From Escherichia phage vB_EcoM_SA35RD, in the sequence record OL960577.1: a stretch of 64,000 bases of DNA; one strand, written 5' to 3'. The notes below the pieces were generated by a model that had not been told where the DNA came from, did not search any database, and was given only the letters and a program-made list of their open reading frames with translations. The position numbers and the translations under genes were made by a program. How positions within the stretch are numbered: position 1 is the stretch's first letter; every line of letters begins with the position of its first letter. Of the stretch, positions 1-64,000 are shown piece by piece.

Positions 1-2214
1 TTATTTGGCTGCTTCCACAGCCTTCATGAATTTAACGATTTGAGCGACTTGTTCTTTAGAAAGAGTACCACGTCGTCCCATGTAGTCTGACACAATATGA
101 TAATTGGTTTCGAATTCAATAACCATTTTATCATCATTATCGTAAGCATTATCTTTAAGCTTATCGAAAATTTTAGCACACAATTCTAACTTCTTATTCA
201 GGTCTGTATTAGTAGCACCTGCGAATCGATTCCATCCCCAACGATTATTTACTGTTGAGAGTTTTGCAAAGTCTTTACTGATTTCTTTGTTCTTAGAGCT
301 AAAATACTTACTAAGGAAGTTAAGCTCTTCATTACGAGTAATATGATTCAAATAAGGCTGTGCTCTACGACTTGGTGATACATACTCATCATAATCCACT
401 TTATCGATTAGCATAATATAGTCATTAATTGATTTTTCGAACAAGCATTCTACTTCACCAAGTTTACGAACTTTCTTAGCAATCTGTGGACGGACTACAG
501 TGAACTCTTTAATACCTGACAAATCAGCAATACGGGTCAAGAAATTGGAGTCATAGTTCAACCAACCTTTATCTGCGTCAAGACATTCAGCATTAGAACG
601 ATTACGAACTATAGCATAACCTTGGATTTCATCAGCTTCACTCGCTGGAATAAAGAGATCTTCTGATACCCAAACATCGTTTTCATTCTTAAAGAACCGA
701 TGAGCACTTGGGGATTTAGGACGAGGCCCATTAGAACGAGTCTTGACTTCAATCCATGGCTTAACGATTTGTAAAAGCTCTGAAGTCTTGTACATGTTAA
801 TGTTGTCGCCATCAAAGATAACTTTAAGGCGTTCAAGAAGTTTCATTGCATCTTCGTCTGTAGGGTCAACGAATAGTACGCTTTTACCAAAACCGCGTGG
901 AACTTTACCAGTTAATTTAACCTCGTCTTTAGACATTTCAATTGAATTAAGAGCTCGCATTAATGGAACGCGTCCCTTAACGTCGTCAATAACAATTTCA
1001 ACATTTTTAATGTTAATGCCAATCAGACTGTTAATTGAAATAGTTGCCGATGAGCTACCACTTTCACGAATACGACGAAGTCGTGGGTCTGAAACGATAT
1101 CATATACAACACCAAGGTTGCACCATTCGGGCCCCATTTTAAAACGTTTGTACAACTCGGAATAAGTTAGTTGTTCTTTAGAGTATTTCAGTGATTCAAT
1201 ATTAGACCCAGCCTTTTCCATGTATTTACGAGCGGTATAACCAAGAGAATCAATTTCACGGAATACATGACGTGGGTATTTACAATCAATCCATTTCTTA
1301 GAATCTTCAGCGAACAATTTAGCATCGATTTCTGCAACACGTTTATGGATATTTGCTACTGTACGTTTATCAAATGACAATGCTTCACGAGACGGGGCTA
1401 CATCTAGTTCACCCATAGGGAATTTAATATAAGCTGTAGTGCATCGCGTCATCATCCATGTTTGTTCTTTAATAACACTTCCGATTGGATATACAATACC
1501 ACCATAAACAGCCATGATATTACCACGTTCACCCCATGGAGCTTCCTTGGCCAAATATACATCGTCAAATTCAGGGAAGTATTTAATATCTTTAACACCA
1601 CGAACTTCTGCGATATCACCTAGAGGACGCATAACATATGCAATTTCGGATGCAAACTTTTCAAAATCTTCCGGGTTAACCGGCACAACTACTTCTACAC
1701 CCGTACGGTCATCAGGGCCCATCTTATCTACAAAGGTTGGCTTAATTTGTGGACCCGTGTCATCTTGGTAGATTACATAACCACGAACTTCGCCGTTGTG
1801 ATAAGACGTAAGGTTAAACGTATCGGTATACGCTAGTGGAGCTTTAGAACCGAGTCCGAATCCACCAATGAAATCGTTACTCGATGTTTTAGTTGAAGCA
1901 AAATATGAATTATAGATTCCTGGCTCTTCGTCATTACCTCGAATGGTGAAATCACTCATACCAGGACCAAAGTCTCGAACTACAAAACGTGGGTCTAAAC
2001 GACCTGGAGCCTGAACAATAAACTTATCAGTGCAACCATTAAGAATTTGACCATCGATACAGTTTGTGATTAATTCACGTACACAAGCCAATTCTTTGTT
2101 TGTATAAAGGTCATTAGACAAAATCTTATAAACTTTGCTATTGCCTTGAATAGTAAATGCTGTGCTCTTACCGCCTGAACCAATAATCGTTTCTTTAGCC
2201 GTTTCAATAATCAT
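1..2214 (-). CDS. rIIA: rIIA membrane-associated protein (GHKL ATPase-like N-terminus)
   Basis: 737 aa ORF; size, position at genome start and T4 synteny (rIIA, rIIA.1, topoisomerase); stop codon at window nt 1-3. Confidence 0.8.
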   Translation of the reverse strand: MIIETAKETIIGSGGKSTAFTIQGNSKVYKILSNDLYTNKELACVRELITNCIDGQILNGCTDKFIVQAPGRLDPRFVVRDFGPGMSDFTIRGNDEEPGIYNSYFASTKTSSNDFIGGFGLGSKAPLAYTDTFNLTSYHNGEVRGYVIYQDDTGPQIKPTFVDKMGPDDRTGVEVVVPVNPEDFEKFASEIAYVMRPLGDIAEVRGVKDIKYFPEFDDVYLAKEAPWGERGNIMAVYGGIVYPIGSVIKEQTWMMTRCTTAYIKFPMGELDVAPSREALSFDKRTVANIHKRVAEIDAKLFAEDSKKWIDCKYPRHVFREIDSLGYTARKYMEKAGSNIESLKYSKEQLTYSELYKRFKMGPEWCNLGVVYDIVSDPRLRRIRESGSSSATISINSLIGINIKNVEIVIDDVKGRVPLMRALNSIEMSKDEVKLTGKVPRGFGKSVLFVDPTDEDAMKLLERLKVIFDGDNINMYKTSELLQIVKPWIEVKTRSNGPRPKSPSAHRFFKNENDVWVSEDLFIPASEADEIQGYAIVRNRSNAECLDADKGWLNYDSNFLTRIADLSGIKEFTVVRPQIAKKVRKLGEVECLFEKSINDYIMLIDKVDYDEYVSPSRRAQPYLNHITRNEELNFLSKYFSSKNKEISKDFAKLSTVNNRWGWNRFAGATNTDLNKKLELCAKIFDKLKDNAYDNDDKMVIEFETNYHIVSDYMGRRGTLSKEQVAQIVKFMKAVEAAK

Positions 2215-2226
2215 ATTTTTCTCTCA

Positions 2227-2427
2227 TCACAAGTTACGTTTAAAAATTTCTGCTACTTCAAGAAGTTCTTCTTTAGTAGCTGTATCGGTTTGTATTTTAT
2301 ATCGAATTTCCTTAAAGCGTTCTTTAAAGGACTCTGCTGATTCGATATCAAAAAATCTTTGGATAAGCCGGAATTCCCGGAGCACCGCTTTATCAAAAAG
2401 TTCCAAGTCCACGTTATATGTTCTCAT
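2227..2427 (-). CDS. rIIA.1: small protein at rIIA.1 position
   Basis: 66 aa ORF immediately upstream of rIIA on same strand; synteny only. Confidence 0.45.
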   Translation of the reverse strand: MRTYNVDLELFDKAVLREFRLIQRFFDIESAESFKERFKEIRYKIQTDTATKEELLEVAEIFKRNL

Positions 2428-2519
2428 AATATTCTCTTCAGTAGATTCCTAGGGCACTATTACTAAAGACCATATAATCTATCATCTTATGTGTAATAGT
2501 GCCTCAGGCGATTCAGGAT

Positions 2520-3620
2520 TTACGCTGTGAAGATTTTATCCCACATCGCAACAACTGCATCTCGGTTATACTTCTTCCATACTGCTTCAGCACGTTTAAC
2601 TCGAGCTTCGTATGTGTCAGTGAATTCTAATACAGCTTTTGTGTAAAGCGCAACTACTTCTTTCTTAGGAGTAGAGGAATCAATTTCTACACGCACAGTA
2701 TCTGGGTCATATTCGAATGTCGCGTGCGGATAATCCTTAAAAACTAACTGAATCACAGGGACACCTTTAGAGATGGCTTCAATAGAACTATTCTCTACCG
2801 TACCCGTGTCAGGACACGTATTGATAAGTGCTTTAGCTGTTTTAAGACGTTCCATGATTTCACTGTGTGGAGCATCAATAATAACAGGATATTTAGCTGG
2901 TGGTGCCCATTTACTAGGACAGTATCCTGCACCATTTTCGCCTAGTGCTTTAATCGCTTCAAGAGCAACATCAGTACGACGCATTTTAGTGTCATAACGT
3001 TGTGCACTAATAATCAGATCAGTCGCCGGAAGAACTTCAGGTTTCTCATTCAAACAAATAACCGGATAATCTTCGGCTTCAAACAACGGATTTGCTCGCC
3101 AATAATCATAATCAATTTTGTCAGTCAGACCTGAAGTCATATAACAATATTTGCGTTCAAATTCACGGAAGGCTTTAGTAGGAGCATAACTCTTACCACC
3201 GTTCTTATGAATTTGAATAGTCTGGTCCCAAATTTGAACAATGCCACGAGATACCGGTTCAAATGGTGTTGCCATAAAATTCTTATGAACTTTAGAGAGA
3301 CCTGCGTCTTTAATTGCCTGAACGGTTAGTTTGGTCGGTTCCATAGTAACAACAAAATCGTATTCATGGATGCCGGCTAGTTCAACAATCTTACGAGCCA
3401 TAGTATAACTCATACCTAGACTGAATTTAGTCAGATGACCAACAGGATGATGATTAACCTTCCAGTCACCAAACGTGTCATTATCAAAGCCGATATAATC
3501 AATATCAGCACCGATGGACACAAGATATTTCAATACATTTAAATGTACTGCTTCAAGACCACCTTGTACACGTTCTGGGTTAAATGGGACTGCGCGAGAT
3601 GGGATAAACATAACTTTCAT
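2520..3620 (-). CDS. GT-B fold glycosyltransferase, candidate DNA hmC arabinosyltransferase
   Basis: 366 aa; N-terminal MKVMFIPS...GGLE and C-terminal GTVENSSIEAISKGVPVI resemble GT1/GT4 motifs; occupies the gene 60/mobA slot of T4. Confidence 0.55.
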   Translation of the reverse strand: MKVMFIPSRAVPFNPERVQGGLEAVHLNVLKYLVSIGADIDYIGFDNDTFGDWKVNHHPVGHLTKFSLGMSYTMARKIVELAGIHEYDFVVTMEPTKLTVQAIKDAGLSKVHKNFMATPFEPVSRGIVQIWDQTIQIHKNGGKSYAPTKAFREFERKYCYMTSGLTDKIDYDYWRANPLFEAEDYPVICLNEKPEVLPATDLIISAQRYDTKMRRTDVALEAIKALGENGAGYCPSKWAPPAKYPVIIDAPHSEIMERLKTAKALINTCPDTGTVENSSIEAISKGVPVIQLVFKDYPHATFEYDPDTVRVEIDSSTPKKEVVALYTKAVLEFTDTYEARVKRAEAVWKKYNRDAVVAMWDKIFTA

Positions 3621-3631
3621 AATTAAGCCTT

Positions 3632-3664
3632 ATTAAAATTAAAATGAAGCTCCCGAAGGAGCTT
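3632..3664 (-). terminator. stem-loop with UUCG tetraloop followed by U-rich tract
   Basis: Plus strand AAGCTCC-CGAA-GGAGCTT preceded by A-run, just after topoisomerase stop. Confidence 0.45.
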
Positions 3665-5480
3665 AGGACATCCATTCTTTACGAAGTTCTGAATCATCAC
3701 CCATCAGCATTTCAAAGAGTTCTTTCCAATTTTCAGGAAGTTTAACTACGTCGTACACAGGGTTCTGAATCATTTCACGATACTCTGACTTTTCAAGGGA
3801 GCCCAATCCCTTGATGTATCGAATACTATGCTTAGGCAGTGTATCTTTAACTTCTTCATACTCAGCTACAGTATAAAACCATTTTTGAGTTTTGCCAATT
3901 TGTGCAATAATTACAGGTGTTTTAACAAAGCGAATACGTCCTTGTTCAAACAATTCAGGCCAATTACTAAAGAAAGCAAGCAAAGCAGGATAAATACTTC
4001 CAAGGCCGTCATGATCGGCATCGGTCATAATTGCAATATTACGATAGTTCGTATTCTCTGCCTTTTCACCAAGAATAAGACCTGTGATAGCACAGATATC
4101 AAAGAGCTCTTTGTTCTTCATCATATCAGCATATGACATACCCCAGCTATTCATCACCTTACCACGTAACGGGAATCCGCCGTGTAGTTCACGGTCACGA
4201 ACATCAATGAGATATCCAATTGCCGAATCACCTTCTGTTAAAAACAATGTCGTATCTGCATCTTTACCACATTGGTTAGCTTTAATATGCTTATGAACCT
4301 TAGCTTTAGTTGCCTTTTTAGCTGCTTTAGTTTCTGCAGCCTTTTCTGCCGCCAATTTACGAGCTAATGCTGCTTCAACAATAGGCATAATCAAGGCTTC
4401 ATTTTTAAGAAGTGCCTGAGCAATTTTCTTAGCATCTAATTGGATATGATTACGAATATCACCATACGTTGACGTTAAACGTTCTTTAGTCTGAGAATCA
4501 AAACGCATGTTGCTCATGTCTCTAATAAACATCAACATTGTGAGACATTCTTTAACACGAGCTTTAGTGACTTCAATACCATTATATTTCTTTTTAATGC
4601 CGGGCAAAAGATGTTCGCAGATATCATCCATTACACATTCAACATGATGACCACCATTTTTAGTATGGATGTTATTCACATAAGTTAAATGACGGAAGCC
4701 GTCTGGTGATGTTGTGAATGCTATAGAGACTTTATCATTTTCTTGAATGATATTATCTTCACCAAATTGTTTAGCAAATCGTTTAAAATTACCATCAACC
4801 TTTTTACCATTAAATGTGAACTTGATATCAGGATAAACGACTGCCAATGTTTGAAGTCGGTCTAAAGTAATATCTAAATAAATTTGAGATAAATTATGCT
4901 CTTCAAATGAAGAGAAATCAGGAGTGAAGATTACTTTAGTGCCTTTACCTTTAGATTTCTTAGAAGACCATGATTTGTTTTCCATTCCGTTTGAACAGTT
5001 AACAGTGATTTCATTTTCGCCATCTGACGTGATGCCTGTAAACAACGTAGAGAAGATATTAGTTAAACTACTTCCGACGCCGTTCATACCACCAGTCTTG
5101 CGTTCAGAATCATCACCAAAGTTACCACCAGCCTTTGGAATAGTCCAGGCTGCTACAGGACCAGGAATTTGTTCACCTGTTTGGTCGGTAACTAAACCTT
5201 GAGGAATACCACGTCCGTTATCTTCCACCGAAACTTGGTTATTTTTAATTTGCACATCAATTTTATTTGCAAACTTAAATGATGTACGAATAGCTTCATC
5301 AACCGAGTTGTCAATAATCTCATCGATTAATTTAACCAGACCAGGAACATATTCAACTTGTTGATATTTACCAAACAAAAAACGCTCGTGGGCTTCTTTA
5401 GCAGAAGAACCAATATACATACCACTGCGTTTCTTAATATGTTCTACATCTGACAATACCTTAATTTCATTTTTAATCAT
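3663..5480 (-). CDS. 39: DNA topoisomerase II large subunit, fused gp60+gp39 (GyrB-like ATPase)
   Basis: 605 aa single ORF, longer than T4 gp39 (516 aa), consistent with gene 60 and 39 fused; synteny. Confidence 0.75.
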   Translation of the reverse strand: MIKNEIKVLSDVEHIKKRSGMYIGSSAKEAHERFLFGKYQQVEYVPGLVKLIDEIIDNSVDEAIRTSFKFANKIDVQIKNNQVSVEDNGRGIPQGLVTDQTGEQIPGPVAAWTIPKAGGNFGDDSERKTGGMNGVGSSLTNIFSTLFTGITSDGENEITVNCSNGMENKSWSSKKSKGKGTKVIFTPDFSSFEEHNLSQIYLDITLDRLQTLAVVYPDIKFTFNGKKVDGNFKRFAKQFGEDNIIQENDKVSIAFTTSPDGFRHLTYVNNIHTKNGGHHVECVMDDICEHLLPGIKKKYNGIEVTKARVKECLTMLMFIRDMSNMRFDSQTKERLTSTYGDIRNHIQLDAKKIAQALLKNEALIMPIVEAALARKLAAEKAAETKAAKKATKAKVHKHIKANQCGKDADTTLFLTEGDSAIGYLIDVRDRELHGGFPLRGKVMNSWGMSYADMMKNKELFDICAITGLILGEKAENTNYRNIAIMTDADHDGLGSIYPALLAFFSNWPELFEQGRIRFVKTPVIIAQIGKTQKWFYTVAEYEEVKDTLPKHSIRYIKGLGSLEKSEYREMIQNPVYDVVKLPENWKELFEMLMGDDSELRKEWMS

Positions 5481-5523
5481 GTTGTCTCCTCGTTATGAAG
5501 GTATTCTATCATCCGAAATCTAA

Positions 5524-5545
5524 AGCAAAAAGGGCCGAAGCCCTT
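5524..5545 (-). terminator. intrinsic terminator-like hairpin (UUCG loop)
   Basis: AAGGGC-CGAA-GCCCTT preceded by A5 on plus strand (U-run on minus RNA). Confidence 0.5.
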
Positions 5546-5969
5546 ATTTAAATTTAATTTTCTGAAGTGCATCAATTGCAGCCAAACGCCCTTGTTCACT
5601 TTTAACTGTAATGACCACATCGCCTGATACGATCACCGAACCATCAATAAATTCTATAGAGCCTTTTTTGAAATCGACAGCTGTATCTGGTTCCTGAACT
5701 TCTTCAAAGAATTTAAATTCTGCACCATAAAGCAGAATATCACCTTGCATACTATGAATAGTTCGGCCATAATCGCCTACGGCTTCTACAGCAATAACCG
5801 AAACACCGTAACCAATCATCTCTTCCACAATAAAATCTTTGGACAATAAAGTAGTATGCAGATTAGTATTAAGACGTTTACCAGTCGTATTAAGAATTCT
5901 CAAGAAATTATCTTCTTGACCTTTGATAATATGATATTTCTTACCAACTTCAAAACCTTTAAAAGCCAT
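5544..5969 (-). CDS. hypothetical protein at goF position
   Basis: 141 aa ORF, same length and position as T4 goF; no motif recognised. Confidence 0.4.
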   Translation of the reverse strand: MAFKGFEVGKKYHIIKGQEDNFLRILNTTGKRLNTNLHTTLLSKDFIVEEMIGYGVSVIAVEAVGDYGRTIHSMQGDILLYGAEFKFFEEVQEPDTAVDFKKGSIEFIDGSVIVSGDVVITVKSEQGRLAAIDALQKIKFK

Positions 5970-5971
5970 AA

Positions 5972-6151
5972 TTATCCCTTCTTAAGTAAGTCGTAAAAAC
6001 CACCGTTCACATGTTTAGGAGCAGAAACCAGACGAGTAGACAGACGATGACATTCAGGGCAAACATCGTTTTCTCGTTCAGAAATCCTTTTAATTTTTTC
6101 ATATTCATGACCACAATCTTCAGATTGACATTTATAGTCGTATAACGGCAT
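5972..6151 (-). CDS. small zinc-ribbon protein (FmdB-like, CxxC...CPEC)
   Basis: Hand translation MPLYDYKCQSEDCGHEYEKIKRISERENDVCPECHRLSTRLVSAPKHVNGGFYDLLKKG (59 aa, below ORF-track cutoff); abuts flanking genes. Confidence 0.4.
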   Translation of the reverse strand: MPLYDYKCQSEDCGHEYEKIKRISERENDVCPECHRLSTRLVSAPKHVNGGFYDLLKKG

Positions 6152-6153
6152 TA

Positions 6154-6582
6154 TTATTCCTTAAAATGTGCTTTCAACATTTGATACAAAGACCATGCCT
6201 GGTCGTTATTTTCGATAGTAATCGACATCACCGGAAATTCAGACAATTCACCAAGTTCACTAGAATCTTGCTCTTCGGACGCTTGATATGGATTTCCAAC
6301 TTCGTCAAAGAACTCTGCTTCATTCGTGGAGAGCCAGATAAAGTTTTCATCAAGGATATCACCACCTGTTGCGTATCCAACCATGCCAGTAGATGTCACA
6401 ATTTTAGTAGGACGACCAAGATGGTCAACATCTAATACTTTAAATGGTTCCATGCCAAGACGTCGTGCATAAATCCCATTATCGGTGTGGTCCTTAATAA
6501 ACTCTTCTTGGGCACGTTTATCTTTAAATTGGTACCACGAGTTAACGCGGAATTTATTAGCCATTAGTAAGTTTCCTTCCAA
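6154..6582 (-). CDS. hypothetical protein (motB region)
   Basis: 142 aa ORF in minus-strand gene array. Confidence 0.4.
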
Positions 6583-6791
6583 TAAGTTGTACCGTTTTCA
6601 GTGATTTCACGGAAGATACCGTAGATAGGCATTTCATCACCGAGTTTTTCGTAAACGTAAACCACTTCGGTGTAGCATAAAAATCCGGTCCAGTTTTTCT
6701 GTACAACAACTAAATCAGGATTAAACAGAACATCTTCAAACTCATCGATGTTTGAATCAGTAGTTACGTTTTTAATGATTTGACGTTTCAT
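6564..6791 (-). CDS. hypothetical protein
   Basis: Start moved to internal Met (MKRQIIK) preceded by AGAGGAGAA SD and upstream promoter motif. Confidence 0.4.
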
Positions 6792-6819
6792 AATATTCTC
6801 CTCTTGTTTTGATAGGTCT

Positions 6820-6847
6820 ATAGTATCATAGGCCATAGTTGTTGTAC
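6820..6847 (-). promoter_or_regulatory. T4-type early promoter-like element (GTACAA -35, TACTAT -10)
   Basis: Minus-strand GTACAA-16nt-TACTAT followed by AGACCTATC, SD and ATG. Confidence 0.4.
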
Positions 6848-6848
6848 A

Positions 6849-7373
6849 TCATTTTAGCAAAATAAAATCAACTTGTTCTGCCAATGAACGTCTAAACATT
6901 AATTGACAACTTCCGAGGATGAAATCAGGTGCTTCATAGACCGCGATGTAGTATCCTTTAGCTTTCAAGAGTTCAACATCCACCTGGTCATCAAACCATG
7001 CATAAACCGCGTCAACGCTTTCAAATCCAAAATAGAACCCTTGAGCCCAATCTTCACTCAATTCAAATGTGTACTCAATTCTATGGTATCTTAAGATATT
7101 TTGTTCAAGAAGTTTGTCTTCATTTACTGTAGGACGATTAGGGACATTATAGTTGTCGCCGTGATGGTAGAAGTTACCTGAGAGTATTCCATGCTTATCA
7201 AGGAACTCCCATGTTTCTTCAGAGTTGTCAGTGCCAGACCAACCGTAAGGTGAGCGAGGTTCTTTATTCCAAGAGGTTTCCCAAATTCTGACGGCTTTAC
7301 CGTCTTCGATAACAATTCCTGGTAATGATTCACGTTGAGTACAAAAACTACGTTCTACGCGGTAAACTAACAT
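6849..7373 (-). CDS. hypothetical protein
   Basis: 174 aa ORF; SD AGGAGA before ATG; promoter motif upstream. Confidence 0.45.
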   Translation of the reverse strand: MLVYRVERSFCTQRESLPGIVIEDGKAVRIWETSWNKEPRSPYGWSGTDNSEETWEFLDKHGILSGNFYHHGDNYNVPNRPTVNEDKLLEQNILRYHRIEYTFELSEDWAQGFYFGFESVDAVYAWFDDQVDVELLKAKGYYIAVYEAPDFILGSCQLMFRRSLAEQVDFILLK

Positions 7374-7398
7374 ATTATTCTCCTCTGGTTGATATGGT

Positions 7399-7427
7399 TA
7401 TAATATCAAAACCAGAGGAGAAGTAAA
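7399..7427 (-). promoter_or_regulatory. T4-type early promoter-like element
   Basis: GTTTAC-17nt-TATTAT; spacer is inverted repeat of downstream SD region. Confidence 0.45.
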
Positions 7428-7432
7428 CAACT

Positions 7433-7852
7433 TTATGCGAAAGCAGCTGGGCTATATTTTTTAATTTGGAATTCAGGAACTACCATGAACTGACCAGCGA
7501 AAACGATGTTATAAAGCTTAACACCATCTTCTACCCAACGGTCGCTAATAAATCCGGCGATTTGCTTAGTTTTCCATGGCGTTCCATCAGTTGCCGCAGC
7601 AATAGTGAATTCATGGTCTTTTTCAACAGAAACTGATCTGCATAGTCCCCATTTGAACGCTTTTTCTTCTGGCTCAATGAACTGGCTTGAGACGTAGCCA
7701 ATATTACCATTAGCATCACGAACTTTAACTTGGTTACGACCAAAAACCGGATCACTCACAGAAAGAACTTCAACCAACTTCCCGGCAACTTTAGAGCGAG
7801 AAGCAACAGATACATATACGTAATCACCTGTAGAGAGATTTACAATATTCAT
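7433..7852 (-). CDS. hypothetical protein, tandem paralog family member 1
   Basis: C-terminal motif SDRWVEDGVKLYNIVFAGQF shared with the two upstream ORFs. Confidence 0.5.
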   Translation of the reverse strand: MNIVNLSTGDYVYVSVASRSKVAGKLVEVLSVSDPVFGRNQVKVRDANGNIGYVSSQFIEPEEKAFKWGLCRSVSVEKDHEFTIAAATDGTPWKTKQIAGFISDRWVEDGVKLYNIVFAGQFMVVPEFQIKKYSPAAFA

Positions 7853-7861
7853 AATAATTCC

Positions 7862-8317
7862 TTAAGCTTTACGAGGAGACACATAGCGAGTGATTTCAGA
7901 TTCTTTAACAACTCGGAAGTCACCTAAGAATACGATATTGTATAACTTTTCACCATCTTCAACCCATTGGTCACTGATGAAGCCGCACATAATATCAGTT
8001 TTGTTTGGATAACCATATTCGTCGATGAAATCAAATTCTTTATCAGTCCGGAATTCAACGCCTTTGCAAAGGGCCCATTTGAACTGTACATTAGGTTCAG
8101 TAGAAGCAAAATGAGCGCTCACATGAGTTTCCAAGAATTTAGGACTTACGTAAGCGTACTGAGTTTCAGTTTTTCCAGAACTAGGAATGATTCGAACTTT
8201 AACTTCTTTAACACGTCCAGTGCCATTAGTACGAAGTCCTACCACTTCAACTAGACGACCTGCAGCTTTAGAACGAGATGCAGACGATACACGCTTAATT
8301 TCACCAATAGTAATCAT
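7862..8317 (-). CDS. hypothetical protein, tandem paralog family member 2
   Basis: Motif SDQWVEDGEKLYNIVFLGDFRVV; start moved to MITIGEIKR after SD, since longer ORF would start inside promoter. Confidence 0.5.
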   Translation of the reverse strand: MITIGEIKRVSSASRSKAAGRLVEVVGLRTNGTGRVKEVKVRIIPSSGKTETQYAYVSPKFLETHVSAHFASTEPNVQFKWALCKGVEFRTDKEFDFIDEYGYPNKTDIMCGFISDQWVEDGEKLYNIVFLGDFRVVKESEITRYVSPRKA

Positions 8318-8347
8318 AATTTCTCTCTCTTTGTTTAAATTGAATTC

Positions 8348-8377
8348 ATTATACTCCATCCATCCTTGGATGTACAA
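8348..8377 (-). promoter_or_regulatory. promoter cassette with internal palindrome (variant copy)
   Basis: TTGTAC ... CATCCA-TCCT-TGGATG ... TATAAT; both palindrome arms changed relative to other copies. Confidence 0.45.
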
Positions 8378-8379
8378 CA

Positions 8380-8874
8380 TTAATTAAGGATATTAACCAC
8401 AGCACTACGTGGAACTACACTAAAATCACCTGCATGAACAACGTTCAGAAGTTCAACACCGTCTTCAATCCACTGGTCAGTTACCCATCCATTTACTGGA
8501 CCTGCGAACGGACGTCGAATTGAAACATATTTACACAACAAATCAGTAGGCTCAATAGGCTTAATCAGGGTACCGTACATACAAGCGATATCCATATCAA
8601 TACAGATATCTTTAACGGGTTCTACTTCTTCAATCAACAGTTCAAAGTCGGTGCTTGGAAGGGCGGTAGTAGAAATTGTACCATATGAATTTTTAATTTC
8701 TAAGAATAACCAAGGGCCTTCAACTTGTTTGATGAAGTTAACAACAGTGAAACTATTACCTTGAGTGGCACCTAAAATTTCACAAAACTTTTCATAAGCT
8801 CGCACTGAAGCACCATACCAGTTGATTTGTTTTTCATCTTTCAGGATGTAAGTAGCCGTTGTATTGATATTCAT
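8380..8874 (-). CDS. hypothetical protein, tandem paralog family member 3
   Basis: Motif TDQWIEDGVELLNVVHAGDFSVVP; start moved to MNINTTAT after AGGAAA SD. Confidence 0.5.
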   Translation of the reverse strand: MNINTTATYILKDEKQINWYGASVRAYEKFCEILGATQGNSFTVVNFIKQVEGPWLFLEIKNSYGTISTTALPSTDFELLIEEVEPVKDICIDMDIACMYGTLIKPIEPTDLLCKYVSIRRPFAGPVNGWVTDQWIEDGVELLNVVHAGDFSVVPRSAVVNILN

Positions 8875-8904
8875 AATGTTTTCCTGTTTGGTTAAGATAG
8901 AAAG

Positions 8905-8934
8905 ATTATACTCCAACCATCCTTGGTTGTAAAC
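8905..8934 (-). promoter_or_regulatory. promoter cassette with internal palindrome
   Basis: GTTTAC-CAACCA-TCCT-TGGTTG-GAG-TATAAT; ~50 bp near-identical to copy at 50541-50590. Confidence 0.5.
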
Positions 8935-8939
8935 TGGTT

Positions 8940-9617
8940 TTATCGCTGTTTTACACTTAACGGGTCAGGATTCTCAGGGACATCTTCAAGGCCAAGCGCA
9001 TAACGCTGAGCATATTTTAACATCAAAATATCTTTAGCACAATCGTGAATACTATCATGGGCAACGAATCCTTTTAGCGTACCCATCGGTAATGGACACA
9101 TACTTAATCCTCGTGTCAACGAGTAAGCTTCGATTGCTGTACGAATATCACGTTGAGCCCAGAATTTAACCGGTTCTAATTTATCAGTATCAATATCTGG
9201 TTCAAGAACACCTTCATCACGATAGAGATCACGAATCAAATCTACCAAGATCGGGAAGTCAAAGCTCATACCACGGCACCACATCTGTGATTTCCATTGG
9301 TCAACTTTATTAGCTCGACAATAATATAAAAAGATTTTAATGCCTTCAAGCGTAGTGACATCGTCTTCAGACGGAGCCAGGTTTTTACGTGCTTCTGCTG
9401 ATTGTTCTTTCCACCATTTCATAGTGGATTTAGCGAAAACTCGCTTCCCTTTTTGAGAAGCTAAATTAAATTTAATTCGCTTACCTCGTTGAACAAGTTC
9501 TTCAAATGTTTCAACAACTTCAGGGTCCGAATTATATGCAATAACCGCAAGGTCAATAACAGCAGCTTTTGACGTATTGCCGAATGTTTCAAAATCTATA
9601 ATAACATCAGTGCTCAT
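8940..9617 (-). CDS. dexA: exonuclease A (DEDDh 3'-5' exonuclease)
   Basis: 225 aa, N-terminal IDFETFG motif; position before dda as in T4. Confidence 0.7.
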   Translation of the reverse strand: MSTDVIIDFETFGNTSKAAVIDLAVIAYNSDPEVVETFEELVQRGKRIKFNLASQKGKRVFAKSTMKWWKEQSAEARKNLAPSEDDVTTLEGIKIFLYYCRANKVDQWKSQMWCRGMSFDFPILVDLIRDLYRDEGVLEPDIDTDKLEPVKFWAQRDIRTAIEAYSLTRGLSMCPLPMGTLKGFVAHDSIHDCAKDILMLKYAQRYALGLEDVPENPDPLSVKQR

Positions 9618-9626
9618 AATTTTCTC

Positions 9627-10940
9627 TCAAATAAAATGGACGTCAAAACGACCACGAGTTGTGCCGACATACAATAACTGTTTAGCTAGTTCTGAATCGG
9701 CATAATGGATACACGGTGTATAAACAAAGGCCGTGTCAACAGACATACCCTGGGCCTTATGGAAGGTTGATACTGGTAGTGCCTTCACCTTAGTGAACAT
9801 GCGTTTAGCATCCCAGAATTCGCTCCATGGAGCTTTACCACCTTTATTCCAGAATTTGTATGTTTCTGCAGTCTTAGCCAAAAACAAATTGAATTTATAA
9901 AGCTCTTCTTCAGAAGAAATAACCTTTATATCTTCGCGGACGTATTCTTCATCATCGCCATATGTTTCTACTGTAAGATTCCAGTATCGTATCATATATT
10001 CGCCTGAAACACCACGTGCTTTAACAAATGTAGACGTTTCTACAGCATCTCGAATACGAACGAATTGCCCGTTATTGAAAAGCATTTCAGACATATTTTT
10101 GCCATCTAGCTTATACGTCTTGGTAAACGGCTCTTGTAGAACAATGACCTCGTCTTTAATAAATGGCTTTTCTGTTTCGAGAAGTTTTCGGCGAATAATT
10201 GAATTTAACTTGTCCACCGACTTATTTGTGAATGCCATCATTCGATTTTCGAAAAGGTCTTCAGGAGTTTTAACGACATTAAAATAGTTCATCATATACG
10301 ATTTAAGGTCTGTATATCCATGAACACCGTGTCCATCAACTACTTTATCGTAAATCCATTTGCCATTACGAATATCAGTCGCAACATCAATAATTGGTGC
10401 ATTGCTACGTTTAACTTCTGTAAGGTTGCATTGCACGAAGTCTTTGTGAGTGAAGAAAGGACTTAGATACGCAGTGGATTCGCCTGGGTCTACCGGTCGA
10501 ATTTGACATCGGTCGCCGATTCCAATTACTGTGCACCATTTAGGGATACTAGCTAACATTATTTTAAACAGAGAACGGTCACACATTGATGCTTCATCAA
10601 ATAACAATACACGGCACAAGGCTAAGTCGGGAACCTTTTTCTGTTCAAATAATACGTTTTCTTCGTATGTAGTTGGGTTGATTTTAAGAATGCTATGAAT
10701 AGTCGATGCTTCTTGACCTGCAAGTTTGCTTAGAACCTTTTTAGCAGCATGTGTAGGGGCTGCTAAAATAATACCTGATTCTCCAGAAGAAATAAGGGCT
10801 TCAACGATGAATCTAGTAAGGGTTGTTTTACCTGTACCAGCAGGTCCATTAATAGTTACGTGATGTTTCTTTTCTTTAATAGCTTTCATAACAACGTTGA
10901 AGGCGTTTTTCTGGCCTTCAGTCAAGTCATCAAATGTCAT
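9627..10940 (-). CDS. dda: Dda DNA helicase (SF1)
   Basis: 437 aa, Walker A GPAGTGKTT; T4 synteny. Confidence 0.85.
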   Translation of the reverse strand: MTFDDLTEGQKNAFNVVMKAIKEKKHHVTINGPAGTGKTTLTRFIVEALISSGESGIILAAPTHAAKKVLSKLAGQEASTIHSILKINPTTYEENVLFEQKKVPDLALCRVLLFDEASMCDRSLFKIMLASIPKWCTVIGIGDRCQIRPVDPGESTAYLSPFFTHKDFVQCNLTEVKRSNAPIIDVATDIRNGKWIYDKVVDGHGVHGYTDLKSYMMNYFNVVKTPEDLFENRMMAFTNKSVDKLNSIIRRKLLETEKPFIKDEVIVLQEPFTKTYKLDGKNMSEMLFNNGQFVRIRDAVETSTFVKARGVSGEYMIRYWNLTVETYGDDEEYVREDIKVISSEEELYKFNLFLAKTAETYKFWNKGGKAPWSEFWDAKRMFTKVKALPVSTFHKAQGMSVDTAFVYTPCIHYADSELAKQLLYVGTTRGRFDVHFI

Positions 10941-11248
10941 CGTAAAGTCCCTGCAATTGGAATACTAACAATACGGCCGGTATCTAGAATTCGTTGATAC
11001 AATCTTTGCGTCTCTGCATCTAGTTTAACGTGTTTCATTTCAAGCTTATTAAACCAGAACTTACGCGGAGTTTCGACCATTCTTAGAACTCCCATTTTTA
11101 AATCTGTTTTATACTGTGTTTTCAAAGTATCGAAAACTTTATCTGCAATATCCTTTCTAAAAAATACTGCAGGACGATGCTCATCAAGTGGAACTGGGAC
11201 AGTAAATCCTTCCATATCTCGATAAACTATTGCATATACATAAACCAT
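10937..11248 (-). CDS. hypothetical protein (dda.1 position)
   Basis: 103 aa ORF overlapping dda start by 4 nt. Confidence 0.45.
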   Translation of the reverse strand: MVYVYAIVYRDMEGFTVPVPLDEHRPAVFFRKDIADKVFDTLKTQYKTDLKMGVLRMVETPRKFWFNKLEMKHVKLDAETQRLYQRILDTGRIVSIPIAGTLR

Positions 11249-11250
11249 AA

Positions 11251-11997
11251 TTAACCTTTAATAAGTTGGAATAATGATGCGCTAAGTGGTAAGCCACGTT
11301 TCAATTTTAATTTACCAATGAAACCAATCTTTTCAAAACGTCGCAGACCTTGGATAACTTTATCATATGTATCGAAAAGCGATTCAGCATCAGTTAATTT
11401 AGTTTTAGTTTTCCAGTCAGAGCCTTTAAGAAGAACGTTGAGTTTAGTAAGTTCATGGCCTTCTGCTTGATGTGAGCCATTAATGCGTGCTTTCAAAGCA
11501 ACAATTCTAAGTTTAGATTCGTTAGATAAAGGTTGATTTTTCATCATGTTCGCCATATGCTTAACACGATTTTCACGTTTTGCTCGGATTTTTAAAATAG
11601 TACCATAAACCTTTTTAATTTGGGCCCATTTCTTCTCGTCGAGATTAAGTTTCTCTACTTTACGGGCAGAAGGATTAGCGATACGTCTTGCAATGGCATC
11701 ACGTTTCTCAATAAGTTCTTCTAATGTTAAATCAGAACGAGCCGTGTTATATTTTTTCTTAACTGGGATAACATTACCTTTAATGTAGCCTATATCGTTA
11801 TTAAAACGTTCTAAGGATAATTTCTCACCTTCAACAGAGTTATTGAAAGATTCACCTGAGTAAGCGCAGACCTTTTGATCAAGAATGTTTTTAAGGTAAT
11901 TAAAGTCTAAGTTAAAATCCTTAGAGCGTCTCTTCGCAGAAGCTCTGGTGTGGTCAAGACGACGATTGATTTTGTTAATTTTATTATTTGATAACAT
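11251..11997 (-). CDS. srd: Srd-like protein (sigma-70 region-like decoy)
   Basis: 248 aa, size and position between dda.1 and modA as T4 srd; no strong motif check. Confidence 0.45.
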   Translation of the reverse strand: MLSNNKINKINRRLDHTRASAKRRSKDFNLDFNYLKNILDQKVCAYSGESFNNSVEGEKLSLERFNNDIGYIKGNVIPVKKKYNTARSDLTLEELIEKRDAIARRIANPSARKVEKLNLDEKKWAQIKKVYGTILKIRAKRENRVKHMANMMKNQPLSNESKLRIVALKARINGSHQAEGHELTKLNVLLKGSDWKTKTKLTDAESLFDTYDKVIQGLRRFEKIGFIGKLKLKRGLPLSASLFQLIKG

Positions 11998-12047
11998 AAT
12001 ATTTTCCTCTGTCTTACGGACGTTAAGGTCATTTAGCTGATAAGTCT

Positions 12048-12076
12048 ATAATATCATGCCCTCAGGTAGTGTACAC
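12048..12076 (-). promoter_or_regulatory. T4-type early promoter-like element upstream of srd
   Basis: GTGTAC-17nt-TATTAT-AGACTTA. Confidence 0.4.
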
Positions 12077-12152
12077 TCTTTTTTTTCATAAAATGCTTTA
12101 ATTTTTTATGTGTTATAATGGTTCTGAGTTCCATCCGGTTATTCCAATTCAG

Positions 12153-12761
12153 TCAGTAACTGACAATAGACAGATTCCAGATTGTATAACGTCCATCCTG
12201 AATAATAGAATCTACACGCAGTGTAGTCCCTATAGGGAGCATAAATTCACATTCGTCAGATATAAGTCTAGCATTAGACCGTCTTGTCGCTTCAGGGAAA
12301 GCTCCATTGAACTCACAAGATGGCGCAGCCAGAATCATGTTAAGCATATGTTCACGGAAGTTGAAAGCAAATGGTGCATCTTTGATGCAGAACATATTAA
12401 ATGTTCCGTAAAAATTATACGAAGCAAAGTTACGTGCTACACCGAACACTGGGCTGAAGCTCATTACTCTGTCAAATTTAATAATACTACCAATACCTTT
12501 ATCATCGAGTGTGGCCATAGTTTTCTTAGAGATTCCACGATACATTGTCTCAGGAACAGAAGACGTCCAATTTCTACGAACGATTGAACTTAACTCCTGT
12601 TGAATACAGTCTGGCTTGTTTTCCATACACTGCCATAGTACACTTTGTTCAATGTCGCTGAATTGACTATCAATTTCGTACTGCAATACATCTTGATATT
12701 CGGGGTTTTGAGCACGACGAACCATTTCTTCAATTTCACACTCGTTATACGGCATAAACAT
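12153..12761 (-). CDS. modA: ADP-ribosyltransferase ModA-like
   Basis: 202 aa; paralogous to next ORF; R (YRGIS) and S-x-S style ART motifs; T4 synteny. Confidence 0.6.
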   Translation of the reverse strand: MFMPYNECEIEEMVRRAQNPEYQDVLQYEIDSQFSDIEQSVLWQCMENKPDCIQQELSSIVRRNWTSSVPETMYRGISKKTMATLDDKGIGSIIKFDRVMSFSPVFGVARNFASYNFYGTFNMFCIKDAPFAFNFREHMLNMILAAPSCEFNGAFPEATRRSNARLISDECEFMLPIGTTLRVDSIIQDGRYTIWNLSIVSY

Positions 12762-12789
12762 TTAGGTTTCTCCTGTGGTTGATAAAAGT

Positions 12790-12819
12790 ATAGTATCATC
12801 GTAGGTAGAGTTTGTAAAC
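12790..12819 (-). promoter_or_regulatory. T4-type early promoter-like element upstream of modA
   Basis: GTTTAC-18nt-TACTAT. Confidence 0.4.
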
Positions 12820-13400
12820 TAAAAATTCAACATCTTTAAGTGAATGATTTTGTATACTCGAGACAAAGGGTCATACTCTAACTCTTCGATTTCCACAATC
12901 TCAAATCTAGAGATACCTGAAACCATGTACTCTTGTTCAGATTCAATCATATCTAGGACGTCAACACGTGTTTCTTCCATAACATGCTTAGGGTTCTTTC
13001 CGGCGAGTACAATGTTAACCATGTTTTGGTAGTAATCAAAAATGAATGGAGCATTCCTGAGACTAAGAATAGTGTACGTCTGATATTCCCAACTCCCAGA
13101 GAATTGACGAGCTGTGCTGAAATCAGTTGTGAACGATGTTACTCGTCCAGGAGACCAATGGCATCCAACAGAAAGAAGGGAAAGACGTTCTACTTCTTCT
13201 GGAGTTACACCACGGTAGAGTTCTACTGGTACTGTAGAAGTCATATGCTTACGAACAAGATGGTCTAATTCATAGTGGAAATCCGGGTCTTCCTTAGAAT
13301 CGGTGCAAGCCCAGAGAATGTTTTGTTCTTGGCGGGTGAATTTGCTATCAATCAGATTTGTTAGGTATTCGCGTTCTTGAAGTTCAGATTGACATGTCAT
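12819..13400 (-). CDS. modB: ADP-ribosyltransferase ModB-like
   Basis: 193 aa; paralog of ModA-like ORF (YRGVT, FTTDFSTARQF); synteny. Confidence 0.6.
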   Translation of the reverse strand: MTCQSELQEREYLTNLIDSKFTRQEQNILWACTDSKEDPDFHYELDHLVRKHMTSTVPVELYRGVTPEEVERLSLLSVGCHWSPGRVTSFTTDFSTARQFSGSWEYQTYTILSLRNAPFIFDYYQNMVNIVLAGKNPKHVMEETRVDVLDMIESEQEYMVSGISRFEIVEIEELEYDPLSRVYKIIHLKMLNF

Positions 13401-13427
13401 GATAGACCTCCATTTAAAGATAAGTCT

Positions 13428-13456
13428 ATCATAACACGAGAGGAGGGAATGTAAAC
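13428..13456 (-). promoter_or_regulatory. T4-type early promoter-like element upstream of modB
   Basis: GTTTAC-17nt-TATGAT-AGACTTA. Confidence 0.4.
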
Positions 13457-13797
13457 TACTTTTTAAGCTTTCCTACTAAAGGTCCATCAGGGCCAGGTTG
13501 TTCTAACATGAATAAGGACGCTTTAAAAAGCAATGTCAACCCTTTCACCATTCGGTACCATGTCTCAAAGTCTTTTTCCTTGATTTCTAGTAAGAATTTC
13601 TCTTTAAATTTCTCTTTCATTTCCAAGGACTCCATGGTGGCGGGTCGTCATAATAAGATGCAAGGTCTTTCAGGGCTTCAACAGGTAAACTAAAGCCGTG
13701 TCGTTGTATAATACTATCTAGTTCATCAACAAGTTCACTACGATGCACTTTAGGAGCCTCAACTTCAGGCTCGTCAAACATACTCATAAGGTCCATA

Positions 13798-14262
13798 TTA
13801 TTCACCTAGATAAAAACTAGCCGGTTCAGAGAATGTTTCTAGTGCTACACCTTTTGTCTTAAAAAATTTCCAAATAGCTCGTTGCAAATGGACTAAATCT
13901 GCTAATGATGTAATAAAGTATTTTTTGGCAAAATACTTATGGTCTCGCTTTTCAAACAAGTCTAAACGCTTTTCAGGATTCACATAAACTGCATTTTCCG
14001 TAGATTCATAACCTAAGTCCTTTATGCCTTCTTCAAGACTAAACGGAGAATTTTTAGAACGAGTAATAGCTCCAACTCGCTCTACACGAATTTTGTAACC
14101 TTTAGGAATCTGCAATTTGCAGAATTCTTCTACGATATATTGCGGATTATTTAGACTTTTGTTAATGAGAATAGCTATTTCTAGTGGAGTCTTATCTTCC
14201 ACTGGTATATGTTTAAATGACTTGGCTTCAAGCAAATACATTTTAAATAGCATAGCATCCAT
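13798..14262 (-). CDS. hypothetical protein
   Basis: 154 aa ORF in gene array. Confidence 0.45.
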   Translation of the reverse strand: MDAMLFKMYLLEAKSFKHIPVEDKTPLEIAILINKSLNNPQYIVEEFCKLQIPKGYKIRVERVGAITRSKNSPFSLEEGIKDLGYESTENAVYVNPEKRLDLFEKRDHKYFAKKYFITSLADLVHLQRAIWKFFKTKGVALETFSEPASFYLGE

Positions 14263-14468
14263 TATAATTTCCTCGATGGTTCACCCATATAAAGTTTTAC
14301 AATACGTTCGCCTTCATCTTCGACGAGCTTTTCTTCATGTTTCTGGAATTCTTTAGCCATATTCTCTTCAAGAACATCCAGCCAATCTTCTGGACCGACA
14401 CCATCGTCCCAGCTTTTAAACCATTTAACTATCTTGTTCATTCGCAGCTCCCTGAGCTTGAACCACAA
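14262..14468 (-). CDS. hypothetical protein
   Basis: 68 aa ORF, start overlaps stop of upstream gene. Confidence 0.4.
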   Translation of the reverse strand: MWFKLRELRMNKIVKWFKSWDDGVGPEDWLDVLEENMAKEFQKHEEKLVEDEGERIVKLYMGEPSRKL

Positions 14469-14674
14469 TCAGAATAACTTGACCCAGAATCACCAGACCA
14501 AGACGATACGTATGAATGATTATAACTTGAAGAGTTTGAAGCAGACTTAGGACGAATAACTTCTTCCATCATGCCGTCACCAATGTATTCCCAAGCCTTT
14601 TCATGTGTATCAGGAATAGGCATCATACCTTCGCCTGGTTTAACAGCAAACAACTTCTTCAGTATCGTAAGCAT
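14438..14674 (-). CDS. hypothetical Ser/Gly-rich small protein
   Basis: Internal Met MLTILKK preceded by GAGGAA SD; overlaps neighbour, start uncertain. Confidence 0.3.
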   Translation of the reverse strand: MLTILKKLFAVKPGEGMMPIPDTHEKAWEYIGDGMMEEVIRPKSASNSSSYNHSYVSSWSGDSGSSYSDCGSSSGSCE

Positions 14675-14867
14675 TAATTGTTCCTCGAACAAAACGAACA
14701 CCGCCATCATCCCAACGGATTTCAGCATTAAATTTGACGTCTTCACCGTCCATCATGAAAGAATGTACCACAACATCATCATAGTATCCAAGACCGTACT
14801 TTAATGAAACTTCTTGAGCAATCAAAGCACCTAATGTGTTATTAGGTTTAATCCAACGATTTAACAT
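14640..14867 (-). CDS. hypothetical protein
   Basis: Start moved to MLNRWIKP after AGAGGAGAA SD; longer ORF would start within terminator/promoter. Confidence 0.4.
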   Translation of the reverse strand: MLNRWIKPNNTLGALIAQEVSLKYGLGYYDDVVVHSFMMDGEDVKFNAEIRWDDGGVRFVRGTINAYDTEEVVCC

Positions 14868-14895
14868 ATTGTTCTCCTCTTGAGTAAGTAGAGTA

Positions 14896-14925
14896 ATCAT
14901 ATCACAATCTAGAACCTTTGTAAAC
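14896..14925 (-). promoter_or_regulatory. T4-type early promoter-like element
   Basis: GTTTAC-18nt-TATGAT then AGAGGAGAA SD. Confidence 0.4.
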
Positions 14926-14933
14926 CACAGAAA

Positions 14934-14960
14934 CGAAAAAAGGAATCCCGAAGGATTCCT
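14934..14960 (-). terminator. intrinsic terminator downstream of soc (UUCG loop)
   Basis: AGGAATCC-CGAA-GGATTCCT preceded by A6 on plus strand. Confidence 0.55.
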
Positions 14961-14965
14961 CATAA

Positions 14966-15199
14966 TTAAACTACATCTGTTGGGGTGAACATTGCTTCGT
15001 TCTTAGTACGCCAGTCTTCTGCATCAGTCACCACCGTAGAGTACGCGGCTTCTTCAGACGGGAAAGTCTGATAATGGGCATTAGCAATTCGGTGCTCATT
15101 CGAATAAATCTCAAATGGAACTGAAACTTCAACGCCTTTAACTTCTTTACCTTCACCGGCCGGATGCGTAAAGGTTTTGATATTGACATAACCACCCAT
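14966..15199 (-). CDS. soc: small outer capsid protein Soc
   Basis: 77 aa; GYVNIKTF...AHYQTFPSEEAAYSTV matches remembered T4 Soc; late promoter upstream, terminator downstream. Confidence 0.8.
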   Translation of the reverse strand: MGGYVNIKTFTHPAGEGKEVKGVEVSVPFEIYSNEHRIANAHYQTFPSEEAAYSTVVTDAEDWRTKNEAMFTPTDVV

Positions 15200-15230
15200 A
15201 ATTAACTCCTTTGCTGTTTAATTACAGGTG

Positions 15231-15238
15231 TATTTATA
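15231..15238 (-). promoter_or_regulatory. T4 late promoter TATAAATA upstream of soc
   Basis: Exact TATAAATA on minus strand ~32 nt upstream of soc ATG. Confidence 0.5.
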
Positions 15239-15240
15239 AC

Positions 15241-15762
15241 TTAATACCCGTTGTCCTGGCGTTCGAAGTTATGTTTATTTTTCAAATAATACAGCTTAAA
15301 GATTTCTTCAGCAGAAAGACCCAGACCTTGGAACATGTTCAGAACGAAATGCAGAATATCAATCATTTCGAATTTAATTTCGAGCTGGTCTTCAGGAGAT
15401 AGTTCATCGATACGACGATTACGATATTCAGCATGTTGGGCCTTCCACGGTTTCCATACAGCAGATGCATCTTTTTCACCATTGCTCATACCACCAAGTG
15501 AAGTCAACAGTTCACGGAATTCATCATCAATATAATCTTTCTGATTACGCAGCCAATCAACAACATCACCAGCAGTAGCCAATTCATCAGGATGTTTGTT
15601 ATGTTCAGGCTTGTCATTTGCCAGACGAACCTGTAAAGATTTCTGCATATCAAGCATTACCTGCAGTGGGTCTTTATCTTCGTGAATCAGAGCATTAAAA
15701 TAAGCTTCTTCTGCTTTATCAACACCAGAAATAAGTTGTGAACATTCGTTAAAGTGTGCCAT
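15241..15762 (-). CDS. 56: dCTP pyrophosphatase gp56 (MazG-like)
   Basis: Start at MAHFNEC after AAGGAAAA SD; size and synteny. Confidence 0.65.
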   Translation of the reverse strand: MAHFNECSQLISGVDKAEEAYFNALIHEDKDPLQVMLDMQKSLQVRLANDKPEHNKHPDELATAGDVVDWLRNQKDYIDDEFRELLTSLGGMSNGEKDASAVWKPWKAQHAEYRNRRIDELSPEDQLEIKFEMIDILHFVLNMFQGLGLSAEEIFKLYYLKNKHNFERQDNGY

Positions 15763-15851
15763 TATTTTTCCTTTCAATTCAGTAATAAGTGAGTTAATTC
15801 TAACATTAATTTTATAAAGCGTAATAAATAATAGGTAACTAAGGAGATATT

Positions 15852-16049
15852 ATGTTTAAACTTCCATCGTTAATCAACGCTATTAAAGGCAATAAAAAGA
15901 AAACTGCTATCGCTGCAATAGTTGTAGGTGGCATTATTTCATGGAACTTCGGGATTGCACCATTGTTAGTTGCCCATGGTATTATAGTTCCTTCTGTTCC
16001 ATTGGATACTGTAGTTGATTTGGCCTTTGCTATTATAGGGCTTGTTTAA
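15852..16049 (+). CDS. hypothetical small membrane protein (plus strand)
   Basis: 65 aa hydrophobic ORF; strong SD AAGGAG 7 nt before ATG; AATAAATA late-promoter-like element upstream; convergent with gene 61. Confidence 0.4.
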   Translation: MFKLPSLINAIKGNKKKTAIAAIVVGGIISWNFGIAPLLVAHGIIVPSVPLDTVVDLAFAIIGLV

Positions 16050-17068
16050 ATCTTCGAATAACGAGATAATCTCATTTTAGCATGCAACCCACTTGAAATA
16101 TTCTGTTTCATATATTCTAAAATTTCTTGTGGTGTTGCATTTTCTTTCATTACCATATCATTCACATCCTTTGAACTCCATGGAGCTCTATCCCAGAACA
16201 TGACACGTTCGCCTGCATCAACTAATCGCTTCATGCGAGCTATAGTATCTGGATGCCTAGGTTCATTATCCATTACCCATACCCGACGTTCTTTAAATGG
16301 TACCACATCTAAATCTATTGAGCCGCCTGTAATAGCGATTGCATTGGGTATGAATAAACTATCAATAGGGCCTTCCATTACCCAGACGTCTCCTTCCTTA
16401 ACACGTTCAACACCATAAATTTTTGTTGCAGACTCAAACGCTTTAATAGTGATATATTTCTGAGGAGCGTCTTTACGAAGTGCACGTCCTTGGAATGACT
16501 CGGCCTTCCCGTCTTTATTAAAAATAGGAATCACTAAACGTGGCTCGGGAATCTCTTTCTTATACGTACCAGGTTGAATCTTGTTGACCAATTTAGGCCA
16601 TTCTAATGTGAACCATAATCTATTCCACGATTCTTTAGGAATACACCGAGACTTAACATATTTCACAATAGGATGCTCTTCAGGCAACTTGTCTAGACGA
16701 GAACAAGACGGCAAAGAATTTATAGTCTTTTTCTCCGGTTCTGGTTTATGTTCAGGAACCTTTTCAATCTTTGGTTCCATTCTAGCTTTTTCTTTACGAA
16801 CTTCCATTAGATATTCGCGATAAAGCTCTTCATCATACTCTTTTAAGTATCCTGAAATTGTATTGTGGTATTGACAGTTATAGCAATGTACATTACCAGG
16901 AGTACCGCCATAATACCATCCGCGAGCTTTCATTGCATCTGTCTGGGAGTCGCCACAAACTGGACATCGAAATGTTAATTTAAATGTACTTGAATTATTG
17001 ATTTGTCTAAAACGAGGTAGGTGAGAAAACGCACGATAAGCAAATTCATTATCTATCCATTCAGCCAT
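16046..17068 (-). CDS. 61: DNA primase gp61
   Basis: 340 aa, zinc finger CPVCGDS...CYNCQYH; T4 synteny. Confidence 0.85.
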   Translation of the reverse strand: MAEWIDNEFAYRAFSHLPRFRQINNSSTFKLTFRCPVCGDSQTDAMKARGWYYGGTPGNVHCYNCQYHNTISGYLKEYDEELYREYLMEVRKEKARMEPKIEKVPEHKPEPEKKTINSLPSCSRLDKLPEEHPIVKYVKSRCIPKESWNRLWFTLEWPKLVNKIQPGTYKKEIPEPRLVIPIFNKDGKAESFQGRALRKDAPQKYITIKAFESATKIYGVERVKEGDVWVMEGPIDSLFIPNAIAITGGSIDLDVVPFKERRVWVMDNEPRHPDTIARMKRLVDAGERVMFWDRAPWSSKDVNDMVMKENATPQEILEYMKQNISSGLHAKMRLSRYSKI

Positions 17069-17107
17069 AGTATTCTCCAGAGGCCTTAAATTAATAAGGC
17101 CATCTTA

Positions 17108-17602
17108 TCACAACTTATTAATATTTACTTTAATTCGCTTTCTTTTCTTGGAAGGAATTTGTTCTGGACCTTTATTTACGACTGCACCTGTAGTTGTTCC
17201 TGATGCAATAGCTTGAGGACTGCCGCCTGAATCACCAGCAACCATATCCTCAAATAAAGGGAGTTCTTTAAATATTTCTTTCTGTTGTTCTTCAGTAATG
17301 TTATAGCGTGAAGCTACAGCACTCCAGGCAGACATCATTGAGGCCATTCCATTAAGACCTGGAACAGTACTCATCATTCGCTTCATTGAACGAACTGAAG
17401 CATGAAAAGGTGTATAAGCCGCTTTCTCTTCGGGAGTAGAAGGACGTTTAAGAACACTTCCACGTTCGTCGATTATTTTGGCTTCGTACGCTTTCCATTC
17501 GGTAAAAGGTTTTTGCATTAGTCGAATAAACTTATATGCGTAAACAGAATCTATTGCAGTGTTAATAATACCCATAGGTACCTCCTGAGTATATTTAATC
17601 AA
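17108..17602 (-). CDS. hypothetical protein (61.1 position)
   Basis: 164 aa ORF. Confidence 0.5.
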   Translation of the reverse strand: MIKYTQEVPMGIINTAIDSVYAYKFIRLMQKPFTEWKAYEAKIIDERGSVLKRPSTPEEKAAYTPFHASVRSMKRMMSTVPGLNGMASMMSAWSAVASRYNITEEQQKEIFKELPLFEDMVAGDSGGSPQAIASGTTTGAVVNKGPEQIPSKKRKRIKVNINKL

Positions 17603-17792
17603 TCACAAAGATCGCTTTATCACCGTTCGCATCTGTGACTTCATATGTAGTGTCTTCATAGTGTGGAATATTCCAAATTACACCATCATTAGCTTTTACG
17701 CTAATATGGCATTGGTGTTTTGAAACAACTTCATAATCTTCAAAACTTGTAAAAACACTAATTTTAGAACCAGTGCAAATTGCAGTAGTCAT
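17595..17792 (-). CDS. hypothetical protein
   Basis: 65 aa ORF between neighbours. Confidence 0.4.
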   Translation of the reverse strand: MTTAICTGSKISVFTSFEDYEVVSKHQCHISVKANDGVIWNIPHYEDTTYEVTDANGDKAIFVID

Positions 17793-17793
17793 T

Positions 17794-18453
17794 TTAACCT
17801 CGATTCATAAATGCATTAAATATTTGGTCATCAACAGAAATTTCTAATTCGACTTCAATTGTTTCAGCCTTTTCTTCAGGTGGTAATTCGTATCCACACA
17901 CTACAATTTTTTCATCGATATCAAAATATACAGAAGCAATACGATTAATGTTACTTTCAGTTAAGTCTAAATCAACATCAACATCTTTTTGACCTACACT
18001 TAAAGGATAACTAATACGAGTTATTTTATTATCTTTAACAAAGAGTCCACCAACATACTCTGTACTACGTTTGAAGTTTACACGTTTCCGAATTGAAAGA
18101 TATGATACATCTTTACCGTGAGCTCGGCTCATAGGACATAATGAATAACTAGAATAAGAGATGTCAAATCCTACGCCTTCAACATGTGCTAGAGTATCAT
18201 GAGTAAACCAATTATAGTCGTATGCTAAATCCATTATATTGTAATATGTGAAAGGCACAGGATTAACATCATATGTTGTACCTTTAAAATCTGCCCAGGC
18301 AACGATTTCGTTATCTTTAACAATTACAAAAATTACACCAATATGGTACCCGTTATTATTTTCATTCGGCGTTATATTATAACATTGTGCATTAGGAAAT
18401 TTACCATATTTAAACGGCGCGTTTTTGTGCATATAATAAATCATATTATTCAC
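17794..18453 (-). CDS. hypothetical protein (61.2 position)
   Basis: 219 aa ORF. Confidence 0.5.
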   Translation of the reverse strand: MNNMIYYMHKNAPFKYGKFPNAQCYNITPNENNNGYHIGVIFVIVKDNEIVAWADFKGTTYDVNPVPFTYYNIMDLAYDYNWFTHDTLAHVEGVGFDISYSSYSLCPMSRAHGKDVSYLSIRKRVNFKRSTEYVGGLFVKDNKITRISYPLSVGQKDVDVDLDLTESNINRIASVYFDIDEKIVVCGYELPPEEKAETIEVELEISVDDQIFNAFMNRG

Positions 18454-18739
18454 CTGTGATTTCGGTTACGATATCTTTGTTATCGAAATTAGGGTCACAA
18501 TACAAAACATAGTTGTACTGCATGATACCACCAGACTTAAGTTGTTCAACAACTTTATTAACCATATTAGGACGGTCTCGTTTAGTGATGTTCATGATAT
18601 CAGAGAAGATTTGTTGTTCAACATCTTCTTGATTTGCAGTCATTGACCACTCACAGAGGTCTTTATCATAACCTGCCGTAACTGGAGCCGGTGCACATGA
18701 TACTGCAAGTAAGATTGCTGCCAATGATAACTTTTTCAT
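18446..18739 (-). CDS. sp: Spackle-like periplasmic protein
   Basis: 97 aa with N-terminal signal peptide MKKLSLAAILLAVSCAPA; same size and position as T4 sp. Confidence 0.5.
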   Translation of the reverse strand: MKKLSLAAILLAVSCAPAPVTAGYDKDLCEWSMTANQEDVEQQIFSDIMNITKRDRPNMVNKVVEQLKSGGIMQYNYVLYCDPNFDNKDIVTEITGE

Positions 18740-18802
18740 TTTAACTCCTTAGTTGATTTGATAGGACTACTATACTATAGTCCATCTATAATGTAAACAA
18801 AT

Positions 18803-19051
18803 TTATTCTTTTTCGCGAATAATAATTACTTGTTGAGGCTGCTGAGCCGATTTCTTTTCGGCAACGAAAGACCAAATTAAAGTTCCAATCCAACCAATCA
18901 TCGTCCAGTTAAAGAGTAAAGATACAAAGAAGATTGCTGTTGTGCTTTTTGTGCCACGAATAAGTGCGATTACCCAAGGCAACATGTAAATGATGATTGA
19001 ACCAATACCTGCGATTAAAACTGCTACTGAACTAGCTACGAATAATTCCAT
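18803..19051 (-). CDS. hypothetical membrane protein
   Basis: 82 aa, two hydrophobic segments. Confidence 0.45.
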   Translation of the reverse strand: MELFVASSVAVLIAGIGSIIIYMLPWVIALIRGTKSTTAIFFVSLLFNWTMIGWIGTLIWSFVAEKKSAQQPQQVIIIREKE

Positions 19052-19079
19052 GTTAATTTCCTCTTGATTTGTTATGTTT

Positions 19080-19109
19080 ATAGTATCTTGGTTTAACTTT
19101 AGTGTAAAC
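19080..19109 (-). promoter_or_regulatory. T4-type early promoter-like element
   Basis: GTTTAC-18nt-TACTAT. Confidence 0.4.
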
Positions 19110-19112
19110 CAA

Positions 19113-19481
19113 TTAATTAAATTTGTTTAAACGTTCAATACACTGGACGTAGTTATTTGCGATTTGTTTCTGGGTAGGCTCTTTACCAGTTGTTTCAACA
19201 TAGCGAATGAATGCGATTTCAGTAGCCTGTAAGCAATGTTCTTTAACGCGCTGTTCTTTTGACATAGCTACAGTATCAGAATCACGATAACGTTGAGCAT
19301 GAGCATCAGCTTGAATCATTCGATTACCTACAGTAACCGGGTCTTCCACTTCAACTTTAGGTTGTTCATATTGTTTAACATTCGGATTGTAAATCAGTTG
19401 GCCAACATTATTAGGAATAAAGCCATGGGCACCACATCCGGTTAATCCAAATACCATTGCTAAAGCGATTAATTTTTTCAT
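19113..19481 (-). CDS. putative lipoprotein
   Basis: 122 aa, lipobox LTGC after signal peptide. Confidence 0.5.
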   Translation of the reverse strand: MKKLIALAMVFGLTGCGAHGFIPNNVGQLIYNPNVKQYEQPKVEVEDPVTVGNRMIQADAHAQRYRDSDTVAMSKEQRVKEHCLQATEIAFIRYVETTGKEPTQKQIANNYVQCIERLNKFN

Positions 19482-19509
19482 TTCAATTTCCTCTGTAGTT
19501 GATAGAAAG

Positions 19510-19539
19510 ATAGTAACACAGTATGTGGTGCTTGTAAAC
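19510..19539 (-). promoter_or_regulatory. T4-type early promoter-like element
   Basis: GTTTAC-18nt-TACTAT. Confidence 0.4.
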
Positions 19540-19550
19540 AGTTTTTAAAA

Positions 19551-19739
19551 TTATCGAAAATCTGATTCGAAAACTTTCTCGTCATTAACAAATGCTTTAA
19601 CTAATGCGTTGTTCACTTCAGCAAGTTGTACCACAACCCACTCGATTTCTTCGCGATCACCTGATAACATGATATCTTTAGTGAACATCTCACCGCTTTT
19701 AAACCAACCGATAAAAGTAACTTTAGTTAATTTGCTCAT
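19551..19739 (-). CDS. dmd: Dmd-like antitoxin (discriminator of mRNA degradation)
   Basis: Start at MSKLTKVTFIGWFKSGEMFTKDI after GAGGAA SD; size (~62 aa) and position before gene 41 as T4 dmd. Confidence 0.5.
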   Translation of the reverse strand: MSKLTKVTFIGWFKSGEMFTKDIMLSGDREEIEWVVVQLAEVNNALVKAFVNDEKVFESDFR

Positions 19740-20053
19740 ATTTCCTCGCAAAATGCCCATTCAGCGTGATAAACTGTAGCGCCTTTAGTATCATTCATTT
19801 GAACTACATCTACCGGAGAAATTACTCGATAGAGACGTGGTTCACCTCCATAAGAGCGTGCTGCTCGTCCTGCATAAATCTTTGCTAAACCAATATCTTC
19901 AGTAAAGAATACACGATCCAAGTTTTTCTTACGTCCAGTTTCAGACAGAACTCCTGTTTCTTCAGGAGGACAAAGCATGTTTTCGATGTTAGCTGAACTA
20001 CTTGAACCGTGATAAAAAATCTTAAATTCTGCTTTACAATCGATGGTTTTCAT
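19736..20053 (-). CDS. small Arr/Tpt1-like protein (possible ADP-ribosyltransferase fold)
   Basis: 105 aa; FYHGSSS...VFFTED...YAG...YRVISPV pattern resembles Arr family; weak, by eye. Confidence 0.35.
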   Translation of the reverse strand: MKTIDCKAEFKIFYHGSSSSANIENMLCPPEETGVLSETGRKKNLDRVFFTEDIGLAKIYAGRAARSYGGEPRLYRVISPVDVVQMNDTKGATVYHAEWAFCEEI

Positions 20054-20079
20054 TTTGTTCTCCAGTAGTTGATAGGTCT

Positions 20080-20109
20080 ATAATAACACAACTACTGGAG
20101 AAGTAAACT
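20080..20109 (-). promoter_or_regulatory. T4-type early promoter-like element with RBS-pairing spacer
   Basis: GTTTAC-18nt-TATTAT-AGACCTATC; spacer AACTACTGGAG complementary to SD region CTCCAGTAGTT. Confidence 0.45.
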
Positions 20110-20483
20110 TAAAAACGTAATTTAGATACATCTGCGTTGATTTCGTTTTGGTTTGCGTCGTATGCAATTAAACGAACCGCTTTAGATGGGTCATTCAATG
20201 CATAGAAATGATGGAACATTGCTCGAACGATATCACCATTTACGAGTTCTACCTGGATAGGAGAACCTTTTTCGAGTTGGAAATGTTCATAAGCTTTGAT
20301 GGTTCGCAGATAATCAAGTTTTTGATTTCCGGCTCCAACGATTTGTACGATACGTTTGCCCATGTTTTCCATACGAGATACAATAGTTTTAGGAGCAAGA
20401 ATAACGTAGGTTGCCAGTGGAGAAACTACTTCAACAGTTGTGTTTTCGGTGATTGCAGTAAAAATTGCTTGAGACATATTCAT
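20109..20483 (-). CDS. hypothetical protein
   Basis: 124 aa ORF with upstream promoter motif. Confidence 0.45.
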   Translation of the reverse strand: MNMSQAIFTAITENTTVEVVSPLATYVILAPKTIVSRMENMGKRIVQIVGAGNQKLDYLRTIKAYEHFQLEKGSPIQVELVNGDIVRAMFHHFYALNDPSKAVRLIAYDANQNEINADVSKLRF

Positions 20484-20512
20484 AATGTTTTCCTCTTGGT
20501 TAGTGTAAGTAC

Positions 20513-20542
20513 ATCATATCATGCCTAGAGGAAGATGTAAAC
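20513..20542 (-). promoter_or_regulatory. T4-type early promoter-like element
   Basis: GTTTAC-18nt-TATGAT; spacer partially complementary to downstream SD region. Confidence 0.4.
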
Positions 20543-20549
20543 CCCGAAA

Positions 20550-20570
20550 GGAGACCGAAGTCTCCTTTTT
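20550..20570. terminator. hairpin with T-run on plus strand and A-run on minus, possible bidirectional terminator
   Basis: GGAGAC-CGAA-GTCTCC followed by TTTTT on plus strand, immediately after gp41 stop. Confidence 0.4.
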
Positions 20571-20571
20571 A

Positions 20572-22014
20572 TTAAAATTTTAACTCATTGGCTAAGCTAT
20601 CTAGGTCAGCACGTGTTGCTTTGGCTTTACCTACGCGTTCCGTACGATTCACCTCTGCCTGACGCATCTGAGCACCTGCGTTTTCATTTACTGTGTTAGG
20701 TGTGTTCATGCCTTCTTGCTCAATCTCAATCCATTTCTGGTTACCTTTACGTACACCCATCAGGAATTTATTCCACTTATTCTTATCACCATATCGTGAT
20801 TTGATTTGTTTGATAAGTTGTTGTTCAGCTTGTGCAAGTTCTTCGGTTTCAATTACAGCCAACATGAAATCTGCCGTTGCTGGTAAACCTGCTGATTCTG
20901 CAATATCACTCATGTTCATATCCGAAGCATCCCATGCTGCACGTCCTACTTGAGCTGCAGTCCATAGAACTGTTTCAGATTCTACTGCTAATGCACGAAG
21001 TTCTTCTGCGATAGCTTTAACTAATGTGTAGCTATTTTCAGTGTAAACTCTGATACGACAAGACCCACAAATACCTAAGTAATCAACCATGATTACAGAT
21101 GGCACAAAGTTCTTCTTAAGTTTTAACTCATTAAGCAATGCACGAAATGTATTAGCATTAGCTCCACCAGTAGGATACTGTTTAACTACTAAACGTCCTA
21201 ATGTGGATTTTGAACGCCATTTTTCCATCTTGGCTTTATATTCAGCATAAGATACGTTACCGTCATCAATATCATCAAGTGATACGTCAAGCATGTTTGC
21301 ATCTATACGCTTAGCGCAAACTTCTTCAGCCATTTCCATTGAAATATAAAGAACATTATGGCCTGTTTGAAGATAATCTGCAGCAAGTGAACAAAGGCCT
21401 AAAGATTTACCAACGTTAACACCAGCCATTAAAACATTCAGTGTACCGGTTTCAGCACCACCTTTAGTGATTTTATTCAGAATGTTTAATTTGAACGGGA
21501 CCTTACGTGCTTTGTTCAGATAAGAAAGCCAGCGTGCTTCATAGTCTTCCATCCAGTCATGCCCAACATAACTATCAAACGAAATTGAAAGTGCTTGACG
21601 CATAATATCAGGAATAGCTCCTACGTCAGGCATTTTCTTGTTACGTTGTTCTGGAGGTAGTTCAGCATTAGACTGAATCTCAATGATTTTGGATGTAGCA
21701 TTATACATCGCTTTTTGCTGGACATATTTCTCAGTTTCTTTAACCAACCATTCATGGTCTTCAGGAGTATCAGCCAATTTTTCAATTAGGTCTGAAGTTC
21801 CTTTATACTCTACTTCGGTTAAAGAACTGTTATCTAAAGCCACCTTTAACGCATTGATGGATGGCATTGCATTATATTCGTTAACGTGGTTCTTTATAAT
21901 TTTAAAGACATTTTTTGCCGGTCCACGCTCAAAGTATTCAGAATCCATATAAGGCCAGACCTTAGAAAAATAAGCCTGGTCGTATACTAGATGAGACAAA
22001 ATAATTTCTACCAC
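20572..22014 (-). CDS. 41: replicative DNA helicase gp41 (DnaB-like)
   Basis: 480 aa; Walker A GVNVGKS; T4 synteny. Confidence 0.85.
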   Translation of the reverse strand: MVEIILSHLVYDQAYFSKVWPYMDSEYFERGPAKNVFKIIKNHVNEYNAMPSINALKVALDNSSLTEVEYKGTSDLIEKLADTPEDHEWLVKETEKYVQQKAMYNATSKIIEIQSNAELPPEQRNKKMPDVGAIPDIMRQALSISFDSYVGHDWMEDYEARWLSYLNKARKVPFKLNILNKITKGGAETGTLNVLMAGVNVGKSLGLCSLAADYLQTGHNVLYISMEMAEEVCAKRIDANMLDVSLDDIDDGNVSYAEYKAKMEKWRSKSTLGRLVVKQYPTGGANANTFRALLNELKLKKNFVPSVIMVDYLGICGSCRIRVYTENSYTLVKAIAEELRALAVESETVLWTAAQVGRAAWDASDMNMSDIAESAGLPATADFMLAVIETEELAQAEQQLIKQIKSRYGDKNKWNKFLMGVRKGNQKWIEIEQEGMNTPNTVNENAGAQMRQAEVNRTERVGKAKATRADLDSLANELKF

Positions 22015-22023
22015 GATAACTCC

Positions 22024-22365
22024 TTAAAAGAATTTAAATTTTTTCTTGGTTCGTTCATTAAAAGCTTGTTGTACTTGCATTGTAACACATTTTTCAACGT
22101 GTGGTGCAAGTTCTGCTTTTCTGTCCTGGTCAAGAACTGCAAAGTCCATTACGATTTTACCATCAACCCAGTCTAGTTTTGTAATATAGACTATATGATG
22201 AGAACCATCTTCAAGTGTAATCAGAATCTCTTGAATGACGTTTTCCATTGCTGAACGGATAATTTTAAGAGATTCATTAAACACTCGTTCTTTGCGAATG
22301 TCTTCCCCTTCCGAAGAAGGGGATTCATCAACGATTTCTAGATTTAAATCATCGAGATTATTCAT
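22024..22365 (-). CDS. 40: gp40-like protein
   Basis: Start at MNNLDDLNLE after GGAAGA SD, 2 nt after uvsX stop; position as T4 gene 40. Confidence 0.4.
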   Translation of the reverse strand: MNNLDDLNLEIVDESPSSEGEDIRKERVFNESLKIIRSAMENVIQEILITLEDGSHHIVYITKLDWVDGKIVMDFAVLDQDRKAELAPHVEKCVTMQVQQAFNERTKKKFKFF

Positions 22366-23530
22366 CGAAATCTTCCATTTCGTCAAGGTCGTTTTCAATA
22401 TCTGCTGCAGACGGAGCATCAGAAGCTTTAACAGGAACTTTAGTTGTTGCTTTGCAATTAATAAGGTCGTTAACAGCGTCATCAACTTCTTTAATAGAAG
22501 AGATAGCACCTAGTTTATATTTAGTTTCAATTGCATCTCGGAAAGGTTTGTGTTTAAACAACGGTCCCCAGAATTCTACACAATCAGTAGCTTTAGCACG
22601 CCACGATTTCTCTTCACGAATCATTTCGCCTGTTTCTTCGTCAAGGAATTCACGAGCATACCAACCGGCTTTAGGCTTAACAACAAATCCAATTTCAGTT
22701 GCCATTTCTAACAAGCCACTGAATGGGTCGATACCACCATCAAAATTAACTGTGATTGGGAAAGTAGATTTTTCTTTAACTGTACGAGATTTTTCTGCTT
22801 TCAACGTGAAGTCATAACCGGTCAATTCTGTACCTTCTTTAACCTGACGTTTAGAGATAAAGAATACAGTGTTAGCAGAGTAAAGAATACCTGTACCACC
22901 ACCCATAATCTCTTTAGGATATAGTCCGCCGATTTCCATTGCTGTATGGTTGATTGCAACGCACGGAATATCTTTAATAGTCAGATAAGGAGTCACAATA
23001 CGGAACAGAGATTTAAGTGCCTTAGCACGAGACATATCACCTACGACTTTCTCGTTCAATGCATCTTCGGTTTCTTTCTTAGATGCAGTATTACCGATTG
23101 AATCGATAAAGATAATAACTTTATCACCGCGTTCAATAGCGTCAAGCTGATTAGTCATATCAACTTTAAGTTGTTCGACGGACTGAATTGGTGTGTGAAC
23201 TACACGGTCTAAATCAACACCCATTGAACGAAAATAAGATTCTGAAGCACCAAATTCTGAATCATAGAACAAACAAATTGCATCTTTATATTTCTTCATA
23301 TATGCTGCAACCATAGTTAGTCCAAACAACGTTTTAAAGTGTTTAGAAGGAGCAGCAAAAATAGTTAAGCCTGATTGCAACCCAGCATTCAGTGCACCAC
23401 CTAATGCAATATTCAACATCGGAATACGAGTAGGGACTTCATCACGATTATTAAACAGCTTAGACTTAGTCAAGTCTGCAGTCATTTTAGAAGTAGAAGC
23501 TTTAATCAGACGAGATTTTAAATCAGACAT
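22358..23530 (-). CDS. uvsX: UvsX recombinase (RecA-like)
   Basis: 390 aa; RecA-like core; T4 synteny. Confidence 0.85.
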   Translation of the reverse strand: MSDLKSRLIKASTSKMTADLTKSKLFNNRDEVPTRIPMLNIALGGALNAGLQSGLTIFAAPSKHFKTLFGLTMVAAYMKKYKDAICLFYDSEFGASESYFRSMGVDLDRVVHTPIQSVEQLKVDMTNQLDAIERGDKVIIFIDSIGNTASKKETEDALNEKVVGDMSRAKALKSLFRIVTPYLTIKDIPCVAINHTAMEIGGLYPKEIMGGGTGILYSANTVFFISKRQVKEGTELTGYDFTLKAEKSRTVKEKSTFPITVNFDGGIDPFSGLLEMATEIGFVVKPKAGWYAREFLDEETGEMIREEKSWRAKATDCVEFWGPLFKHKPFRDAIETKYKLGAISSIKEVDDAVNDLINCKATTKVPVKASDAPSAADIENDLDEMEDFDE

Positions 23531-23630
23531 TGTATTTTTCCATAGGCATCATTATATTTTACTCATGTTTAAAAGATAAGACGATTATATACTAAGGGTT
23601 ATACAGCATTTAAAAACTTTAAACAGGCTC

Positions 23631-24179
23631 TTAACGAGCCCATTTGATAATTTCTGTAATCAAATTATTACGTTCGCTTGCATTAAATCCTATAACTTTG
23701 TTAGCACCATCATGATTAAGTAATTGATACGTTTGGATTTCGTTATGAATTGCAAACTCTTCAAAATATGAAATGACTGTATTAAAACCGAATGAAGACA
23801 AAGTAATAAGGTCGTCTTCAAAACTTTCAGTCATTTCGTTACGTGTTAAAATAATTGTGAACACATCATGGTTTTGGCAAAGACGAACATAATCCTGTTC
23901 ATAAACGTCAAGAACCGAGTCCGCATCTTGTCGAATACGTCCATAAACCCAGTTACTAATATATCCACGGTCTAACAGATAAATCTTAGTAGGGTCTAAA
24001 TAATTCAACATCGTTTCGAAACAGCCAACTTCATTTCGAGACTTAACATCGAAACGTCCATCAACTGTTCGTTTAGGGAAATCAATCTTTACATATCTTT
24101 CACTAATTTCCATTATGTCATTAATGAAAGTTGTTTTACCAGCATTATCCGGGCCATCTACTAAAATAATTTTAGCCAT
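23631..24179 (-). CDS. P-loop kinase, thymidylate/dNMP kinase-like
   Basis: 182 aa; Walker A VDGPDNAGKTT and LLDRGYISNWVYG (DR-Y-like motif). Confidence 0.5.
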   Translation of the reverse strand: MAKIILVDGPDNAGKTTFINDIMEISERYVKIDFPKRTVDGRFDVKSRNEVGCFETMLNYLDPTKIYLLDRGYISNWVYGRIRQDADSVLDVYEQDYVRLCQNHDVFTIILTRNEMTESFEDDLITLSSFGFNTVISYFEEFAIHNEIQTYQLLNHDGANKVIGFNASERNNLITEIIKWAR

Positions 24180-24180
24180 T

Positions 24181-25080
24181 TTATTCCTCGATTACGACAT
24201 CTTCGTATTTAGGTATATTATACGGTGAAGAAATTAAAGCATTAAAGTAGATGAACTCACCAAGACCTGGATGGAATACTTCTTCAGGATTTTCGAAATA
24301 TTGAATCTTCGGACGTCCTTTAAGAATTTGATAGTACTCAGTTTTAGTTGGATTAAAAATTCGAATCAGCGCTTCTTCAGGATACTTATTTCTGTCGAAA
24401 CTATTATTTGGATCAGTTATATAAAGCGGTTGACCTAATTGAATTGCGCATTCAACCACTTGTTCAAAACGATAGCATGGGTCACTAATTCGAAATGGAT
24501 GAAAAATACCATCTAGATGAATAGGAGCCAAATCACCTACAAGACGCTGCATGACGGAAGGACGTATAACTTTCTGCGTTACGATAATCTTATTACCATC
24601 TGCACCTGCGTTAACCAGCACTTCTTTTTGACGTTCATTCAACACAGTAGTTTGAAGTGAACGATTAACAGACAACATGTCGGTTTTTAAGAATTCATCA
24701 ATATAAAAACGTGGTTTATTAGGGTCTGCAGTGATATTGAAATTGAATTCTACATCAAAAGCGCCGTCATATCCAGTGATATCTGTGATTAGAAAATCAC
24801 AATCATAATAAGCAATTAATGAATCAACCACAAATTCATTTTCAGACCAAAAATATTTACGAGTGTTATACGCGTTATCTTTATACCATAATGGAACAAA
24901 CTTAAATTCTGGGAAAAGACGTTCACATTCTTTAATATCAGATGCATTACGTGGATATGTAATCACATCACCCGGATTAGCACGGTGCAAATGAAGTTGG
25001 AAGTTGCCATCCTTAAGGATAGCATACTGTCCAGTTTCATAAGACCGCATACTCAAGATAGGTACGCGGAAAATAGCCAT
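24181..25080 (-). CDS. hypothetical protein in modification locus
   Basis: 299 aa ORF, no recognised motif. Confidence 0.45.
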   Translation of the reverse strand: MAIFRVPILSMRSYETGQYAILKDGNFQLHLHRANPGDVITYPRNASDIKECERLFPEFKFVPLWYKDNAYNTRKYFWSENEFVVDSLIAYYDCDFLITDITGYDGAFDVEFNFNITADPNKPRFYIDEFLKTDMLSVNRSLQTTVLNERQKEVLVNAGADGNKIIVTQKVIRPSVMQRLVGDLAPIHLDGIFHPFRISDPCYRFEQVVECAIQLGQPLYITDPNNSFDRNKYPEEALIRIFNPTKTEYYQILKGRPKIQYFENPEEVFHPGLGEFIYFNALISSPYNIPKYEDVVIEE

Positions 25081-25796
25081 TAGTCAAGGAATCCTTTAAC
25101 ATAATCAAAATCACGTTCAAACACATGGGCACTTACCATGGTATGAGTATAATCACCAACTTCTACACCACATTCGTTAGCGATATAATGAAGTAATTTT
25201 CCTTGGAGATAAAAATCCAACTGCATAACAACAGCACAGTTCTGGGAACGCATATGACAGTGGGTATAAAGCTTACCGTCACGAATATAATAAGTCACTG
25301 AGTCAGTACATGGATATTCAAGCGTTTCGTCCGAATCAAGCAAAGCCTGATCAGAACTTTCTAGAATTTGGAACACAACTCTTCGAGAGTTAGGTTTCTC
25401 TTTAAGTTCTTTTAGAAGAGCTGGTAATTGGGCCGCAATGCGAGGACCATAGAAAGTGTTGAAGTTCGCCGGCAAAGCGTCTGATTTAGGTTTAGAAATA
25501 AATTTAGCGACATTAGGATATGCCTTAAACGCTTCTTCTGCATCAGTACCACCAGAAATCATAAACTTCCAGAAGTCTTCGGCATATTCATAAGAGATGC
25601 GGTTAATACGTGGGTCGGTCATTTTGAATGATGATGGATTGTCAACAACTACTGTCATGGACCCGATTTCATTACAACGTCCAATACGAGAATCAGTTAC
25701 GAATTCAGGATTTTCTAAAATTTCACGATTGACTGCTTTAAATGCGGCTTGAAAATCTGCGGCTTTGATATATTTCATTGTGTTATGTTTTCCCAT
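25080..25796 (-). CDS. 42: dCMP hydroxymethylase gp42 (thymidylate synthase fold)
   Basis: 238 aa; EYPCTD segment and size; T4 synteny (42 upstream of 43). Confidence 0.7.
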   Translation of the reverse strand: MGKHNTMKYIKAADFQAAFKAVNREILENPEFVTDSRIGRCNEIGSMTVVVDNPSSFKMTDPRINRISYEYAEDFWKFMISGGTDAEEAFKAYPNVAKFISKPKSDALPANFNTFYGPRIAAQLPALLKELKEKPNSRRVVFQILESSDQALLDSDETLEYPCTDSVTYYIRDGKLYTHCHMRSQNCAVVMQLDFYLQGKLLHYIANECGVEVGDYTHTMVSAHVFERDFDYVKGFLD

Positions 25797-25838
25797 GTTT
25801 ACCTCAATACAATTTATTATATACTCAATTCGTAAAGC

Positions 25839-26078
25839 TTATTTGAATTTCTTGGCAATGTTGATATAACGTAAAGCTTCAGAATCTATACTTCCAAGAA
25901 CACTATGAAGGAATGCATCAGTGTAGTATTCCAATTGAACAGGTTCTTTAATCACTTTAGCCGCTTTGGTTTCAAACAGGCCCATAAGGGCCTTTTTAAG
26001 AATTTGTTCGTTAGTGTTCAGTTTTATAGTCAAAATCTCTTCATTAAGTTGGTGGTTAAAAGTTTTTCTAGAAATCAT
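25839..26078 (-). CDS. hypothetical protein
   Basis: 79 aa ORF. Confidence 0.35.
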   Translation of the reverse strand: MISRKTFNHQLNEEILTIKLNTNEQILKKALMGLFETKAAKVIKEPVQLEYYTDAFLHSVLGSIDSEALRYINIAKKFK

Positions 26079-27244
26079 TCCGGGTACCTCAAAGCGTCAT
26101 CAGAGTTAGTTATATCAATAATAGATATAGAGTTTTCTGATAACCCATTTTTAGATAACTGACGTTTATAATATCTTTCACAATATGTACACGTCGTCCC
26201 GCAGATTTCATTAGCACAATCGAAATCTGGATGTCTGAACCACCTTTTTTCTAAAAAACCGTCTAACAATGAGGTTTCAATATTTACTGTATGTGAAAAC
26301 TCAGTCTCATTTTCAAGAGTGAAAATAGTCTCTAAAGGCTTCCACAGTTCTAACAAATTACCTTCAAACTTTTCAGAAGCGTATGCTTCAAGAACTTTCA
26401 AAATGTAGTCTGTGCTACCTGTACGTCCTGAAACTTTGAATTGAGTGATACCAATATCATTATAAAGTTTCAAATCTTGAGGACGAACAAAACGAGTTCT
26501 CAACCAGTTAAATGGGTCTGTATCACGAGCTTTAATGCAGTGTTGCATTGGATACCCGTTTAAGGATTTAGCATCATCAGCTGTAACATCAGTACTATGG
26601 AAAATATAGCAAGAGTCACGATAGCTACAATGTGTTGTATACCCTTTACCAGCATTAGAACAGAACTCATTTACAAGAACTTCAAATATTATATTGTTCT
26701 TATTGCAAAACTCTGCTGCACGCTTCAGGAAAGAAACTGAACGGTTCTTATGAATTCCACAGCAGACCTTTTTGATATTGTATTGGTCATGTAAGTATTT
26801 TATTTGAGTTACAGCATCGACATGTAGAATTGTTGAAACTTCAATCTCAATGTCTTTATTGACTTCACGAACAATTTCCATAACAACAGGGTTAGCGATA
26901 GTAATACGCCATACGCCTATTGACCAAAGATACTGAACATAATCCTGAATAGCTTTCTTCTTCCACTCAACTAGTTCTCTTTTTGAACCAGGATTTATCG
27001 TGTTGAGTGTATAGTTAAAGCAAATACCTAATTCGTTACAACGTTTAACGTAATCTTCTAACATCTTTTTGTCAACGTCAGGAAGCCTAAAATCAGGTCT
27101 GGCTGCTACAAAAGCCATTTCTCTTGTAGAGCCGTATACTTCATTTATCAAGCTATTAGGATAAGTTTTATTGAGCTCTACGATTTTATCAAGAAGAGCT
27201 AAATCAAAATTCGTTCCGATTTTAAAAGTATTCATTTTTTGCAT
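26075..27244 (-). CDS. Cys-rich protein, possible Fe-S enzyme (U32-like?)
   Basis: 389 aa; Cys clusters EFCSNAGKGYTTHCSYRDSC and CANEICGTTCTYC (CxxxCxxC); family unresolved. Confidence 0.45.
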   Translation of the reverse strand: MQKMNTFKIGTNFDLALLDKIVELNKTYPNSLINEVYGSTREMAFVAARPDFRLPDVDKKMLEDYVKRCNELGICFNYTLNTINPGSKRELVEWKKKAIQDYVQYLWSIGVWRITIANPVVMEIVREVNKDIEIEVSTILHVDAVTQIKYLHDQYNIKKVCCGIHKNRSVSFLKRAAEFCNKNNIIFEVLVNEFCSNAGKGYTTHCSYRDSCYIFHSTDVTADDAKSLNGYPMQHCIKARDTDPFNWLRTRFVRPQDLKLYNDIGITQFKVSGRTGSTDYILKVLEAYASEKFEGNLLELWKPLETIFTLENETEFSHTVNIETSLLDGFLEKRWFRHPDFDCANEICGTTCTYCERYYKRQLSKNGLSENSISIIDITNSDDALRYPE

Positions 27245-27294
27245 CTCGCGTTAATTGATGCGATGGGTTTTTTTTGCAGGTCTTACTTAAATTA

Positions 27295-27696
27295 TTATAG
27301 ATTCGGTTTATACGATTTAAATGTTTCGAATTCGCCTTTATTCATAAGAGCTTTGAATTCGTCAGGACGCATAGCTTTGTCGTCGATAATCCAATCATAT
27401 ACTGGTTTATGTGTTAGCAAATTATGGTACTTCAAACCAATGTTTTCCAAGTTCTGAATCAGACTTGGGAGAATGTCAATTGCTATACGACCAGGACCTA
27501 CCGACTTCATACCACGAGCAGTGTAAAGCGTTATGGTATGCCCTGCATCATACAGGGCATTAATGGCGGTCACCATTTCGACGTCTGGTTTGAAGTTCAC
27601 ATAATCACGATTGTTATTCCACTCTGTTATACAATCATCGACATCAAAACAAAGATTAAGCATGTTTTCTACACGGTGCATTAGATTCGTTCCCAT
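27295..27696 (-). CDS. HAD-superfamily phosphatase
   Basis: 133 aa; DxD motif in FDVDDCIT near N-terminus. Confidence 0.55.
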   Translation of the reverse strand: MGTNLMHRVENMLNLCFDVDDCITEWNNNRDYVNFKPDVEMVTAINALYDAGHTITLYTARGMKSVGPGRIAIDILPSLIQNLENIGLKYHNLLTHKPVYDWIIDDKAMRPDEFKALMNKGEFETFKSYKPNL

Positions 27697-29366
27697 TGAT
27701 GAGTGATATCGCCACCGATTGGACGATAGGAAACACCAGTTTCTTTATCAGTTAGTACCCATTTACCAGGATTTTTTGTAATCAGAGTAGCCGTTACAGG
27801 TTCTGCTACGTCATAACTAATAGAGCCATCTTGAAGTACACGGCCCGTGTTACGTAATTGCTTAGTCAGAAGTTCCATACCTTTATAATATGCGGCTACC
27901 GCTTTAAGTGGATTATTCTTGAAATAACCACCTAATGCAATCCAGATAATTGCTACTGCCAAATGATGATACTCGTTAAACGAACTCATCTTTCCATATT
28001 TGTAAACTAATGGATTGATGTTAATAGTCACATTACAAGTTGTTTCATCAATAATAAACTGGCCCCAGGTCGGATTAGCGTTGAATTCATCATAACCTGA
28101 AACAGCATAAAGCACTTTAGCTTCATCATACAATTTTGGTCCGTAAATCTTGGTTTCACCAAAATATCCACGAGGGTCGATAAACTTGACTTCGCCGTTA
28201 TCAGTAATCATAGTATTACTGAAGTTCGGATCACCGTGAATAACAGAGTACTGTCCCTGAGAACGGTTATGATAACGAATAAGATGTTCTAAAGCTTGTT
28301 TCAACATTGGCTTCAGACGTCCAATCTTAGTGTAGTTCACGTGTGTGATTTTACCAAATGAATCAATCAATGGCTGAATGCTTTCACAACGATCAATAAC
28401 TTTCGTATAGAACTCTTTAGTGAAATCACGGCGAACAGTTTCAGGACTTACAAAATAAGTGTCTGTGCTGAATTTCAGTGCATCTAAAATTGCATCAACA
28501 ATTTGTGGACGAGCAAGACTTGATTTGGATTTAATATATTCAAATGCCGGCTTACCTTTAATACGTTCCATTTCAAAGTTATTTTCATTAACAGAAACTA
28601 ACTGAGGGACTGAATCTGATTTCACTTTCAAATACCATGAAATCTCATCTTTCTGAAGAGCTCGACCTTGTTCGGTTAACGCGAATTTAGTTACAGTTTC
28701 TTCGCCAATTTCAACTGCATTAAAACTACGATTAAGTTCACGAACTTCATGAGCTTTTTCAAGTTTAGGCATATCGCCAAGGTCGATGATATTCATAAGC
28801 TCTGATTTATTGAATGCGCCGCTGTAAAGGAATTCTACGAAATCACGTCCTTTGCAGTATTCATGAATTTCCTCATCAGTAGAACCCATATAGAATTCCC
28901 AGTCTTTGAACTGATAAATTCCTACAACATTACCACCTGTTGAACCTACGTTAGTGATATTTTCACCGTCGAAATTATATCGACATTCGTCACCCTTAAC
29001 ATAGATTGCGTTAACATTCCAAGACCATGAACCAAAATCAGGAATAATATCACACCAGTTAACAATTACATTATGGCCGTCTAAATCTTTGTGTAATTTA
29101 GCAAGAGCATAAGCAGAACCATACGCTTCGTCAACTGTACGAATAGTCACATTGAACCCTTCTTGCTCACAATAAGCTCGAACAGTTTCAGCAAATTTTG
29201 AATGAACTACTACAATAATTTCATCTGCGCCAAGGTCAGAATAAATTGTATACAAATTGCTCAGAATAGTGTCTTGTTTATAGTTCACAAGAACTTTTGG
29301 AATATGATGCGTTATTGGATACAAACGAGTTGCCAGTCCAGCACCAAGAATAACAGCTTTTTTCAT
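27681..29366 (-). CDS. bifunctional sugar-1-phosphate nucleotidyltransferase / sugar kinase
   Basis: 561 aa; N-terminal GAGLATRLYPITHHIPK (G-x-G-T-R...PK); C-terminal HGDPNFSNTM...IDPRG (APH/choline-kinase-like). Confidence 0.6.
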   Translation of the reverse strand: MKKAVILGAGLATRLYPITHHIPKVLVNYKQDTILSNLYTIYSDLGADEIIVVVHSKFAETVRAYCEQEGFNVTIRTVDEAYGSAYALAKLHKDLDGHNVIVNWCDIIPDFGSWSWNVNAIYVKGDECRYNFDGENITNVGSTGGNVVGIYQFKDWEFYMGSTDEEIHEYCKGRDFVEFLYSGAFNKSELMNIIDLGDMPKLEKAHEVRELNRSFNAVEIGEETVTKFALTEQGRALQKDEISWYLKVKSDSVPQLVSVNENNFEMERIKGKPAFEYIKSKSSLARPQIVDAILDALKFSTDTYFVSPETVRRDFTKEFYTKVIDRCESIQPLIDSFGKITHVNYTKIGRLKPMLKQALEHLIRYHNRSQGQYSVIHGDPNFSNTMITDNGEVKFIDPRGYFGETKIYGPKLYDEAKVLYAVSGYDEFNANPTWGQFIIDETTCNVTININPLVYKYGKMSSFNEYHHLAVAIIWIALGGYFKNNPLKAVAAYYKGMELLTKQLRNTGRVLQDGSISYDVAEPVTATLITKNPGKWVLTDKETGVSYRPIGGDITHQWERI

Positions 29367-29407
29367 GTTGAAGTCCTCATTGGTAAGTAGATGTATTGTA
29401 CACTATT

Positions 29408-29551
29408 CTAGTTAAAGCATTCATACTTTGCCTGTAGACCAATCATAATCCATCCAATTACAAGTGTTGGAATCATTACTGGAGCCGTTAAGCTCCAGTA
29501 GATAGTCATGACAAGCATTAATAGTAAAAGTCCTATTGTTATTGCTTTCAT
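29408..29551 (-). CDS. small hydrophobic peptide translationally coupled to isomerase gene
   Basis: Hand translation MKAITIGLLLLMLVMTIYWSLTAPVMIPTLVIGWIMIGLQAKYECFN; ATGA overlap with upstream stop. Confidence 0.3.
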   Translation of the reverse strand: MKAITIGLLLLMLVMTIYWSLTAPVMIPTLVIGWIMIGLQAKYECFN

Positions 29552-30183
29552 TGTTCGCCTCGTAACATGGCACCTAGTGCACCACCAGGGTGGAACTTAA
29601 GGAAGTCATTAGAGGTAAATCCGCGTTCAGACGAAAGGTTGATAGCAAACGTATCGATAAGCGCTAACAACAATGTGGTGGACATTGTCGGAGCTAAAGA
29701 GTTCTCGTCAACTTCTACCGCGATACCGGTACAGAACGTATAATCAAAAAGAGCTTCGTATTCTTGTGGAATGTCAGGGTTACAATGTAACAGAATCTGT
29801 TTAACCTGAGGACGAATCATACGAAGATGTTTAGCAACACCTATCATTTCTTCAGTCTTACCAGAACGACTAATATGAATCAACACATCATTAGGCGCAA
29901 TGAATCCTGCATCACCGTGAGAATAATGCCCGGTGTTCAAGTACATACTCGGGATACCGAGTGAAGCAAATGTCTCAGAAGCTTTAGTTGCAATATTAGC
30001 ATTCTTACCAACACCTGTAATAATTACTCGGCTTTCATAATTACTAAGTCCTGGGCGTCGAAGAGTTTCTAGAATAGCATTATAACGAGCAGGGTTTTGA
30101 CTAATTACTTTGGCCATAGCGGCCAAAGAAGAAGCTTGTTTTATGATTGCGTCAATAGCGATAGTAATAGGAGTAGTTTTCAT
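29548..30183 (-). CDS. SIS-domain sugar-phosphate isomerase, arabinose-5-phosphate isomerase-like
   Basis: 211 aa; GVGKNANIATKASETFASLGIPS...SHGD resembles KdsD/GutQ SIS domain. Confidence 0.6.
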   Translation of the reverse strand: MKTTPITIAIDAIIKQASSLAAMAKVISQNPARYNAILETLRRPGLSNYESRVIITGVGKNANIATKASETFASLGIPSMYLNTGHYSHGDAGFIAPNDVLIHISRSGKTEEMIGVAKHLRMIRPQVKQILLHCNPDIPQEYEALFDYTFCTGIAVEVDENSLAPTMSTTLLLALIDTFAINLSSERGFTSNDFLKFHPGGALGAMLRGEQ

Positions 30184-30223
30184 ATTTCTCTCATTTAATT
30201 AGTTTACCGTCCATGTCATTATA

Positions 30224-32935
30224 TCAAAAATCGAACATATCGAACAGAGATGCTTTCTTCTCGTAATCGAGTTTCGCTGCTGATGTGAATCCTTCAAGTG
30301 GTTTAATAAATGTCTTCTCAAGGAGAACAGTGTAGTCCATCCAATGAAGTACGTCGTCTTTAATTAAATCTGTTATTTCAGTGCCAGAAGGCCATGCGAT
30401 ACATTTATCACCGAATGGGTTTCCTTCACGTAAAGGCAGAACATATACTTTTTCACCTTCTACAACTTGTGGTGCATCGATATTACCTTTGATAGCCCGG
30501 TTATACGTCAGAATTCCACGAATATGGAACGGGCATTTAGGACCAGGGAATCCACCGACGTCATATTTAGCAATGTTATTCGCAGAAGATACCGACGCGA
30601 TGCTAATATAATTCAATTGACGGAATTCTTTTTCAAACTCTTTAAAATATTCTTGTAATGATTCTTCACCTTCTTGAAGCATACGACGAATACATTCTTT
30701 AAGAGCTTTCTGTACTGCTTTAGGGGTCGAAGATTTCTGAGTCTCTAGACCCATGATTTTGAGTTTAGGCTCAGCGTAACGAGTACCTTCCATATCCCAC
30801 ACGTTTAATGCATAACGTTTCTTACCAGTCCAAAATCCGCCAATACCTTTAGAACCAAGCGGAGGTCCAGCGATAGCTTCTCGGTCCATGAACATCAAAT
30901 GTTGCTTATTATTCATGTATTCGCACATTTCACGGAAACCTCTATCAATAGCAGGTTCCATACGTTCACGAGCGAACTTATCTAAGAAGTCTACCCAGTG
31001 GTTGGTATCACGGAATTTAGATTCACCAACCTTATCGATAATTTTATCAGCAGATACGTAAATAGAGTCTGTATCACCATAAAGAACGAAAGCTTCACCT
31101 TCTGTACCACAAACTTCATTCAGATATTCATTAACTTTACGTTCAATCCACTGTAAAGCCATTTGCCCGAATGTTGTGATTGCAGTAGCATTACGCAAAT
31201 CATAATAACGGAACCAAACGTTTCCAAGTGCACCATAAAGTGAGTTGATGAGCAATTTACGGTTAATTTGTGCAGTCATACCTGCAACTTCAGTACGTTG
31301 AGCTCTAAACAACATTTCATTAAGAGATTTAGCAGACAACTTTTTAATCTTTTCTTTAATCTCATCGCTGAAGTCGAAACGATAATCAACATCTAACGGT
31401 TCGTCAACAGAAAGATTAGGATTATGCAATGCCTCTTTAATTATTTCACCATTACGTTGAGCTGCAAGCATATAACCTTTATGTTCTTTACGTTGATTAA
31501 AGACCTTAGTGATTTCAGTTGGAACAACACCATCACGGTCTTTATAATACATCATGCCGTTAGGAGAGCAACTATACACATCTGAAGGACGTTCAGCGAT
31601 TGCGTTAATATAATCATGCAATGGAGCTACTTTAAACGTTCCTGCTATTGTTTCCGGGCTAATATTCACTTGGCGAATAATACTTGGATACAGAGATGTA
31701 AGGTCGAAACTCATTACATATTTGTATCGATTTGGAATAGGTTCCTTAACAAAAGCGCCAGGATAAGGTTGAACCGGGTGAGAACGACCTTGTGGAATCA
31801 CCTTGTTCTGCTCTTTAAGGCTATTAAAAATAATAGCATCCCATGTTTTAATTGGGCTAAACACAGATTGAATCTGTATCTTAGCATAATAACCCATGTC
31901 CAAGCTCAAGTTGATGAACTGTCGCTTAGCATCAATTTGCAATACACGATACACATCGATAATGTTATAAGAAATATATCGTTGGTGATTGCTTTCACGA
32001 AGCTTAGAAATAGGGCCGTCATATTTCAGTTTACCAACGTTCAATTCAAATTCTGAAATGTAATCCAGAGAATACGACGGTTGATTGGTAAAAGAGAATT
32101 TTTTGTAAAGGTCAATGTAATCAAGAACAGAGATACCGAACAATGTAATGATTTCACGAGAACCATACATGTTTTCGATAACTTTAACACGAGTTTTACG
32201 ATGTGGTGATAAACGTTTCGCAGTAGATTCGCCAAAAATATTCTTGATTCGGTTATACACATATGGAATATCAAATGACTCAACGTTCCATCCAGTCAAA
32301 ATGACAGGAGTTTTCTGTTGCCAGAAGTTGAGATATTCCATCAACAATTCTTTTTCGTTATCAAACGGCATATAAATGATTTTATCGATAATTTCGGATG
32401 GAACTTCATCACCACCTTGTTCTTGAAGCTTAGCCGCAATTTCGATAGACCATTCTTCTACATTACCGTATGGAGAATTCAATAGATCAAATACGTAGAA
32501 CCTGTCGTCAATTGAGTCATAATGGGTGATAGCATCAATCGGATGTTTTGCTTGTGACGGCTCAGGGAACCCATCCGGAGATGTTACTTCGATGTCGAAG
32601 TTAGCCACACGAATTTTTGTATGGTCGTATTTGATTTCATAGTTATAAGTGTCAGACAAATACGCCAATTTGAAATCGTCCATGCCAAGTGCTTCAAGTC
32701 CGATATCTTCCATGCGTTTAATCCATTGGGAGGCATCACGCATATTAGCGAACAACTTACGAGTACACGGCTTACCATAGATATCGAAATATTTCGTAGC
32801 CTGACTTTCCGGACAATGAGCAAACAGTGATGGTTTATATTCTACTTCACGAGTACGTTCACGGCCATTAGAATCGATGTAACGTTCAAAAATTGAATCA
32901 CCAATCTGTTCAACCGTTAAGTAAAATTCTTTCAT
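30224..32935 (-). CDS. 43: DNA polymerase gp43 (family B)
   Basis: 903 aa; N-terminus MKEFYLTVEQIGDSIFERYIDSNGRERTREVEYKPSLFAHCPE matches remembered RB69 gp43; YGDTDS motif. Confidence 0.95.
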   Translation of the reverse strand: MKEFYLTVEQIGDSIFERYIDSNGRERTREVEYKPSLFAHCPESQATKYFDIYGKPCTRKLFANMRDASQWIKRMEDIGLEALGMDDFKLAYLSDTYNYEIKYDHTKIRVANFDIEVTSPDGFPEPSQAKHPIDAITHYDSIDDRFYVFDLLNSPYGNVEEWSIEIAAKLQEQGGDEVPSEIIDKIIYMPFDNEKELLMEYLNFWQQKTPVILTGWNVESFDIPYVYNRIKNIFGESTAKRLSPHRKTRVKVIENMYGSREIITLFGISVLDYIDLYKKFSFTNQPSYSLDYISEFELNVGKLKYDGPISKLRESNHQRYISYNIIDVYRVLQIDAKRQFINLSLDMGYYAKIQIQSVFSPIKTWDAIIFNSLKEQNKVIPQGRSHPVQPYPGAFVKEPIPNRYKYVMSFDLTSLYPSIIRQVNISPETIAGTFKVAPLHDYINAIAERPSDVYSCSPNGMMYYKDRDGVVPTEITKVFNQRKEHKGYMLAAQRNGEIIKEALHNPNLSVDEPLDVDYRFDFSDEIKEKIKKLSAKSLNEMLFRAQRTEVAGMTAQINRKLLINSLYGALGNVWFRYYDLRNATAITTFGQMALQWIERKVNEYLNEVCGTEGEAFVLYGDTDSIYVSADKIIDKVGESKFRDTNHWVDFLDKFARERMEPAIDRGFREMCEYMNNKQHLMFMDREAIAGPPLGSKGIGGFWTGKKRYALNVWDMEGTRYAEPKLKIMGLETQKSSTPKAVQKALKECIRRMLQEGEESLQEYFKEFEKEFRQLNYISIASVSSANNIAKYDVGGFPGPKCPFHIRGILTYNRAIKGNIDAPQVVEGEKVYVLPLREGNPFGDKCIAWPSGTEITDLIKDDVLHWMDYTVLLEKTFIKPLEGFTSAAKLDYEKKASLFDMFDF

Positions 32936-32993
32936 TTAATTTCCTTTAGACGAGTTATTGTCTTTTGTTTGTTGATGAACTTATTATACTCCA

Positions 32994-33013
32994 AATGGGA
33001 CCGAAGTCCCATT
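32994..33013 (-). other. stable hairpin (UUCG loop) between regA stop and gene 43 5'UTR
   Basis: AATGGGAC-CGAA-GTCCCATT; followed on minus strand by GGAGTATAAT and gene 43 SD. Confidence 0.45.
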
Positions 33014-33016
33014 GCT

Positions 33017-33385
33017 TTAATTACCAATTGTATATTTTGCTTTCAAAGTCCAGTCATCTTTCTGTTTAAAAGAGATAACACGGAAGTTATTAGTAAGGCC
33101 AAACAGATCTTCACGAGCAGAGTCTTCAATAACAATCAAGCCCCAGTCTTCAAGCAACTGAGCAATCGAATCACGTCGCTGATAGTCTTCACCGTCAATA
33201 TCAACCTGACGTCCATCCATACGCAGCATTTCTTTAAAGTGGACGATGTAGTATTTACCTTGCTTTTGGAGGATATGACAGGACTGATAAAGGACTTTAT
33301 CCTTGTTATTAGCGATGCCCATACGGGTCAAAGTCTCTTTGACTTTAAGAAAATCTTCAGGGTTCTTCAATTTAATTTCAATCAT
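33017..33385 (-). CDS. regA: translational repressor RegA
   Basis: LKVKETLTRMGIANNKDKVLYQSCHILQK and NNFRVISFKQK match remembered T4 RegA; start at MIEIKL. Confidence 0.85.
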   Translation of the reverse strand: MIEIKLKNPEDFLKVKETLTRMGIANNKDKVLYQSCHILQKQGKYYIVHFKEMLRMDGRQVDIDGEDYQRRDSIAQLLEDWGLIVIEDSAREDLFGLTNNFRVISFKQKDDWTLKAKYTIGN

Positions 33386-33387
33386 TT

Positions 33388-33951
33388 TTACCATTCCAAT
33401 GCTAATTTTTTAAATTGTTTTTGTTCTTTCACATTTTTTGTAACTTCTTTGAGAAACTCATCAGTGACCATGGCCTTCAGTTCTTTAAGGACTATTGGCA
33501 GCTTGTTATTTTTTTCAAGGAGCCGCTTATACTCGGTAGCATCATTCATGTTGATTGTGTAATGTTTCATCAACAGTTTGATAACTAGTAACTCTGAAGT
33601 GTCTTCGACTAGTTTAGCCCATTTAGAGAATCGTCGGCCACGTGGAATTGCCGCCATCATATAGTTGAAGTGCGCTTCATCACTTAATTCAGAACCGACT
33701 AAGTTCATCATGTAAACGGCTGGCATACATTCTGGGAACTGGGATAATGAGTTCTCAACCATAAATTTTGAGTAGTCGACCTGAGCAATTGACATAGATT
33801 TCTTTTCATTAATAGCATTAATGATTTTAAAGAATTCATTCTCAGGTTTTTCTTTAAACATGTCAGCACATTTTTGAATCGCGTCAGCGTCGTTAGACTT
33901 CCATGCAATTTGGTGCTCGTTAAGTTGGACGTCATCATCAAATAAGTTCAT
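33388..33951 (-). CDS. 62: clamp loader subunit gp62
   Basis: 187 aa, same length as T4 gp62; synteny. Confidence 0.7.
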
Positions 33952-33952
33952 A

Positions 33953-34915
33953 TTATTTCCAAGTCAGTTCGCAGGTCAGTTGAAGAAGCATATACATAAC
34001 ATGTAATTCAATATTACTTGCTAATCCATGAAACTTATTATTTTCGCCTGCAATTTCATAAAGCGAAATAATACTTTTACCAGGTGCAACTTGGTCATAA
34101 CATTCTGAAACTAATTTATCGATGAACCATGAATAATCTGCGGCATATTTTGGAGCTAATGCACGAAGCTGTTTGATATCTTTGTTCTTCATTGCTTCGA
34201 TAACATCAGAGACTGTGCCACGGTCATTAGTTACGATAGACAAAATACCAGCATCAAGAACACCTTTAGACGAGTACTGGTCTAATTGACCAATTGTACG
34301 ACGAAAGTCCGGGAAGTTCTTTTTAACCAGAGCTGCAACAACTTTCATATCAGCGATTTCGATATTTTCATTCTTACAGATTTCAACCATACGATGAATC
34401 ATTTTCTTCATCATCGAGATTTTATCTTCTTCGGTTGGACGTCCGAATTCAATAACTCGACAACGACTACGTAATGGTTCAATAATTCCATCGATGTTGT
34501 TAGCAGTAATAACAATAGAGCAGTTACTAGAGAATTCTTCCATAAACGTACGAAGGTGACGTTGTGATTCGGCGAGACCACTACGGTCGAATTCATCAAT
34601 AACAATAACTTTAGGCTTGCCTTCCATTGAGACTGAACGAGCGAATGCAGTTAACGGACCACGCACAAAATCAATCTTACAATCAGAACCGTTGACGAAC
34701 ATCATTTCGGCATTGATATCATTACATAATGCTTTTGCTACGGTTGTTTTACCTGTACCAGGAGAAGGAGAGTGCAAAATAATATGAGGAAGTTTTCCTT
34801 TAGATACTAAAGACTTGAATGTTTCATGGTCATACGCAGGCAGAATACATTCGTCAATGGAAGAAGGACGATATTTCTGTTCTAGAATGTGTTCTTTGGA
34901 ATTGATAGTAATCAT
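33953..34915 (-). CDS. 44: clamp loader AAA+ subunit gp44
   Basis: 320 aa; Walker A SPGTGKTT; synteny. Confidence 0.85.
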
Positions 34916-34990
34916 GTAATTTTCCTCATTATCATTAAACTGGAGGATTTCTCCTCCATAATCGTATCACAATAAACGTAAAGCTTTGAC

Positions 34991-35677
34991 TTAGAAGTCG
35001 TGAGTAGAATCGGCTTCCATCGCAATAACATAACTTACTTGAGAGCTTTCAAACTTGGCTGCAACTTTATCACCGGCTCCCCACAACATTACTTTATAAT
35101 TACCTGGCTGGATTTTCATATTAGCCATATTGATTACGAAGTTAAAGTTGTTAGAACCATCATAATCGGTAAGAGTCAAAGAATACTTAGGACGAGTTAG
35201 TCCAGAATCTTCAACTTTATTATAGCCATTGATAACAATTTTACCATCTTTATTTGTAATAGCAATTGTATCAATCTGAAGACCACGTGAAACTCGAAGC
35301 AATTGTTGAAGGTCTTCAGCTTTAATTTCAGTAATCACAGAAGCCACTGGGAATTGAATTGGCTTATTAGGAAAAACAATGGTGCTCTTGTCAGCGGCAG
35401 GCCAATAAACCGTGGAGCGTGTGTCTGCAATTTTAATATTGCCATCAGTGTGCATTGAAATTTCAGCATCATCAGACACTAGACTCAAAATGCTTAAGAA
35501 GCTATTCAAATCATAAAGTGCTACGTCAAAATCAATTTCATCAGAGATATTTGCTTCCGCATAAGTGGTGCCATTAACTGCACGAGTCATAATAAATTTA
35601 CCTTGACTCAGCAGAATGCCGGAGTTAATAGAGGCAAAGTTTTTCAGAATAGCGATAGTATCTTTAGACAGTTTCAT
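34991..35677 (-). CDS. 45: sliding clamp gp45
   Basis: MKLSKDTIAILKNFASINSGI matches remembered T4 gp45 N-terminus. Confidence 0.85.
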   Translation of the reverse strand: MKLSKDTIAILKNFASINSGILLSQGKFIMTRAVNGTTYAEANISDEIDFDVALYDLNSFLSILSLVSDDAEISMHTDGNIKIADTRSTVYWPAADKSTIVFPNKPIQFPVASVITEIKAEDLQQLLRVSRGLQIDTIAITNKDGKIVINGYNKVEDSGLTRPKYSLTLTDYDGSNNFNFVINMANMKIQPGNYKVMLWGAGDKVAAKFESSQVSYVIAMEADSTHDF

Positions 35678-35719
35678 TTTATTTCCTTTCAAGACAATTC
35701 AAAGTTTATAACAAATTTA

Positions 35720-36136
35720 TTATGCAGCAACCATCTGCTTTTTAATAGCTTCAGGCAGTGATTCAATATATTCTGGAATTTTAGAGGCAACAATTTCGCC
35801 AGCTGCAATTAGTTGTTCGTCGGCATCAACACAGTAGAAATCTTCCAGACGCTCAGAACCGTCTTTATCAAGAACGATTTTTCCACCAGCTTCAATAGAA
35901 TCTTTATAGTGCTTACGCATCAGATGAATCCACATATCAGATACATCGTTATCAATAAAACCGTAAATCATAAAACGAGTTTCTTGTGGCAAAGATTGGA
36001 GTTTTTTAGCACTTGCGTCATCACAATGCAGGACCCATGCTTTACGAACACGATTATGGTTATGTGGGTTAGCGTCAGTACGGATAGAAGTAACTTTCAG
36101 ATCAGCAGCAGTGAAACCTTTAGCAGTAGTAAACAT
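35720..36136 (-). CDS. rpbA: RNA polymerase-binding protein RpbA-like
   Basis: 138 aa ORF at rpbA position. Confidence 0.4.
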   Translation of the reverse strand: MFTTAKGFTAADLKVTSIRTDANPHNHNRVRKAWVLHCDDASAKKLQSLPQETRFMIYGFIDNDVSDMWIHLMRKHYKDSIEAGGKIVLDKDGSERLEDFYCVDADEQLIAAGEIVASKIPEYIESLPEAIKKQMVAA

Positions 36137-36148
36137 ATTATTTCTCTC

Positions 36149-36349
36149 TTATTCGTAGAAGTCGGTAACTGTCCATGCGGAATTGCGATTAGACATTATT
36201 TTATTATACTCATCTTTAAAAGCAGATTTGAGCATTTGTTCAGTAACAATATGTTCTTCACCTGAAAACGTATTGGTCAAAACATATTTTTTAATTTCAG
36301 GGACAACGAGAAGATGTTGGCCGGTTGAATACTCCATGTTGTTCTCCAT
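36149..36349 (-). CDS. hypothetical protein (45.2 position)
   Basis: 66 aa ORF. Confidence 0.4.
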   Translation of the reverse strand: MENNMEYSTGQHLLVVPEIKKYVLTNTFSGEEHIVTEQMLKSAFKDEYNKIMSNRNSAWTVTDFYE

Positions 36350-36391
36350 TTAATTTGATGTGGTCATTATAACCACATCGTGTTAAAGCGT

Positions 36392-38080
36392 TTATGAAAC
36401 AGTCATTACCGTAAATCGTCCAACTTTGCTCATTTGAAGATGTTGTCCATAAGCTTGTGGGTCATGGTCTCTGTGACTAATTATAAACACGTTTGCATCG
36501 GTTAGAGAGTTAAGAATTGTTGAAATAGCTTTAATACCTTCAGAATCAGTCGCGGAATCCATGACTTCGTCCATAATTAATGTATTGATTCTAACACCAG
36601 AGACCTTTTCAGCAATATCTCGCCATGTAAACAACAACGCGATATCGATACGCGCTTTTTCGCCTTGACTAAATGAAGCATAACTGAACTCTTCACGGCC
36701 ACGTGATTTTATAGATTCATTGAATTCTTCGTCAATAGAAAACACGTAATCGGCTTCCATGATTTTAAGATAATGGTTAATCTGCTTATTGAACAAAGGC
36801 ACGTATTTTTTAATGATAGCACCTTTAATACCAGAATCTTTTAACATATCTGTGATAATACCACGATGGTATTTTTCAAGAACGATATCTGATTTTGTTT
36901 TAATGATTTTATCAAGTTCTTTTTGAAGCAAAGCTATCTCATCGGCATGGTCGATAAATTCCGCTGAGGCTTGTTCTATTGCAGCTTTAACTTTCTTAGC
37001 TTTATCAATAGTGGCAATCATTGCTTGTTTCTTGGTACGAATATCAGATGCAAGGTCCTGTTTAGTCTTAACATTAGCTCTATATTCGTCCACTAGGACA
37101 CTCAGATTATCTCTGTGGCAGGTAAGTTGCTCGAATGAGTGATTACATTCATGAAGCTTATCGGTAATCTTAGAGACAATAGGGTCACCCTGGTGCAACT
37201 GTGATGCGCAAGTAGGACATGTACCGCCATCATGATACATCTTAATAACTTTGTTATATGAGTCAATTTTAGATTTAATCAAGAATGCTTCTTGTCCGAT
37301 CTTGTTGAATGCCTCAGTAGGGTCTTCGTCAAGAACGATATTAAGTAGACGCTCGTTAGCTTCTTCAATTTCTGCTTTTAATGAACGAGCTTCTTTGGCT
37401 AGGTCGTCATACATATTCTGTAGACGCGCTACATTATCGCCAGATAATTTCTTTTGACGTTCGATATTCTCGTTATAAATCTTAATTTGTTGGATAATAC
37501 CATCTTTCTTGGCATCGAGAACTTGTCCCTGGGAATTAAGTTCTCGAACTTGAGACTTATTGATTTTATCCATTTCGGCGAGTGTGCCGACTTCTAAAAG
37601 GTCTTCGACAAGTTTTCTACGAGCAGGGGTGCTAAGAGCCATGAAAGGGGTATACCCTGCCGTCCCAAGCACAACGATTTGTTTAAAAGACGCGTATGAC
37701 ATTCCGATGCTACGTTCAAATTCTTCTTGGAAGTCACGACTGCTGGCAGATTCATCAAGACGAACACCGTCAACGGAGATTTCGAAAATATTGGGCTTTT
37801 GGCCTCGTTTAATGAAGTATTTTTTACCATCGAATTCCATCCAAAGCTCAACTAAGAGCTCTTTCTTGTTCGTGCTATTAATGATTTGTCCTTTCTTAAC
37901 ATCACGAAATGGTTTACCGAAAAGTCCGAAAGTAATGGCTTCTAACATCGTAGATTTACCACCGCCATTTTTACCAGTGATTAATGTCTTTTGGACTTTA
38001 TCTAATTGGATATCAATAGGATTCCCACCTACCGACATGATGTTTTGATAACGAACACGATTTAATTTAAATGATTTCAT
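36392..38080 (-). CDS. 46: recombination nuclease subunit gp46 (Rad50/SbcC-like)
   Basis: 562 aa; Walker A GKNGGGKST, central coiled coil, zinc hook CPTC. Confidence 0.85.
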   Translation of the reverse strand: MKSFKLNRVRYQNIMSVGGNPIDIQLDKVQKTLITGKNGGGKSTMLEAITFGLFGKPFRDVKKGQIINSTNKKELLVELWMEFDGKKYFIKRGQKPNIFEISVDGVRLDESASSRDFQEEFERSIGMSYASFKQIVVLGTAGYTPFMALSTPARRKLVEDLLEVGTLAEMDKINKSQVRELNSQGQVLDAKKDGIIQQIKIYNENIERQKKLSGDNVARLQNMYDDLAKEARSLKAEIEEANERLLNIVLDEDPTEAFNKIGQEAFLIKSKIDSYNKVIKMYHDGGTCPTCASQLHQGDPIVSKITDKLHECNHSFEQLTCHRDNLSVLVDEYRANVKTKQDLASDIRTKKQAMIATIDKAKKVKAAIEQASAEFIDHADEIALLQKELDKIIKTKSDIVLEKYHRGIITDMLKDSGIKGAIIKKYVPLFNKQINHYLKIMEADYVFSIDEEFNESIKSRGREEFSYASFSQGEKARIDIALLFTWRDIAEKVSGVRINTLIMDEVMDSATDSEGIKAISTILNSLTDANVFIISHRDHDPQAYGQHLQMSKVGRFTVMTVS

Positions 38081-38325
38081 ATGTATTCTCTTCGAATGAA
38101 GTCCTCTACATATTTTAACATGTCATCTCTATCAGCAAAATATTCATCTAGTTCTGCATACATAACAACACCTGGGGCGTACTCACAGGTAACATACATT
38201 GTTCCAAAGAAACGAGGAGTTGATTCCTCGTAATTCTCAGTCCATTCAACGATACCAATATAACCGTCACCAATACTAAATTCGTGACGATGGATTTCAT
38301 AGTCAGTCTTCGTCATTATACGCAT
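38077..38325 (-). CDS. hypothetical protein
   Basis: 82 aa ORF. Confidence 0.4.
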   Translation of the reverse strand: MRIMTKTDYEIHRHEFSIGDGYIGIVEWTENYEESTPRFFGTMYVTCEYAPGVVMYAELDEYFADRDDMLKYVEDFIRREYI

Positions 38326-38560
38326 CCTCGATACATGCTTCAGCCATTTTAAGAATAGAGCCAGGAGTATCGTTGTCCATTATATTAAAGCTAAATTCAA
38401 TAGCCCAGTCAGTGCAGACATGAACTGCTTTAACTTCATTGCCTTCAACGCGTAATGGCTCAATCCAATACTTGATAGTGTTCTCGAATCCATCGTCATC
38501 TTTAACGTCCATTTCAACTTCAAGCCTGAGACCAGCATTGTTAAATTCATCTAAAGTCAT
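38303..38560 (-). CDS. hypothetical protein
   Basis: 85 aa ORF. Confidence 0.4.
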   Translation of the reverse strand: MTLDEFNNAGLRLEVEMDVKDDDGFENTIKYWIEPLRVEGNEVKAVHVCTDWAIEFSFNIMDNDTPGSILKMAEACIEDAYNDED

Positions 38561-39576
38561 TGTGTTGCCTCAATATAAAGTTCGTTGGAATATTTGACCA
38601 GCGCTTCTCTGTCTTCGTCTGAGATATCTGGAATCGCGTCAATATATTCTTTAATGATATCTTGAAGTGATTTAATCTCGATTTCCTGGTCGTCATCAGA
38701 TTCAACACTGTTATCAACTTTAGAAACCATACGAAGAGAGTGAACTACTTTTTCAAGTTCGGATTCAAACTTAGTCAACTCAGAATCAATTTCTGATACT
38801 ATAACACGTACGGCTAGATTAGTATAATCAGAATAATTGATTTTGCCTTTAAACGGATAAGTGATTCGTCGATGCCATGTTGTTTCATTAGGAATAAATT
38901 CCATACGTTCAACATCGGTGTCAAATACCCAGAATCCGCGCGGGTCGTTCTCATCACCTGCAGTAAGGGTCCATGGTGTCCCAATATATTTGACGTTAGC
39001 AGCTTCAGAGATTGTGTGGAAGTGGCCGGACCAGACTTGTTTATAAGTCTTTAAGAAATCAGGTTCAAGCCCATGAGACTTCATCCCTTTATAGAAATAA
39101 AAGCCATTCAGTTCCCAGTGCCCAACACAATACGCAGCAGAAGAAGTCTTGATGTGCTCTAAGATTTCACCTGTATTTTCTTCACACATCCATGGAACGA
39201 TATCAATCAGACATCCGTCAAAATCTACAGTAGTTGGATGCTCGTAAATAGTAAAGTTTTCAAATTGAGTTAACAATTCAGAAACAGTGTTAGGTGTTAT
39301 TGTATTCTTAAACGCCATGTCATGGTTTCCTATCGTGACATGAACGTGAATGCCTGCTTTAGAAATCATATCAACGATTTCACGATTGAATTCCATTGTA
39401 CGATGTGTTATTGCTTTACGGACGTCAAACCAATCACCGTACTGAATCCAAGTTTTAATCCCGTGTTTCTTAGAGTATTCAATTGCTTGACGAATACCAT
39501 CACGTTGAATATCTTGAACCCATGGGTCGTCTTGTTTGACTCCGATATGGAAGTCGCCTAAGTGCAAAATTTTCAT
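38557..39576 (-). CDS. 47: recombination nuclease subunit gp47 (Mre11/SbcD-like)
   Basis: 339 aa; phosphoesterase motifs HLGDFH, GNHD; synteny. Confidence 0.85.
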   Translation of the reverse strand: MKILHLGDFHIGVKQDDPWVQDIQRDGIRQAIEYSKKHGIKTWIQYGDWFDVRKAITHRTMEFNREIVDMISKAGIHVHVTIGNHDMAFKNTITPNTVSELLTQFENFTIYEHPTTVDFDGCLIDIVPWMCEENTGEILEHIKTSSAAYCVGHWELNGFYFYKGMKSHGLEPDFLKTYKQVWSGHFHTISEAANVKYIGTPWTLTAGDENDPRGFWVFDTDVERMEFIPNETTWHRRITYPFKGKINYSDYTNLAVRVIVSEIDSELTKFESELEKVVHSLRMVSKVDNSVESDDDQEIEIKSLQDIIKEYIDAIPDISDEDREALVKYSNELYIEATQ

Positions 39577-39622
39577 ATTATTTCCTCATTAGTTAATTCA
39601 TTCTATCATCCGTTTATAAAGC

Positions 39623-39648
39623 AAAAAAAGGAACTCCGAAGAGTTCCT
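39623..39648 (-). terminator. intrinsic terminator (UUCG loop + U7)
   Basis: AGGAACTC-CGAA-GAGTTCCT preceded by A7 on plus strand, upstream of gene 47. Confidence 0.55.
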
Positions 39649-39820
39649 ATCCACATAGTACACCGTACAGAGGCTCATTTGAACTTTTAAATCGAATGGG
39701 CTTGTATGTAATAGTTCCTTCGGCTTTAGCTTTATCATAAGACTCTTTAAAACGTCTCATTCTTTCTGCTTTGCCTTTACGGATTTTATCGAAATTTTCA
39801 GAAGTCGGGATGTTCGTCAT
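39647..39820 (-). CDS. small basic protein
   Basis: Hand translation MTNIPTSENFDKIRKGKAERMRRFKESYDKAKAEGTITYKPIRFKSSNEPLYGVLCG; followed by terminator hairpin. Confidence 0.3.
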   Translation of the reverse strand: MTNIPTSENFDKIRKGKAERMRRFKESYDKAKAEGTITYKPIRFKSSNEPLYGVLCG

Positions 39821-39859
39821 GCATAAGCACCTCTCAGAAAATGCCTAAATCAATTTCTC

Positions 39860-40081
39860 TCATCGTTTCCACCATTTCTTAACTTGAAATGAATCAACCC
39901 ACACGAGTTGTTTTGGGTCTGCCTTTACAATAGGCGGACAAATTTCTGTAATAGAACCGTCGTGATATTCCTTTTCAGAAATTTTAACACAAAGAGGACC
40001 TCCCAATTTAAGGGTGAACCCTGCGTTCAGCTTCAGACGTTTAAACTTTGTTTGAACTAGCGCCATTAATGATGTCCTCAA
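39860..40081 (-). CDS. hypothetical protein
   Basis: 73 aa ORF. Confidence 0.35.
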   Translation of the reverse strand: MRTSLMALVQTKFKRLKLNAGFTLKLGGPLCVKISEKEYHDGSITEICPPIVKADPKQLVWVDSFQVKKWWKR

Positions 40082-40364
40082 TAGCCTGACGAGTAGTAAC
40101 CCACTGGATTTTAATTAACTTGTCATTATATGGTTGTCGTAGAATATCCCGAGATTTCTTAATAGCATATTCGTAAGCTTCGAAGTTGTTTTGAATTGCT
40201 GCTTCTTGAGCATGAGCATAAAGACGGTTTAGTTCAAAACGATTCTTTTTAAGAATCTTTTCGGATTTTTTACGTGCTTCAGCTTCATTTTTCTTTTGGA
40301 TTTCTTGTAGCATTTTAGCTACTGCATCTTCTGCTTCTTTATTTTCAATAATCTCGGTAGTCAT
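40041..40364 (-). CDS. hypothetical protein
   Basis: 107 aa ORF. Confidence 0.4.
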   Translation of the reverse strand: MTTEIIENKEAEDAVAKMLQEIQKKNEAEARKKSEKILKKNRFELNRLYAHAQEAAIQNNFEAYEYAIKKSRDILRQPYNDKLIKIQWVTTRQAIEDIINGASSNKV

Positions 40365-40365
40365 A

Positions 40366-40575
40366 TTATCTCATTAAATTAAAATAAAAACGTCCATCCT
40401 CTTCAATACAGAACTCATATTCAACTGGAGTCCCGTTTATCGAAAATGACACGTCATGTGGGTTCAAAGGGTCGATGTCAAAATTAATTTTAAATTCACG
40501 ACCCAACAGTTTTACCAAATAAGGGATTGCTTCGTCAAAAGGTTCTTCTAAGTAGTTAGAGATGTCAATTGTCAT
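40366..40575 (-). CDS. hypothetical protein
   Basis: Start moved to internal Met near gp55 stop; start uncertain. Confidence 0.3.
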
Positions 40576-41140
40576 CCTCATATAAAAAATCCAAACTAGG
40601 CGAATCGCTAACAACTTCCTTCTTTTCAGCCCCAGGAGCTTTATAAGCGGATTCTTCATAATGCGTCATTTTATCGTAGATGTCTTGAATAAACGTTTCA
40701 TCTACCAACGCTACCATATCATCGTCATGGCTGTCGTAGACATTATGAACGAAGTAACTATATTTCTTTGCAACTTCCTTACGTTCTTTTTTGATACGTT
40801 GGACAAAAGCATTAAAACAAGCTCGAGTTATGTATGCATGTGGGTTATTGTACTTAGTTTCGTCGAAATTATGAAGTCCCTTAATAGAGGCTTCAATCCC
40901 ATCTGCAATCATCTCCTGCTTCCAAGACTGGGTATATCCTGAAAAGTTGAAACGTTTGGACAGGCCTTCGGCGATAAGCATAATTGCTAAACCGATGGTA
41001 TCATTCTGACGAATAATTTTGTTTGGGTCTTTATTATTTAAGAGCTCCTTTTTCCACTCGATTATAGCGGCGAGAAGCTCTTTATTATTCACATAGTTAT
41101 TTTTAGGTTTTTGTTCAGTCATAAGTACCTCTTGGCTCAA
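40565..41140 (-). CDS. 55: late-transcription sigma factor gp55
   Basis: 191 aa; size and position downstream of 47; no a-gt between 47 and 55. Confidence 0.7.
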
Positions 41141-41194
41141 TTCATAGGTCTATTATATCATAATATTTAGAGACCTATCTTAAAGCACGAGATA

Positions 41195-41464
41195 CTATCG
41201 GAGCAAACAATAAGCCTGAAACACTTTTTCCATTAAACGTTTGAACTCATGGATATCGATATAAAGCTCAGTAAGACCGGCATTATAAAGAAAATCTAAA
41301 AAGTTCTCATGTGTTTCGTTATAGTCGCCTTCGTTTAATTGAGATACATGAGTTTCCCAAAAACCAACACCTTTAACGAATGGAAAATACGTGACTTTCA
41401 TGTATTCGTCAACATAAAATTCGCCCAGCTTTTCTTCAGTTATACTGATTCGAGTTAATTTCAT
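41195..41464 (-). CDS. hypothetical protein
   Basis: 89 aa ORF. Confidence 0.4.
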   Translation of the reverse strand: MKLTRISITEEKLGEFYVDEYMKVTYFPFVKGVGFWETHVSQLNEGDYNETHENFLDFLYNAGLTELYIDIHEFKRLMEKVFQAYCLLR

Positions 41465-41688
41465 TCTAGTTCCTTTGCTGCTTCAAGAGCAGCATCCAGC
41501 GAATCAAATTGGTCAACGAAATCAATATTCAACGCATCGTCAACCGTAGCATATAACCACCATTGTTTGAATTCGTATTCTAGAATAAATCCAGGACCTT
41601 CAATCTGAGGAAGACCTAGACTATTTGTACCAACTTCGTAACCAGCTAGACGCAGGTCATTAATCAAAGTTTCTGTTAATACGCTCAT
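41461..41688 (-). CDS. hypothetical protein
   Basis: 75 aa ORF. Confidence 0.4.
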   Translation of the reverse strand: MSVLTETLINDLRLAGYEVGTNSLGLPQIEGPGFILEYEFKQWWLYATVDDALNIDFVDQFDSLDAALEAAKELE

Positions 41689-42065
41689 TTTACCGCCTTA
41701 ACAATTTTAAGGTCAACGAATTTTTTCTTACGTTGATTTTTCATACGACGGATAGTCTTTTCAGAGATTTCATGTTTCTGATAAGCTTTAGATTCAACAC
41801 CAAATGCAGCAACGTCAAATTCAGAAAGAATATATTGTACTAGAATTTCACGAATAGAATTACGTCCAATTTTCTGGTCGTGTTTTTGCATGATTTCATA
41901 AAGACGGAATTCCCACGCGTCAAGAACTTGAGGAGTAACAATATTGCCGGATTCCAGAAGAGCAACAACTTTATCGAAAGCGAAAGAATTAACTACGTTT
42001 TTGATTTTAGTAGACATATTATTTTCCTCGGTTATTTTATTATCCAACGAGAGAATTATACTCAT
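41685..42065 (-). CDS. hypothetical protein
   Basis: 126 aa ORF. Confidence 0.4.
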   Translation of the reverse strand: MSIILSLDNKITEENNMSTKIKNVVNSFAFDKVVALLESGNIVTPQVLDAWEFRLYEIMQKHDQKIGRNSIREILVQYILSEFDVAAFGVESKAYQKHEISEKTIRRMKNQRKKKFVDLKIVKAVK

Positions 42066-42083
42066 CTCTCAAGAGTTTGTATA

Positions 42084-42323
42084 TTATTTTTTAAGCATGA
42101 AAAGTAAGTAATTTGTATCACGTGGAGTAATATCAACACCCATATCAAAGACGCCTTTATAGATTGGGTATTTGTTTTCGGTTGTATCGAAGCTGAAACT
42201 ATTTCCATCACAACTAACAGTAATAACATCTGTTAAAATGTCATACTCAATCCTAACAATTGAATCCCCAATTTTAACGTCGAGGTGTTTTTTGAATTTG
42301 ATAAAATCTAATTCTTGGGCCAT
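42084..42323 (-). CDS. hypothetical protein
   Basis: 79 aa ORF with promoter-like element upstream. Confidence 0.4.
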   Translation of the reverse strand: MAQELDFIKFKKHLDVKIGDSIVRIEYDILTDVITVSCDGNSFSFDTTENKYPIYKGVFDMGVDITPRDTNYLLFMLKK

Positions 42324-42386
42324 GATATTTTACTCATTTTAAGACGATAGGAAGATAATAACATGTCTTCCTATCGTTGTACATTA

Positions 42387-42599
42387 TTAACCGAACTTTT
42401 TAGCGCCTTTCCAGCCTTCATACATAACTGCACAAGTCAATAGTACAGCGTGCTGGCATTCTTTGTATTTGTAAACCCAGAACCAGCGTAAGAAGTCTTC
42501 ATCCTCAACGCCGTTGAGTTTCATATTGGCAAAGAATTCTGCACGTTCTTCACGAAGCTTTTGCGATAACATAGATTCAGGATTCATTTTGTGTTCCAC
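42387..42599 (-). CDS. hypothetical protein
   Basis: 70 aa ORF. Confidence 0.4.
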   Translation of the reverse strand: MEHKMNPESMLSQKLREERAEFFANMKLNGVEDEDFLRWFWVYKYKECQHAVLLTCAVMYEGWKGAKKFG

Positions 42600-42718
42600 G
42601 CCCCATTTTCATCGATGAACTTAATCCAGTCATTTACAGACCATTTAGTTGTATCACCCTTTGGATTAACATTTAAAGTGTATAATCCCTGCTTAAAAAG
42701 CATTCGTTTGATATTCAT
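42584..42718 (-). CDS. hypothetical small protein
   Basis: Internal start MNIKRMLF; uncertain. Confidence 0.25.
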   Translation of the reverse strand: MNIKRMLFKQGLYTLNVNPKGDTTKWSVNDWIKFIDENGAWNTK

Positions 42719-42725
42719 AATTTCC

Positions 42726-43019
42726 TCAACTGTAACGATAACATTCGTTAGCTTTACGTTTGGCTTCAGTATGAGAAGTATTATAATCATAATCTTCTTT
42801 ACTGTAAACATCTTTTTTCAACTTACGAACTTCTTTGCGGAGTTGTCGATTCATTTCATTCTTGACTTCAGAATCAACGCCTTTCATACGTTTCCATTTA
42901 TCTGAGCGGAAGATGTTTTCAACCATGTCTTTGTGGCTAACACCATCAGGAGCTTTACGCTTACCAAAATAGTCATAATCACGAACTTTCAAATCTTTAC
43001 GACGATATGTTTTACCCAT
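42726..43019 (-). CDS. hypothetical basic protein
   Basis: Start at MGKTYRRKDLK; Lys/Arg-rich. Confidence 0.35.
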   Translation of the reverse strand: MGKTYRRKDLKVRDYDYFGKRKAPDGVSHKDMVENIFRSDKWKRMKGVDSEVKNEMNRQLRKEVRKLKKDVYSKEDYDYNTSHTEAKRKANECYRYS

Positions 43020-43026
43020 AAGTACC

Positions 43027-43275
43027 TCAGAGGTTGATCGATACAACGCGTTTGATAAAATTCACTTCACTTACTGAAAGGTCTTTAAGACCGATTGATT
43101 CTAAACGCTGAGTAAGCGTCAACATCGGGATATAATCCCATTGAGTTTTATTTGCTTGATAAGTACGAACGCCATTAGCAATTTCAACATGCAAATCGGA
43201 AATGGTAATGAATACCGGATGCTCGTCATTAACTTTAAGGGTTAGAACAACCTTCTTTGAATCTAAACTAATCAT
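43027..43275 (-). CDS. hypothetical protein
   Basis: 82 aa ORF. Confidence 0.4.
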   Translation of the reverse strand: MISLDSKKVVLTLKVNDEHPVFITISDLHVEIANGVRTYQANKTQWDYIPMLTLTQRLESIGLKDLSVSEVNFIKRVVSINL

Positions 43276-43454
43276 GGCTTAATTTCCTTCGCAATTGAAC
43301 AGAAGATACTACGGTCACAAAGCATTTCACCAATTTCTGGATATTTGATTGAACGGTACCAAACATCCAGGCTTGAAATTCTGGTTATCCGTACTGCATT
43401 ACCATTGACAGAATAATACCGGTCAACCTTAATTTCTTTATCTTCAATTGTCAT
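43272..43454 (-). CDS. hypothetical protein
   Basis: Start at MTIEDKEIK after GGAAAATAAA SD. Confidence 0.35.
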   Translation of the reverse strand: MTIEDKEIKVDRYYSVNGNAVRITRISSLDVWYRSIKYPEIGEMLCDRSIFCSIAKEIKP

Positions 43455-43584
43455 TTTATTTTCCTCTATAGTAGATGGTTTAATCTTAACACATTTATTG
43501 AGGATGTAAACTGTTTTATGAAAATATTTTTTGATTTGAGAGGGGCACAAGGAGATAGTGAAGTGAAGATTCCAATGGATTATA

Positions 43585-43622
43585 TTAGAAATGAGATAAA
43601 GAAGACCAGGCGGCACCTGGTC
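43585..43622 (-). terminator. terminator-like hairpin after glutaredoxin-like gene
   Basis: GACCAGG-CGGCA-CCTGGTC overlapping stop codon, followed by U-rich tract on minus RNA. Confidence 0.4.
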
Positions 43623-43944
43623 AATCTTCTATGATATCAGAGTCATATCCTAATGAAATCAAGGACTTTTTAAACTCTGCAATATTCTTTTGTTTCTTAT
43701 CATTTAAAAATATGACAGGATAACGAATATTAAGTGAAGTGAATCCTGCACGTTTAGCAAGAGATACAATTAAAGGACGGTCATATTCAATCTTACCATT
43801 ATTAGTGAGGACTTTATAAAATGTATAAGGAGCATTGAGCTCCTTTAAAAGTTTTGTAACAGTATAACATCCTGGACAACGTCCAACTTCTTCAGGGATG
43901 CCATAGATTTCAATCTTGTTCTTTAAGTTCGAGTTTTGTTCCAC
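43621..43944 (-). CDS. glutaredoxin-like protein (NrdH-like, CPGC active site)
   Basis: Motif GRCPGCYT; no in-frame ATG after upstream overlap, so GTG start with AAGGAA SD proposed. Confidence 0.45.
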   Translation of the reverse strand: MEQNSNLKNKIEIYGIPEEVGRCPGCYTVTKLLKELNAPYTFYKVLTNNGKIEYDRPLIVSLAKRAGFTSLNIRYPVIFLNDKKQKNIAEFKKSLISLGYDSDIIED

Positions 43945-44227
43945 GAGAAATAATTCCTTGGTAAGCCCAATAAGGAGGATTAACAGAATCCTCACCAGAG
44001 TTTTCTTCAGGAAAATAAACCTGGATAACAAATCCAGACTCATCAAAGGTAAAATAAACCGTAGGCAGTTCACCTAACAAATCGGCACGAGCGTTGATTT
44101 CTTCGAGGTCTTGTTCACGCCCAGCCCAAAAACTAGGATTTAGATTACATTCGTAAAAATAATAGTCATTACCGAACATATCAAACCCCTTCCAACTCTC
44201 TACCACATACCGCTCAAAACTAATCAT
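43910..44227 (-). CDS. hypothetical protein
   Basis: 105 aa ORF. Confidence 0.4.
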   Translation of the reverse strand: MISFERYVVESWKGFDMFGNDYYFYECNLNPSFWAGREQDLEEINARADLLGELPTVYFTFDESGFVIQVYFPEENSGEDSVNPPYWAYQGIISRGTKLELKEQD

Positions 44228-44229
44228 AA

Positions 44230-44445
44230 TTAAGCCTTTTTATCAAGAACAGAATTCAGTTTATTAGTAATTTTGTCCAAACGTTCATTGAATTCGCTGG
44301 AGGATAAACCCTTTTCCGGAGAAATTAAACTAATCACGAAAAATACACCAGTAAAAGGAATAAGAAAAATAGCTCCAACTGCCATAAACAAAAAGAACGT
44401 TACAGTTGTAAGAAAATCAGCTAAACCTTTACGAAATTTGTACAT
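44230..44445 (-). CDS. hypothetical membrane protein
   Basis: 71 aa, hydrophobic core. Confidence 0.4.
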   Translation of the reverse strand: MYKFRKGLADFLTTVTFFLFMAVGAIFLIPFTGVFFVISLISPEKGLSSSEFNERLDKITNKLNSVLDKKA

Positions 44446-44555
44446 ATTTACCCTTAATTAACTAAGCATTGATAATCATTAAACTATATTGCGAATAAAA
44501 TTCTGGACCAAAACGAAAAATCATATCATTTATAGTATCCATAATGTAATTCAAT

Positions 44556-45026
44556 TTAATCATGTTTCCACACCCCATCGGTATTTGACCAAAGTCGCTG
44601 ATTATCTGATCCTCGCCACAGCTTTTTGGTCGGAAGATTTTTCTCATACTTCCCATCAATAATAACATCAACATATTTAAGCATTTCTAGTTGTTTAATA
44701 TCTTCAAACTTATATCCTGTCCACAACCAAATGCTTTTACTGGGATAAAGATTTTTTACTGTTTGAACAATGCAATGAATAACATCTCGATTATCAGGAT
44801 AGAGAGGGTCTCCTCCAGTTATAGTTAATCCTTCTATATAATCATTATTCAAACATTCAATTAATTGTTCTAGTGTCTCTCCAGTGAATGGAACACCGTT
44901 TCTAGCATTCCATGTTGATTTATTATAACATCCTTCACATTTATGCAAACAACCTGTAACGAAAAGAACGACCCTGCAACCAGGGCCATTCACAAAATCG
45001 CAAGGATAAAATCTATCATAATTCAT
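44556..45026 (-). CDS. nrdG: anaerobic ribonucleotide reductase activating protein (radical SAM)
   Basis: 156 aa; CLHKCEGCYN cluster; directly downstream of nrdD. Confidence 0.8.
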   Translation of the reverse strand: MNYDRFYPCDFVNGPGCRVVLFVTGCLHKCEGCYNKSTWNARNGVPFTGETLEQLIECLNNDYIEGLTITGGDPLYPDNRDVIHCIVQTVKNLYPSKSIWLWTGYKFEDIKQLEMLKYVDVIIDGKYEKNLPTKKLWRGSDNQRLWSNTDGVWKHD

Positions 45027-46840
45027 TGGTGTTTAACCCTATGCATGATTTCTTTATTTTTGCCAAGATTAAATCCGCGTTCGTTCGGATTTCCCAAATA
45101 ACCACAAGTTCTTCTTATTGTGTTCATCTTTTTAGGGTCAGTTTCTCCGCAAACTGAACAAACAAATCCGTTTTCAGTAGGAGTCATTTCATGGGTACTT
45201 CCACATGTAAAACATTTATCTACTGGCATATTAACACCAAAATAATCTAAATGTTGTGCGGCATAATCCCATACAGCCTCAAGACCTTTTAAGTTATTTT
45301 TCATATCAGGAAGTTCAACATAAGAAATGTGTCCGCCAGTCGCAATGAAATGATATGGGGCTTCGCGAGAAATCTTTTCAAACGGAGTGATATTTTCTTC
45401 TACTGAAACATGGAAACTATTAGTGTACCAGCCTTTATCAGTAACATCCTTTACACTTCCATATTTTTCAGTATCAAGTTTACAGAAGCGATAACAAAGG
45501 TTTTCAGCAGGTGTAGAATACAAACTAAAAGCAAAACCGGTTCTTTCAGTCCACTGTTTAAGATGAGCATTCATTTTAGTTAAAATTTCTTGTCCAATAT
45601 CACGACCGACAAGAATATTCAATTCGTGAATACCAATGTATCCTAGGGACACTGAACTTCTACCGTTTTTAAATAACTCAATTATATCGTCATCAGGTTT
45701 AAGACGAACCCCGAATGCACCTTCTTGGTAAAGAATAGGAGCAACAGTCGCTTTAACTCCTTTTAAGGAACTAATTCTACACATCAAAGCTTCAAAACAC
45801 AAATCCATTCGTTCATTGAACAATTCGGCAAATTTCTGTTCATTGAATTGTGTTCCAATATAAGAATCTAACGCAATGCGAGGAAGATTCAGTGTTACAA
45901 CACCAAGATTATTGCGTCCATCAAGAATTTCATTACCAGTCGAATCTTTCCATACACTCAAGAAACTACGGCAACCCATTGGAGAAACTGGAACTGAAGA
46001 ACCAGTAATAGCTTTATTATTCTTAACCGAAATAATGTCAGGATACATTCTTTTGCTTGCACATTCTAACGCAAGTTGTTTAATATCATAGTTCGGATCA
46101 TCTTTATAAAGATTAACACCTTCTTCAACGAACATAACAAGCTTAGGGAAAATAGGAGTTATTCCATCACGACCAAGGCCTTTAATGCGGTTTTTAAGAA
46201 TTGCTTTCTGAATCATTCGTTCAGTCCAGTCGGTTCCTGTACCAAATGTAATTGTTACAAAAGGAGTCTGTCCGTTTGAACTAAAGAGAGTATTTACTTC
46301 ATATTCATAAGCTTGGAATGCATCGTATACGTCTTTTTCTGTTTTAGATTGAGCATAATTCAACGCATCAGCGATTTGCCATTTTTCTGCATCTTCAACA
46401 TGTTTAGCGTATGTACGTTTAACATAAGGAGAAAGAACTTTATCGACATTTGCAAATGTAGTTCCGCCATACTGATGTGAAGCAACTTGTGCAGTAATTT
46501 GTGCCATAATTGCAGTAGCAACACCAATCGATTTAGGCGTTTCAATTTGAGCATTGCCTAATTTAAATCCATTCTCAAGCATCCCCTTTAAATCGACTAA
46601 ACAGCAATTGGTAAACGGAAGAGCAGGAGAATAATCAATATCATGCATGTGGATAATTCCACTTTCATGCGCATTCATAATAAAAGACGGGACCGTATTT
46701 TTGGCAATGTGCTTAGACACAATACCAGCCATAAGGTCCCGTTGAGTTGGAAAAACACGAGAATCTTTATTAGCATTCTCGTTTAAAAGGTCTTTATTAG
46801 TTTTATGAATTAATCCTTCAATTTCTTTTTCAATTTTCAT
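45023..46840 (-). CDS. nrdD: anaerobic ribonucleoside-triphosphate reductase
   Basis: 605 aa, uninterrupted; C-terminal zinc ribbon CFTCGSTHE...CSVCG and glycyl radical region RRTCGYLG. Confidence 0.85.
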   Translation of the reverse strand: MKIEKEIEGLIHKTNKDLLNENANKDSRVFPTQRDLMAGIVSKHIAKNTVPSFIMNAHESGIIHMHDIDYSPALPFTNCCLVDLKGMLENGFKLGNAQIETPKSIGVATAIMAQITAQVASHQYGGTTFANVDKVLSPYVKRTYAKHVEDAEKWQIADALNYAQSKTEKDVYDAFQAYEYEVNTLFSSNGQTPFVTITFGTGTDWTERMIQKAILKNRIKGLGRDGITPIFPKLVMFVEEGVNLYKDDPNYDIKQLALECASKRMYPDIISVKNNKAITGSSVPVSPMGCRSFLSVWKDSTGNEILDGRNNLGVVTLNLPRIALDSYIGTQFNEQKFAELFNERMDLCFEALMCRISSLKGVKATVAPILYQEGAFGVRLKPDDDIIELFKNGRSSVSLGYIGIHELNILVGRDIGQEILTKMNAHLKQWTERTGFAFSLYSTPAENLCYRFCKLDTEKYGSVKDVTDKGWYTNSFHVSVEENITPFEKISREAPYHFIATGGHISYVELPDMKNNLKGLEAVWDYAAQHLDYFGVNMPVDKCFTCGSTHEMTPTENGFVCSVCGETDPKKMNTIRRTCGYLGNPNERGFNLGKNKEIMHRVKHQ

Positions 46841-47310
46841 TTTAAACTCTTTCTAAGCTGCTTTTTGAATGAAGCTATTAATTGTGTTTTAGTATCAGAT
46901 TCATTATATTCAAATCCTCTTTGAAGCATCTCGGACATCATTTCCTCTTTACCTAGTCTTGAGAACTCTTTAGTTTTGTCTGGAACAAAATTAGGATGGA
47001 TATTATTATCAGAATAATCTTGTTTCAAATAAGCAAGAAGAGATTCAAGCCATTCGAGGTAGTCGACATCACGACCTTTAAGACCAGAACGGTTGAACTT
47101 ATGCTTCATTTGGCCTTCTGCTGCGTTGCACAGATTACAGAGTAACCCACGAACTCTACCTGCTTTTGGCCCGTTTAATTCGTGGTCGTGGTCAAGATGG
47201 TTACCTTGAACATCAGGGTCTAATTCACGGTGGCAAATAGGACACTTACCGTTCTGTGCATCATAAAATTTTTGTTTTTCTTCTTTGTATAATTTGCCAG
47301 ATAATAACAT
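46837..47310 (-). CDS. 49: endonuclease VII gp49 (Holliday junction resolvase)
   Basis: 157 aa; CPICHRELD...HLDHDHE...CNLCN zinc/His motif; TATAAATA late promoter upstream. Confidence 0.75.
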   Translation of the reverse strand: MLLSGKLYKEEKQKFYDAQNGKCPICHRELDPDVQGNHLDHDHELNGPKAGRVRGLLCNLCNAAEGQMKHKFNRSGLKGRDVDYLEWLESLLAYLKQDYSDNNIHPNFVPDKTKEFSRLGKEEMMSEMLQRGFEYNESDTKTQLIASFKKQLRKSLK

Positions 47311-47339
47311 AATAAACCCTTACCATATATAGATAAGGG

Positions 47340-47347
47340 TATTTATA
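47340..47347 (-). promoter_or_regulatory. T4 late promoter TATAAATA upstream of gene 49
   Basis: Exact TATAAATA on minus strand ~30 nt upstream of gp49 ATG. Confidence 0.45.
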
Positions 47348-47349
47348 AT

Positions 47350-47529
47350 TTAGTAAACGTTATAAAAGTCTCGATGAAAACGTTTATACTGTCGAATCAT
47401 TCTTTTAGTAGGACGTGTTACCGAAATGATTGAAGTCCTCATGTTCGGATTGTTTGGAGCCCCAATCATAATAAATTTCCAGGATTTTTGGCCGTTTGTT
47501 CTTTCGCCATAAAATAGTTCAGTTTTCAT
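47350..47529 (-). CDS. small basic protein, paralog of 47954..48124
   Basis: Hand translation MKTELFYGERTNGQKSWKFIMIGAPNNPNMRTSIISVTRPTKRMIRQYKRFHRDFYNVY. Confidence 0.3.
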   Translation of the reverse strand: MKTELFYGERTNGQKSWKFIMIGAPNNPNMRTSIISVTRPTKRMIRQYKRFHRDFYNVY

Positions 47530-47538
47530 AATAAACCT

Positions 47539-47952
47539 TTAACTTAAACGTCTTTCTAAATATTCAATGTATTCCGCTGCGGCTTGCATCAGATTACCTT
47601 CATAACCGTCATTATTTTCTTGGGCGGCTAATTTAGCTAAAGCATAAGAAATACGTTCACCTTCGAATTCGCCAAGTCCACCATCACAAACTACTTGGTC
47701 AATTTCTTCGAGTTCATCTATTGAATGGGATTCCCAGAAGCACCAAAGAGAAGTATCACGGTCATAGATGCAAAGTTTCTCACCTGTGTTCAACATCACT
47801 TCAATAATGCCATGGTCGCCATAACCATCTTCGGTAGTAGTACCAATTACCTTGATGATCGTATCTTTCTTTAATTCAGGAAACTTGACTTGTAGTTCTT
47901 CATCTTCTTTAACAATCTTGAACCATTTACCGCGAGTTTCAGAAATATTCAT
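47539..47952 (-). CDS. hypothetical protein
   Basis: Start moved to MNISETRGKW; flanked by two small paralogous ORFs. Confidence 0.4.
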   Translation of the reverse strand: MNISETRGKWFKIVKEDEELQVKFPELKKDTIIKVIGTTTEDGYGDHGIIEVMLNTGEKLCIYDRDTSLWCFWESHSIDELEEIDQVVCDGGLGEFEGERISYALAKLAAQENNDGYEGNLMQAAAEYIEYLERRLS

Positions 47953-47953
47953 A

Positions 47954-48124
47954 TCAATATTCTCTATAAAAGTTACGATGAGAACGTTTAGCTTTGCGAA
48001 GCTGACGTTTAGTAGGACGAACTGTAAATGGTTGTCCAGAGAAAAAATTCGGATCGGTTTTAATAAGCAAATACCAATCATGCTTGCCATTTTTTAATAA
48101 ACGGTACAATAATTTAACTTGCAT
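47954..48124 (-). CDS. small basic protein, paralog of 47350..47529
   Basis: C-terminus TVRPTKRQLRKAKRSHRNFYREY resembles VTRPTKRMIRQYKRFHRDFYNVY. Confidence 0.3.
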   Translation of the reverse strand: MQVKLLYRLLKNGKHDWYLLIKTDPNFFSGQPFTVRPTKRQLRKAKRSHRNFYREY

Positions 48125-48252
48125 AATAATCTCTTCCCATCTCCATATCAATTAATTCATTTATTGAAGGTTCATCATAACACGTTTCTTCGTCGTTGTA
48201 AACTGTTTCGACGTCTGGCTCGACTGTCTCCCATCGAGCCGAATACCATGGC

Positions 48253-48609
48253 TTAACCCCGGAGTTTATTGAGCTCTTCATAATCAATCCAGGATTCTAG
48301 CCCTGACGGCAGGTCACATTCAATGTTCCACAGAAGCTCTTCAATGGCTTGCAGGCGATTATATTCTTCAACGGTAATGGTAACCATTGGTGCAACCGGT
48401 TCTGTCTTTTTAACCATCATGTCGTTCATCAGGACGTAAAGGTCATCACGAACGACAGTGTCGTTCCATCCCCATGATTTGGCTTCGTAAGCTAATGATG
48501 AAGGGAGCACATTTAAAACTTCAATAATAGTTGGAGCATCAGGACCAAGTTCATTGGCACAAACTTCGTATACATCTTGGAAATCTTTAAGATTTAATGA
48601 ATATGTCAT
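48253..48609 (-). CDS. hypothetical protein
   Basis: 118 aa ORF. Confidence 0.4.
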   Translation of the reverse strand: MTYSLNLKDFQDVYEVCANELGPDAPTIIEVLNVLPSSLAYEAKSWGWNDTVVRDDLYVLMNDMMVKKTEPVAPMVTITVEEYNRLQAIEELLWNIECDLPSGLESWIDYEELNKLRG

Positions 48610-48869
48610 TTAAAATATTCTCGTAGTTGGTCAAAGCCACCGATCGAAGTTCCATCAGGAGCAAACACTTGAGGCATAGTCAATCCGACTTGTGATTCAC
48701 GTCCAAGCTTAACCAGAAGCTCAGCAATTTTTTCTTCATCGAATACACCTTTTTCTGGCATAACATTAATGAATTCGAACGGCTGTTTCTTAACAGTCAG
48801 CAATCGTTTCGCATTATCACAATAAATGCATTTATGAATAATAGAGTCATACCCGTACACTTTAAACAT
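48606..48869 (-). CDS. nrdC: thioredoxin/glutaredoxin NrdC-like
   Basis: Active-site-like CIYCDNAKRL; size ~87 aa; start at MFKVYGYD. Confidence 0.6.
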   Translation of the reverse strand: MFKVYGYDSIIHKCIYCDNAKRLLTVKKQPFEFINVMPEKGVFDEEKIAELLVKLGRESQVGLTMPQVFAPDGTSIGGFDQLREYFK

Positions 48870-49275
48870 TATTTTTCCTTTCATCGATTAAATATGCAAT
48901 GCCAAATACAATACATGTAATAAAACCTGTTATACAGATAGAAACCAACAACACTGTACCAAAGAACCAAATCAAGTTATCTTTAGTAGTTTGTTTGATA
49001 TCCATCTCACGAATTTCTATAGCTATCGTATCACCTTTATTCAGAAGCGTATAAAACGAAGGTGATACACGCCTGTCAAAAACTCGTCCTTGCTCATCTT
49101 TATAGACTGCAATAAATTCTAATTTAGAATATTTTCCTGTAGATTGGCCTGAGATTAATTCCACTACCTCCACAGGAATTACTTTAGTTTCCATGTAAGT
49201 ATTCTGGCTGTTCCAAATGAATGGAATAATAGCAAAAACTAAAGCTGCGATAAAACAACGAAGGCTATATCTCAT
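48862..49275 (-). CDS. hypothetical membrane protein
   Basis: 137 aa; N- and C-terminal hydrophobic segments. Confidence 0.4.
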   Translation of the reverse strand: MRYSLRCFIAALVFAIIPFIWNSQNTYMETKVIPVEVVELISGQSTGKYSKLEFIAVYKDEQGRVFDRRVSPSFYTLLNKGDTIAIEIREMDIKQTTKDNLIWFFGTVLLVSICITGFITCIVFGIAYLIDERKNNV

Positions 49276-49580
49276 TATAATGTTCTCTCAAATTTGTGGA
49301 AGCATTTACGGCATTTCAATTTCAAGTTATCACTGGTCCAGTTAACCAGTTGGACTTGGATAGTTCCACATTCCGGACATGGATGTTTTGCTGCCGATTT
49401 GGCAGCATTTTCACGTCGTTCAACCATTTTCATTATTTCGTTCCATGCCGGAGGAACGAACTCTTCTTCACCATGAATTTTATCTCGCTGAACAAATTCA
49501 ATCTTTGAACTATCATCAATAAACTTAACTAAGCCATGATTAGTGCTCATATCAATATCCTCTAGAAGACGTAGGTTCAT
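49275..49580 (-). CDS. zinc-ribbon protein
   Basis: 101 aa; CPECG...CRKC. Confidence 0.4.
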   Translation of the reverse strand: MNLRLLEDIDMSTNHGLVKFIDDSSKIEFVQRDKIHGEEEFVPPAWNEIMKMVERRENAAKSAAKHPCPECGTIQVQLVNWTSDNLKLKCRKCFHKFERTL

Positions 49581-50527
49581 TATAACACCTCAATGGCATT
49601 TCGTAAACCATCCGCTTTCGCGTTCAGAGCTTTTAACGATTTAGTCTGTTCTTTAATCTGGGCTTCGACTTCTTTAAGACGAGATTTGAGATATTCACGT
49701 TCTTCGCTCAAGTTGTCAACTTTTTCTACTTTAGGTTCTTTAATAGTCTTAAGTTTATACTCGTTAGGGTTCTTCAACTTAATTTGAATGCGAGAACTGA
49801 ATAACATCGAACCGTTATCTTCGGTTTCGTCATACATTTCTACTACGTCCATGATTCTTAACATCATGCGAAGTTTATAAGACAGCGAACGAACGGTTTT
49901 ATTGTGCTTCTTAATTTCTTCAGCTTTCATGGTGCCGAGATTACGTGAGTAGTAATAAGGAACCTGGATATCAATTGACAATGATGCGTTACCATTACCT
50001 GTTGGTTTGAATACTGCAGTAACCCAATCTTTAACATGAACTTTATTTGTACGATCATCGCCACCAGTGAATAATTTACGAGAATGTTTAAAAAGCATAT
50101 TCACTTGGTTATTGAATTCACAAGCAAATTTATCAGCAAATTTAGTTTCAGGAATGGTAGATAACCAATCAGCCAAATGAGTCTTTTTAACATCATTAAC
50201 AATAGTGAATTCAACCAAATCGGTTTTAGATGTCACAGATTTAATAAAGCTCGGCTTCATAAAGTTTTTAATGTTATCGCGAGCTACAGTAGAAGATAAT
50301 AAACGAGAACGTTTGAACCATTGAAGCAGCGTCCCTAATGAATGAGAATATGCATTTTGAGTATCTTTACAGATATGATTTTCTTGGCCTGTGTATGTAA
50401 GAAAATCACGAAGAATACTATAAACCACACCTTTATGTGGAACATCAGTCCAAGCACCAGTAGCACGTTGAGCGTGAGCGTTAGCGATAAGACCGGCAAA
50501 GTATTCAATGTAATGTGAACGTGTCAT
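49580..50527 (-). CDS. hypothetical protein with C-terminal coiled coil
   Basis: 315 aa; heptad-rich C-terminus; palindrome-containing promoter cassette upstream. Confidence 0.5.
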   Translation of the reverse strand: MTRSHYIEYFAGLIANAHAQRATGAWTDVPHKGVVYSILRDFLTYTGQENHICKDTQNAYSHSLGTLLQWFKRSRLLSSTVARDNIKNFMKPSFIKSVTSKTDLVEFTIVNDVKKTHLADWLSTIPETKFADKFACEFNNQVNMLFKHSRKLFTGGDDRTNKVHVKDWVTAVFKPTGNGNASLSIDIQVPYYYSRNLGTMKAEEIKKHNKTVRSLSYKLRMMLRIMDVVEMYDETEDNGSMLFSSRIQIKLKNPNEYKLKTIKEPKVEKVDNLSEEREYLKSRLKEVEAQIKEQTKSLKALNAKADGLRNAIEVL

Positions 50528-50554
50528 AATATTTTCCTCTCGTTAAGATAGGTT

Positions 50555-50584
50555 CATTATACTCCAACCATCCTTGGTTGTAAA
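50555..50584 (-). promoter_or_regulatory. promoter cassette with internal palindrome
   Basis: GTTTAC-CAACCA-TCCT-TGGTTG-GAG-TATAAT. Confidence 0.5.
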
Positions 50585-50589
50585 CTGAT

Positions 50590-51549
50590 TTATGATTTTA
50601 ATGCATTCATTGCGTTAAAAAGTTTAGAGTACTGCAACTGGAGATTGGTCACCACCTGTTGAGCATCACGAAGCTTAGCTTGTGCTTTGTCAAGTTCAAC
50701 GGACAGTTGGTCTACAGTAGCCTTGATTTGGTTGTAATGATAATCTTCGGCCGGAAGAAGGTCATTAGAAACATTTAGTTTTACTGCCGACAGTTTGCAC
50801 ACATTTGGCAAACCTTTAAACATACCAGATTGTGCTGGAGAATATGCGCCTAGAACCTCTGCATTACCGACTGGTGTTGCTGTAATATTGCCTTCAAACA
50901 ATGCATTTTCCTTTTTAAGATTTTGATAGTATTCAGAGTCTTTGTGCCACCATGGCGCAGGAACCTTTTTACCAATAGATACACGAGCTTGGATAGCGAT
51001 ATGGCCCTTATTCTTGATAGGGTCGATAATATTAAGCTCACGAGAATAAATTGCTTTAATCTGGTGGATATTATCACCTAAAACTTCCAACGCTTGGTGA
51101 AATACACGAGCAACGTTATCATTCTTAGGTTTATACGTAAGAGTGAACTCATTCTCACTGATAACCATGATTTCCAACTTATCATAAGTATATTTCAAAT
51201 GTTTCATGTTAATTGCTTGAGGACGAATACGAGAAGCAATGGCCATCAGATTGTTAAGGTTATTCCGGAACTGCTTAGCGAAATATTGTCCTTCACCGCC
51301 AATACAAAAATTACGAAGTTTCTGTTTGGCCAATAAACGGCTGAACTCACCATTTTTAATGAACTCTTTAACGGGTGTGTTAGTAACACATTCAAATTGA
51401 GTAAACTTACGAGAATTAATCCCATAATACGAACAGATTTCCTCAATCTCTTCAGGAGTCTTTACAGGCATACGGATAGGATTAGGTCCTGGAGTATATG
51501 CGTTCGAGGTAAATTCTTTGATAAGTTCTCTACGTGTAATAAAAGCCAT
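50590..51549 (-). CDS. hypothetical protein with C-terminal coiled coil
   Basis: 319 aa; GAGGAA SD; palindrome promoter cassette upstream. Confidence 0.5.
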   Translation of the reverse strand: MAFITRRELIKEFTSNAYTPGPNPIRMPVKTPEEIEEICSYYGINSRKFTQFECVTNTPVKEFIKNGEFSRLLAKQKLRNFCIGGEGQYFAKQFRNNLNNLMAIASRIRPQAINMKHLKYTYDKLEIMVISENEFTLTYKPKNDNVARVFHQALEVLGDNIHQIKAIYSRELNIIDPIKNKGHIAIQARVSIGKKVPAPWWHKDSEYYQNLKKENALFEGNITATPVGNAEVLGAYSPAQSGMFKGLPNVCKLSAVKLNVSNDLLPAEDYHYNQIKATVDQLSVELDKAQAKLRDAQQVVTNLQLQYSKLFNAMNALKS

Positions 51550-51575
51550 TTTATATTCCTCATGTTGAAAAATTT

Positions 51576-51605
51576 ATTATACTCCAACCATCCTTGGTTG
51601 TACAT
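51576..51605 (-). promoter_or_regulatory. promoter cassette with internal palindrome
   Basis: GTACAA-CCAAGGATGGTTGG-AG-TATAAT. Confidence 0.5.
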
Positions 51606-52600
51606 CATTCCTTAAGAAGTTTTACTACCTGAATAAGATTAGCTCGTTCTGTTTTATTTTTACCATTTAAGCCTGCTAATCGTGAGATTTCATCGTCAGT
51701 CTGTTGAATAGTTACATTAAGTTCGTTAATCAAAGCTTCAAAGTATTTGATTTGCTCAGCATGTTTTGATTCAAATTTCTGAACCGGAATAACGTCTTGG
51801 TTTAGTTCATCAATAAGGTCTTTAAGAGCATCTTCTTGGTTGATATCATATTCAACTTCTTTTATTTCTTCAACGAGCTCGTCTTTATATCTAACGTCTT
51901 TTAGTCCTGGTGCTGGTCCTGAAATCTCTTCTTTAAGAGTACAAACATATCCAATACGGTATCCAATGCCGTCTCGCTTGATATCAACTTCGTCGATAAA
52001 TCCACAATGTTTAAGCCCGGAGCCGATTATGTCAAAATATCCTTGACGTCGTCCTTCAAACGTTACACGAACTACTAAGACAGTTTTACCTGCAACCTTT
52101 TGAAGCTCACATTTATAAAAGTCAGTTGAACCTGAATAACGTGGATGAGTTTTAAAGTTCATCTGACGATCTAGGCCCATTTGTAAGCGTGCTGTTACGG
52201 CCATAAAACGTGTTTGGTTCTCGTTAAGATGAGCAACAATCCATTTCAAAGGCATTTTACACTGTTCACGGCCGAACAAATCGGTACGTCCTAAATTACG
52301 CAGGATATTGTTAGAGTTAATCATCGACAGAACGTTAAGTTTATTCAGCGCGCTGAAGATTCCATCAGCCATTGATTTTCCATAACCTTTACACGCTTTA
52401 ATAAGTGCTCGCGGCAGATTAGTATAGATTTCAGACGGCATATGAAAATCAAATTTACTAACCAGTAATTGATGAACTTGGATAGCAATTTGTTCATAAT
52501 TAAGTGCTCTGCGATCGTTATGGTCTTTAAACCACACTTTAATCTGTGAAGCACATAAACCGTTAATTTCATGTTTTACCGCATCAGATGTAATGCTCAT
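51605..52600 (-). CDS. hypothetical protein with C-terminal coiled coil
   Basis: 331 aa. Confidence 0.5.
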   Translation of the reverse strand: MSITSDAVKHEINGLCASQIKVWFKDHNDRRALNYEQIAIQVHQLLVSKFDFHMPSEIYTNLPRALIKACKGYGKSMADGIFSALNKLNVLSMINSNNILRNLGRTDLFGREQCKMPLKWIVAHLNENQTRFMAVTARLQMGLDRQMNFKTHPRYSGSTDFYKCELQKVAGKTVLVVRVTFEGRRQGYFDIIGSGLKHCGFIDEVDIKRDGIGYRIGYVCTLKEEISGPAPGLKDVRYKDELVEEIKEVEYDINQEDALKDLIDELNQDVIPVQKFESKHAEQIKYFEALINELNVTIQQTDDEISRLAGLNGKNKTERANLIQVVKLLKE

Positions 52601-52662
52601 AACTATTTCCTCAGATTGAATTGGAACTCAAAACCATTATAACCCGTCCTTGGGTAAAGCGT

Positions 52663-53190
52663 TTATGCGTGAACCGTCTTTAAACGTTCTTCAAATTTCC
52701 GAAGAGTACTAATACGTTCTGCTTTCTGTTTTGTATAGTTTGCAATACGTTCTGAAGTGAGAGCGTATCGTTCGTTTACTGTTTCTTTCATGAAGTCAGG
52801 GATTTCACGAGAAGCTTTAATTTCATCAAACTTATCGAGTACTGCCTGGTCTTCAGCGATTAAATTTTCGTACATCTCGATATCTTTCTTGATAAACTCG
52901 ATATCTTCCTGGGTTACTTTGGATAAACGAGATGCTTTATCCTTTTTGTACTGCTCGTTAGTTTCACGAGACCAGAATAATGTACGTTTTTTGTTGGTGT
53001 TTTTGTAGACTTCCACAATTCCAACTGAATCGATGATAACGATCCAATTCCAGCGAGATTTGAAAATCTGTCCTCCGTCCACGGTAATCTCGTTACCATA
53101 AGCAATGTCATTAAAGAACTTACTTTGTGCTTCAGATTTAAATTTACCGTCGTTATAATTTACCAGGTTGAAAATATCTTTAGCGTTCAT
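52663..53190 (-). CDS. hypothetical protein
   Basis: 175 aa; promoter cassette upstream. Confidence 0.45.
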   Translation of the reverse strand: MNAKDIFNLVNYNDGKFKSEAQSKFFNDIAYGNEITVDGGQIFKSRWNWIVIIDSVGIVEVYKNTNKKRTLFWSRETNEQYKKDKASRLSKVTQEDIEFIKKDIEMYENLIAEDQAVLDKFDEIKASREIPDFMKETVNERYALTSERIANYTKQKAERISTLRKFEERLKTVHA

Positions 53191-53217
53191 GTTTTACCTC
53201 CAGTAGTTGATAGGTCT

Positions 53218-53246
53218 ATAATAACATAACTATAGACCTTGTAAAC
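53218..53246 (-). promoter_or_regulatory. T4-type early promoter-like element
   Basis: GTTTAC-17nt-TATTAT-AGACCTATC; ~30 bp identical to locus at 20060-20090. Confidence 0.45.
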
Positions 53247-53248
53247 AA

Positions 53249-53536
53249 CTAAAAGAAACTTTTTTCGGTATTTTTTCCACTGAACCAAACAGACTTCGGG
53301 ATTTTTTGTAATTTTTCAGATTTAAGTTTCTCTTCCTGTTCTTTCTTATATACACCCTTGTCGTACTGGAGCGTCTCTATGGCATTCTTTTGCAAACGAT
53401 CTAAGGTAATTAAGGCTTTAGTTTTTCCTTTCAAGGAAGAGTCCTGGCGAACCTCCTCACTATATTGCATCGTAGAACTAACCATACGATGAGCATACAG
53501 TTCGACTGCGGCTTTAATTTTTTGCATAAAATCCAT
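53249..53536 (-). CDS. hypothetical protein
   Basis: 95 aa ORF. Confidence 0.4.
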   Translation of the reverse strand: MDFMQKIKAAVELYAHRMVSSTMQYSEEVRQDSSLKGKTKALITLDRLQKNAIETLQYDKGVYKKEQEEKLKSEKLQKIPKSVWFSGKNTEKSFF

Positions 53537-53673
53537 AACATATCCTCTTTGATTTGTACATCATTATTTTAAATATTTCTATGCCCTCAGTAGGTTCCTG
53601 GTGTCCTTCTTTGAGGTAAGCCATATGATTATTCATCTTTATGGCTTTTGTTACCTCAGAACTTCCTATAAGC

Positions 53674-54675
53674 TTATTTCAGTAAAGTTACTTCAGAGAT
53701 TTCCTCCCAACCATCTTTATCAGTTGAAATAAAATCTGCTACATAAAGAGCGGTACGTAATGATACATTGCGAAGACGAGATACATTAGCCTTCATCCAG
53801 GACAATGCTTTATACGTTTCTGCATCAGTCAGACCACGTTTCTGCATCATGTCAGTAGATAATATTACATCTTCAACTCGAACCATAATCTCTTCATTAG
53901 AGTGTACTCCAAGGTCGAGATACACTGAGCGAGATACTAAAGCTTGAAGGTGTGGAGCAAGTTTCGAACCGCGTTCTAACTCTTTATCGATATCAACGTT
54001 TGTAATGAAAACGATAGTACCTTCAAACTCAAATTCTTTATCAATACCCTTATCATCGAGATAAGATGACGCAGTGCTCCAACAAACTTTGCGTTTATCA
54101 CCGGTATCTAATGCTGCTTTAAGAAGGTTCAGGATGTCCATATCTGAGAATACGTCAACGTCATCGATTAAGAGAACGCTGTCTGCATCACGGTTGAGCC
54201 AAAGTTGTTCGTAAAGGCCAATACCAGAGATTTTACCATTAATGCTTTTGTATTTGATGAAACCATTATCATTAGCATTATTAAGTGCTTTATCCAGAGA
54301 ATACGTCTTACCAATACCGGCTGCACCTGAAATAATGAGTGAACGAATTTTGCCATCGATAATGCCATTCGTCATCATGTTCATTACTTTAAAGCGTTTG
54401 TTGATACGAGTTTTCATATCTTCAGTGCTTTCAACAACTGCAACTGGTGATGTCTCAACTCCTTCCATTACGATGTCTGATTTGAAGACCCATACTCCAC
54501 GTTCAGAACCATCAATCATAACGAAAATTTTACCGTCACCTAAGTGGGAACATTCAGGATTAAGCTTTGCTGGGAACCAGGTCTTTGTGGCAACATAAGA
54601 ACCAGAGATTTCGTTATTACGATAGATACCTTTTTTGATTTGAACGTTGAACATTTTATTCTCCAATTTACTCAT
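53674..54675 (-). CDS. P-loop ATPase (Walker A/B)
   Basis: 333 aa; Walker A GAAGIGKT, Walker B LLIDDVD. Confidence 0.5.
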   Translation of the reverse strand: MSKLENKMFNVQIKKGIYRNNEISGSYVATKTWFPAKLNPECSHLGDGKIFVMIDGSERGVWVFKSDIVMEGVETSPVAVVESTEDMKTRINKRFKVMNMMTNGIIDGKIRSLIISGAAGIGKTYSLDKALNNANDNGFIKYKSINGKISGIGLYEQLWLNRDADSVLLIDDVDVFSDMDILNLLKAALDTGDKRKVCWSTASSYLDDKGIDKEFEFEGTIVFITNVDIDKELERGSKLAPHLQALVSRSVYLDLGVHSNEEIMVRVEDVILSTDMMQKRGLTDAETYKALSWMKANVSRLRNVSLRTALYVADFISTDKDGWEEISEVTLLK

Positions 54676-54692
54676 TTCGTTTCGATAGGTCT

Positions 54693-54721
54693 ATAATAAC
54701 ATATCCTAAAAGCATGTACAC
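54693..54721 (-). promoter_or_regulatory. T4-type early promoter-like element
   Basis: GTGTAC-17nt-TATTAT-AGACCTATC. Confidence 0.4.
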
Positions 54722-54739
54722 TACTTTTTAAAAATATTT

Positions 54740-54767
54740 TAACCCCCTAAAGGGACCCGAAGGTCCC
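54740..54767 (-). terminator. hairpin with UUCG loop downstream of secreted-protein gene
   Basis: GGGACC-CGAA-GGTCCC; moderately U-rich after on minus RNA. Confidence 0.35.
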
Positions 54768-54772
54768 CACAT

Positions 54773-55054
54773 TTACTTATCACACTTAGCAACATAATTA
54801 GGCATATCACAGAATACGGAGCGAGTAACTACTCGACCCTTTGACCATGCTTCAGTTGCTTGTCCGGCCGTGCTATTAATATAGCTTGATTTAATGTTCT
54901 CAATACCCTGAGAATGTGATGCATTTACCGAACCATTGGAAGGCCCAGAAGACTGGTTACCACCAGCTCCTGCACTACCGCTGGCTGCACCCGTGGTAGC
55001 ACCAACAGAGAATGCCATCATTACTGCGAATAAACCAATTGCTAATTTTTTCAT
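54773..55054 (-). CDS. secreted Gly/Ser-rich small protein
   Basis: 93 aa; signal peptide then GATTGAASGSAGAGG. Confidence 0.4.
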   Translation of the reverse strand: MKKLAIGLFAVMMAFSVGATTGAASGSAGAGGNQSSGPSNGSVNASHSQGIENIKSSYINSTAGQATEAWSKGRVVTRSVFCDMPNYVAKCDK

Positions 55055-55085
55055 ATTTACCTCAAGTTAAGGGTTATTTATCTAC

Positions 55086-56075
55086 TTATTTATAGTAAGA
55101 ATTATGATTTTCGAGATAGACTTGCTCAAGGAAATCATCCCAGAAACTCATATCTACTTTTTGTTGCATACCATTCTTGGCAGCTTGTTCTGACGCATGT
55201 TCAACTTGGTCAACGATATCTTCTAGGAATTCTTGTACAGTTTTAAACGTATGTTTACCAAGCTTAACATCGAGAATAAATGGAGCATCCTGAAGTGGGT
55301 AAACCAGGTCGCCGGTTTTGTAAATTTCCAATAATTGAAGTCCACCACGACACGCATGACTCAATGCTTTCCAGTCAATACCTTCGTTAGCTTCTGCCTT
55401 ACGAGCACGTTCACCATAGTTCTCTTCCAGTTTAACCAAGATGGCATTGAACTCTTTATTGGTTAACGTGTCTTGGAATTTACGGTCTAACAGATTATAG
55501 AATGTTTGCTTACCTGTTTTCTCGTTTTCGGTTTCAACCCACGAAGCAAATTCACCTATAGGCAGAACATTCTTCATATGTGATAAACGAATTACTGCAC
55601 CGTTATCAAAGTATTGTCCCCATTCATTAGAACGTTTAAGGGCTTGACGAAGAACAGCCAGTCGAGAACCCTTGACACCATATTTAGAAGCTTGCTTACG
55701 GACGTACCCTAAATAAGATTTCATGTTAGTGGTATAGAAACGAGACCTGTTATCTTGAATATACTTCCATACATCAGGCAAATCAGATTTAACTACTAAA
55801 CTTTGTGGAGTGTGAAGCATATCTAATGCGACAGTTTCACCGTCCGCAGCTAGTTTAAAGAAATATTTGAGACTATACAACTCATGGTCCACGTCGTCTT
55901 TTGTGTTCTTAGAAGATGTGTTATTCGTGTTCTTGCTCATATGTTCTTTAACGTTACCGGTCAAGATATCACGAGCATGAGGGACATAAATTTCTTTAAA
56001 ATCAACGTCAGATTCTGGGGTAGACGTTCCATAAAGGTGGCTACCAAAGTAGCCTTTCATAATTGTTTTCATCAT
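55086..56075 (-). CDS. Pol-beta superfamily nucleotidyltransferase
   Basis: 329 aa; GSHLYGTSTPESDVDF fits G[SG]-x(9-13)-D-x-[DE]; further acidic residues DVDHE/ALDML. Confidence 0.45.
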   Translation of the reverse strand: MMKTIMKGYFGSHLYGTSTPESDVDFKEIYVPHARDILTGNVKEHMSKNTNNTSSKNTKDDVDHELYSLKYFFKLAADGETVALDMLHTPQSLVVKSDLPDVWKYIQDNRSRFYTTNMKSYLGYVRKQASKYGVKGSRLAVLRQALKRSNEWGQYFDNGAVIRLSHMKNVLPIGEFASWVETENEKTGKQTFYNLLDRKFQDTLTNKEFNAILVKLEENYGERARKAEANEGIDWKALSHACRGGLQLLEIYKTGDLVYPLQDAPFILDVKLGKHTFKTVQEFLEDIVDQVEHASEQAAKNGMQQKVDMSFWDDFLEQVYLENHNSYYK

Positions 56076-56545
56076 TTAGCCTTATATTCAAGAGTAGGAC
56101 AGACTTTTTCTTTACGAGCTTTAAGGTATTCACCTATTAATGATTTCTTACGTTCAATAGGCTCAAGTCCATTTTTAATTCGTTCTTGGTTTTGCGCAAT
56201 GAGCTCAATTTCTTTATAATATTTTCTGTCGTTATATTTGTCTAACAACCAAGACGGACCAATTACCAACCCGGTAGCAATAAAAGCCATGACTGCTACC
56301 ATTAAAATGCCTACACCAATTGAAGCCGGAACTAATGTCCATAGACTGCTAAAAACAAAGAATTTAGTTAAAATTTCCTGGCCAATGATTGTGACTGCTG
56401 CTAAAATCGCAAATCCAATAATTGAAACAGCCAATACCGGGATTAACGTTTTCCAAAAATAAGCACACAACGTTTTCGGACGATTCCATGTACTATTGAA
56501 CGCGGCATAAAGTTTAAAGTGCCAAGAGTTTTCATTGATAATCAT
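56072..56545 (-). CDS. hypothetical membrane protein
   Basis: 157 aa; multiple hydrophobic segments. Confidence 0.45.
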   Translation of the reverse strand: MIINENSWHFKLYAAFNSTWNRPKTLCAYFWKTLIPVLAVSIIGFAILAAVTIIGQEILTKFFVFSSLWTLVPASIGVGILMVAVMAFIATGLVIGPSWLLDKYNDRKYYKEIELIAQNQERIKNGLEPIERKKSLIGEYLKARKEKVCPTLEYKAK

Positions 56546-56554
56546 AATAATTCC

Positions 56555-57085
56555 TTATTTCAAAGTTGGGATAATAGAATCGAGATAAGCTTTAAGAGCA
56601 ACTGCTTCATCTTTGTCTAATGTAATGATATGTTGACGAAGGTCATCAATTTGACGAATAACTACGACATCACCATCTTCATAAGAAGGATTAACGCCTA
56701 GGACTGTTGTATAGTCAGGGCGGTCCTGATTTGTAATAAAAGCATTACGGCATTTAGCCCATTGAAGTTTGGCCTTTTTAGCTGTTTCAGATTCCACGAA
56801 TTCTTTCACCTTAGTGACGAATGTTTTCCAATTATTAATAGAAAAACATTCGTCTTCAGTTTCGATATTAACCCCACTATAAAGTCCATGATAAAAACGA
56901 ACTTGAAGGTCTTCGTCAATGTTAATTACAGATGCATGGCCCGGTGGATTGAGTTTCAAAATCTTGTCCAGTTCCATAGGAAGAATAGTAGCAGCATCAT
57001 CTTCTTGTGTCAGAACATACACATAACCACGTTTTTCGATACATAAATCACCAAACAACTCGGTTGTTTCAATTACAGTTTTCAT
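56555..57085 (-). CDS. hypothetical protein
   Basis: 176 aa ORF. Confidence 0.45.
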   Translation of the reverse strand: MKTVIETTELFGDLCIEKRGYVYVLTQEDDAATILPMELDKILKLNPPGHASVINIDEDLQVRFYHGLYSGVNIETEDECFSINNWKTFVTKVKEFVESETAKKAKLQWAKCRNAFITNQDRPDYTTVLGVNPSYEDGDVVVIRQIDDLRQHIITLDKDEAVALKAYLDSIIPTLK

Positions 57086-57265
57086 TTATTCACCAATTAA
57101 AGTTTCAACAAAATTCACCAAAGCATTCTGGCAAGCATCAACCTGATTTTCGTAAAAGTCTCCGCTATCATTTACCGCATGATAAGCTACATCATTCAAA
57201 TCTGAATCGGCTTCACGTAAGTCACGGATAAGGTCCATCAATTTATTAGCTTGTTCACGGGTCAT
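57086..57265 (-). CDS. hypothetical small acidic protein
   Basis: Hand translation MTREQANKLMDLIRDLREADSDLNDVAYHAVNDSGDFYENQVDACQNALVNFVETLIGE; TAAATG junction with downstream gene. Confidence 0.3.
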   Translation of the reverse strand: MTREQANKLMDLIRDLREADSDLNDVAYHAVNDSGDFYENQVDACQNALVNFVETLIGE

Positions 57266-57429
57266 TTTACCATACTCGTTTCAATAAGATTCACTATGCC
57301 GTTTACCATGTTATAAGTAAACATCGGATAATTGTATTGTACTACAACATAAGCGATAAGCAAAAGTTTCATTTTGTTCTCCATTTGTTTTGGTAGGATT
57401 ACTATATCATAGTCCTACCAAGACGTAAA

Positions 57430-57645
57430 CTACCGATTGTGTTTTAAATGTTGATAAAGCTCTTCAACTTGTTTAGGGTCCAGGTAAATAACATCATCAT
57501 CTTGCTCAATGGAAATTCCGCCAGTATTACCTTCAACGAAATTACATTCGCATACTTCAACGGTGCGATATACATCACCAACTGGATGCCCAGGCTCCAG
57601 AACAATCACACCATCTTCAGAACAACCGCTTGGGTCATATAACAT
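57430..57645 (-). CDS. hypothetical small protein, tandem paralog A
   Basis: Start MLYDPSGCSEDGVIVLEPGHP after AGGAAA SD; paralog of next ORF. Confidence 0.4.
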   Translation of the reverse strand: MLYDPSGCSEDGVIVLEPGHPVGDVYRTVEVCECNFVEGNTGGISIEQDDDVIYLDPKQVEELYQHLKHNR

Positions 57646-57736
57646 TACAGTTTCCTCGCTAACCATGAAAAGAATAAACCAATTAAAACAGGTCCTACAG
57701 TCATTGTTAACCAAGCCCAAGGTTCAAGATAATAAA

Positions 57737-57901
57737 TCATCTCATGCTCCTGTGCCAACAGTTTCTTGGTTCACGTTTAAAAATTTCATCATGCATTGAT
57801 TGACAACCAACACAATATATCACCACCATATCATCTTCAGCGCTTTCAGGTAAAAGTTCAAGTACACCGTCTTCAGATTTTCCAGTATAATCGTAAAGCA
57901 T
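57737..57901 (-). CDS. hypothetical small protein, tandem paralog B
   Basis: Start MLYDYTGKSEDGVLELLPESA; similar N-terminus to 57430..57645. Confidence 0.4.
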   Translation of the reverse strand: MLYDYTGKSEDGVLELLPESAEDDMVVIYCVGCQSMHDEIFKREPRNCWHRSMR

Positions 57902-57908
57902 AATATCC

Positions 57909-58088
57909 TCACATAATCTCGTTAACATACATTTGCAATTCGGTGTGGGCTTCGGCCATCTTTTTCATAGCTCTGTTAATGTCGATGTCTCCATCTTCGC
58001 AACCATGAGCATTTTCCCAATCAGATACCGCATTAGCGTACTCTTCAATCAAAAACATTAACTTAGAAATTTTTTCTTTACGTGTCAT
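57909..58088 (-). CDS. hypothetical protein
   Basis: Start MTRKEKISKL after GAGGAGAA SD, downstream of promoter motif. Confidence 0.4.
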   Translation of the reverse strand: MTRKEKISKLMFLIEEYANAVSDWENAHGCEDGDIDINRAMKKMAEAHTELQMYVNEIM

Positions 58089-58115
58089 AATGTTCTCCTC
58101 TAGTAAGTAAGGACT

Positions 58116-58144
58116 ACTATAACACAACCTGAGGAGAAGTAAAC
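58116..58144 (-). promoter_or_regulatory. T4-type early promoter-like element with RBS-pairing spacer
   Basis: GTTTAC-17nt-TATAGT; spacer GAGGAGAA inverted with SD region TTCTCCTC. Confidence 0.4.
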
Positions 58145-58189
58145 TGATAGATGCCAAAAAGCCCCAACCATAAGGAAGGGGCTAGTAAA

Positions 58190-58492
58190 TTAGATAGATG
58201 TAGGCTCTAATTTTATTTTCATGAACTCGGCAAATTGTCTGGCAGTTTTTATGCCTTGTTCATGGCATTCAAATGCATCATCACAGGGGCTATTTTTGTA
58301 ATGCTTTGCCATATACTTATAGAATTTTTCAGAATTCTCGACATTTTGAATTTCAAACAAAGTATATACGTTTTTAATCCCTGATTCCATAAAGTTATCA
58401 AAATATGGGTCGGTGTACGCAGTACCAACGATAGGAGTTGTTGCTGCAAAAAACCCCAGCATCGCCATGACAGCTATCGCTCTTAAGGCCAT
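58190..58492 (-). CDS. rI: rI-like lysis-inhibition protein
   Basis: 100 aa, signal-anchor N-terminus, position just upstream of tk as T4 rI; sequence similarity not verified. Confidence 0.4.
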   Translation of the reverse strand: MALRAIAVMAMLGFFAATTPIVGTAYTDPYFDNFMESGIKNVYTLFEIQNVENSEKFYKYMAKHYKNSPCDDAFECHEQGIKTARQFAEFMKIKLEPTSI

Positions 58493-58504
58493 ATAGGCCT
58501 CCTG

Positions 58505-58717
58505 TTAATTTTGACCAGTATTTATTTTTCGCCTTTGGACGGCCTTAACATCTGTGAGGTATTTTTCCAGCTTGCGCTTGCGTGTATAATCAGCTTTAGA
58601 ACCAGTTTGACGGATATCCTCGTTTAAATGAGAAATAGAATGTCCTAATTCTCTTCGGATTTCATCCAATTGGGTTACAGTAAGATTACGAAGTTGTCTT
58701 TCGTTTAATTGCTGCAT
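58505..58717 (-). CDS. hypothetical protein
   Basis: 70 aa ORF. Confidence 0.4.
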
Positions 58718-58744
58718 ATATACCTCTTGGTTAGATATTAGTAT

Positions 58745-59326
58745 TTATAACAACCCTGTCAAATCATTCCAATGCTTCCGGCATAATGACACGTATCTAT
58801 CGGTATCACCAATTTCAATTTGACTGCCATCTGTAATTGGAAGTCCGTCTTCCGTGACTCTAGCTACCATTGTGGCCTTTTTACCACAATGACAGACACC
58901 TTTAAGTTCAACAAGCTTATCGGCAATAGCCATTAATGCTTGAGAACCTTCAAATAGATTACCTTTAAAATCTGTTCGTAGTCCATATGCCATTACCGGC
59001 ACATTGTATACGTCAACAATACGACTAAGTTGATACACCTTTTCAGTAGTTAAGAACTGAGCTTCGTCAACAAATACACAATGAATATCCTTTTGTGCTG
59101 CAGCCCATTTATAGAATTCAAAGATATCCATGTCTTTTGTAATTATATTGGCATCCTGACGAATACCAATACGAGAGACTATTTCACCTTTTGAATCGCG
59201 AGTATCAATAGCCGGTTTAAGAACTAATACACCCATGCCACGTTCTTTATAGTTGTGTGCGGCAGTAAGTAATGAAGCAGACTTACCAGCGTTCATAGCG
59301 GCATATGTAAAAATTAAACTAGCCAT
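58745..59326 (-). CDS. tk: thymidine kinase
   Basis: 193 aa; P-loop AAMNAGKS and C-terminal zinc motif CHCGKKA; T4 synteny. Confidence 0.85.
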   Translation of the reverse strand: MASLIFTYAAMNAGKSASLLTAAHNYKERGMGVLVLKPAIDTRDSKGEIVSRIGIRQDANIITKDMDIFEFYKWAAAQKDIHCVFVDEAQFLTTEKVYQLSRIVDVYNVPVMAYGLRTDFKGNLFEGSQALMAIADKLVELKGVCHCGKKATMVARVTEDGLPITDGSQIEIGDTDRYVSLCRKHWNDLTGLL

Positions 59327-59335
59327 AAGAGTCCC

Positions 59336-59518
59336 TTATAGTGAATTCACGTAGTCAATGAGTTCTTGTTCTTTCCTGTCAAATGATTCCATCAATGCGT
59401 GATATTCTTCATCTGTTAAAGGAGCATATTCATCGTACGCATTGGTGGCTGCTTGTTCATCCAATAGGTCATGGATAAGTTCGAACAGTTTAGCTTTCTC
59501 TTCTTTAGTTAATTTCAT
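59336..59518 (-). CDS. hypothetical protein
   Basis: 60 aa ORF. Confidence 0.35.
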   Translation of the reverse strand: MKLTKEEKAKLFELIHDLLDEQAATNAYDEYAPLTDEEYHALMESFDRKEQELIDYVNSL

Positions 59519-59742
59519 TTAGGTTCACCTTCTTTAACGAAATCTGGGTAAGGGTAAAATCCTGAGTAAAACCCTTCACCTTTATGATTGCTACAACCTT
59601 TGTTCGAACAGTAACACCAATAATCAAAATCACAAGCCATTTCGTCATTGCATAAAGCAAAAACTACAGGCCATTCGCATTTTTCGCATTTAGCACCTGT
59701 AAGAATTTTTGTTTGACTCATAGCCATGTCACCTTTAAGCAA
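59515..59742 (-). CDS. Cys-rich small protein
   Basis: 75 aa; CEKCEW...CNDEMACDFDYWCYCSNKGCSNH. Confidence 0.4.
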   Translation of the reverse strand: MLKGDMAMSQTKILTGAKCEKCEWPVVFALCNDEMACDFDYWCYCSNKGCSNHKGEGFYSGFYPYPDFVKEGEPK

Positions 59743-59945
59743 TATTCTTCTACATGTTGTTTACGGCCTTTCTTATCAATAAAGGTATATTCAACGAATG
59801 TTCCGATGTAGTCTTTATCTACATCATGTGGACTATTAATTGGGCATTTGGTACGACAAATGCGTTCCCATTGACGAATAATTACTGCCTTATTCTTTGG
59901 GTCATATGGATGTGGATAATGTATATTCATAATAACGGTTCCCAA
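59718..59945 (-). CDS. hypothetical protein
   Basis: 75 aa ORF. Confidence 0.35.
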   Translation of the reverse strand: MGTVIMNIHYPHPYDPKNKAVIIRQWERICRTKCPINSPHDVDKDYIGTFVEYTFIDKKGRKQHVEEYCLKVTWL

Positions 59946-60424
59946 TCAACAATCACAATTTCTAGTTTAGTAGAATACGTATCTAAAATCTCTTCGATGA
60001 CATCCCAGTTTCCACCACCAATACCTGCACCAATTCTTGGCATATAAATTACAGGCTTTATTATCTTATTCTTTCCGAATTCATTTAATTCTATTATACA
60101 ATTCATTAAAGCATAGTACTCAAAATTAGGTCCCGGCTCAAACTGTGTATAAAGATTAAAGCAATAAGCTTTATGGGTCTTAAAATATTTTTCATAAACC
60201 GAATAAGTCCCGAGTTTAGACTCGTCTCCGAATTCGGTTTGAAGTTTATCGGCTTCCAGAATTTTTGGATAAGCCTTTGCTAATTGTCCTGCCACACCGG
60301 CGCCCATTGTATGAAAACAATTACACCCATGAGCAATATTATTACCTTTAGAAAACAGGGCGACAATATCGCCCTTGATGTAGTTTTTAATCACTTGCTG
60401 CAAGTCCTCTATTATAAGAGTCAA
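59927..60424 (-). CDS. macro domain protein (ADP-ribose binding/processing)
   Basis: 165 aa; GCNCFHTMGAGVAGQ and RIGAGIGGGNW motifs typical of macro domains. Confidence 0.55.
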   Translation of the reverse strand: MTLIIEDLQQVIKNYIKGDIVALFSKGNNIAHGCNCFHTMGAGVAGQLAKAYPKILEADKLQTEFGDESKLGTYSVYEKYFKTHKAYCFNLYTQFEPGPNFEYYALMNCIIELNEFGKNKIIKPVIYMPRIGAGIGGGNWDVIEEILDTYSTKLEIVIVDWEPLL

Positions 60425-60734
60425 CTAGACGGTCCACCATAGAATTGCATGCTGCCTTATCTTTAGGTTCCGCCACCGAGCATTCTAATATTTGCCATTT
60501 TTTATAGTATCTTTTAATTAAGGTAGACGCCTTGAACCTACTAGACGCCCCATCTTTTTCTCCGTCTTTATACGCGTATAACAATTTTTGTGAAAAATCT
60601 ACTTTACACTCTTGACTTTTACCACAATAATCAGACGCCGTTCTGTTTGTATACTCCGTTACATCAGTATATGTAGTATTAGCAAGAGCGTTAAATGAAA
60701 CCAAGCTAACTATTAAAGCCAACATTTTGGTCAT
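60387..60734 (-). CDS. vs: Vs-like protein, secreted
   Basis: 115 aa, same length and position as T4 vs; N-terminal signal peptide. Confidence 0.4.
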   Translation of the reverse strand: MTKMLALIVSLVSFNALANTTYTDVTEYTNRTASDYCGKSQECKVDFSQKLLYAYKDGEKDGASSRFKASTLIKRYYKKWQILECSVAEPKDKAACNSMVDRLVDSYNRGLAASD

Positions 60735-61273
60735 TCTTTTATTTCCAGTAGTTTATTTGATTTAAGGTAATTAGCCTTTTCTAGGACTTCAGAAGCATAT
60801 TTACTTCCAGCACTTGTCTTCCATCCCGCATTATATGAGGATATAGCTTTTCTTATATCCCCGTTATGTATATTTAACCAATAAGAAAATTCGATATAAG
60901 CCCATCTGGCTGAATTAGACCGCTTAGATAGCATTTTCTTAATTTGGGCATCAGTCATATTATAACCAAGCTGGTTAATTCTTGCCCTCATTGTTGGTAG
61001 ATAATTTTGGAACATTCCATACGCATGGTGACCTTTCTTATCTTTAAGATTAATACCGGCAGATGATTCTTGCCATAGTATTGCGGCCATTATGTATCCA
61101 AGTCCTTTCTTATGCATATTTTCATGCGTTTTAAATTTTCCGTCCTTAGAAAACTGTTCCCCAAACTGATAAGCATAATTCAAGTTATCGAGTTGGACAT
61201 TACTAAAAGTATGCTCGGAGCTATGTGCTGATAATGAAAGAGCAAATAGACCAGCGAGTAGTGCTTTTCTCAT
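60731..61273 (-). CDS. lytic transglycosylase-like periplasmic protein
   Basis: 180 aa; signal peptide; LWQESSAG...YGMFQ...SYNAG resembles Slt catalytic motifs. Confidence 0.55.
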   Translation of the reverse strand: MRKALLAGLFALSLSAHSSEHTFSNVQLDNLNYAYQFGEQFSKDGKFKTHENMHKKGLGYIMAAILWQESSAGINLKDKKGHHAYGMFQNYLPTMRARINQLGYNMTDAQIKKMLSKRSNSARWAYIEFSYWLNIHNGDIRKAISSYNAGWKTSAGSKYASEVLEKANYLKSNKLLEIKE

Positions 61274-61281
61274 GTTTACCT

Positions 61282-61740
61282 CTAGATTTTAATCACTGCT
61301 TTAGAAGCTTTTCCTGGTAGTCGTTTACTGTTAATAATAGCCATTCTACATTGAAGAGTCTTCATTTTGAATGTCGGATTTTCGCGACAAACTGTAAGTC
61401 CTAACCAAAGATTTCCGTCAGTTATTTCTAAACGGCCTGGACGATACTCGACACCTTCGACAAAATCTTCATCAACATCTGGACGTGCCGGCATTGATAA
61501 AAATTCTGCAACTTCTTTAACGTGATTTTTTACTTTATGAAATAATTCAAAAACGTAATTCTCATCTATTTCTCTCTGGATGGCACGATCTAAGAGATGT
61601 TGAGAATACTTGATATGAAAGCCTGGTAGTCCAAGAGACTTTGCAGCATCTTTTATACCGGCATTTATTTTGCGGAACTCCGTTTCAAAGATTCGACGGA
61701 GTTTATTACGACGGATAAAAACGTCTGAATTGATAGTCAT
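61282..61740 (-). CDS. regB: RegB site-specific endoribonuclease
   Basis: 152 aa; KYSQHLLDRAIQREIDE...RPGRLEITDGNLWLG matches remembered T4 RegB; synteny. Confidence 0.7.
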   Translation of the reverse strand: MTINSDVFIRRNKLRRIFETEFRKINAGIKDAAKSLGLPGFHIKYSQHLLDRAIQREIDENYVFELFHKVKNHVKEVAEFLSMPARPDVDEDFVEGVEYRPGRLEITDGNLWLGLTVCRENPTFKMKTLQCRMAIINSKRLPGKASKAVIKI

Positions 61741-61768
61741 TTTGATTTCTCCTCTAGTTGACAGGTCT

Positions 61769-61797
61769 ATAGTAACACAACTAGAGGAGAAGTAAAC
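61769..61797 (-). promoter_or_regulatory. T4-type early promoter-like element upstream of regB with RBS-pairing spacer
   Basis: GTTTAC-17nt-TACTAT; 14-bp inverted repeat TTCTCCTCTAGTTG / CAACTAGAGGAGAA spans promoter and SD. Confidence 0.45.
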
Positions 61798-61801
61798 TAC
61801 T

Positions 61802-62059
61802 TTATTGATAAAATGGAGTTAAAGCCCAAGATTCTTTAGATACTATATTGGCGAAATGCCTCATCTCTTCGATTTGGCGACGACGTTGGTCAGCATAGTC
61901 TTCTTCGCCTTCTTCCTTACAATCTTCAAGGTCTTCTTCAAGATACTTTAAGTATTCACTACAAATTTTGTTGACCTTTTCTTGGAAGTCCAATAACCCA
62001 GTAATAGTAGAAGCCATTAGTATTTTTCCTCGGGTCGAAATACTGCACGACATGCCCAC
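61802..62059 (-). CDS. hypothetical protein
   Basis: 85 aa ORF. Confidence 0.4.
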   Translation of the reverse strand: MGMSCSISTRGKILMASTITGLLDFQEKVNKICSEYLKYLEEDLEDCKEEGEEDYADQRRRQIEEMRHFANIVSKESWALTPFYQ

Positions 62060-62283
62060 ATGCTGGCTTCTTTTAGATGTTGCTTAGCATACTTAAGAGC
62101 CTGCACTGCATCCATATCTTCTTTGGTTTGTTGCTCTGTTTCATTTTCTTTCAAGATATATGCTTCTTCAATCAGAGCATCAAACATCAATCCAAGACGG
62201 ACTTCTGCATCTTTAATAGCGTTCACTTTACTGATTTTATCATCGGTATGCGGTTTGTAGCCTTTGATGTCTTCAATCGACAT
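62017..62283 (-). CDS. hypothetical protein
   Basis: Start moved to MSIEDIKGYK; longer ORF would overlap upstream gene. Confidence 0.35.
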   Translation of the reverse strand: MSIEDIKGYKPHTDDKISKVNAIKDAEVRLGLMFDALIEEAYILKENETEQQTKEDMDAVQALKYAKQHLKEASMWACRAVFRPEEKY

Positions 62284-62497
62284 AAGGAATTTCCTCATCG
62301 GTGGCAAGGTCATATTCGACCAATTGGATAGGCTCATTAATACCATATCCACGTACAGTGATATCAGTTGTCGGATAGTTTCCAGTAATATCACCCATTC
62401 TAAATGCTTCAGTGAATGATTGCTCGCCTGAGCAACTAAACCAGGCGGCAAAACATTTTAAAACATCTTCAGACCCGTCTATAATCAATTTAGCCAT
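62273..62497 (-). CDS. hypothetical protein
   Basis: 74 aa ORF. Confidence 0.4.
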   Translation of the reverse strand: MAKLIIDGSEDVLKCFAAWFSCSGEQSFTEAFRMGDITGNYPTTDITVRGYGINEPIQLVEYDLATDEEIPYVD

Positions 62498-62859
62498 TAT
62501 AGACTCTCAGTAAAGGTACGAGCGATAACGTCGCGCTGCTGTTCTGGAGTCAGAGAGTTAAAGCGAACTGCATAACCGGATACACGAATGGTCAGCTGAG
62601 GATATTTTTCCGGATGCTTAACTGCATCTTCCAGAGTTTCACGACGCAGAACGTTAACGTTCAGGTGTTGACCACCTTCAATTTTAACTTTAGGTTGATG
62701 TTCAATTTCAATTTCACGGGCGTTAAGACCGTAGAAAATTTCCGGGTCTACAATAGCGTCTTCTTTAAAAGTCTTAGAGACAATAATCCGGGCTTGAGTA
62801 CAGTCTTCAAAATAAATAGTGCCTTTGTGTGTGCCTTCAAGAATTTGATATGCTTTCAT
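62497..62859 (-). CDS. autonomous glycyl radical cofactor (GrcA/YfiD-like)
   Basis: 120 aa; [26 protein letters not shown] glycyl-radical signature. Confidence 0.6.
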
Positions 62860-62865
62860 ATAACC

Positions 62866-63174
62866 TCAATTAGAAAATAAATTTATCCAAGTTTTTTCTT
62901 TAATCAAAAATGGGTCGGAATTAAACGCCATTAAACTTTGAGTGATTAATCCCTTAAATGGCCCATCAATAAATTCCATTTTGAAATGCGGAATACTAGT
63001 CATCAACCGTGCATTAGGAGCAGTACAAAGAACCTGCTGCCCTGCGAACGGACCTTTAGTCAAACGATATCGTTTAGGTTTAAAATGGTAAATCTCGTAA
63101 TTTTCTACAAGGGCCCTTTTATTGCATACTGGACTGTTATAACAATACTCAAAAACTTCAATAGTGGTCATCAT
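62866..63174 (-). CDS. hypothetical protein
   Basis: 102 aa ORF. Confidence 0.4.
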   Translation of the reverse strand: MMTTIEVFEYCYNSPVCNKRALVENYEIYHFKPKRYRLTKGPFAGQQVLCTAPNARLMTSIPHFKMEFIDGPFKGLITQSLMAFNSDPFLIKEKTWINLFSN

Positions 63175-63710
63175 TGCATTCCAATCACAAAAAATTGAGG
63201 ACGAGCATTACTGCCGATGCAATATTTGCTTTTGCAGCAGTGCTGTACTGTTTTAATGTGGACATTGTAAATCTTATCCATATCAGGAGCTTTAATAGGC
63301 TCGTCAATTATATACAGAATACGAGAAAGCGTTAATCCACGGAATTTAGAACCTTCATTGCCAATAAAACTACGAACAGAATCAGTAAATAAACGGAATC
63401 GAATATCGTCGCTAGAATAACGAGAAAATTCTTTTTCAATGTTGCCAGCAGAAATTTTAGCATAAGCTGAAGTATTAGAAAGAACAATAACCGTTCCACC
63501 ATCATACAGCCAATTAGCAGCAAAGTTAGTCACAGCAATTGATTTACCTGATTGTCGGCCGCCGTCTAAACGAAGTGTACAGTACTGCTTGAGTACGTCT
63601 TCAAATGGTGGGGCATAACCGTTCTTACAAATTTCTTCTACTCTAGCATCAGAATGGTGTGTAAAAGCATTCATCAGGGATAGATAAGGTCCAGTTAAAA
63701 ATGTTCTCAT
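63171..63710 (-). CDS. hypothetical protein, possible P-loop NTPase
   Basis: 179 aa; GGRQSGKS and ILYIIDEP resemble Walker A/B. Confidence 0.4.
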   Translation of the reverse strand: MRTFLTGPYLSLMNAFTHHSDARVEEICKNGYAPPFEDVLKQYCTLRLDGGRQSGKSIAVTNFAANWLYDGGTVIVLSNTSAYAKISAGNIEKEFSRYSSDDIRFRLFTDSVRSFIGNEGSKFRGLTLSRILYIIDEPIKAPDMDKIYNVHIKTVQHCCKSKYCIGSNARPQFFVIGMQ

Positions 63711-63823
63711 TTAGTTTCTCTTTTAGGTTGGGCCATTCCGTGGCGCATGAATTGTCCATTTCTGTATTTACCCCTCCAAGTAATTATGAATATACTATCA
63801 CAATTCTAGGAGAAAGTAAACTG

Positions 63824-64000
63824 TTATTTACCTTTAATTACTTTAGCTGCTTCGATAGCCGCTTGCTGAAGGTCATCCATAGACATACCGAATTTAGAAG
63901 CAAAGTTATCAATTTTCTTTTCGACAGCATTCAAAGGCTTGGCCTGTTTACCTTCATTAGCGCCAGGAAGAGCGAGAATACGCTCTTTGTCAATATAAAG
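63824..64000 (-). CDS. hypothetical protein, 5' end beyond window (C-terminal fragment)
   Basis: Hand translation of minus frame ending ...FGMSMDDLQQAAIEAAKVIKGK then stop; open to window edge. Confidence 0.3.
   Translation of the reverse strand, partial: LYIDKERILALPGANEGKQAKPLNAVEKKIDNFASKFGMSMDDLQQAAIEAAKVIKGK

Follow-up and report, generated by a model that had tools for sequence, protein, structure and literature searches.

The window analysed here comprises 64,000 nucleotides of Escherichia phage vB_EcoM_SA35RD (OL960577.1) and comes from a Mosigvirus (RB69-like) genome, of which it forms the left end; in 146 phage records the first 20 kb are matched over at least 80% of the length (best identity 97.7%). 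As a preliminary description of this DNA had stated, an ORF of 366 aa lies on the minus strand between rIIA.1 and the topoisomerase gene (2520..3620), with neighbours identified by Pfam and PHROG. The ATG is at 3620 and the stop codon at 2520, and an AAGG ribosome-binding site precedes the ATG. Judged from its conservation, this is a genuine gene and no chance reading frame, because at least 95% amino acid identity is retained in 154 phage records and there is a crystal structure for a protein with 98% identity. The product is a GT-B glycosyltransferase (GT), orthologous to RB69 ORF003c/gp3, the HY126 glycosyltransferase, and Bas46 0103 (bas46_0103), and is proposed here as the second (chain-extending) DNA arabinofuranosyltransferase. 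Downstream of it are rIIA.1 (2227..2427, minus strand; Pfam T4_RIIA1, E 2e-30) and then rIIA. A hairpin with a 7-bp stem and a UUCG tetraloop (AAGCTCC-TTCG-GGAGCTT; 3647..3664, minus strand) coincides in part with the stop codon of the topoisomerase gene, 27 nt before the GT start, and the stretch from the GT stop to the rIIA.1 start contains a 10-bp inverted repeat (GGCACTATTA ... TAATAGTGCC; 2445-2500, minus strand); both may act as RNA stability or processing elements. An Rfam search of window positions 1..8000 gave zero matches, and a promoter scan found fewer sigma-70-like sites than in shuffled sequence.

The large subunit of topoisomerase II (T4 gp39 plus gp60) is encoded by a single ORF of 605 aa (3663..5480, minus strand; Pfam, PHROG, and BLASTP to T4 proteins). 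By BLASTP, residues 1-473 of T4 gp39 (79% identity) and residues 27-159 of T4 gp60 (87% identity) both align to it within a single reading frame; mobA, 60.1, and the bypass are all missing from the locus. The T4 split of 60 and 39 is thus absent, as had been described. In the T4 record the order is rIIA.1, 60 with its 50-nt bypass, 60.1, mobA, and 39. Placement of the GT gene in a "gene 60/mobA slot" therefore holds for map order only: the T4 mobA/60.1 insertion interrupts the topoisomerase reading frame, whereas the GT gene comes after a complete topoisomerase gene, in a rIIA.1–topoisomerase junction that measures 54 bp in T4. In phage JS98 the corresponding rIIA.1-39 junction (L006:2437-3024) is 588 bp long and non-coding, and gene 39 is unsplit (605 aa). 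A GT remnant in this JS98 gap was considered and rejected, as the 588 bp neither contain an ORF nor resemble the GT gene; JS98 has the second GT gene of the window (299 aa, see below) and lacks the 366-aa family. Because the JS98 gene also encodes 605 aa, and in view of the T4 annotation, the unsplit topoisomerase is the common state and the T4 split is derived. The suggested pairing of the GT gene with a fused topoisomerase comes down to adjacency, with no evident functional meaning.

No Pfam or NCBIfam family matches the 366-aa protein at E<=1, and PHROG 8302 (function unknown) is its only PHROG match (E 9e-223 over residues 1-366). Among PDB sequences there is one strong match, 9iqz/9ir0 (E 3e-249), with 360 of 366 residues identical (98%); the six substitutions (E16D, N56T, Y160H, G164A, A231V, and S315F) all fall outside the family-invariant positions. 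In the fold library these entries are titled "phage HY126 glycosyltransferase" (9iqz) and "... with UDP" (9ir0), with release on 2025-07-16. We take 9iqz (apo) and 9ir0 (with UDP) to be the phage HY126 glycosyltransferase of He et al. 2026 (Nat Chem Biol). Neither 9IQZ nor 9IR0 is cited in the literature searched. An AlphaFold2 model computed from an alignment of 14 family sequences (pLDDT 92.6, pTM 0.88) superposes on 9iqz/9ir0 with TM 0.95-0.97. Its next structural neighbours are GT4-type GT-B enzymes (BH4 glucosyltransferase, BshA, PimA, MshA, and WaaG; E 5e-13 to 1e-9, 10-14% identity), and retaining families occupy ranks 2-36 throughout. The model has two Rossmann-like beta/alpha/beta domains, with the C-terminal helix returning to the N-domain, and on this modelled structure the protein is a GT-B glycosyltransferase. 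The fold recognition called for in the preliminary description therefore bore out the GT-B fold, although the GT1/GT4-like motifs named there are too weak for profiles: the CAZy GT4 and Pfam Glycos_transf_1 and Glyco_transf_4 profiles are unmatched, and the family profile meets GT4 enzymes among PDB sequences only at E 0.4-3. The conserved glutamates E276 and E281 of the family are spaced x4 (E276-x4-E281) rather than as in the canonical EX7E. No sequence homology to T4 a-gt (GT72) or b-gt (GT63) was found.

The sugar-nucleotide module of the phage is located between uvsX (22358..23530) and the DNA polymerase gene (30224..32935), about 20 kb from the 366-aa gene, in agreement with the physical separation noted earlier. 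All of the module genes described here are on the minus strand. An arabinose-5-phosphate isomerase homolog with a SIS domain (29548..30183; RB69 gp55; Pfam SIS, E 5e-10) is accompanied by a bifunctional sugar kinase/nucleotidyltransferase of 561 aa (27681..29366; Pfam NTP_transferase and kinase-like matches), the counterpart of RB69 gp52:53 / HY126 AfhE, which makes UDP-arabinofuranose (PMC13326640). A HAD-like phosphatase homolog (27295..27696; RB69 gp51 / HY126 AfhF) is recognised by position and assigned from PMC13326640, and is followed by a U32-family protein of unknown function (26075..27244; RB69 gp50; Pfam Peptidase_U32, E 7e-11). A 79-aa ORF (25839..26078) separates the latter from a ThyA-family 5-hydroxy-dCMP synthase homolog (25080..25796; RB69 gp48; Pfam Thymidylat_synt, with the signature described in PMC13326640). 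At the far end, a nucleotide kinase-like gene (23631..24179; RB69 gp45) is recognised by position and weak P-loop matches and assigned from PMC13326640 Table 1.

Next to the ThyA homolog, the module contains a second gene for a GT-B-fold protein, of 299 aa (24181..25080, minus strand), orthologous to RB69 gp46:47, DLP3 gp79, and Thanatos TH1_063; the 366-aa gene is therefore not the only GT-like gene of the window, as had been supposed. Pfam and NCBIfam give no match for the 299-aa protein, but its AF2 model (pLDDT 93.8) matches MshA, HepE, sucrose-phosphate synthase (SPS), and UDP-GlcNAc 2-epimerases in Foldseek (E 5e-6 to 2e-4). The gene occurs in 347 phage records (Escherichia, Klebsiella, Serratia, Yersinia, Proteus, Shewanella, Acinetobacter, and others), adjoins the ThyA homolog in every locus inspected, and sits in the slot of T4 b-gt, after gene 42; in the RB69 record it is split over ORF046c/047c (tblastn). 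The 366-aa and 299-aa families share no sequence similarity, and profile searches in all six frames of the window detected neither additional paralogs of the two families nor a homolog of T4 b-gt. Two transferases are also what the literature gives for Mosigvirus (PMC13390438, PMC13326640). We propose that the 299-aa protein is the first of them, acting in the transfer of arabinose onto 5-hydroxycytosine (5hoC). Its Thanatos homolog TH1_063 (47.5% identity to the window protein) has been reported as a UDP-xylose pyrophosphorylase (PMC12838424), a report that appears hard to reconcile with the modelled GT-B-type fold and a first-transferase role.

The nature of the acceptor was addressed by alignment of the ThyA homolog of the window with E. 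coli ThyA, T4 gp42, and the DLP1 homolog. At the position of E. coli ThyA D169 the window protein has N (RSQN), compared with RSCD in ThyA and RSND in gp42, and at N177 it has D, as in the cytosine-specific gp42. Lee et al. (2026) identified D169N as the hallmark of 5-hydroxy-dCMP synthases that depend on flavin and O2 (PMC13326640). RB69 DNA has been determined by MS/MS and NMR to carry beta-D-Araf-(1-3)-alpha-D-Araf, ether-linked to C5 of 5-hydroxycytosine (PMC13326640); Mosigvirus NP has the same modification, with mono- and di-arabinosylated forms at 1:4, and the Durham collection paper describes the earlier hmC assignment as erroneous (PMC13390438). The phage of the window is thus predicted, from the asparagine at D169 and the published RB69 and NP chemistry, to make 5hoC and not 5hmC. 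The preliminary description had envisaged transfer of a sugar onto hmC DNA: a DNA sugar-modification pathway is upheld, but the acceptor would be 5hoC-based, and the second step would not be a transfer to the base.

By tblastn against a phage collection, the 366-aa family is present in 210 records, among them 154 Mosigvirus records with at least 95% amino acid identity, and 55 Acinetobacter phage records with approximately 42% identity and two copies per genome. In HY126, RB69, and Bas46 the gene occupies the same place between rIIA.1 and gene 39, and in the Acinetobacter phages both copies are inside the sugar module, directly after the kinase. The Shewanella phage records of the whole collection gave zero matches. 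The window has the complete set of 366-aa family, UDP-arabinofuranose module, D169N ThyA, and 299-aa gene, as do DLP1 and DLP3. A homolog search returned 5 clusters by word index and 12 by exhaustive search, so the family is small. One record named "Tegunavirus..." matches at <60% identity and may represent a third lineage with the family. A metagenomic member, P0009 (L008:10001-11140, approximately 38% identity), is located among virion-type genes and away from sugar genes; its neighbours encode Peptidase_M23, T4 gp13-like, DPBB_1, DUF4815, and terminase proteins.

We consider it probable (roughly 0.75) that the 366-aa protein is the second-step arabinofuranosyltransferase, which adds arabinose onto arabinose; this reading draws on distribution, gene dose, genomic context, and the biochemistry of DLP3. 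A soluble, UDP-sugar-dependent enzyme would act on phage DNA after replication, with UDP-D-arabinofuranose from the phage's own module (27.3-30.2 kb) as the donor. The 299-aa transferase would first attach alpha-D-arabinofuranose to 5-hydroxycytosine, and the 366-aa enzyme would then add a second arabinose in a beta-(1-3) linkage, both the step and the linkage being assigned by inference. Mono-arabinosylated cytosine would thereby become di-arabinosylated, giving a thicker sugar coat that would shield the DNA from host nucleases. The retaining type of the structural neighbours, together with the beta linkage of the product, would point to UDP-beta-D-Araf as the donor and to an inverting mechanism for the first, alpha-linking transferase; the model thus suggests that the 366-aa enzyme may be retaining, with a beta-configured (1,2-cis) UDP-D-Araf donor.

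The first line of support is distribution, the 299-aa gene being present in 347 phage records versus 210 for the 366-aa family. The second is dose: the Thanatos locus inspected has no copy of the 366-aa family, Mosigvirus has one, and DLP1, DLP3, and Maestro have two, and the reported modifications are mono-arabinosylated in Thanatos, di-arabinosylated in Mosigvirus, and tri-arabinosylated in DLP3. Copy number of the family therefore tracks arabinose chain length. Thanatos TH1_065, which like DLP3 gp77 follows the kinase, was considered as a hidden member of the family and rejected (hhalign probability 0.2%); it corresponds to the U32-like gene. The third is context, both Acinetobacter phage copies being embedded in the module. 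The fourth is biochemistry: DLP3 gp76 and gp77 together add the third arabinose to RB69 DNA from UDP-Araf (PMC13326640). From these homologs we infer that arabinosylated 5hoC would be the acceptor of the 366-aa protein and UDP-Araf its donor. Gp76 and gp77 stand at an equal distance from the window protein (40.5% and 42.6% identity, with 57.5% between gp76 and gp77), so that orthology to the "second" as opposed to the "third" enzyme is not assignable. Both 2026 papers propose the 366-aa gene as the second transferase (PMC13326640, PMC13390438), the step order being worded as a proposal in PMC13326640. Deletion of Bas46 "Aat" gives a viable, defence-sensitive phage (PMC13216743); "Aat" may or may not be the 366-aa gene.

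The order of the two enzymes could conceivably be different, with the 366-aa protein as the first or sole transferase, placing arabinose onto the modified base (5hoC), and the 299-aa protein doing other work such as sugar activation. Thomas et al. (2018) proposed ORF003c as "the" arabinosyltransferase (PMC6024577), and a role for the 299-aa protein in activation would be in line with the UDP-xylose pyrophosphorylase activity reported for TH1_063 (PMC12838424) and with the presence of UDP-GlcNAc 2-epimerases, and not only transferases, among the top Foldseek matches of its model. However, the fold of the 299-aa protein is of the GT-B type, with two Rossmann domains, and not that of a nucleotidyltransferase, and the module already includes an NTP-transferase domain. 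Moreover, Thanatos DNA is pentosylated, yet the inspected Thanatos locus lacks the 366-aa family, which has no Shewanella match in the phage collection, and more than 130 phage records have the module and the 299-aa gene without the 366-aa family. No single GT is active on bare 5hoC DNA (PMC13326640), the DLP3 homologs of the 366-aa protein included, and we regard this order of events as improbable. Still less credible is a non-DNA acceptor (a host envelope glycan, a protein, or a small molecule), with the likeness to DNA-modifying enzymes limited to the fold. The nearest structural neighbours do act on lipids, small molecules, and polysaccharides, and P0009 is encoded among virion structural genes; but the family is confined to phages that carry the arabinose/5hoC module, it is within that module in the Acinetobacter phages, and homologs of the 366-aa protein act on DNA in vitro (PMC13326640).

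The DLP3 data also bear on whether the steps are independent. Gp76 and gp77 are active only jointly in vitro (PMC13326640), and this joint need does not fit a simple scheme of one enzyme per sugar. The 366-aa protein might accordingly work only in complex with a partner GT, either the 299-aa protein or itself as an oligomer, as gp76 needs gp77, and there would then be no independent sequential steps. Tri-arabinosylation in vitro needed both DLP3 proteins, single enzymes giving no product (PMC13326640), and the PDB entries contain several chains of the HY126 enzyme. Against such an obligate complex, Mosigvirus has just one member of the 366-aa family, the 366-aa and 299-aa families lack sequence similarity and are encoded about 20 kb apart, and the virion DNA of NP contains mono- and di-arabinosylated forms at 1:4 (PMC13390438), a mixture that separable steps would be expected to give; we consider such a complex unlikely. 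Doubtful to a similar degree is a more elaborate proposal, in which a retaining, GT4-like furanosyltransferase with a 1,2-cis UDP-beta-D-arabinofuranose donor would work only in a multi-enzyme assembly on DNA (compare gp76/gp77), and displacement of its gene to the 39/rIIA.1 junction would place its expression under a programme of its own, by which the mono:di ratio is set. If this assembly and separate expression were real, the second sugar would be a tunable counter-defence layer and not a fixed biosynthetic step.

The second-step arabinofuranosyltransferase favoured here is encoded by a gene that is already known. RB69 ORF003c was proposed as an arabinosyltransferase from HHpred and Phyre2 (Thomas et al. 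2018, PMC6024577), the BASEL phage Bas46 is annotated with a "putative hmC-arabinosyltransferase", crystal structures with UDP were released in 2025, and the second step was proposed in 2026. The HY126 glycosyltransferase, RB69 ORF003c/gp3, and Bas46 bas46_0103 are effectively the same protein as that of the window, in the same genome position. DLP3 gp77 and gp76 (beta-arabinosyltransferases 2 and 3; PMC13326640) are full-length homologs (42.6% and 40.5% identity), and their module partners are the same as in the window: API, bifunctional kinase/uridylyltransferase, HAD, D169N ThyA, 299-aa GT, and kinase. DLP3 differs in having two tandem paralogs within the module, whereas Mosigvirus has one copy about 20 kb away, and a further arabinose, beta-(1-5)-linked, makes its product a trisaccharide, unlike that of Mosigvirus. 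The bacterial GT4-type retaining GT-B enzymes (BshA, PimA, MshA, WaaG, sucrose-phosphate synthase, and BH4 glucosyltransferase) are 10-14% identical to the window protein, which differs from them in E276-x4-E281 in place of EX7E, in its proposed furanose donor, and in its proposed acceptor, a DNA-borne glycan. For the window itself the record is corrected: the base would be 5-hydroxycytosine and not hmC, there are two proposed transferases, and the gene originally flagged would be the chain-extending one. Since DNA with one arabinose and DNA with two do not behave alike, this matters for any prediction of the defences that a Mosigvirus will evade (type IV restriction, DNA glycosylases, CRISPR).

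The U32-family gene of the module (26075..27244) is present in 220 phage records, all with at least 80% identity, and is 82-89% identical across phage genera, compared with 47-72% for the 299-aa GT across the same genera. Acinetobacter is not among the genera listed for the U32 gene, which is absent from the DLP1 and DLP3 modules; Acinetobacter is a strict aerobe. In Serratia phage LC53 and Shewanella phage Thanatos (L010:5992-7502, L007:8462-9852), a type II chorismate mutase immediately follows the U32 gene (CM_2, E 2e-11 and 2e-8, respectively). The label given to the U32-family gene in PMC13326640 is only "sugar or heterocycle reductase". The U32 proteins RlhA, TrhP, and UbiU/V take part in O2-independent hydroxylations in which prephenate, the product of chorismate mutase, is the oxygen donor, and RlhA is required for 5-hydroxycytidine in 23S rRNA (PMC10990095, PMC5727448, PMC6599085); the phage ThyA-like synthase uses O2 (PMC13326640). 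By analogy, the U32-family gene product may be an O2-independent, prephenate-dependent cytosine (pyrimidine C5) hydroxylase. The conservation of the gene, its chorismate mutase neighbours, the U32 precedents, and the O2-using synthase make a prephenate-dependent anaerobic route to 5hoC a testable hypothesis. No link between U32 proteins and phage 5hoC was found in the searchable literature, outside which He et al. (2026) and Mahler et al. (2025) lie.

Several observations count against this route. JS98-like coliphages seem to lack the U32 gene (135 Escherichia records, versus 175 for the 299-aa GT). The U32-like protein gave no significant BLASTP match to E. coli TrhP or RlhA, and its only connection to these enzymes is through the Pfam profile and a small number of aligned Cys/Gly columns. 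The 79-aa ORF of the window (25839..26078) holds the position of the chorismate mutase of LC53 and Thanatos, and has homologs only in Mosigvirus (at least 80% identity); it was considered as a diverged chorismate mutase and rejected, as neither a CM_2 signal nor similarity to the LC53 protein was found, and the missing signal likewise argues against the anaerobic route. If the route were nonetheless correct, it would explain how gut phages could make 5hoC anaerobically even though the ThyA-like synthase needs O2, and this side lead is of greater interest than the 366-aa gene itself.

What the first reader, a model, noticed from the sequence alone, without database searches (positions are those of the whole stretch)
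7433..8874. Three tandem paralogous genes with a conserved C-terminal motif
ORFs 7433..7852, 7862..8317 and 8380..8874 share S/TD-x-W-V/I-EDG-x-K/E-L-x-N-I/V-V-F/H-x-G-x-F-x-VVP at the C-terminus and diverge elsewhere. Two are preceded by copies of the palindrome promoter cassette. Tandem diversified families in phage early regions are often host-interaction or anti-defence factors.
Basis: seen in the sequence. Interest (0 to 1): 0.45.

Follow-up and report, generated by a model that had tools for sequence, protein, structure and literature searches.

The report
Known MotB/MotB.1 phage early-gene trio

Summary
Three minus-strand ORFs (7433..7852, 7862..8317, 8380..8874) share a C-terminal core, D-x-W-(V/I)-E-D-G-x-x-L-x-N-(I/V)-V-x-x-G-x-F-x-V-V. 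This is far beyond chance: BLASTP gives E about 1e-10 for the motif-only pairs, and all three pass Pfam PF17613 "motB".

The window is the start of a Mosigvirus (RB69-like) genome. The genes are motB.1 (164 aa), motB (151 aa, 48% identical to T4 MotB) and a second, Mosigvirus-specific motB copy (139 aa). Two copies of one early-promoter cassette precede motB.1 and motB. The third gene has only a ribosome-binding site overlapping the motB stop codon.

All of this is published. Patterson-West et al. 2021 describe the shared C-terminal domain, the different N-terminal domains, and RB69's "two motB + one motB.1". Kim et al. 2025 describe the LSm-like N-terminus of MotB.1.

The most likely function follows from T4 MotB: an abundant early DNA-binding protein that alters H-NS–DNA complexes. 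The roles of the other two genes are unknown.

By-products of this check:
- The T4 reference motB.1 (119 aa) and the RB69 reference motB.1 plus its "29-aa peptide" look like single-base indel artefacts of intact 143- and 164-aa genes.
- The shared domain models as an SH3-like barrel, not an OB-fold.
- A linker motif travels only with the MotB.1-type domain.

The parts
8380..8874 (-). Gene C: motB.1 homologue, 164 aa. It has an N-terminal LSm-like domain (residues ~1-85), a disordered linker carrying a conserved motif, and a short MotB.1-type C-terminal barrel (residues ~109-164). The protein is acidic (pI 4.5).
   Evidence: phrog_2333 E 1e-82 and Pfam PF17613 at 35.2 bits. 47% identical over 99% of its length to the intact 143-aa T4 MotB.1 (P0011). 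RB69 annotation calls it motB.1. AF2 model pLDDT 80. pI.
7862..8317 (-). Gene B: motB orthologue, 151 aa. It has a basic KOW/SH3-like N-terminal barrel (residues 1-62, pI of the N-terminal part 10.2), a flexible linker (66-74), and a C-terminal barrel with a beta-hairpin insertion (76-151).
7433..7852 (-). Gene A: second motB copy (RB69p010 type), 139 aa. It has the same two-domain layout as B but a shorter loop and linker, and a near-neutral N-terminal domain (pI 6.1). It is found only in the Mosigvirus group.
   Evidence: 43% identical to B over 145 aa. PF17613 at 75.6 bits and phrog_1671 E 7e-51. tblastn finds 206 phage records at >=80% identity, none at 60-80%, and every listed row at 87.8% identity or more has two places in the record.
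8383..8550 (-). Shared C-terminal domain in C (residues 109-164): PTDLLCKYVSIRRPFAGPVNGWVTDQWIEDGVELLNVVHAGDFSVVPRSAVVNILN.
   Evidence: Alignment A5. Five strands with a 3-10 turn before the last one.
7865..8083 (-). Shared C-terminal domain in B (residues 79-151). Relative to C it carries a ~20-residue hairpin insertion.
   Evidence: Alignment A5. AF2 strands 86-98, 104-120, 123-130, 133-138, 142-145.
7436..7657 (-). Shared C-terminal domain in A (residues 66-139).
   Evidence: Alignments A1 and A5.
8551..8601 (-). Linker motif IDMDIACMYGTLIKPIE in C (residues 92-108; the following residue, P109, opens the C-terminal domain). It is a candidate short linear motif.
   Evidence: pLDDT <50 in the model. 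Present in 96 of 125 proteins with the MotB.1-type domain and 0 of 114 with the MotB-type domain.
8905..8933 (-). Early promoter of motB.1: TTTACA-17-TATAAT, with the cassette CCAAGGATGGTTGGAGTATAAT.
   Evidence: 11 of 12 consensus matches. Cassette search. Inverted repeat CAACCA/TGGTTG at 8914-8929.
8348..8376 (-). Early promoter of motB: TGTACA-17-TATAAT, with the cassette CCAAGGATGGATGGAGTATAAT. It overlaps the stop codon region of motB.1.
   Evidence: Inverted repeat CATCCA/TGGATG at 8357-8372.
7859..7863 (-). Shine-Dalgarno AAGGA of gene A. It overlaps the TAA stop of gene B (7862..7864) and lies 9 nt intergenic, so A is co-transcribed with B and probably translationally coupled to it.
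   Evidence: Read directly from the sequence. The scan lists no promoter-like site on the minus strand immediately upstream of A's start codon; the minus-strand site nearest upstream is B's own promoter at 8376..8348.

Best explanation
The three ORFs are the motB.1 - motB - motB' block of a Mosigvirus (RB69-like T-even phage). They are members of the MotB family (Pfam PF17613).

Each protein is a small N-terminal beta-barrel joined by a flexible linker to one shared C-terminal beta-barrel:
- B and A have a KOW/SH3-like N-terminal barrel.
- C has an LSm-like N-terminal barrel.

They are made immediately after infection, from two copies of one sigma-70-type early promoter. A rides on B's transcript.

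By homology with T4 MotB, B most likely binds DNA tightly and without sequence specificity. This probably happens through its basic N-terminal half (inference from charge). In doing so it coats and compacts host and phage DNA and alters how H-NS/StpA sit on it, which de-represses H-NS-silenced genes and modestly raises burst size.

A (near-neutral) and C (acidic) carry the same C-terminal barrel. I infer they are directed to the same partner or assembly as B and modify or diversify its action. Their own activities are unknown.

Shown here: paralogy, domain layout, gene models, promoters, synteny and distribution. Taken from the literature on T4: DNA binding, the H-NS effects and toxicity. Inferred: which domain binds DNA, and any interplay among the three.
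For: Identity of the phage: 99.4% DNA identity to a T-even phage, and the same gene order as Mosigvirus p000v and RB69.

Family membership: Pfam and PHROG hits. B versus T4 MotB is 48% identical, E 2e-44. C versus the intact T4 MotB.1 is 47% identical over 99% of its length.

Charge asymmetry: B's N-terminal part has pI 10.2, A's 6.1, and C as a whole 4.5.

Expression: early promoters confirmed.

Conservation: the tandem order MotB.1-type then MotB is kept in 14 other T-even loci. There are three genes only in Mosigvirus-type loci, and one gene (KOW N-terminus plus MotB.1-type C-terminal domain) in distant relatives.

[quoted passage not shown] The function of T4 MotB is. The LSm-like N-terminus of MotB.1 is in PMC12152347.
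Against: No experiment exists for any Mosigvirus copy. B is only 48% identical to T4 MotB.

Deleting T4 motB.1 gave no phenotype, and MotB.1 had little effect in an RNA reporter assay. That work appears to have used the truncated reference allele, however.

A motB knockdown barely changes the T4 transcriptome, so the benefit to the phage remains undefined.

Which domain binds DNA is not known. The published OB-fold assignment for the C-terminal domain, which would favour DNA binding there, disagrees with my SH3-like reading of the AF2 secondary-structure order. I could not superpose isolated domains to settle it.
Confidence: 0.85

Rival explanations
1. The shared C-terminal motif is a chance or compositional match between unrelated small ORFs.
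For: Between C and A/B only about 30-36 residues align in BLASTP.
Against: E is about 1e-10 per pair and z is 14-16 against shuffles. All three pass a curated Pfam threshold. With a profile, the homologous stretch extends to about 57 residues (LCKxVxI ... end). The domain is conserved in hundreds of phage genomes.
Confidence: 0.01
2. The shared C-terminal barrel is a protein-docking or oligomerisation module, not the DNA-binding part. The three proteins would co-assemble, or compete for one partner such as MotB multimers or H-NS/StpA-DNA complexes. The variable N-terminal domains (a basic KOW barrel, a neutral KOW barrel, an acidic LSm-like barrel) would supply different activities.
For: The C-terminal domains of B and C are mildly acidic (pI 4.85 and 4.89), while B's N-terminal half is strongly basic.

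The MotB.1-type domain is almost invariant (GWVTDQWIEDGVELLNVVHAGDFSVVPRS) although it is fused to at least four unrelated N-terminal architectures of 143-267 aa.

The structural neighbours are Tudor/chromo/KOW barrels, which usually read peptides or proteins.

A is co-transcribed with B and probably translationally coupled to it.
Against: No interaction data exist. The authors could not detect a DNA-independent MotB-H-NS contact. The C-terminal domains of T4 MotB and of A are slightly basic (pI 8.6 and 8.1). No multimer prediction could be run here.
Confidence: 0.25
3. The proteins mimic transcription or translation factors. Their layout of a KOW barrel plus a second barrel resembles NusG/Spt5 or EF-P/eIF5A, and they would act on RNA polymerase or the ribosome. 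This is the original meaning of 'modifier of transcription'.
Confidence: 0.07
4. They are dedicated anti-defence proteins, inhibitors of a specific bacterial immune system, diversifying in tandem under an arms race.
For: The location is a dispensable early region. The N-terminal domains are swapped and copy number varies between genera. H-NS counts as a xenogeneic silencer.
Against: The domain that would be expected to diversify under an arms race, the shared one, is nearly invariant. No defence system is linked to MotB in the papers read. MotB did not change CRISPR locus expression.
Confidence: 0.07

Closest known systems
Bacteriophage T4 MotB (NP_049626; Pfam PF17613)
   Same: Gene B is its orthologue: 48% identity over the full length. 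It has the same KOW-like N-terminal domain with the V-S-x-x-S-R-S-K-A-A-G motif, the same C-terminal core, an early promoter, and the same neighbourhood between dexA and cef.
   Different: B is 11 residues shorter in the linker. The genes are in a different order: T4 has dexA-motB.2-motB.1-motB-cef, and this phage has dexA-motB.1-motB-motB'-motB.2-cef. There are no experimental data for the Mosigvirus protein.
T4 MotB.1 and the phage LSm-like fold family (GoF, MotB.1, Frd.2; Kim et al. 2025, PMC12152347)
   Same: Gene C has the MotB.1 N-terminal domain (47% identity to the intact T4 protein) and the MotB.1-type C-terminal domain. It lies directly upstream of motB, as in T4. Two GoF-family genes lie nearby in the window (6154..6564 and 5544..5969; phrog_622).
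   Different: C carries an extra ~20-residue linker motif (IDMDIACMYGTLIKPIEP) that is absent from T4 MotB.1. The T4 protein studied in the literature is the 119-aa reference form, which lacks most of the shared domain.
RB69 genes RB69p010, RB69p011 (motB), RB69p013 (motB.1) and RB69p012 (29-aa peptide); Patterson-West et al. 2021, PMC7827196
   Same: The locus is the same, at almost the same coordinates. The paper already records two motB, one motB.1 and the shared C-terminal domain.
   Different: In the window motB.1 is one intact 164-aa ORF. The RB69 reference has two extra T's in T-runs inside the gene, which split it into 132-aa and 29-aa pieces. The paper's 'Category 3' peptide is therefore the tail of a broken gene or a sequencing error.
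KOW / Tudor / chromo-like SH3 barrels (NusG, Spt5, 53BP1 tandem Tudor, EF-P domain I)
   Different: There is no sequence-level relation. A profile of the shared domain finds only 35 clusters among 1.84 billion representatives at E <= 0.001. The roughly 25 convincing ones are small (43-251 aa); the sampled members trace to T-even and related phages, but the origin of the metagenomic representatives was not checked. This is fold resemblance only, not membership.
Other phage antagonists of H-NS (T7 gp5.5, T4 Arn)
   Same: They are possible functional analogues: early phage proteins that relieve H-NS silencing.
   Different: Those proteins bind H-NS directly. MotB was seen with H-NS only in the presence of DNA. 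The sequences and folds are unrelated.

Membership tests
MotB family (Pfam PF17613 / phrog_1671) | Score above the curated Pfam gathering threshold (25 bits) | tested here: met
   A 75.6 bits, B 131.1 bits, C 35.2 bits.
MotB family (Pfam PF17613 / phrog_1671) | Conserved C-terminal core: G-(W/F/Y)-(I/V)-(T/S)-D-Q-W-(V/I)-E-D-G ... L-x-N-(I/V)-V ... G-x-(F/Y)-x-V-(V/I)-P | tested here: met
   Invariant D, W, E, L, N, V, G and V columns across 32 non-redundant domains, including all three window proteins.
MotB family (Pfam PF17613 / phrog_1671) | N-terminal KOW-like barrel with the V-S-x-x-S-R-S-K-x-A-G motif (MotB proper, 'Category 1' of PMC7827196) | tested here: met
   Met for A and B. Not met for C, which therefore belongs with MotB.1 ('Category 2/4'), not with MotB proper.
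MotB family (Pfam PF17613 / phrog_1671) | Position in the dispensable early region between dexA and cef of a T-even phage, with an early promoter | tested here: met
MotB family (Pfam PF17613 / phrog_1671) | Tight non-specific DNA binding, co-purification with H-NS/StpA on DNA, toxicity on expression | not testable with these tools
   Known only for T4 MotB. For B there is only indirect support: 48% identity and a basic N-terminal half.
MotB.1 / phage LSm-like fold family (PMC12152347) | N-terminal domain homologous to the T4 MotB.1 N-terminal domain | tested here: met
   C is 47% identical over 99% of its length to the 143-aa T4 MotB.1 (P0011). phrog_2333 E 1e-82.
MotB.1 / phage LSm-like fold family (PMC12152347) | Bent five-stranded antiparallel sheet (LSm-like) in the N-terminal half | tested here: inconclusive
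OB-fold (cold-shock-like) DNA-binding domain, as proposed for the MotB C-terminal domain in PMC7827196 | Five-stranded barrel with the connecting helix between strands 3 and 4 | tested here: not met

The most novel reading that the evidence does not exclude
The shared C-terminal barrel may be a common docking or oligomerisation module. The basic MotB, the near-neutral MotB' and the acidic MotB.1 would then form one interacting set that tunes how the phage coats and compacts DNA and displaces H-NS. The D-x-D-hydrophobic-x-x-M-Y linker motif, which travels only with the MotB.1-type barrel, would be the peptide that recruits a host or phage partner. If so, published negative results for T4 MotB.1 would need repeating, because they used a form lacking most of this barrel.
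Probability: 0.2. Interest if true: 0.5.

Novelty: already known. Interest (0 to 1): 0.15.

Why it matters
As a discovery it matters little. The family, its shared C-terminal domain and even the RB69 gene count are in print and in Pfam/PHROGs.

The practical value lies in corrections:
1. The T4 reference motB.1 carries one extra G that 13 other T4/RB55/RB59 records lack. The real protein is therefore 143 aa and has a complete shared domain. Functional work based on the 119-aa reference form may have tested a crippled protein.
2. The RB69 '29-aa peptide' category is the tail of a split gene.
3. The shared domain models as an SH3-like barrel rather than an OB-fold, which shifts the expectation of which half binds DNA.

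The function of MotB.1 and of the second MotB copy is still open.

Tried and rejected
1. Chance match: rejected.

2. The longer ORF starts (8380 for B, as annotated in p000v; 8916 for C): rejected. They translate the promoter cassette itself (both give '..GWMEYN..'). They lie upstream of the predicted start site of the gene's own promoter, and T4 MotB aligns from residue 1 of the short form.

3. The C-terminal domain as a recognisable duplicate of the KOW N-terminal domain: hhalign of the two profiles gives probability 0.7% and E 0.08 over 14 columns, so there is no support.

4. Wider distribution of the shared domain: a profile search of 1.84 billion representatives found only 35 clusters at E <= 0.001. 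The weakest ones (600-860 aa repeat proteins matching about 23 profile positions) look spurious.

5. afdb50 fold search: the library was not available.

7. The three genes after the other two promoter-cassette copies (49580..52600): no detectable paralogy.

8. The Son et al. 2021 NAR paper on MotB compaction was not in the searchable library. I cite that property only through a citing paper and from my own knowledge.

Full report
WHAT IS THERE

The window is the left end of a Mosigvirus genome (RB69-like T-even phage). The region 6800-9700 is 99.4% identical to Escherichia phage vB_EcoM_JQD51 and 96-98% identical to many others. Window coordinates match the RB69 reference to within two bases. 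The gene order on the minus strand is dda (9627..10940), dexA (8940..9617), C (8380..8874), B (7862..8317), A (7433..7852), motB.2 (6849..7373), cef and goF.

CHECK OF THE OBSERVATION

The three ORFs exist as described.

BLASTP gives A-B 43% identity over 145 residues (E 2e-31), A-C 55% over 29 residues (E 1.5e-10) and B-C 44% over 36 residues (E 3e-10). Smith-Waterman scores lie 14-42 standard deviations above 2000 shuffles.

All three pass the gathering threshold of Pfam PF17613 'motB'. They also hit the PHROG MotB families. C's best match is phrog_2333.

Only C has a different N-terminal half.

GENE MODELS AND EXPRESSION

The longer ORFs (B from 8380, used in the p000v RefSeq annotation; C from 8916) simply translate the promoter cassette. 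T4 MotB aligns from residue 1 of the 151-aa form.

Promoter-like sites with 11/12 and 10/12 consensus matches lie at 8933..8905 and 8376..8348. Both contain CCAAGGATGG(A/T)TGGAGTATAAT. This string occurs four times in the window against none expected by chance. Each copy has a 6+4+6 inverted repeat in the spacer.

Gene A has no promoter. Its AAGGA Shine-Dalgarno overlaps the TAA stop of B, nine bases upstream of A's ATG. A is therefore co-transcribed with B and probably translationally coupled to it.

IDENTITY

- B is the orthologue of T4 MotB (48% identity, E 2e-44).
- C is the orthologue of T4 MotB.1 (47% identity over 99% of its length to the intact 143-aa form).
- A is a second MotB copy. 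In tblastn, 206 phage records match it at >=80% identity and none at 60-80%. The 553 matches below 60% are the single MotB of other genera. Every listed row at 87.8% identity or more has two places per record.

A census of 23 IMG/VR loci plus the reference loci gave three patterns:
- Mosigvirus-type genomes have three tandem genes with the shared domain.
- 14 other T-even loci have two: a MotB.1-type gene with a variable N-terminus of 143-267 aa, directly followed by motB.
- More distant relatives have one gene that joins a KOW-like N-terminus to the MotB.1-type C-terminal domain.

A profile of 32 non-redundant C-terminal domains was searched against 1.84 billion representative proteins. It found only 35 clusters at E <= 0.001. 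About 25 are convincing, and these are small proteins (43-251 aa). The most distant convincing ones have a textbook KOW motif at the N-terminus. The sampled members trace to T-even and related phages. The origin of the metagenomic representatives was not checked.

STRUCTURE

AlphaFold2 with family alignments gave confident two-domain models.
- B: pLDDT 87; barrel 1-62, disordered 66-74, all-beta domain 76-151.
- C: pLDDT 80; N-terminal domain 1-85 with strands and helices, linker 86-107 below pLDDT 50, five-stranded domain 108-164.

In both models the C-terminal domain has four strands, a 3-10 turn, then a fifth strand. That is the SH3-like order, not the OB order. I therefore doubt the published HHpred-based OB-fold assignment. 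I could not search isolated domains, and no solved structure exists.

The BFVD search found only MotB-like proteins of other Straboviridae and a 'KOW domain-containing protein'. The N-terminal and C-terminal profiles show no significant similarity to each other.

CHARGE

B is basic (pI 8.8), with an N-terminal half of pI 10.2 and a C-terminal domain of pI 4.85. A is near neutral (pI 7.8, N-terminal half 6.1). C is acidic (pI 4.5). This makes non-specific DNA binding plausible for B, as for T4 MotB (pI 9.2). It is less plausible for A and unlikely for C.

WHAT IS KNOWN

Patterson-West et al. [quoted passage not shown] They suggest one gene may have arisen by duplication of the other. [quoted passage not shown]

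T4 MotB is toxic when expressed, doubles burst size, and binds modified and unmodified DNA without detectable specificity. It copurifies with H-NS and StpA only in the presence of DNA, changes the H-NS footprint, and up-regulates 75 host genes, about a third of them in the H-NS regulon. A citing paper describes it as compacting the nucleoid.

Kim et al. 2025 (PMC12152347) place the MotB.1 N-terminal domain in an LSm-like fold family with GoF and Frd.2. They found no phenotype for a T4 motB.1 deletion.

The finding is therefore already known.

MOST LIKELY MECHANISM

B acts as T4 MotB does. It is an abundant early DNA-coating protein that remodels nucleoid/H-NS complexes in favour of the phage. 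This is homology-based, and I put it at about 0.65 for B itself.

A and C share B's C-terminal barrel. In the MotB.1 lineage that barrel is almost invariant while the N-terminal domains are swapped freely. This argues that the barrel recognises one fixed partner and the N-terminal domains supply different activities. That is my inference, not a shown fact (probability about 0.2-0.25).

BY-PRODUCTS

1. The T4 reference (NC_000866.4 / AF158101.6) has ATTGGAAGAT where T4T has ATTGAAGAT. The extra G ends MotB.1 at ..GWVTDQWIGRWR* (119 aa). The rest of the domain, EDGVELLNVVHAGEYSVVPRSAVVAILN*, is intact in the next frame. Thirteen other T4/RB55/RB59 records encode the intact 143-aa protein in one piece. 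Only the two reference records need two pieces. The intact sequence is on 256 contigs in the protein collection. The 2025 study quotes NC_000866.4 coordinates for its motB.1 amber construct and reports a 13.8-kDa MotB.1, and it does not mention a frameshift.

2. The RB69 reference has two extra T's in T-runs inside motB.1 relative to the window. These produce RB69p013 (132 aa) and the 29-aa RB69p012. All other Mosigvirus loci examined have the intact gene.

3. A linker motif, [DEN]-x-D-[IVLT]-x-x-[MLAT]-Y (IDMDIACMYGTLIKPIEP in C), occurs in 96 of 125 proteins with the MotB.1-type domain and in none of 114 with the MotB-type domain. Its position in the protein varies.

4. Chimeric proteins join B-type or T4-type fronts to A-type tails at the conserved FKW or DQWVEDG strings. 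They exist only on short metagenomic contigs, so they may be natural recombinants or assembly artefacts.

VERDICT

It is a named family whose paralogy, domain sharing and RB69 copy number are published. Interest is low. The corrections to the reference gene models are the most useful output.

Noticed in passing
L002 (T4 NC_000866.4) 3221..3651 minus = record 7221..7650; compare L027 (T4T): The T4 reference motB.1 (119 aa) carries one extra G (ATTGGAAGAT versus ATTGAAGAT) that truncates the protein inside the conserved DQWIEDG core. Thirteen other T4/RB55/RB59 records encode an intact 143-aa protein. The 2025 functional study of MotB.1 quotes the reference coordinates for its motB.1 amber construct and a 13.8-kDa protein.
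   Followed up: yes
L003 (RB69 NC_004928) 4377..4873 minus; window 8380..8874: The RB69 reference motB.1 is split into RB69p013 (132 aa) and RB69p012 (29 aa) by two extra T's in T-runs. The window and other Mosigviruses have one 164-aa ORF. The '29-aa Category 3 peptide' of Patterson-West 2021 is therefore the tail of a broken or mis-sequenced gene.
   Followed up: yes
window 8551..8601 (minus), residues 92-108 of the motB.1 homologue: A conserved linker motif (IDMDIACMYGTLIKPIE, followed by P109 of the C-terminal domain; general form D-x-D-hydrophobic-x-x-M-Y...P) is predicted to be disordered. It is found in 96/125 proteins with the MotB.1-type domain and 0/114 with the MotB-type domain, at varying positions and sometimes twice. 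It is a candidate short linear binding motif and is not mentioned in the papers read.
   Followed up: partly
window 8357..8372 and 8914..8929 (also cassette copies at 50556..50577 and 51576..51597): The early-promoter cassette has a 6+4+6 inverted repeat between -35 and -10. It reads CAACCA-TCCT-TGGTTG in three copies and CATCCA-TCCT-TGGATG in the motB copy. The single difference is compensated on both arms, which hints that the palindrome itself is under selection.
   Followed up: partly
window 7378..7422 (minus strand, upstream of motB.2 at 6849..7373): A perfect 13-bp inverted repeat (TTCTCCTCTGGTT / AACCAGAGGAGAA, 19 nt apart) brackets a promoter-like site (TTTACT-16-TATTAT). Its downstream arm contains the motB.2 Shine-Dalgarno. 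Read-through transcripts could hide the ribosome site in a hairpin, while transcripts started inside the loop could not. The same principle is known for T4 genes e, 49 and I-TevI (own knowledge).
   Followed up: no
proteins P0151, P0155, P0224 (short metagenomic contigs): Chimeric MotB proteins: a B-type or T4-type N-terminal part fused to the A-type C-terminal tail, with junctions at the conserved FKW or DQWVEDG strings. They could be recombinants between tandem paralogues or assembly artefacts.
   Followed up: no
window 5544..5969 and 6154..6564 (minus): Two GoF-family genes (phrog_622) lie close together, separated by a small FmdB-like ORF (5972..6151). The first also hits the MotB.1 family phrog_2333 weakly (E 6e-4) in its N-terminal half. 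This fits the published link between the GoF and MotB.1 N-terminal domains.
   Followed up: no
window 49580..52600 (minus): Three consecutive ~315-331-aa genes. The last two are preceded by the same promoter cassette as motB and motB.1. No paralogy is detectable among them by BLASTP.
   Followed up: partly

Follow-up and report, generated by a model that had tools for sequence, protein, structure and literature searches.

Repeated intergenic cassettes that combine a strong sigma-70-type promoter with a stem-loop, known as PeSLs, have been described in phages RB49 and phi1, with the stem-loop most often placed between -35 and -10 or so as to overlap the latter box (Arbiol et al. 2010, PMC2839356). 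The class was extended to T4/PST and KVP40/nt-1 (Comeau et al. 2014, PMC4122927); neither of these two papers covers RB69-type phages. In the case of T4 e, soc, 49 and I-TevI, translation is controlled by an arrangement in which the promoter is located inside a hairpin which forms only in the longer RNA initiated upstream (Uzan and Miller 2010, PMC3014915). For RB69, a total of 58 early promoters have been predicted using an HMM-based approach (Nolan et al. 2006, PMC1524935), and no description of a spacer palindrome was found in the available part of that paper.

The DNA analysed here is a stretch of 64,000 nucleotides from Escherichia phage vB_EcoM_SA35RD (OL960577.1; hereafter the window), whose identity to the RB69-like coliphages that make up the genus Mosigvirus is 97-98.5%. 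It contains four repeated cassettes that, judged from their sequence, are an RB69-group example of the known PeSL class and are largely ordinary as such. Shared with PeSLs are an early promoter of the sigma-70 type whose -35 and -10 boxes enclose a stem-loop, the placement of repeated copies along the genome in short intergenic gaps of variable regions adjoining accessory ORFs, and the removal or insertion of the intervening ORF through recombination of neighbouring copies. The promoter with its stem-loop, the repeated intergenic placement next to accessory genes and the gene-sized indels were all found for the cassettes, whereas a sequence test for a terminator was negative. The cassettes differ from PeSLs in three respects. 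Their 6-bp stem is A/T-rich and lacks a U-tract, so that the terminator function of one RB49/phi1 stem-loop would not be expected here; they occur as three to four near-identical copies per genome, whereas PeSLs number dozens and are only loosely similar; and their stem covaries across genera next to an invariant GGAG. The T4 e/soc/49/I-TevI plan is instead resembled by many other early promoters of the window, which carry an anti-Shine-Dalgarno sequence in the spacer. The cassette hairpin, in contrast, is confined to the spacer and forms no pairing with the Shine-Dalgarno sequence further downstream.

Cassette copies and their genomic context

The 22-mer CCAAGGATGGNTGGAGTATAAT was found to have four matches in the window, all on the minus strand (8348-8369, 8905-8926, 50556-50577 and 51576-51597), and none in 100 dinucleotide-preserving shuffles. 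The near-identical cassettes and the diverged copy that the first-pass annotation had placed on the minus strand are thus all present. Every copy consists of TTTACA or TGTACA, a 17-bp spacer and TATAAT, and the spacer dyad begins within the -35 hexamer, with which it has two bases in common (the first two of the dyad and the last two of the hexamer). In three of the four copies the dyad reads CAACCA-AGGA-TGGTTG. The arms were therefore correctly described in the first-pass annotation but the loop was not, as it is AGGA on the minus strand and TCCT only when read on the plus strand; the coordinates and the rest of the cassette description proved accurate. The diverged copy, 8376, carries CATCCA-AGGA-TGGATG (TGTACATCCAAGGATGGATGGAGTATAAT), in which both arms are altered and still complementary, as had been claimed.

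Copy 8933 (8891-8940, minus strand) is located 3' of the dexA stop codon and 5' of a MotB-family gene, its neighbours being dexA (8940-9617) and the first MotB-family gene (8380-8874). Its minus-strand reading is CAG TTTACA ACCAAGGATGGTTGGAG TATAAT CTTT CTATCTTAAC, with TTTACA at 8933-8928, the stem-loop at 8929-8914, GGAG at 8914-8911, TATAAT at 8910-8905 and CTATCTTAAC at 8900-8891. Copy 8376 (8341-8380, minus strand) precedes the second MotB-family gene (7862-8317) and reads GT TGTACA TCCAAGGATGGATGGAG TATAAT GAAT, its TGTACA, stem-loop, GGAG and -10 box being positioned at 8376-8371, 8372-8357, 8357-8354 and 8353-8348, respectively. A third MotB gene follows without a cassette, and the three MotB genes are paralogues.

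The remaining two copies, also on the minus strand, are situated among nrdC.6, nrdC.5 (DUF7235) and nrdC.3. Copy 50584 (50541-50590), between nrdC.5 (50590-51549) and nrdC.3 (49580-50527), reads CAG TTTACA ACCAAGGATGGTTGGAG TATAAT GAAC CTATCTTAAC (-35 hexamer 50584-50579, stem-loop 50580-50565, GGAG 50565-50562, -10 box 50561-50556), and copy 51604 (51571-51605), between nrdC.6 (51605-52600) and nrdC.5, reads GA TGTACA ACCAAGGATGGTTGGAG TATAAT AAAT (TGTACA 51604-51599, stem-loop 51600-51585, GGAG 51585-51582, -10 box 51581-51576). Copies 8933 and 50584 have about 46 bp in common, consisting of CAGTTTACAACCAAGGATGGTTGGAGTATAAT, 4 nt and CTATCTTAAC. Three to four cassettes are present per Mosigvirus genome, and the genes that they flank (MotB paralogues and nrdC.3/.5/.6) vary from genus to genus. 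Roughly 250 public genomes contain the cassette. No Rfam family matched anywhere in the window, and a literature search for the cassette sequence itself returned no relevant match.

Gene duplication was considered as a source of the repeat. No mutual similarity was detectable among the approximately 320-aa genes nrdC.3, nrdC.5 and nrdC.6 around copies 50584 and 51604, so that duplication of these genes does not account for it, and the cassette is moreover common to two unrelated loci (MotB and nrdC). A coding reading was also rejected: in the ORF listing, in-frame N-terminal extensions cross copies 8933 and 8376 and not copy 51604, and the conservation is accounted for by the promoter features.

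Promoter architecture

The first-pass interpretation of the repeat as a promoter cassette is borne out at the level of predicted activity. The -35/17 bp/-10 geometry agrees with the consensus at 10-11 of 12 positions for copies 8933 and 8376, the other two copies having these same hexamers, and each cassette lies 25-35 nt 5' of the ATG of a minus-strand ORF that has a Shine-Dalgarno sequence and runs in the direction of early transcription. The four cassettes coincide with the RB69 predictions Pe:8387 (copy 8376), Pe:8947 (8933), Pe:51019 (50584) and Pe:52042 (51604), and the promoters themselves are in this sense already known. Copy 8376 is, in addition, the positional counterpart of T4 P_motB, for which a transcript start has been seen by primer extension. 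Activity in the present phage is inferred from homology, the published RB69 prediction, the consensus and T4 counterparts. As a consequence for annotation, such intergenic repeats should be labelled early promoters and not repeats of unknown nature or protein-binding sites.

The early promoters of the window have the consensus (G)TTTAC(A/T), 16-17 bp, TG(T/A), TAT(A/T/G)(A/G)T, with CCTATC near the start site, so that the CTATCTTAAC present in both copy 8933 and copy 50584 belongs to the general promoter consensus. The cassettes have the GTTTAC-type -35 box, 17-bp spacer and -10 box in common with T4 and RB69 early promoters, but differ in carrying a perfect TATAAT without the TGn extended -10. 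This TG(T/A) element is present in 14 of the window's 15 other early promoters, whereas the cassettes have GAG at -15 to -13 in its place. Their upstream regions are A-rich only in part, while an A-rich UP region is typical of T4 early promoters. The cassettes are thus an early-promoter subclass defined by the lack of TGn, a perfect TATAAT and GGAG at -16 to -13.

Recombination between copies

Phage F2 and two metagenome contigs (L228 and L209) were each found to carry a single chimeric cassette and to lack exactly the intervening gene. In F2, nrdC.6 is joined to nrdC.3 through one cassette whose 5' flank is that of copy 51604 and whose 3' flank is that of copy 50584. The two alignments of F2 with the window have an overlap of 27 bp, which is exactly the shared core, and 1,020 bp, comprising nrdC.5 and one cassette, are missing. 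Contig L228 has the same structure, the module absent from both corresponding to 50583-51575 (minus strand) with the junction inside the shared core. In L209, dexA is joined to the second MotB gene via one chimeric cassette, and the first MotB-family gene and one cassette (8375-8867, minus strand) are absent, again with the junction inside the cassette. The alignment overlaps at the junctions of these three sequences span 27-63 bp and are confined to the cassette. The junctions represent the deletion or insertion, in either direction, of a gene-sized unit between copies, and provide natural pairs in which the same two loci occur with and without a gene between two cassettes.

Folding of the spacer

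The cassette hairpin, with a 6-bp stem and a 4-nt loop inside the spacer, is weak at about -7 kcal/mol (-6.9 to -7.3 kcal/mol). Only the four cassettes have self-folding spacers (-6.6 to -7.0 kcal/mol), those of the other early promoters giving 0 to -2.8 kcal/mol. In the 15 other early promoters the spacer is instead complementary to its own 5'UTR, often to the Shine-Dalgarno sequence, as in TCTCCAGTAGTTG...CAACTACTGGAGA at 20107, and the cognate spacer/5'UTR pairing of these promoters averaged -12.4 kcal/mol compared with -8.8 kcal/mol when permuted (p ~5e-5). The same kind of pairing was rejected for the cassettes, whose cognate energies were no better than non-cognate ones.

A perfect 6-bp hairpin occurs in 0.64% of random 19-mers from the window and the four copies are not independent, so that the palindrome alone is statistically weak. 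Furthermore, sense and antisense folding of 19 promoter regions revealed no strand bias (9/19), and assignment of the structure to the RNA level therefore depends upon two wobble variants described below.

Covariation of the stem across genera

Selection on structure had been argued in the first-pass annotation from the diverged copy. Taken alone, the window is weak evidence for this, as it offers one double change among related copies; support for the claim comes from the comparison across genera. Retrieval of loci from IMG/VR by a single protein (nrdC.3, nrdC.4 or nrdC.5) yielded five loci each. The stem is CAACCA/TGGTTG in Mosigvirus, with a metagenome Mosigvirus allele CAGCCA/TGGTTG containing a G.U pair. 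Upstream of nrdC.4, a paralogue of nrdC.3, the cassette reads CATCCA-AGGA-(T/C)GGATG in Dhakavirus (JS98-type; stem allele CATCCA/TGGATG), the core of copy 8376 being identical to it, and CTTCCA-AGGA-TGGAGG, with a U.G pair, in Gaprivervirus (VR25; stem allele CTTCCA/TGGAGG). In T4, AGCCA-AGGA-TGGCT followed by CGGAGTATAAAT is found 5' of nrdC.3, where GGAGTATAAAT is kept and the -35 box has decayed to TTTAAA. The spacer of the T4 nrdC.4 promoter has another stem around the same loop, CCACA-AGGA-TGTGG, located 4 nt nearer the -10 box.

Among 11 distinct cassette alleles, 90.9% of stem cells were paired. The variable pair 7-18 was UA in five, AU in three, GC in two and GU in one, and never unpaired. 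The covariation score was reached by none of 500 shuffles, and registers slid along the alignment were only 9-42% paired. The inner CCA-AGGA-TGG was invariant across genera, as was GGAG in all cassette alleles. Only two of the six stem pairs vary, several phages have A.C, a broken pair, in place of the A-T that closes the loop, and the stem variants may reflect as few as three to four mutational events spread by recombination. The cross-genus covariation nevertheless supports the view that the stem is maintained by base pairing, and constitutes direct comparative evidence for constraint on a small stem as a base-paired structure. Comparable covariation evidence was not found in the available portions of the PeSL papers (Arbiol et al. 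2010; Comeau et al. 2014).

Proposed function of the cassette

The explanation favoured here is that of an early-promoter cassette of the PeSL type, with recombining copies and a pairing-maintained stem that acts in read-through RNA; as a whole, it is considered reasonably probable. The four repeats would represent a single strong early promoter of the sigma-70 type that is present several times in an RB69-like T4-type phage, each copy comprising a -35 box (TTTACA or TGTACA), 17 bp, a perfect TATAAT and a local start-site box CTATC. Each is situated in a short gap between two early genes and would drive the downstream one, namely nrdC.3, nrdC.5 or one of two MotB-family genes. The spacer, filled by the 6-bp stem and 4-nt loop, corresponds to the PeSL anatomy of RB49/phi1. 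Since the copies recombine, a gene between two of them is lost or gained as a unit, always bringing its own promoter, and this recombination is probably also what preserves the similarity among the copies. The PeSL idea, in which promoter/stem-loop cassettes serve as portable joints for the shuffling of T4-type accessory genes, is thereby extended to the RB69 group.

RNA initiated at the cassette promoter itself cannot form the hairpin, as the 5' arm of the stem is located upstream of the start site. The hairpin can exist only in read-through RNA from the upstream gene, or in transiently single-stranded DNA. In read-through RNA it may act as a processing or 3'-end structure and not as an intrinsic terminator.

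Alternative explanations

One more specific proposal, which is possible but doubtful, is that the hairpin together with the adjacent GGAGUAUAA forms an RNA-processing module, in which RegB/S1 would cut GG^AG and the hairpin would cap the 3' end of the upstream fragment, while RNA started at the cassette promoter would lack the site and escape. The GGAGUAUAA directly 3' of the cassette hairpin resembles the RegB/S1 site of the T4 motB leader, GGAGUAUAAAA, which is the minimal or model RegB/S1 substrate (Durand et al. 2006, PMC1702504), and a regB endoribonuclease gene is present in the window (61282-61740, minus strand; Pfam REGB_T4, E = 4.5e-69). Four unrelated hairpins, those of the cassette, T4 nrdC.3, T4 motB and the regA|gene 43 intergenic region, end 0-4 nt 5' of GGAGUAUAA. 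The GGAG is invariant in all cassette alleles although the -10 box requires none, and the cassette-driven genes have GGAA or GAGA as Shine-Dalgarno sequences where most other early genes have GGAG(A)AYAAAA. However, the cassette sequence at the candidate site, GGAGUAUAAU followed by C, G or A, agrees with the consensus GGAGRAYARAA at eight to nine of 11 positions, and deviates from it at positions 10 and 11. A U, seldom seen in sites that are cleaved, occupies position 10, and of the four copies only one has the highly conserved A at position 11. The stem also pairs the first G of GGAG, and structure inhibits RegB. Furthermore, the mapped T4 P43 promoter has GGAGTATAAT as its -16 to -7 region, and conservation of this sequence may therefore be due to promoter function.

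The RegB link is accordingly put forward as a lead only. The T4 motB site is located downstream of the promoter, inside the motB transcript, whereas the candidate site of the cassette coincides with the -10 box and would therefore be present only in read-through RNA. About 30 bp might then carry three signals, namely a promoter, a candidate RegB/S1 site restricted to read-through RNA and coincident with the -10 box, and a protective 3'-end hairpin, although this is again a tentative suggestion. If true, transcripts of one gene would differ in fate according to their start point, and T4 and RB69-type phages would share a recurrent hairpin-plus-GGAGUAUAA module, found with unrelated stems 5' of motB, nrdC.3 and gene 43. 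Promoter cassettes would also be tied to mRNA processing, which would explain the GGAG before the -10 box in several T4-type promoters.

It is unlikely that the palindrome has no function of its own, having arisen as a by-product of a GT-rich spacer homogenised by recombination, with symmetric changes due to hairpin-templated mutation. Template-switch mutation in quasi-palindromes can yield symmetric changes without selection, as established for T4 rII. A GT-rich stretch is found 5' of -12 in early promoters of the T4 type, the copies demonstrably recombine, few independent events underlie the covariation, and a 6-bp hairpin arises by chance in about 0.6% of 19-mers. Such a by-product is, however, difficult to reconcile with a pair that is complementary in five lineages through four pair types, including a G.U intermediate, with the AGGA-loop hairpin that has another stem in the T4 nrdC.4 promoter, or with the hairpin that has outlived the -35 box 5' of T4 nrdC.3.

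Of the two possibilities raised in the first-pass annotation, a site for a dimeric regulator or a DNA/RNA hairpin in the promoter spacer, the former is probably wrong. It is quite improbable that the dyad is an operator at which a dimeric phage or host protein, bound between -35 and -10, represses or activates the four promoters together. A perfect 6+6 dyad with a 4-bp centre does occupy the spacers of four co-oriented promoters, the CCA-AGGA-TGG core is invariant across genera, and two of the driven genes belong to the MotB ('modifier of transcription') family, making autoregulation imaginable. An operator, however, would be expected to conserve the base identity of its half-sites, whereas the variable position conserves complementarity (A-T, T-A or G-C) and its G.U and U.G intermediates show symmetry only when taken as RNA pairs. 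A candidate regulator was not found either. Together with the shifted register of the AGGA-loop hairpin in T4 nrdC.4 and the persistence of the T4 nrdC.3 hairpin beside its decayed -35 box, these observations favour the hairpin over a dimeric-protein site.

Finally, a terminator or attenuator acting on transcription that arrives from the upstream gene, as proposed for PeSL stem-loops, is highly improbable, for although one G/C-rich PeSL stem-loop had terminator activity in a lacZ assay (Arbiol et al. 2010, PMC2839356) and the location directly after the upstream stop codon would fit, the 6-bp stem of about -7 kcal/mol is neither G/C-rich nor followed by a U-tract (GAGUAUAAU) and so is not an intrinsic terminator, a terminator scan found nothing at copies 8933 and 8376, and the TransTerm predictions for RB69 include none at the corresponding sites.

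The element upstream of gene 43

A fifth relative of the cassette had been reported upstream of gene 43. The element is real (32983-33013, minus strand, in the regA|gene 43 intergenic region), but its loop is TTCG, a UUCG tetraloop, and not CGAA, and it is not a cassette copy. On the minus strand it is composed of the hairpin AATGGGAC-TTCG-GTCCCATT (33013-32994), a T, GGAG (32992-32989) and TATAAT (32988-32983); as RNA, the regA stop codon is followed by AATGGGAC-UUCG-GUCCCAUU, U, GGAGUAUAAU and gene 43. Only TGGAGTATAAT (11 nt) is shared with the cassette, and the element has no -35 box. It was not among the RB69 middle-promoter predictions.

At the same place T4 has AGGGGC-UUCG-GCCCCU UAUUUGGAGUAUAAU, and the regA stop codon, UUCG hairpin, TTTGGAGTATAAT and gene 43 are common to both phages. 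The T4 middle promoter P43 has a mapped start at 29933 (Hinton 2010, PMC2988021), which is 5 nt 3' of the TATAAT of the T4 counterpart. The hairpin loop contains a MotA-box-like sequence, ACTTC here and GCTTC in T4, placed as a MotA box, which is centred near -30, would be, and an ACTT centre of the P46 type is known for MotA boxes. From these correspondences the element is assigned to a different promoter class from the cassettes, as the apparent counterpart of a T4 P43-type middle promoter. This difference in promoter class had been overlooked in the earlier reading, as had the PeSL class and the role of the copies as recombination sites.

Complementarity between early-promoter spacers and 5'UTRs

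In most early promoters on the minus strand of the window, the spacer was found to be complementary to the promoter's own 5'UTR or Shine-Dalgarno sequence, and cognate pairing was far stronger than non-cognate pairing (p about 5e-5). Promoters with such spacers include, among others, those with -35 hexamers at 58143, 57429, 53245, 42383, 20541, 20107, 18797, 13455 and 7427 (all minus strand). As a consequence of this complementarity, read-through RNA crossing these promoters would be predicted to form a hairpin spanning the -10 box, in which the ribosome-binding site would often be sequestered. A search of the whole 64 kb window against Rfam returned zero families at gathering score.

Translation signals and genes at the cassettes

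The Shine-Dalgarno regions of all four cassette-driven genes (8874-8895, 8317-8335, 50527-50545 and 51549-51565, minus strand) are of the GGAA or GAGA type. In most other early genes of the window, the Shine-Dalgarno sequence is a RegB-type site, in which an A-rich run comes directly after GGAG. Within two cassette copies (50562-50545 and 8354-8337, minus strand), GGAGTATAATG forms a good Shine-Dalgarno/ATG pair, followed by predicted four-codon mini-ORFs (MNLS* and MNSI*), which would be present in read-through RNA only. RegB-cleaved GGAG motifs serving very small ORFs as Shine-Dalgarno sequences are mentioned by Durand 2006 (PMC1702504).

Three MotB-family paralogues lie in tandem at 7433-8874 (minus strand), flanked by dexA and a motB.2-like gene; paralogues 1 and 2 have one cassette each, and the triple array is missing at the corresponding position in T4 and Dhakavirus.

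Hairpins at regA and in the T4 motB leader

The UUCG hairpin located 3' of regA (32994-33013, minus strand) displays covariation, with AGGGGC/GCCCCT in the T4 regA/gene 43 counterpart (L232) versus AATGGGAC/GTCCCATT in the window. Its loop contains the MotA-box-like CTTC of P43.

For the T4 motB leader (AF158101; motB.1/motB intergenic region, about 7142-7290), a GGGACC...GGTCCC hairpin was observed for which relatives (L024-L030) carry G.U variants. GAGTATAA is apparently tandemly repeated in this leader, copy 1 being the -10 box, within the hairpin loop, and copy 2 the known RegB site GGAGTATAAAA.

Additional observations

The public record of ATK47 (NC_055708) contains an 11-bp feature within dda (4321-4331), annotated 'direct repeat sequence7 posible binding site of StbAB', an unusual annotation for a lytic T4-type phage. 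An early-promoter-like site (TTTACG, 17 bp, TATAAT, GAACCTA; 49607-49579, minus strand) lies within the final nrdC.3 codons, with a 101-aa ORF (49275-49580) downstream. Finally, ATGCTTAAAAAATAATATACAAACTCTTGAGAGATGAGTATAATTCTCTC, at about 42061-42100 (minus strand), combines a MotA-box-like TGCTTAA with GAGAGA...TCTCTC complementarity flanking the -10 box.

Follow-up and report, generated by a model that had tools for sequence, protein, structure and literature searches.

A conserved gene for a predicted small membrane protein, probably expressed late, lies convergent with the primase gene in T4-type phages

The stretch of DNA analysed here (the window) comprises 64,000 nucleotides of Escherichia phage vB_EcoM_SA35RD (OL960577.1) and is from an RB69-like Mosigvirus genome, of which it forms the left end, on the rIIA side; FP43, JK36 and many other phages show 96-97% identity to a 1.5-kb query around the ORF considered below. 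This ORF is on the plus strand, between two minus-strand genes, and the locus contains the following features:

15241..15762, minus strand: gene 56, dCTPase, divergent neighbour (phrog_173, E=2.3e-45; annotations; start codon checked)
15797..15821, minus strand: MotA-type middle-promoter-like site of gene 56 (CGCTTTA at 15821-15815, 12 nt, TAGAAT at 15802-15797)
15823..15830, plus strand: candidate late promoter box of T4 type, AATAAATA variant with A at -13; the ATG follows after 21 nt
15841..15846, plus strand: Shine-Dalgarno sequence AAGGAG, with a 5-nt spacer to the ATG
15852..16049 (including stop), plus strand: CDS for a 65-aa small membrane protein (predicted), RB69ORF029w homologue, phrog_2024, subtype A
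16046..16049, both strands: TTAA palindrome common to both convergent stops (ORF TAA at 16047-16049, plus; gene 61 TAA at 16048-16046, minus)
16046..17068, minus strand: gene 61, DNA primase, convergent neighbour (phrog_47, E=3.8e-102; JK36 and RB69 annotation)

The ORF runs from an ATG at 15852 to a TAA at 16047-16049 and encodes the product MFKLPSLINAIKGNKKKTAIAAIVVGGIISWNFGIAPLLVAHGIIVPSVPLDTVVDLAFAIIGLV. An initial annotation of this DNA had described a hydrophobic 65-aa plus-strand protein whose stop overlaps that of gene 61; both descriptions hold, with a GRAVY of +1.24 for the product and the TTAA at 16046-16049 common to the two stops. The AAGGAG reported ahead of the ATG is also present, but its spacing is 5 nt and not the 7 nt given. 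The further claim that this is the only convincing plus-strand gene agrees with the annotation of RB69, in which ORF029w is the sole plus-strand CDS within the first 65 kb, and with a scan of the window, in which no further plus-strand ORF with a ribosome-binding site was found in the gaps between minus-strand genes. Many plus-strand ORFs of 60-90 aa overlap minus-strand genes in the window, so the length of the ORF is by itself within chance. Rfam and tRNA scans across the whole window returned no matches. Four other stretches of 180-340 nt each lack a minus-strand ORF of at least 60 aa (39577-39859, 57086-57429, 47311-47538, and 29367-29547); these are likewise empty in the Rfam and tRNA scans, and their RB69 counterparts are short annotated ORFs or gaps.

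The encoded protein matches the HMM of phrog_2024, a PHROG family with no assigned function, over residues 1-65 of 65 (E=1.9e-27), and differs at one residue from RB69ORF029w, which has the same position and strand. Matches were obtained by tblastn in 691 phage records, and an identical protein occurs on 217 contigs, including many GenBank accessions, labelled 'hypothetical protein' throughout. Homologues of 61-74 aa are distributed across at least eight genera of Tevenvirinae and fall into three subtypes (A, B, and C), all of which are full-length phrog_2024 matches (T4, E=4.6e-31; TH41-B, 6e-28; CIP9, 1.7e-15). Subtype B alone is present in Dhakavirus WG01, Klebsiella phage Marfa, Kanagawavirus Q7622, Mosugukvirus PM2, and Gelderlandvirus CGG4-1; subtype C was identified in CIP9 and PEi20, in the latter without annotation. 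The core W-N-[FL]-x3-P-x5-G-x3-P-x-V aligns without gaps across the three subtypes: W31, N32, P37, P47, and V49 do not vary among 13 sequences, G43 is near-invariant, and the window protein has all six.

Certain genomes encode two members of the family at this locus. A second, distantly related plus-strand ORF lies beside the first in ESCO47 (upstream) and in Gaprivervirus TH41 (downstream); in TH41 it is the downstream copy that overlaps the primase stop. The tandem paralogues thus occur in opposite orders, A-B in TH41 (locus piece L005 1501..1907) and B-A in ESCO47 (L008 1305..1698), with an 8-nt overlap between the ESCO47 copies. The B copy of CJ20 is decayed (ATGTGA; L006 1699..1816), and 119 nt separate the remaining ORF from the primase gene. 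No second copy was detected within the window using the family profile. Frameshifted copies are present in two records, T4_ev240 (L018 610..808) and ERS-1 (L007 about 1490..1694; an unverified record), involving the loss of 1 nt in an A-rich run in one and a shift near codon 48 in the other; these may be sequencing errors, or the gene may be dispensable.

A profile search of 5.8 billion proteins yielded 56 clusters, the well-assembled ones mostly on phage-genome-sized contigs, and none of the sources of these clusters gives an informative name. A HMMER search with a subtype-A profile recovered only two clusters among 1.84 billion representatives, and there are therefore no remote cellular relatives. 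By these comparisons, the phrog_2024 family appears to be confined to T-even-type phages of enterobacteria. Scans against Pfam and NCBIfam gave no meaningful match for the window protein, nor did Pfam for 13 family members, among which there were only two chance-level matches at E<=1; a sequence profile search of the PDB gave a single chance match (E=1), and Foldseek against viral models recovered only the protein's own homologues, the remaining matches having E>5. The small ORF has been misnamed in several relatives, as 'dCTP pyrophosphatase' in CGG4-1, 'DNA packaging ATPase' in UPEC01 and SAKp28, and 'Holin' in OE5505; annotation faults in relatives involve loci L017 901..1125 and L016 886..1071, and PEi20 omits the small ORF.

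The pattern of nucleotide substitution is that of a translated gene. By the Nei-Gojobori method, dN/dS is 0.05 for the comparison with RB69 and 0.10 for that with ESCO47, a more distant Mosigvirus; relative to ESCO47, differences at the three codon positions number 15/3/32, such that 32 of the 50 are at third positions and 3 at second. Relative to T4 and Gaprivervirus, synonymous sites are saturated, and the frame and length (65-66 aa) are retained. Judged by these substitutions, the gene is under purifying selection at the protein level. This leaves the reading of the ORF as a chance occurrence, with no gene, as extremely improbable. The ORF is short, and its homologue was left out of the curated T4 and T2 records, both of which would accord with chance; against this, dN/dS is about 0.1, an ORF of 61-74 aa has remained intact over saturated synonymous divergence in at least eight genera, and invariant residues are accompanied by a conserved Shine-Dalgarno sequence and promoter box. 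We regard the chance-ORF reading as effectively refuted by the comparative data; by sequence comparison, the lone plus-strand ORF is a conserved protein-coding gene of T4-type phages.

The position of the gene is conserved together with its frame. In all 13 loci compared (the window and 12 others, from at least eight genera), the ORF or tandem pair is on the plus strand beside the 3' end of the primase gene, and the other flank is occupied by gene 56, by dam (T4), or by small inserted ORFs. In 12/13 loci (all but CJ20), the single ORF, or the second member where two are in tandem, overlaps or adjoins the primase stop. The same 4-nt overlap of stops is found in T4, TH41, Marfa, WG01, CIP9, and PEi20; the overlap is longer in Q7622 and PM2, there is instead a 2-nt gap in CGG4-1, and 119 nt separate the ORF from gene 61 in CJ20.

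Upstream of the first plus-strand ORF, 12 of the 13 homologous loci carry NATAAATA at a distance of 13-22 nt from the ATG; it is followed by GGAG(G), which is at the same place in all 13. The probability that the box would recur in this way by chance is approximately 1e-18 to 1e-21, assuming nine independent lineages and a 15-position window. The ATAAATA heptamer is scarce in the window, with three occurrences on the plus strand and six on the minus strand, compared to about 17 expected per strand from base composition. In the window, AATAAATA is followed downstream by the AT-rich ATAGGTAAC, without a -35 element, which matches the layout of TATAAATA-type late promoters at about -10; the predicted transcription start is at approximately 15836. 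The canonical TATAAATA occurs four times in the window, in every case on the minus strand (15231, 47340, 55087, and 58742), and the box at 15231-15238 is directly upstream of a soc homologue on that strand. Among the small-ORF loci the canonical box was found only in Marfa, Q7622, and CIP9; most loci have A, G, or C in place of T at position -13, and the promoter may for that reason be weak. Among 50 listed T4 late-promoter sites, 32 have a perfect TATAAATA and A at -13 is the commonest variant, with nine sites (PMC2988020). The resemblance to a late promoter noted in the initial annotation is thus well founded, because A at -13 is frequent among T4 late promoters, and it is reinforced by the retention of NATAAATA in 12/13 loci from at least eight genera. 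In PM2, CIP9, and PEi20, the box is only 13-15 nt from the ATG, and the predicted mRNA would therefore begin at the Shine-Dalgarno sequence. From these upstream sequences, we conclude that the gene is probably switched on late in infection.

The intergenic region also includes a candidate signal for the divergent gene. On the minus strand, ttaCGCTTTA-12 nt-TAGAAT (15821-15797) is about 35 nt ahead of the start of gene 56 and has one mismatch to the MotA middle-promoter consensus, (a/t)3TGCTTtA at 12+/-1 bp from TAtaaT (PMC2988021); this fits a putative MotA-dependent middle promoter. The MotA-like site is back to back with the late box, and loci of Gaprivervirus, Dhakavirus, and Mosugukvirus share this layout. 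The MotA box of Gaprivervirus extends over the two leading bases of the late box, and this overlap would account for a base other than T at -13 in that genus. In T4 the gene 56 transcript primes the replication origin oriA and, by analogy, window positions 15797-15821 could mark an equivalent site.

Transcription from the late box would be expected to extend beyond the small gene. Terminator scans of the plus strand 3' of the ORF found no intrinsic-terminator-like site, the nearest weak candidate being at 19131, and the space before gene 61 is too small for a terminator; because no terminator follows and there is no room for one, a late transcript should read on antisense into the primase gene. 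Early/middle read-through RNA from gene 61 to gene 56 is in turn antisense to the small ORF. [quoted passage not shown] The antisense overlap may result incidentally from tight packing or may contribute to shut-off, and antisense transcription is not the sole function of the locus, because protein-level selection is strong.

The protein is strongly hydrophobic along its entire length. The AlphaFold2 model, built with eight homologues (mean pLDDT 80), comprises helices at residues 3-11, 15-41, and 51-62, with a loop at 42-50. The net charge is +5 before the long helix and -2 in the C-terminal segment, and this polarity is the same in all subtypes. On the basis of the model, a single-pass membrane protein is predicted with a cytoplasmic N-terminus and an external C-terminus, an orientation that follows from applying the positive-inside rule to the charge pattern; the suggestion that the ORF might encode a membrane peptide is borne out, by prediction, in the 27-residue helix (15-41) with five Lys on its N side and two Asp on its C side. 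The invariant Trp-Asn pair is positioned in the outer half of the predicted transmembrane helix. A conserved polar Asn within a transmembrane helix is a usual sign of helix-helix association, which therefore favours a small modulator that would bind to itself or to another membrane protein.

Several other readings of the locus were weighed against a late-expressed gene for a membrane modulator. One is that the element is chiefly an antisense RNA, with a late promoter that opposes the 61-to-56 read-through mRNA and thereby shuts off the primase and dCTPase messages, the peptide being secondary. This reading would account for the abutted or overlapped primase stop in 12/13 loci irrespective of the other flank (the exception being CJ20) and for the missing plus-strand terminator after the ORF, and it has a precedent in the transcription of both T4 strands at different times at several sites (PMC2988020). 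We nevertheless consider it unlikely: purifying selection on the amino acids is strong where synonymous sites are saturated, the invariant residues and the conserved, strong Shine-Dalgarno sequence indicate that the protein itself is selected, and the arrangement is relaxed in CJ20 (119-nt gap to gene 61) and CGG4-1 (no overlap). Alternatively, the gene could be real but not late, being expressed from another promoter or constantly, with NATAAATA kept for a different reason such as overlap with the gene 56 middle promoter; the box does abut or overlap the MotA-like site in Mosigvirus, Gaprivervirus, Dhakavirus, and Mosugukvirus, which could constrain its sequence. However, the box is also present beside other neighbours and without a divergent promoter in T4 (dam), Marfa, CIP9, PEi20, and Q7622, and a search of the plus strand upstream of the ORF gave no good sigma-70-type promoter, which makes expression of this kind improbable.

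Two further readings concern the protein. A small holin or pinholin-like lysis protein would be in keeping with the small size, the transmembrane helix, and the probable late promoter, and the top Foldseek match in BFVD is a 54%-identical homologue named 'Holin', from phage OE5505. That label is depositor-given and unsupported, and the other named entries listed are 'hypothetical' or 'Uncharacterized', apart from the mislabel 'DNA packaging ATPase'. No Pfam holin family was matched at E<=1 and there was no NCBIfam match, and phrog_2024 is of the PHROG category 'unknown'; the last 22 residues, which follow one long helix (15-41), are hydrophobic and carry a net charge of -2, rather than being highly charged. 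The gene also has no linkage to endolysin or spanin genes, its neighbours being those for dCTPase and primase, and T-even phages already possess the holin T and the antiholins RI and RIII. A lysis function of this kind is accordingly doubtful, and the 'Holin' label was rejected as unsupported, since a family match, a charged C-terminus, and linkage to lysis genes were all found to be absent. It is also conceivable that a Sec signal peptide spanning residues 1-43 is cleaved off and that a hydrophobic peptide of about 22 residues is thereby freed to the periplasm or the outer leaflet. The n-region Lys cluster, the h-region, and Pro37 at about -7 are compatible with such processing, as are the small residues read from the alignment at -3/-1 in all subtypes (A-H-G, i.e., A41-H42-G43; T-Q-G; and S-N-G). 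Nevertheless, the most conserved residues (W31, N32, and P37) would lie inside the signal peptide, which is atypical; with an N-region of 17 residues and a hydrophobic stretch of more than 20, a membrane anchor fits better; and AlphaFold2 gives one continuous helix across 15-41. We regard cleavage as quite improbable.

Taken as a whole, the locus is best explained as a genuine late-expressed gene for a small membrane modulator, RB69ORF029w/phrog_2024, a reading that we hold to be likely. Each element of the interpretation in the initial annotation that computation could address was supported. The reality of the gene, its family, its synteny, and the conservation of its motif come from comparison, and its topology from prediction, so that the evidence is computational throughout. 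Host RNA polymerase with gp55/gp33, activated by the gp45 clamp, would start transcription late in infection at approximately 15836 from the AATAAATA box, producing an mRNA with a leader of about 16 nt that carries the strong Shine-Dalgarno sequence. The product would be a 65-residue inner-membrane protein that crosses the membrane once: its cytoplasmic part would comprise a short amphipathic helix at the N-terminus and a Lys cluster, its transmembrane helix would span approximately residues 15-41, and a short helix at the C-terminus would lie in the periplasm. The core W31-N32, P37, (G43), and P47-x-V49 would span the outer half of the transmembrane segment and the following loop, and the W31-N32...V49 core is a probable site of helix-helix contact, with the protein itself or with another membrane protein. 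From the proposed contact core and the membrane topology, this small protein may therefore modulate, from within the membrane, some envelope event late in infection, such as the timing or inhibition of lysis or the exclusion of superinfecting phage; lysis genes are absent from the neighbourhood of the ORF, and Pfam, NCBIfam, and the PDB tie the protein to no process. The terminator-less transcript would continue antisense into gene 61, probably as a by-product, although it may help to silence leftover early/middle mRNA. Late timing, membrane insertion, binding of a partner, and the antisense effect are all parts of this scheme that we infer.

The gene is already catalogued, the RB69 annotation being two decades old, and the window copy holds nothing new. 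What may be useful is the synthesis of three subtypes at one locked position, with a conserved late box and a defined motif, and the presence of an unannotated homologue in the curated records of T4, which is among the most thoroughly annotated of genomes. The T4 homologue (17738..17938, plus strand, in NC_000866; L002 4739..4939) is intact, encodes 66 aa, and is 54% identical to the window protein; upstream of it are GATAAATA at 17709-17716 and then AAGGAGG. In T4 it is contained in the 309-nt space between dam and gene 61. It is without annotation in the curated T4 records AF158101 and NC_000866 and in the T2 record LC348380, whereas a Pyrodigal-based automated T4 record does call it. The ORF is not mentioned in the literature consulted on the ORF itself, its PHROG family, and T4 antisense transcription or late promoters near gene 61, nor in that on T4 ribosome profiling, omics, CRISPRi-ART, and HIDEN-SEQ. 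Characterising the gene would close a small hole in the T4 map and could reveal a new small late membrane factor. A bolder proposal, to which we give little credence, is that the protein is an overlooked part of late envelope control (a holin/antiholin or exclusion partner) and that its transcript doubles as an antisense switch to remove the mRNA for primase and dCTPase; if true, the classic T4 map would have missed a functional gene, and its position locked to the primase stop would itself be functional. No new kind of system is indicated, and we consider this an ordinary gene and a modest lead.

Compared with known systems, the window ORF is the same gene as RB69ORF029w/phrog_2024, with no difference; this PHROG family is without an assigned function. 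By analogy, Hok/Sok-like type I toxins and regulators of the MgrB/AcrZ class offer a likeness in the hydrophobic product of fewer than 70 aa, basic on its N side, in the opposite-strand transcription, and in the transmembrane Asn; however, no homology was found and no dedicated antisense sRNA gene was identified, and the opposing transcript would be ordinary early/middle mRNA. Within the ORF, the minus strand has a weak sigma-70-like match (9/12) at 15877-15849, with no terminator and no Rfam match. The holins and pinholins (phage 21 S68 and lambda S105) are similarly small, helical, membrane-embedded, and late (the last inferred here), and one homologue is labelled 'Holin'; in contrast to S68 and S105, the window protein has only one clear transmembrane helix, no charged C-terminal tail, no holin profile, and no adjacent lysis genes.

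Further parallels are within the T-even phages. Inner-membrane proteins such as Imm, the RI antiholin, and the partners of holin T are alike in size class, predicted membrane site, restriction to T-even phages, and plausible envelope role, but no sequence or profile similarity was found, and Imm and Sp are early minus-strand genes. RI and T carry a periplasmic globular domain, and the small protein has no such domain. The gp55-dependent late genes of T4 with TATAAATA boxes, such as soc, which is 600 bp away on the opposite strand, resemble the small gene in having an 8-bp box that precedes the ATG by about 20 nt and a strong Shine-Dalgarno sequence. In the family to which the window protein belongs, by comparison, the box starts with A, G, or C in most loci and with T only in Marfa, Q7622, and CIP9, and the small gene stands alone and reversed inside a block of early/middle genes.
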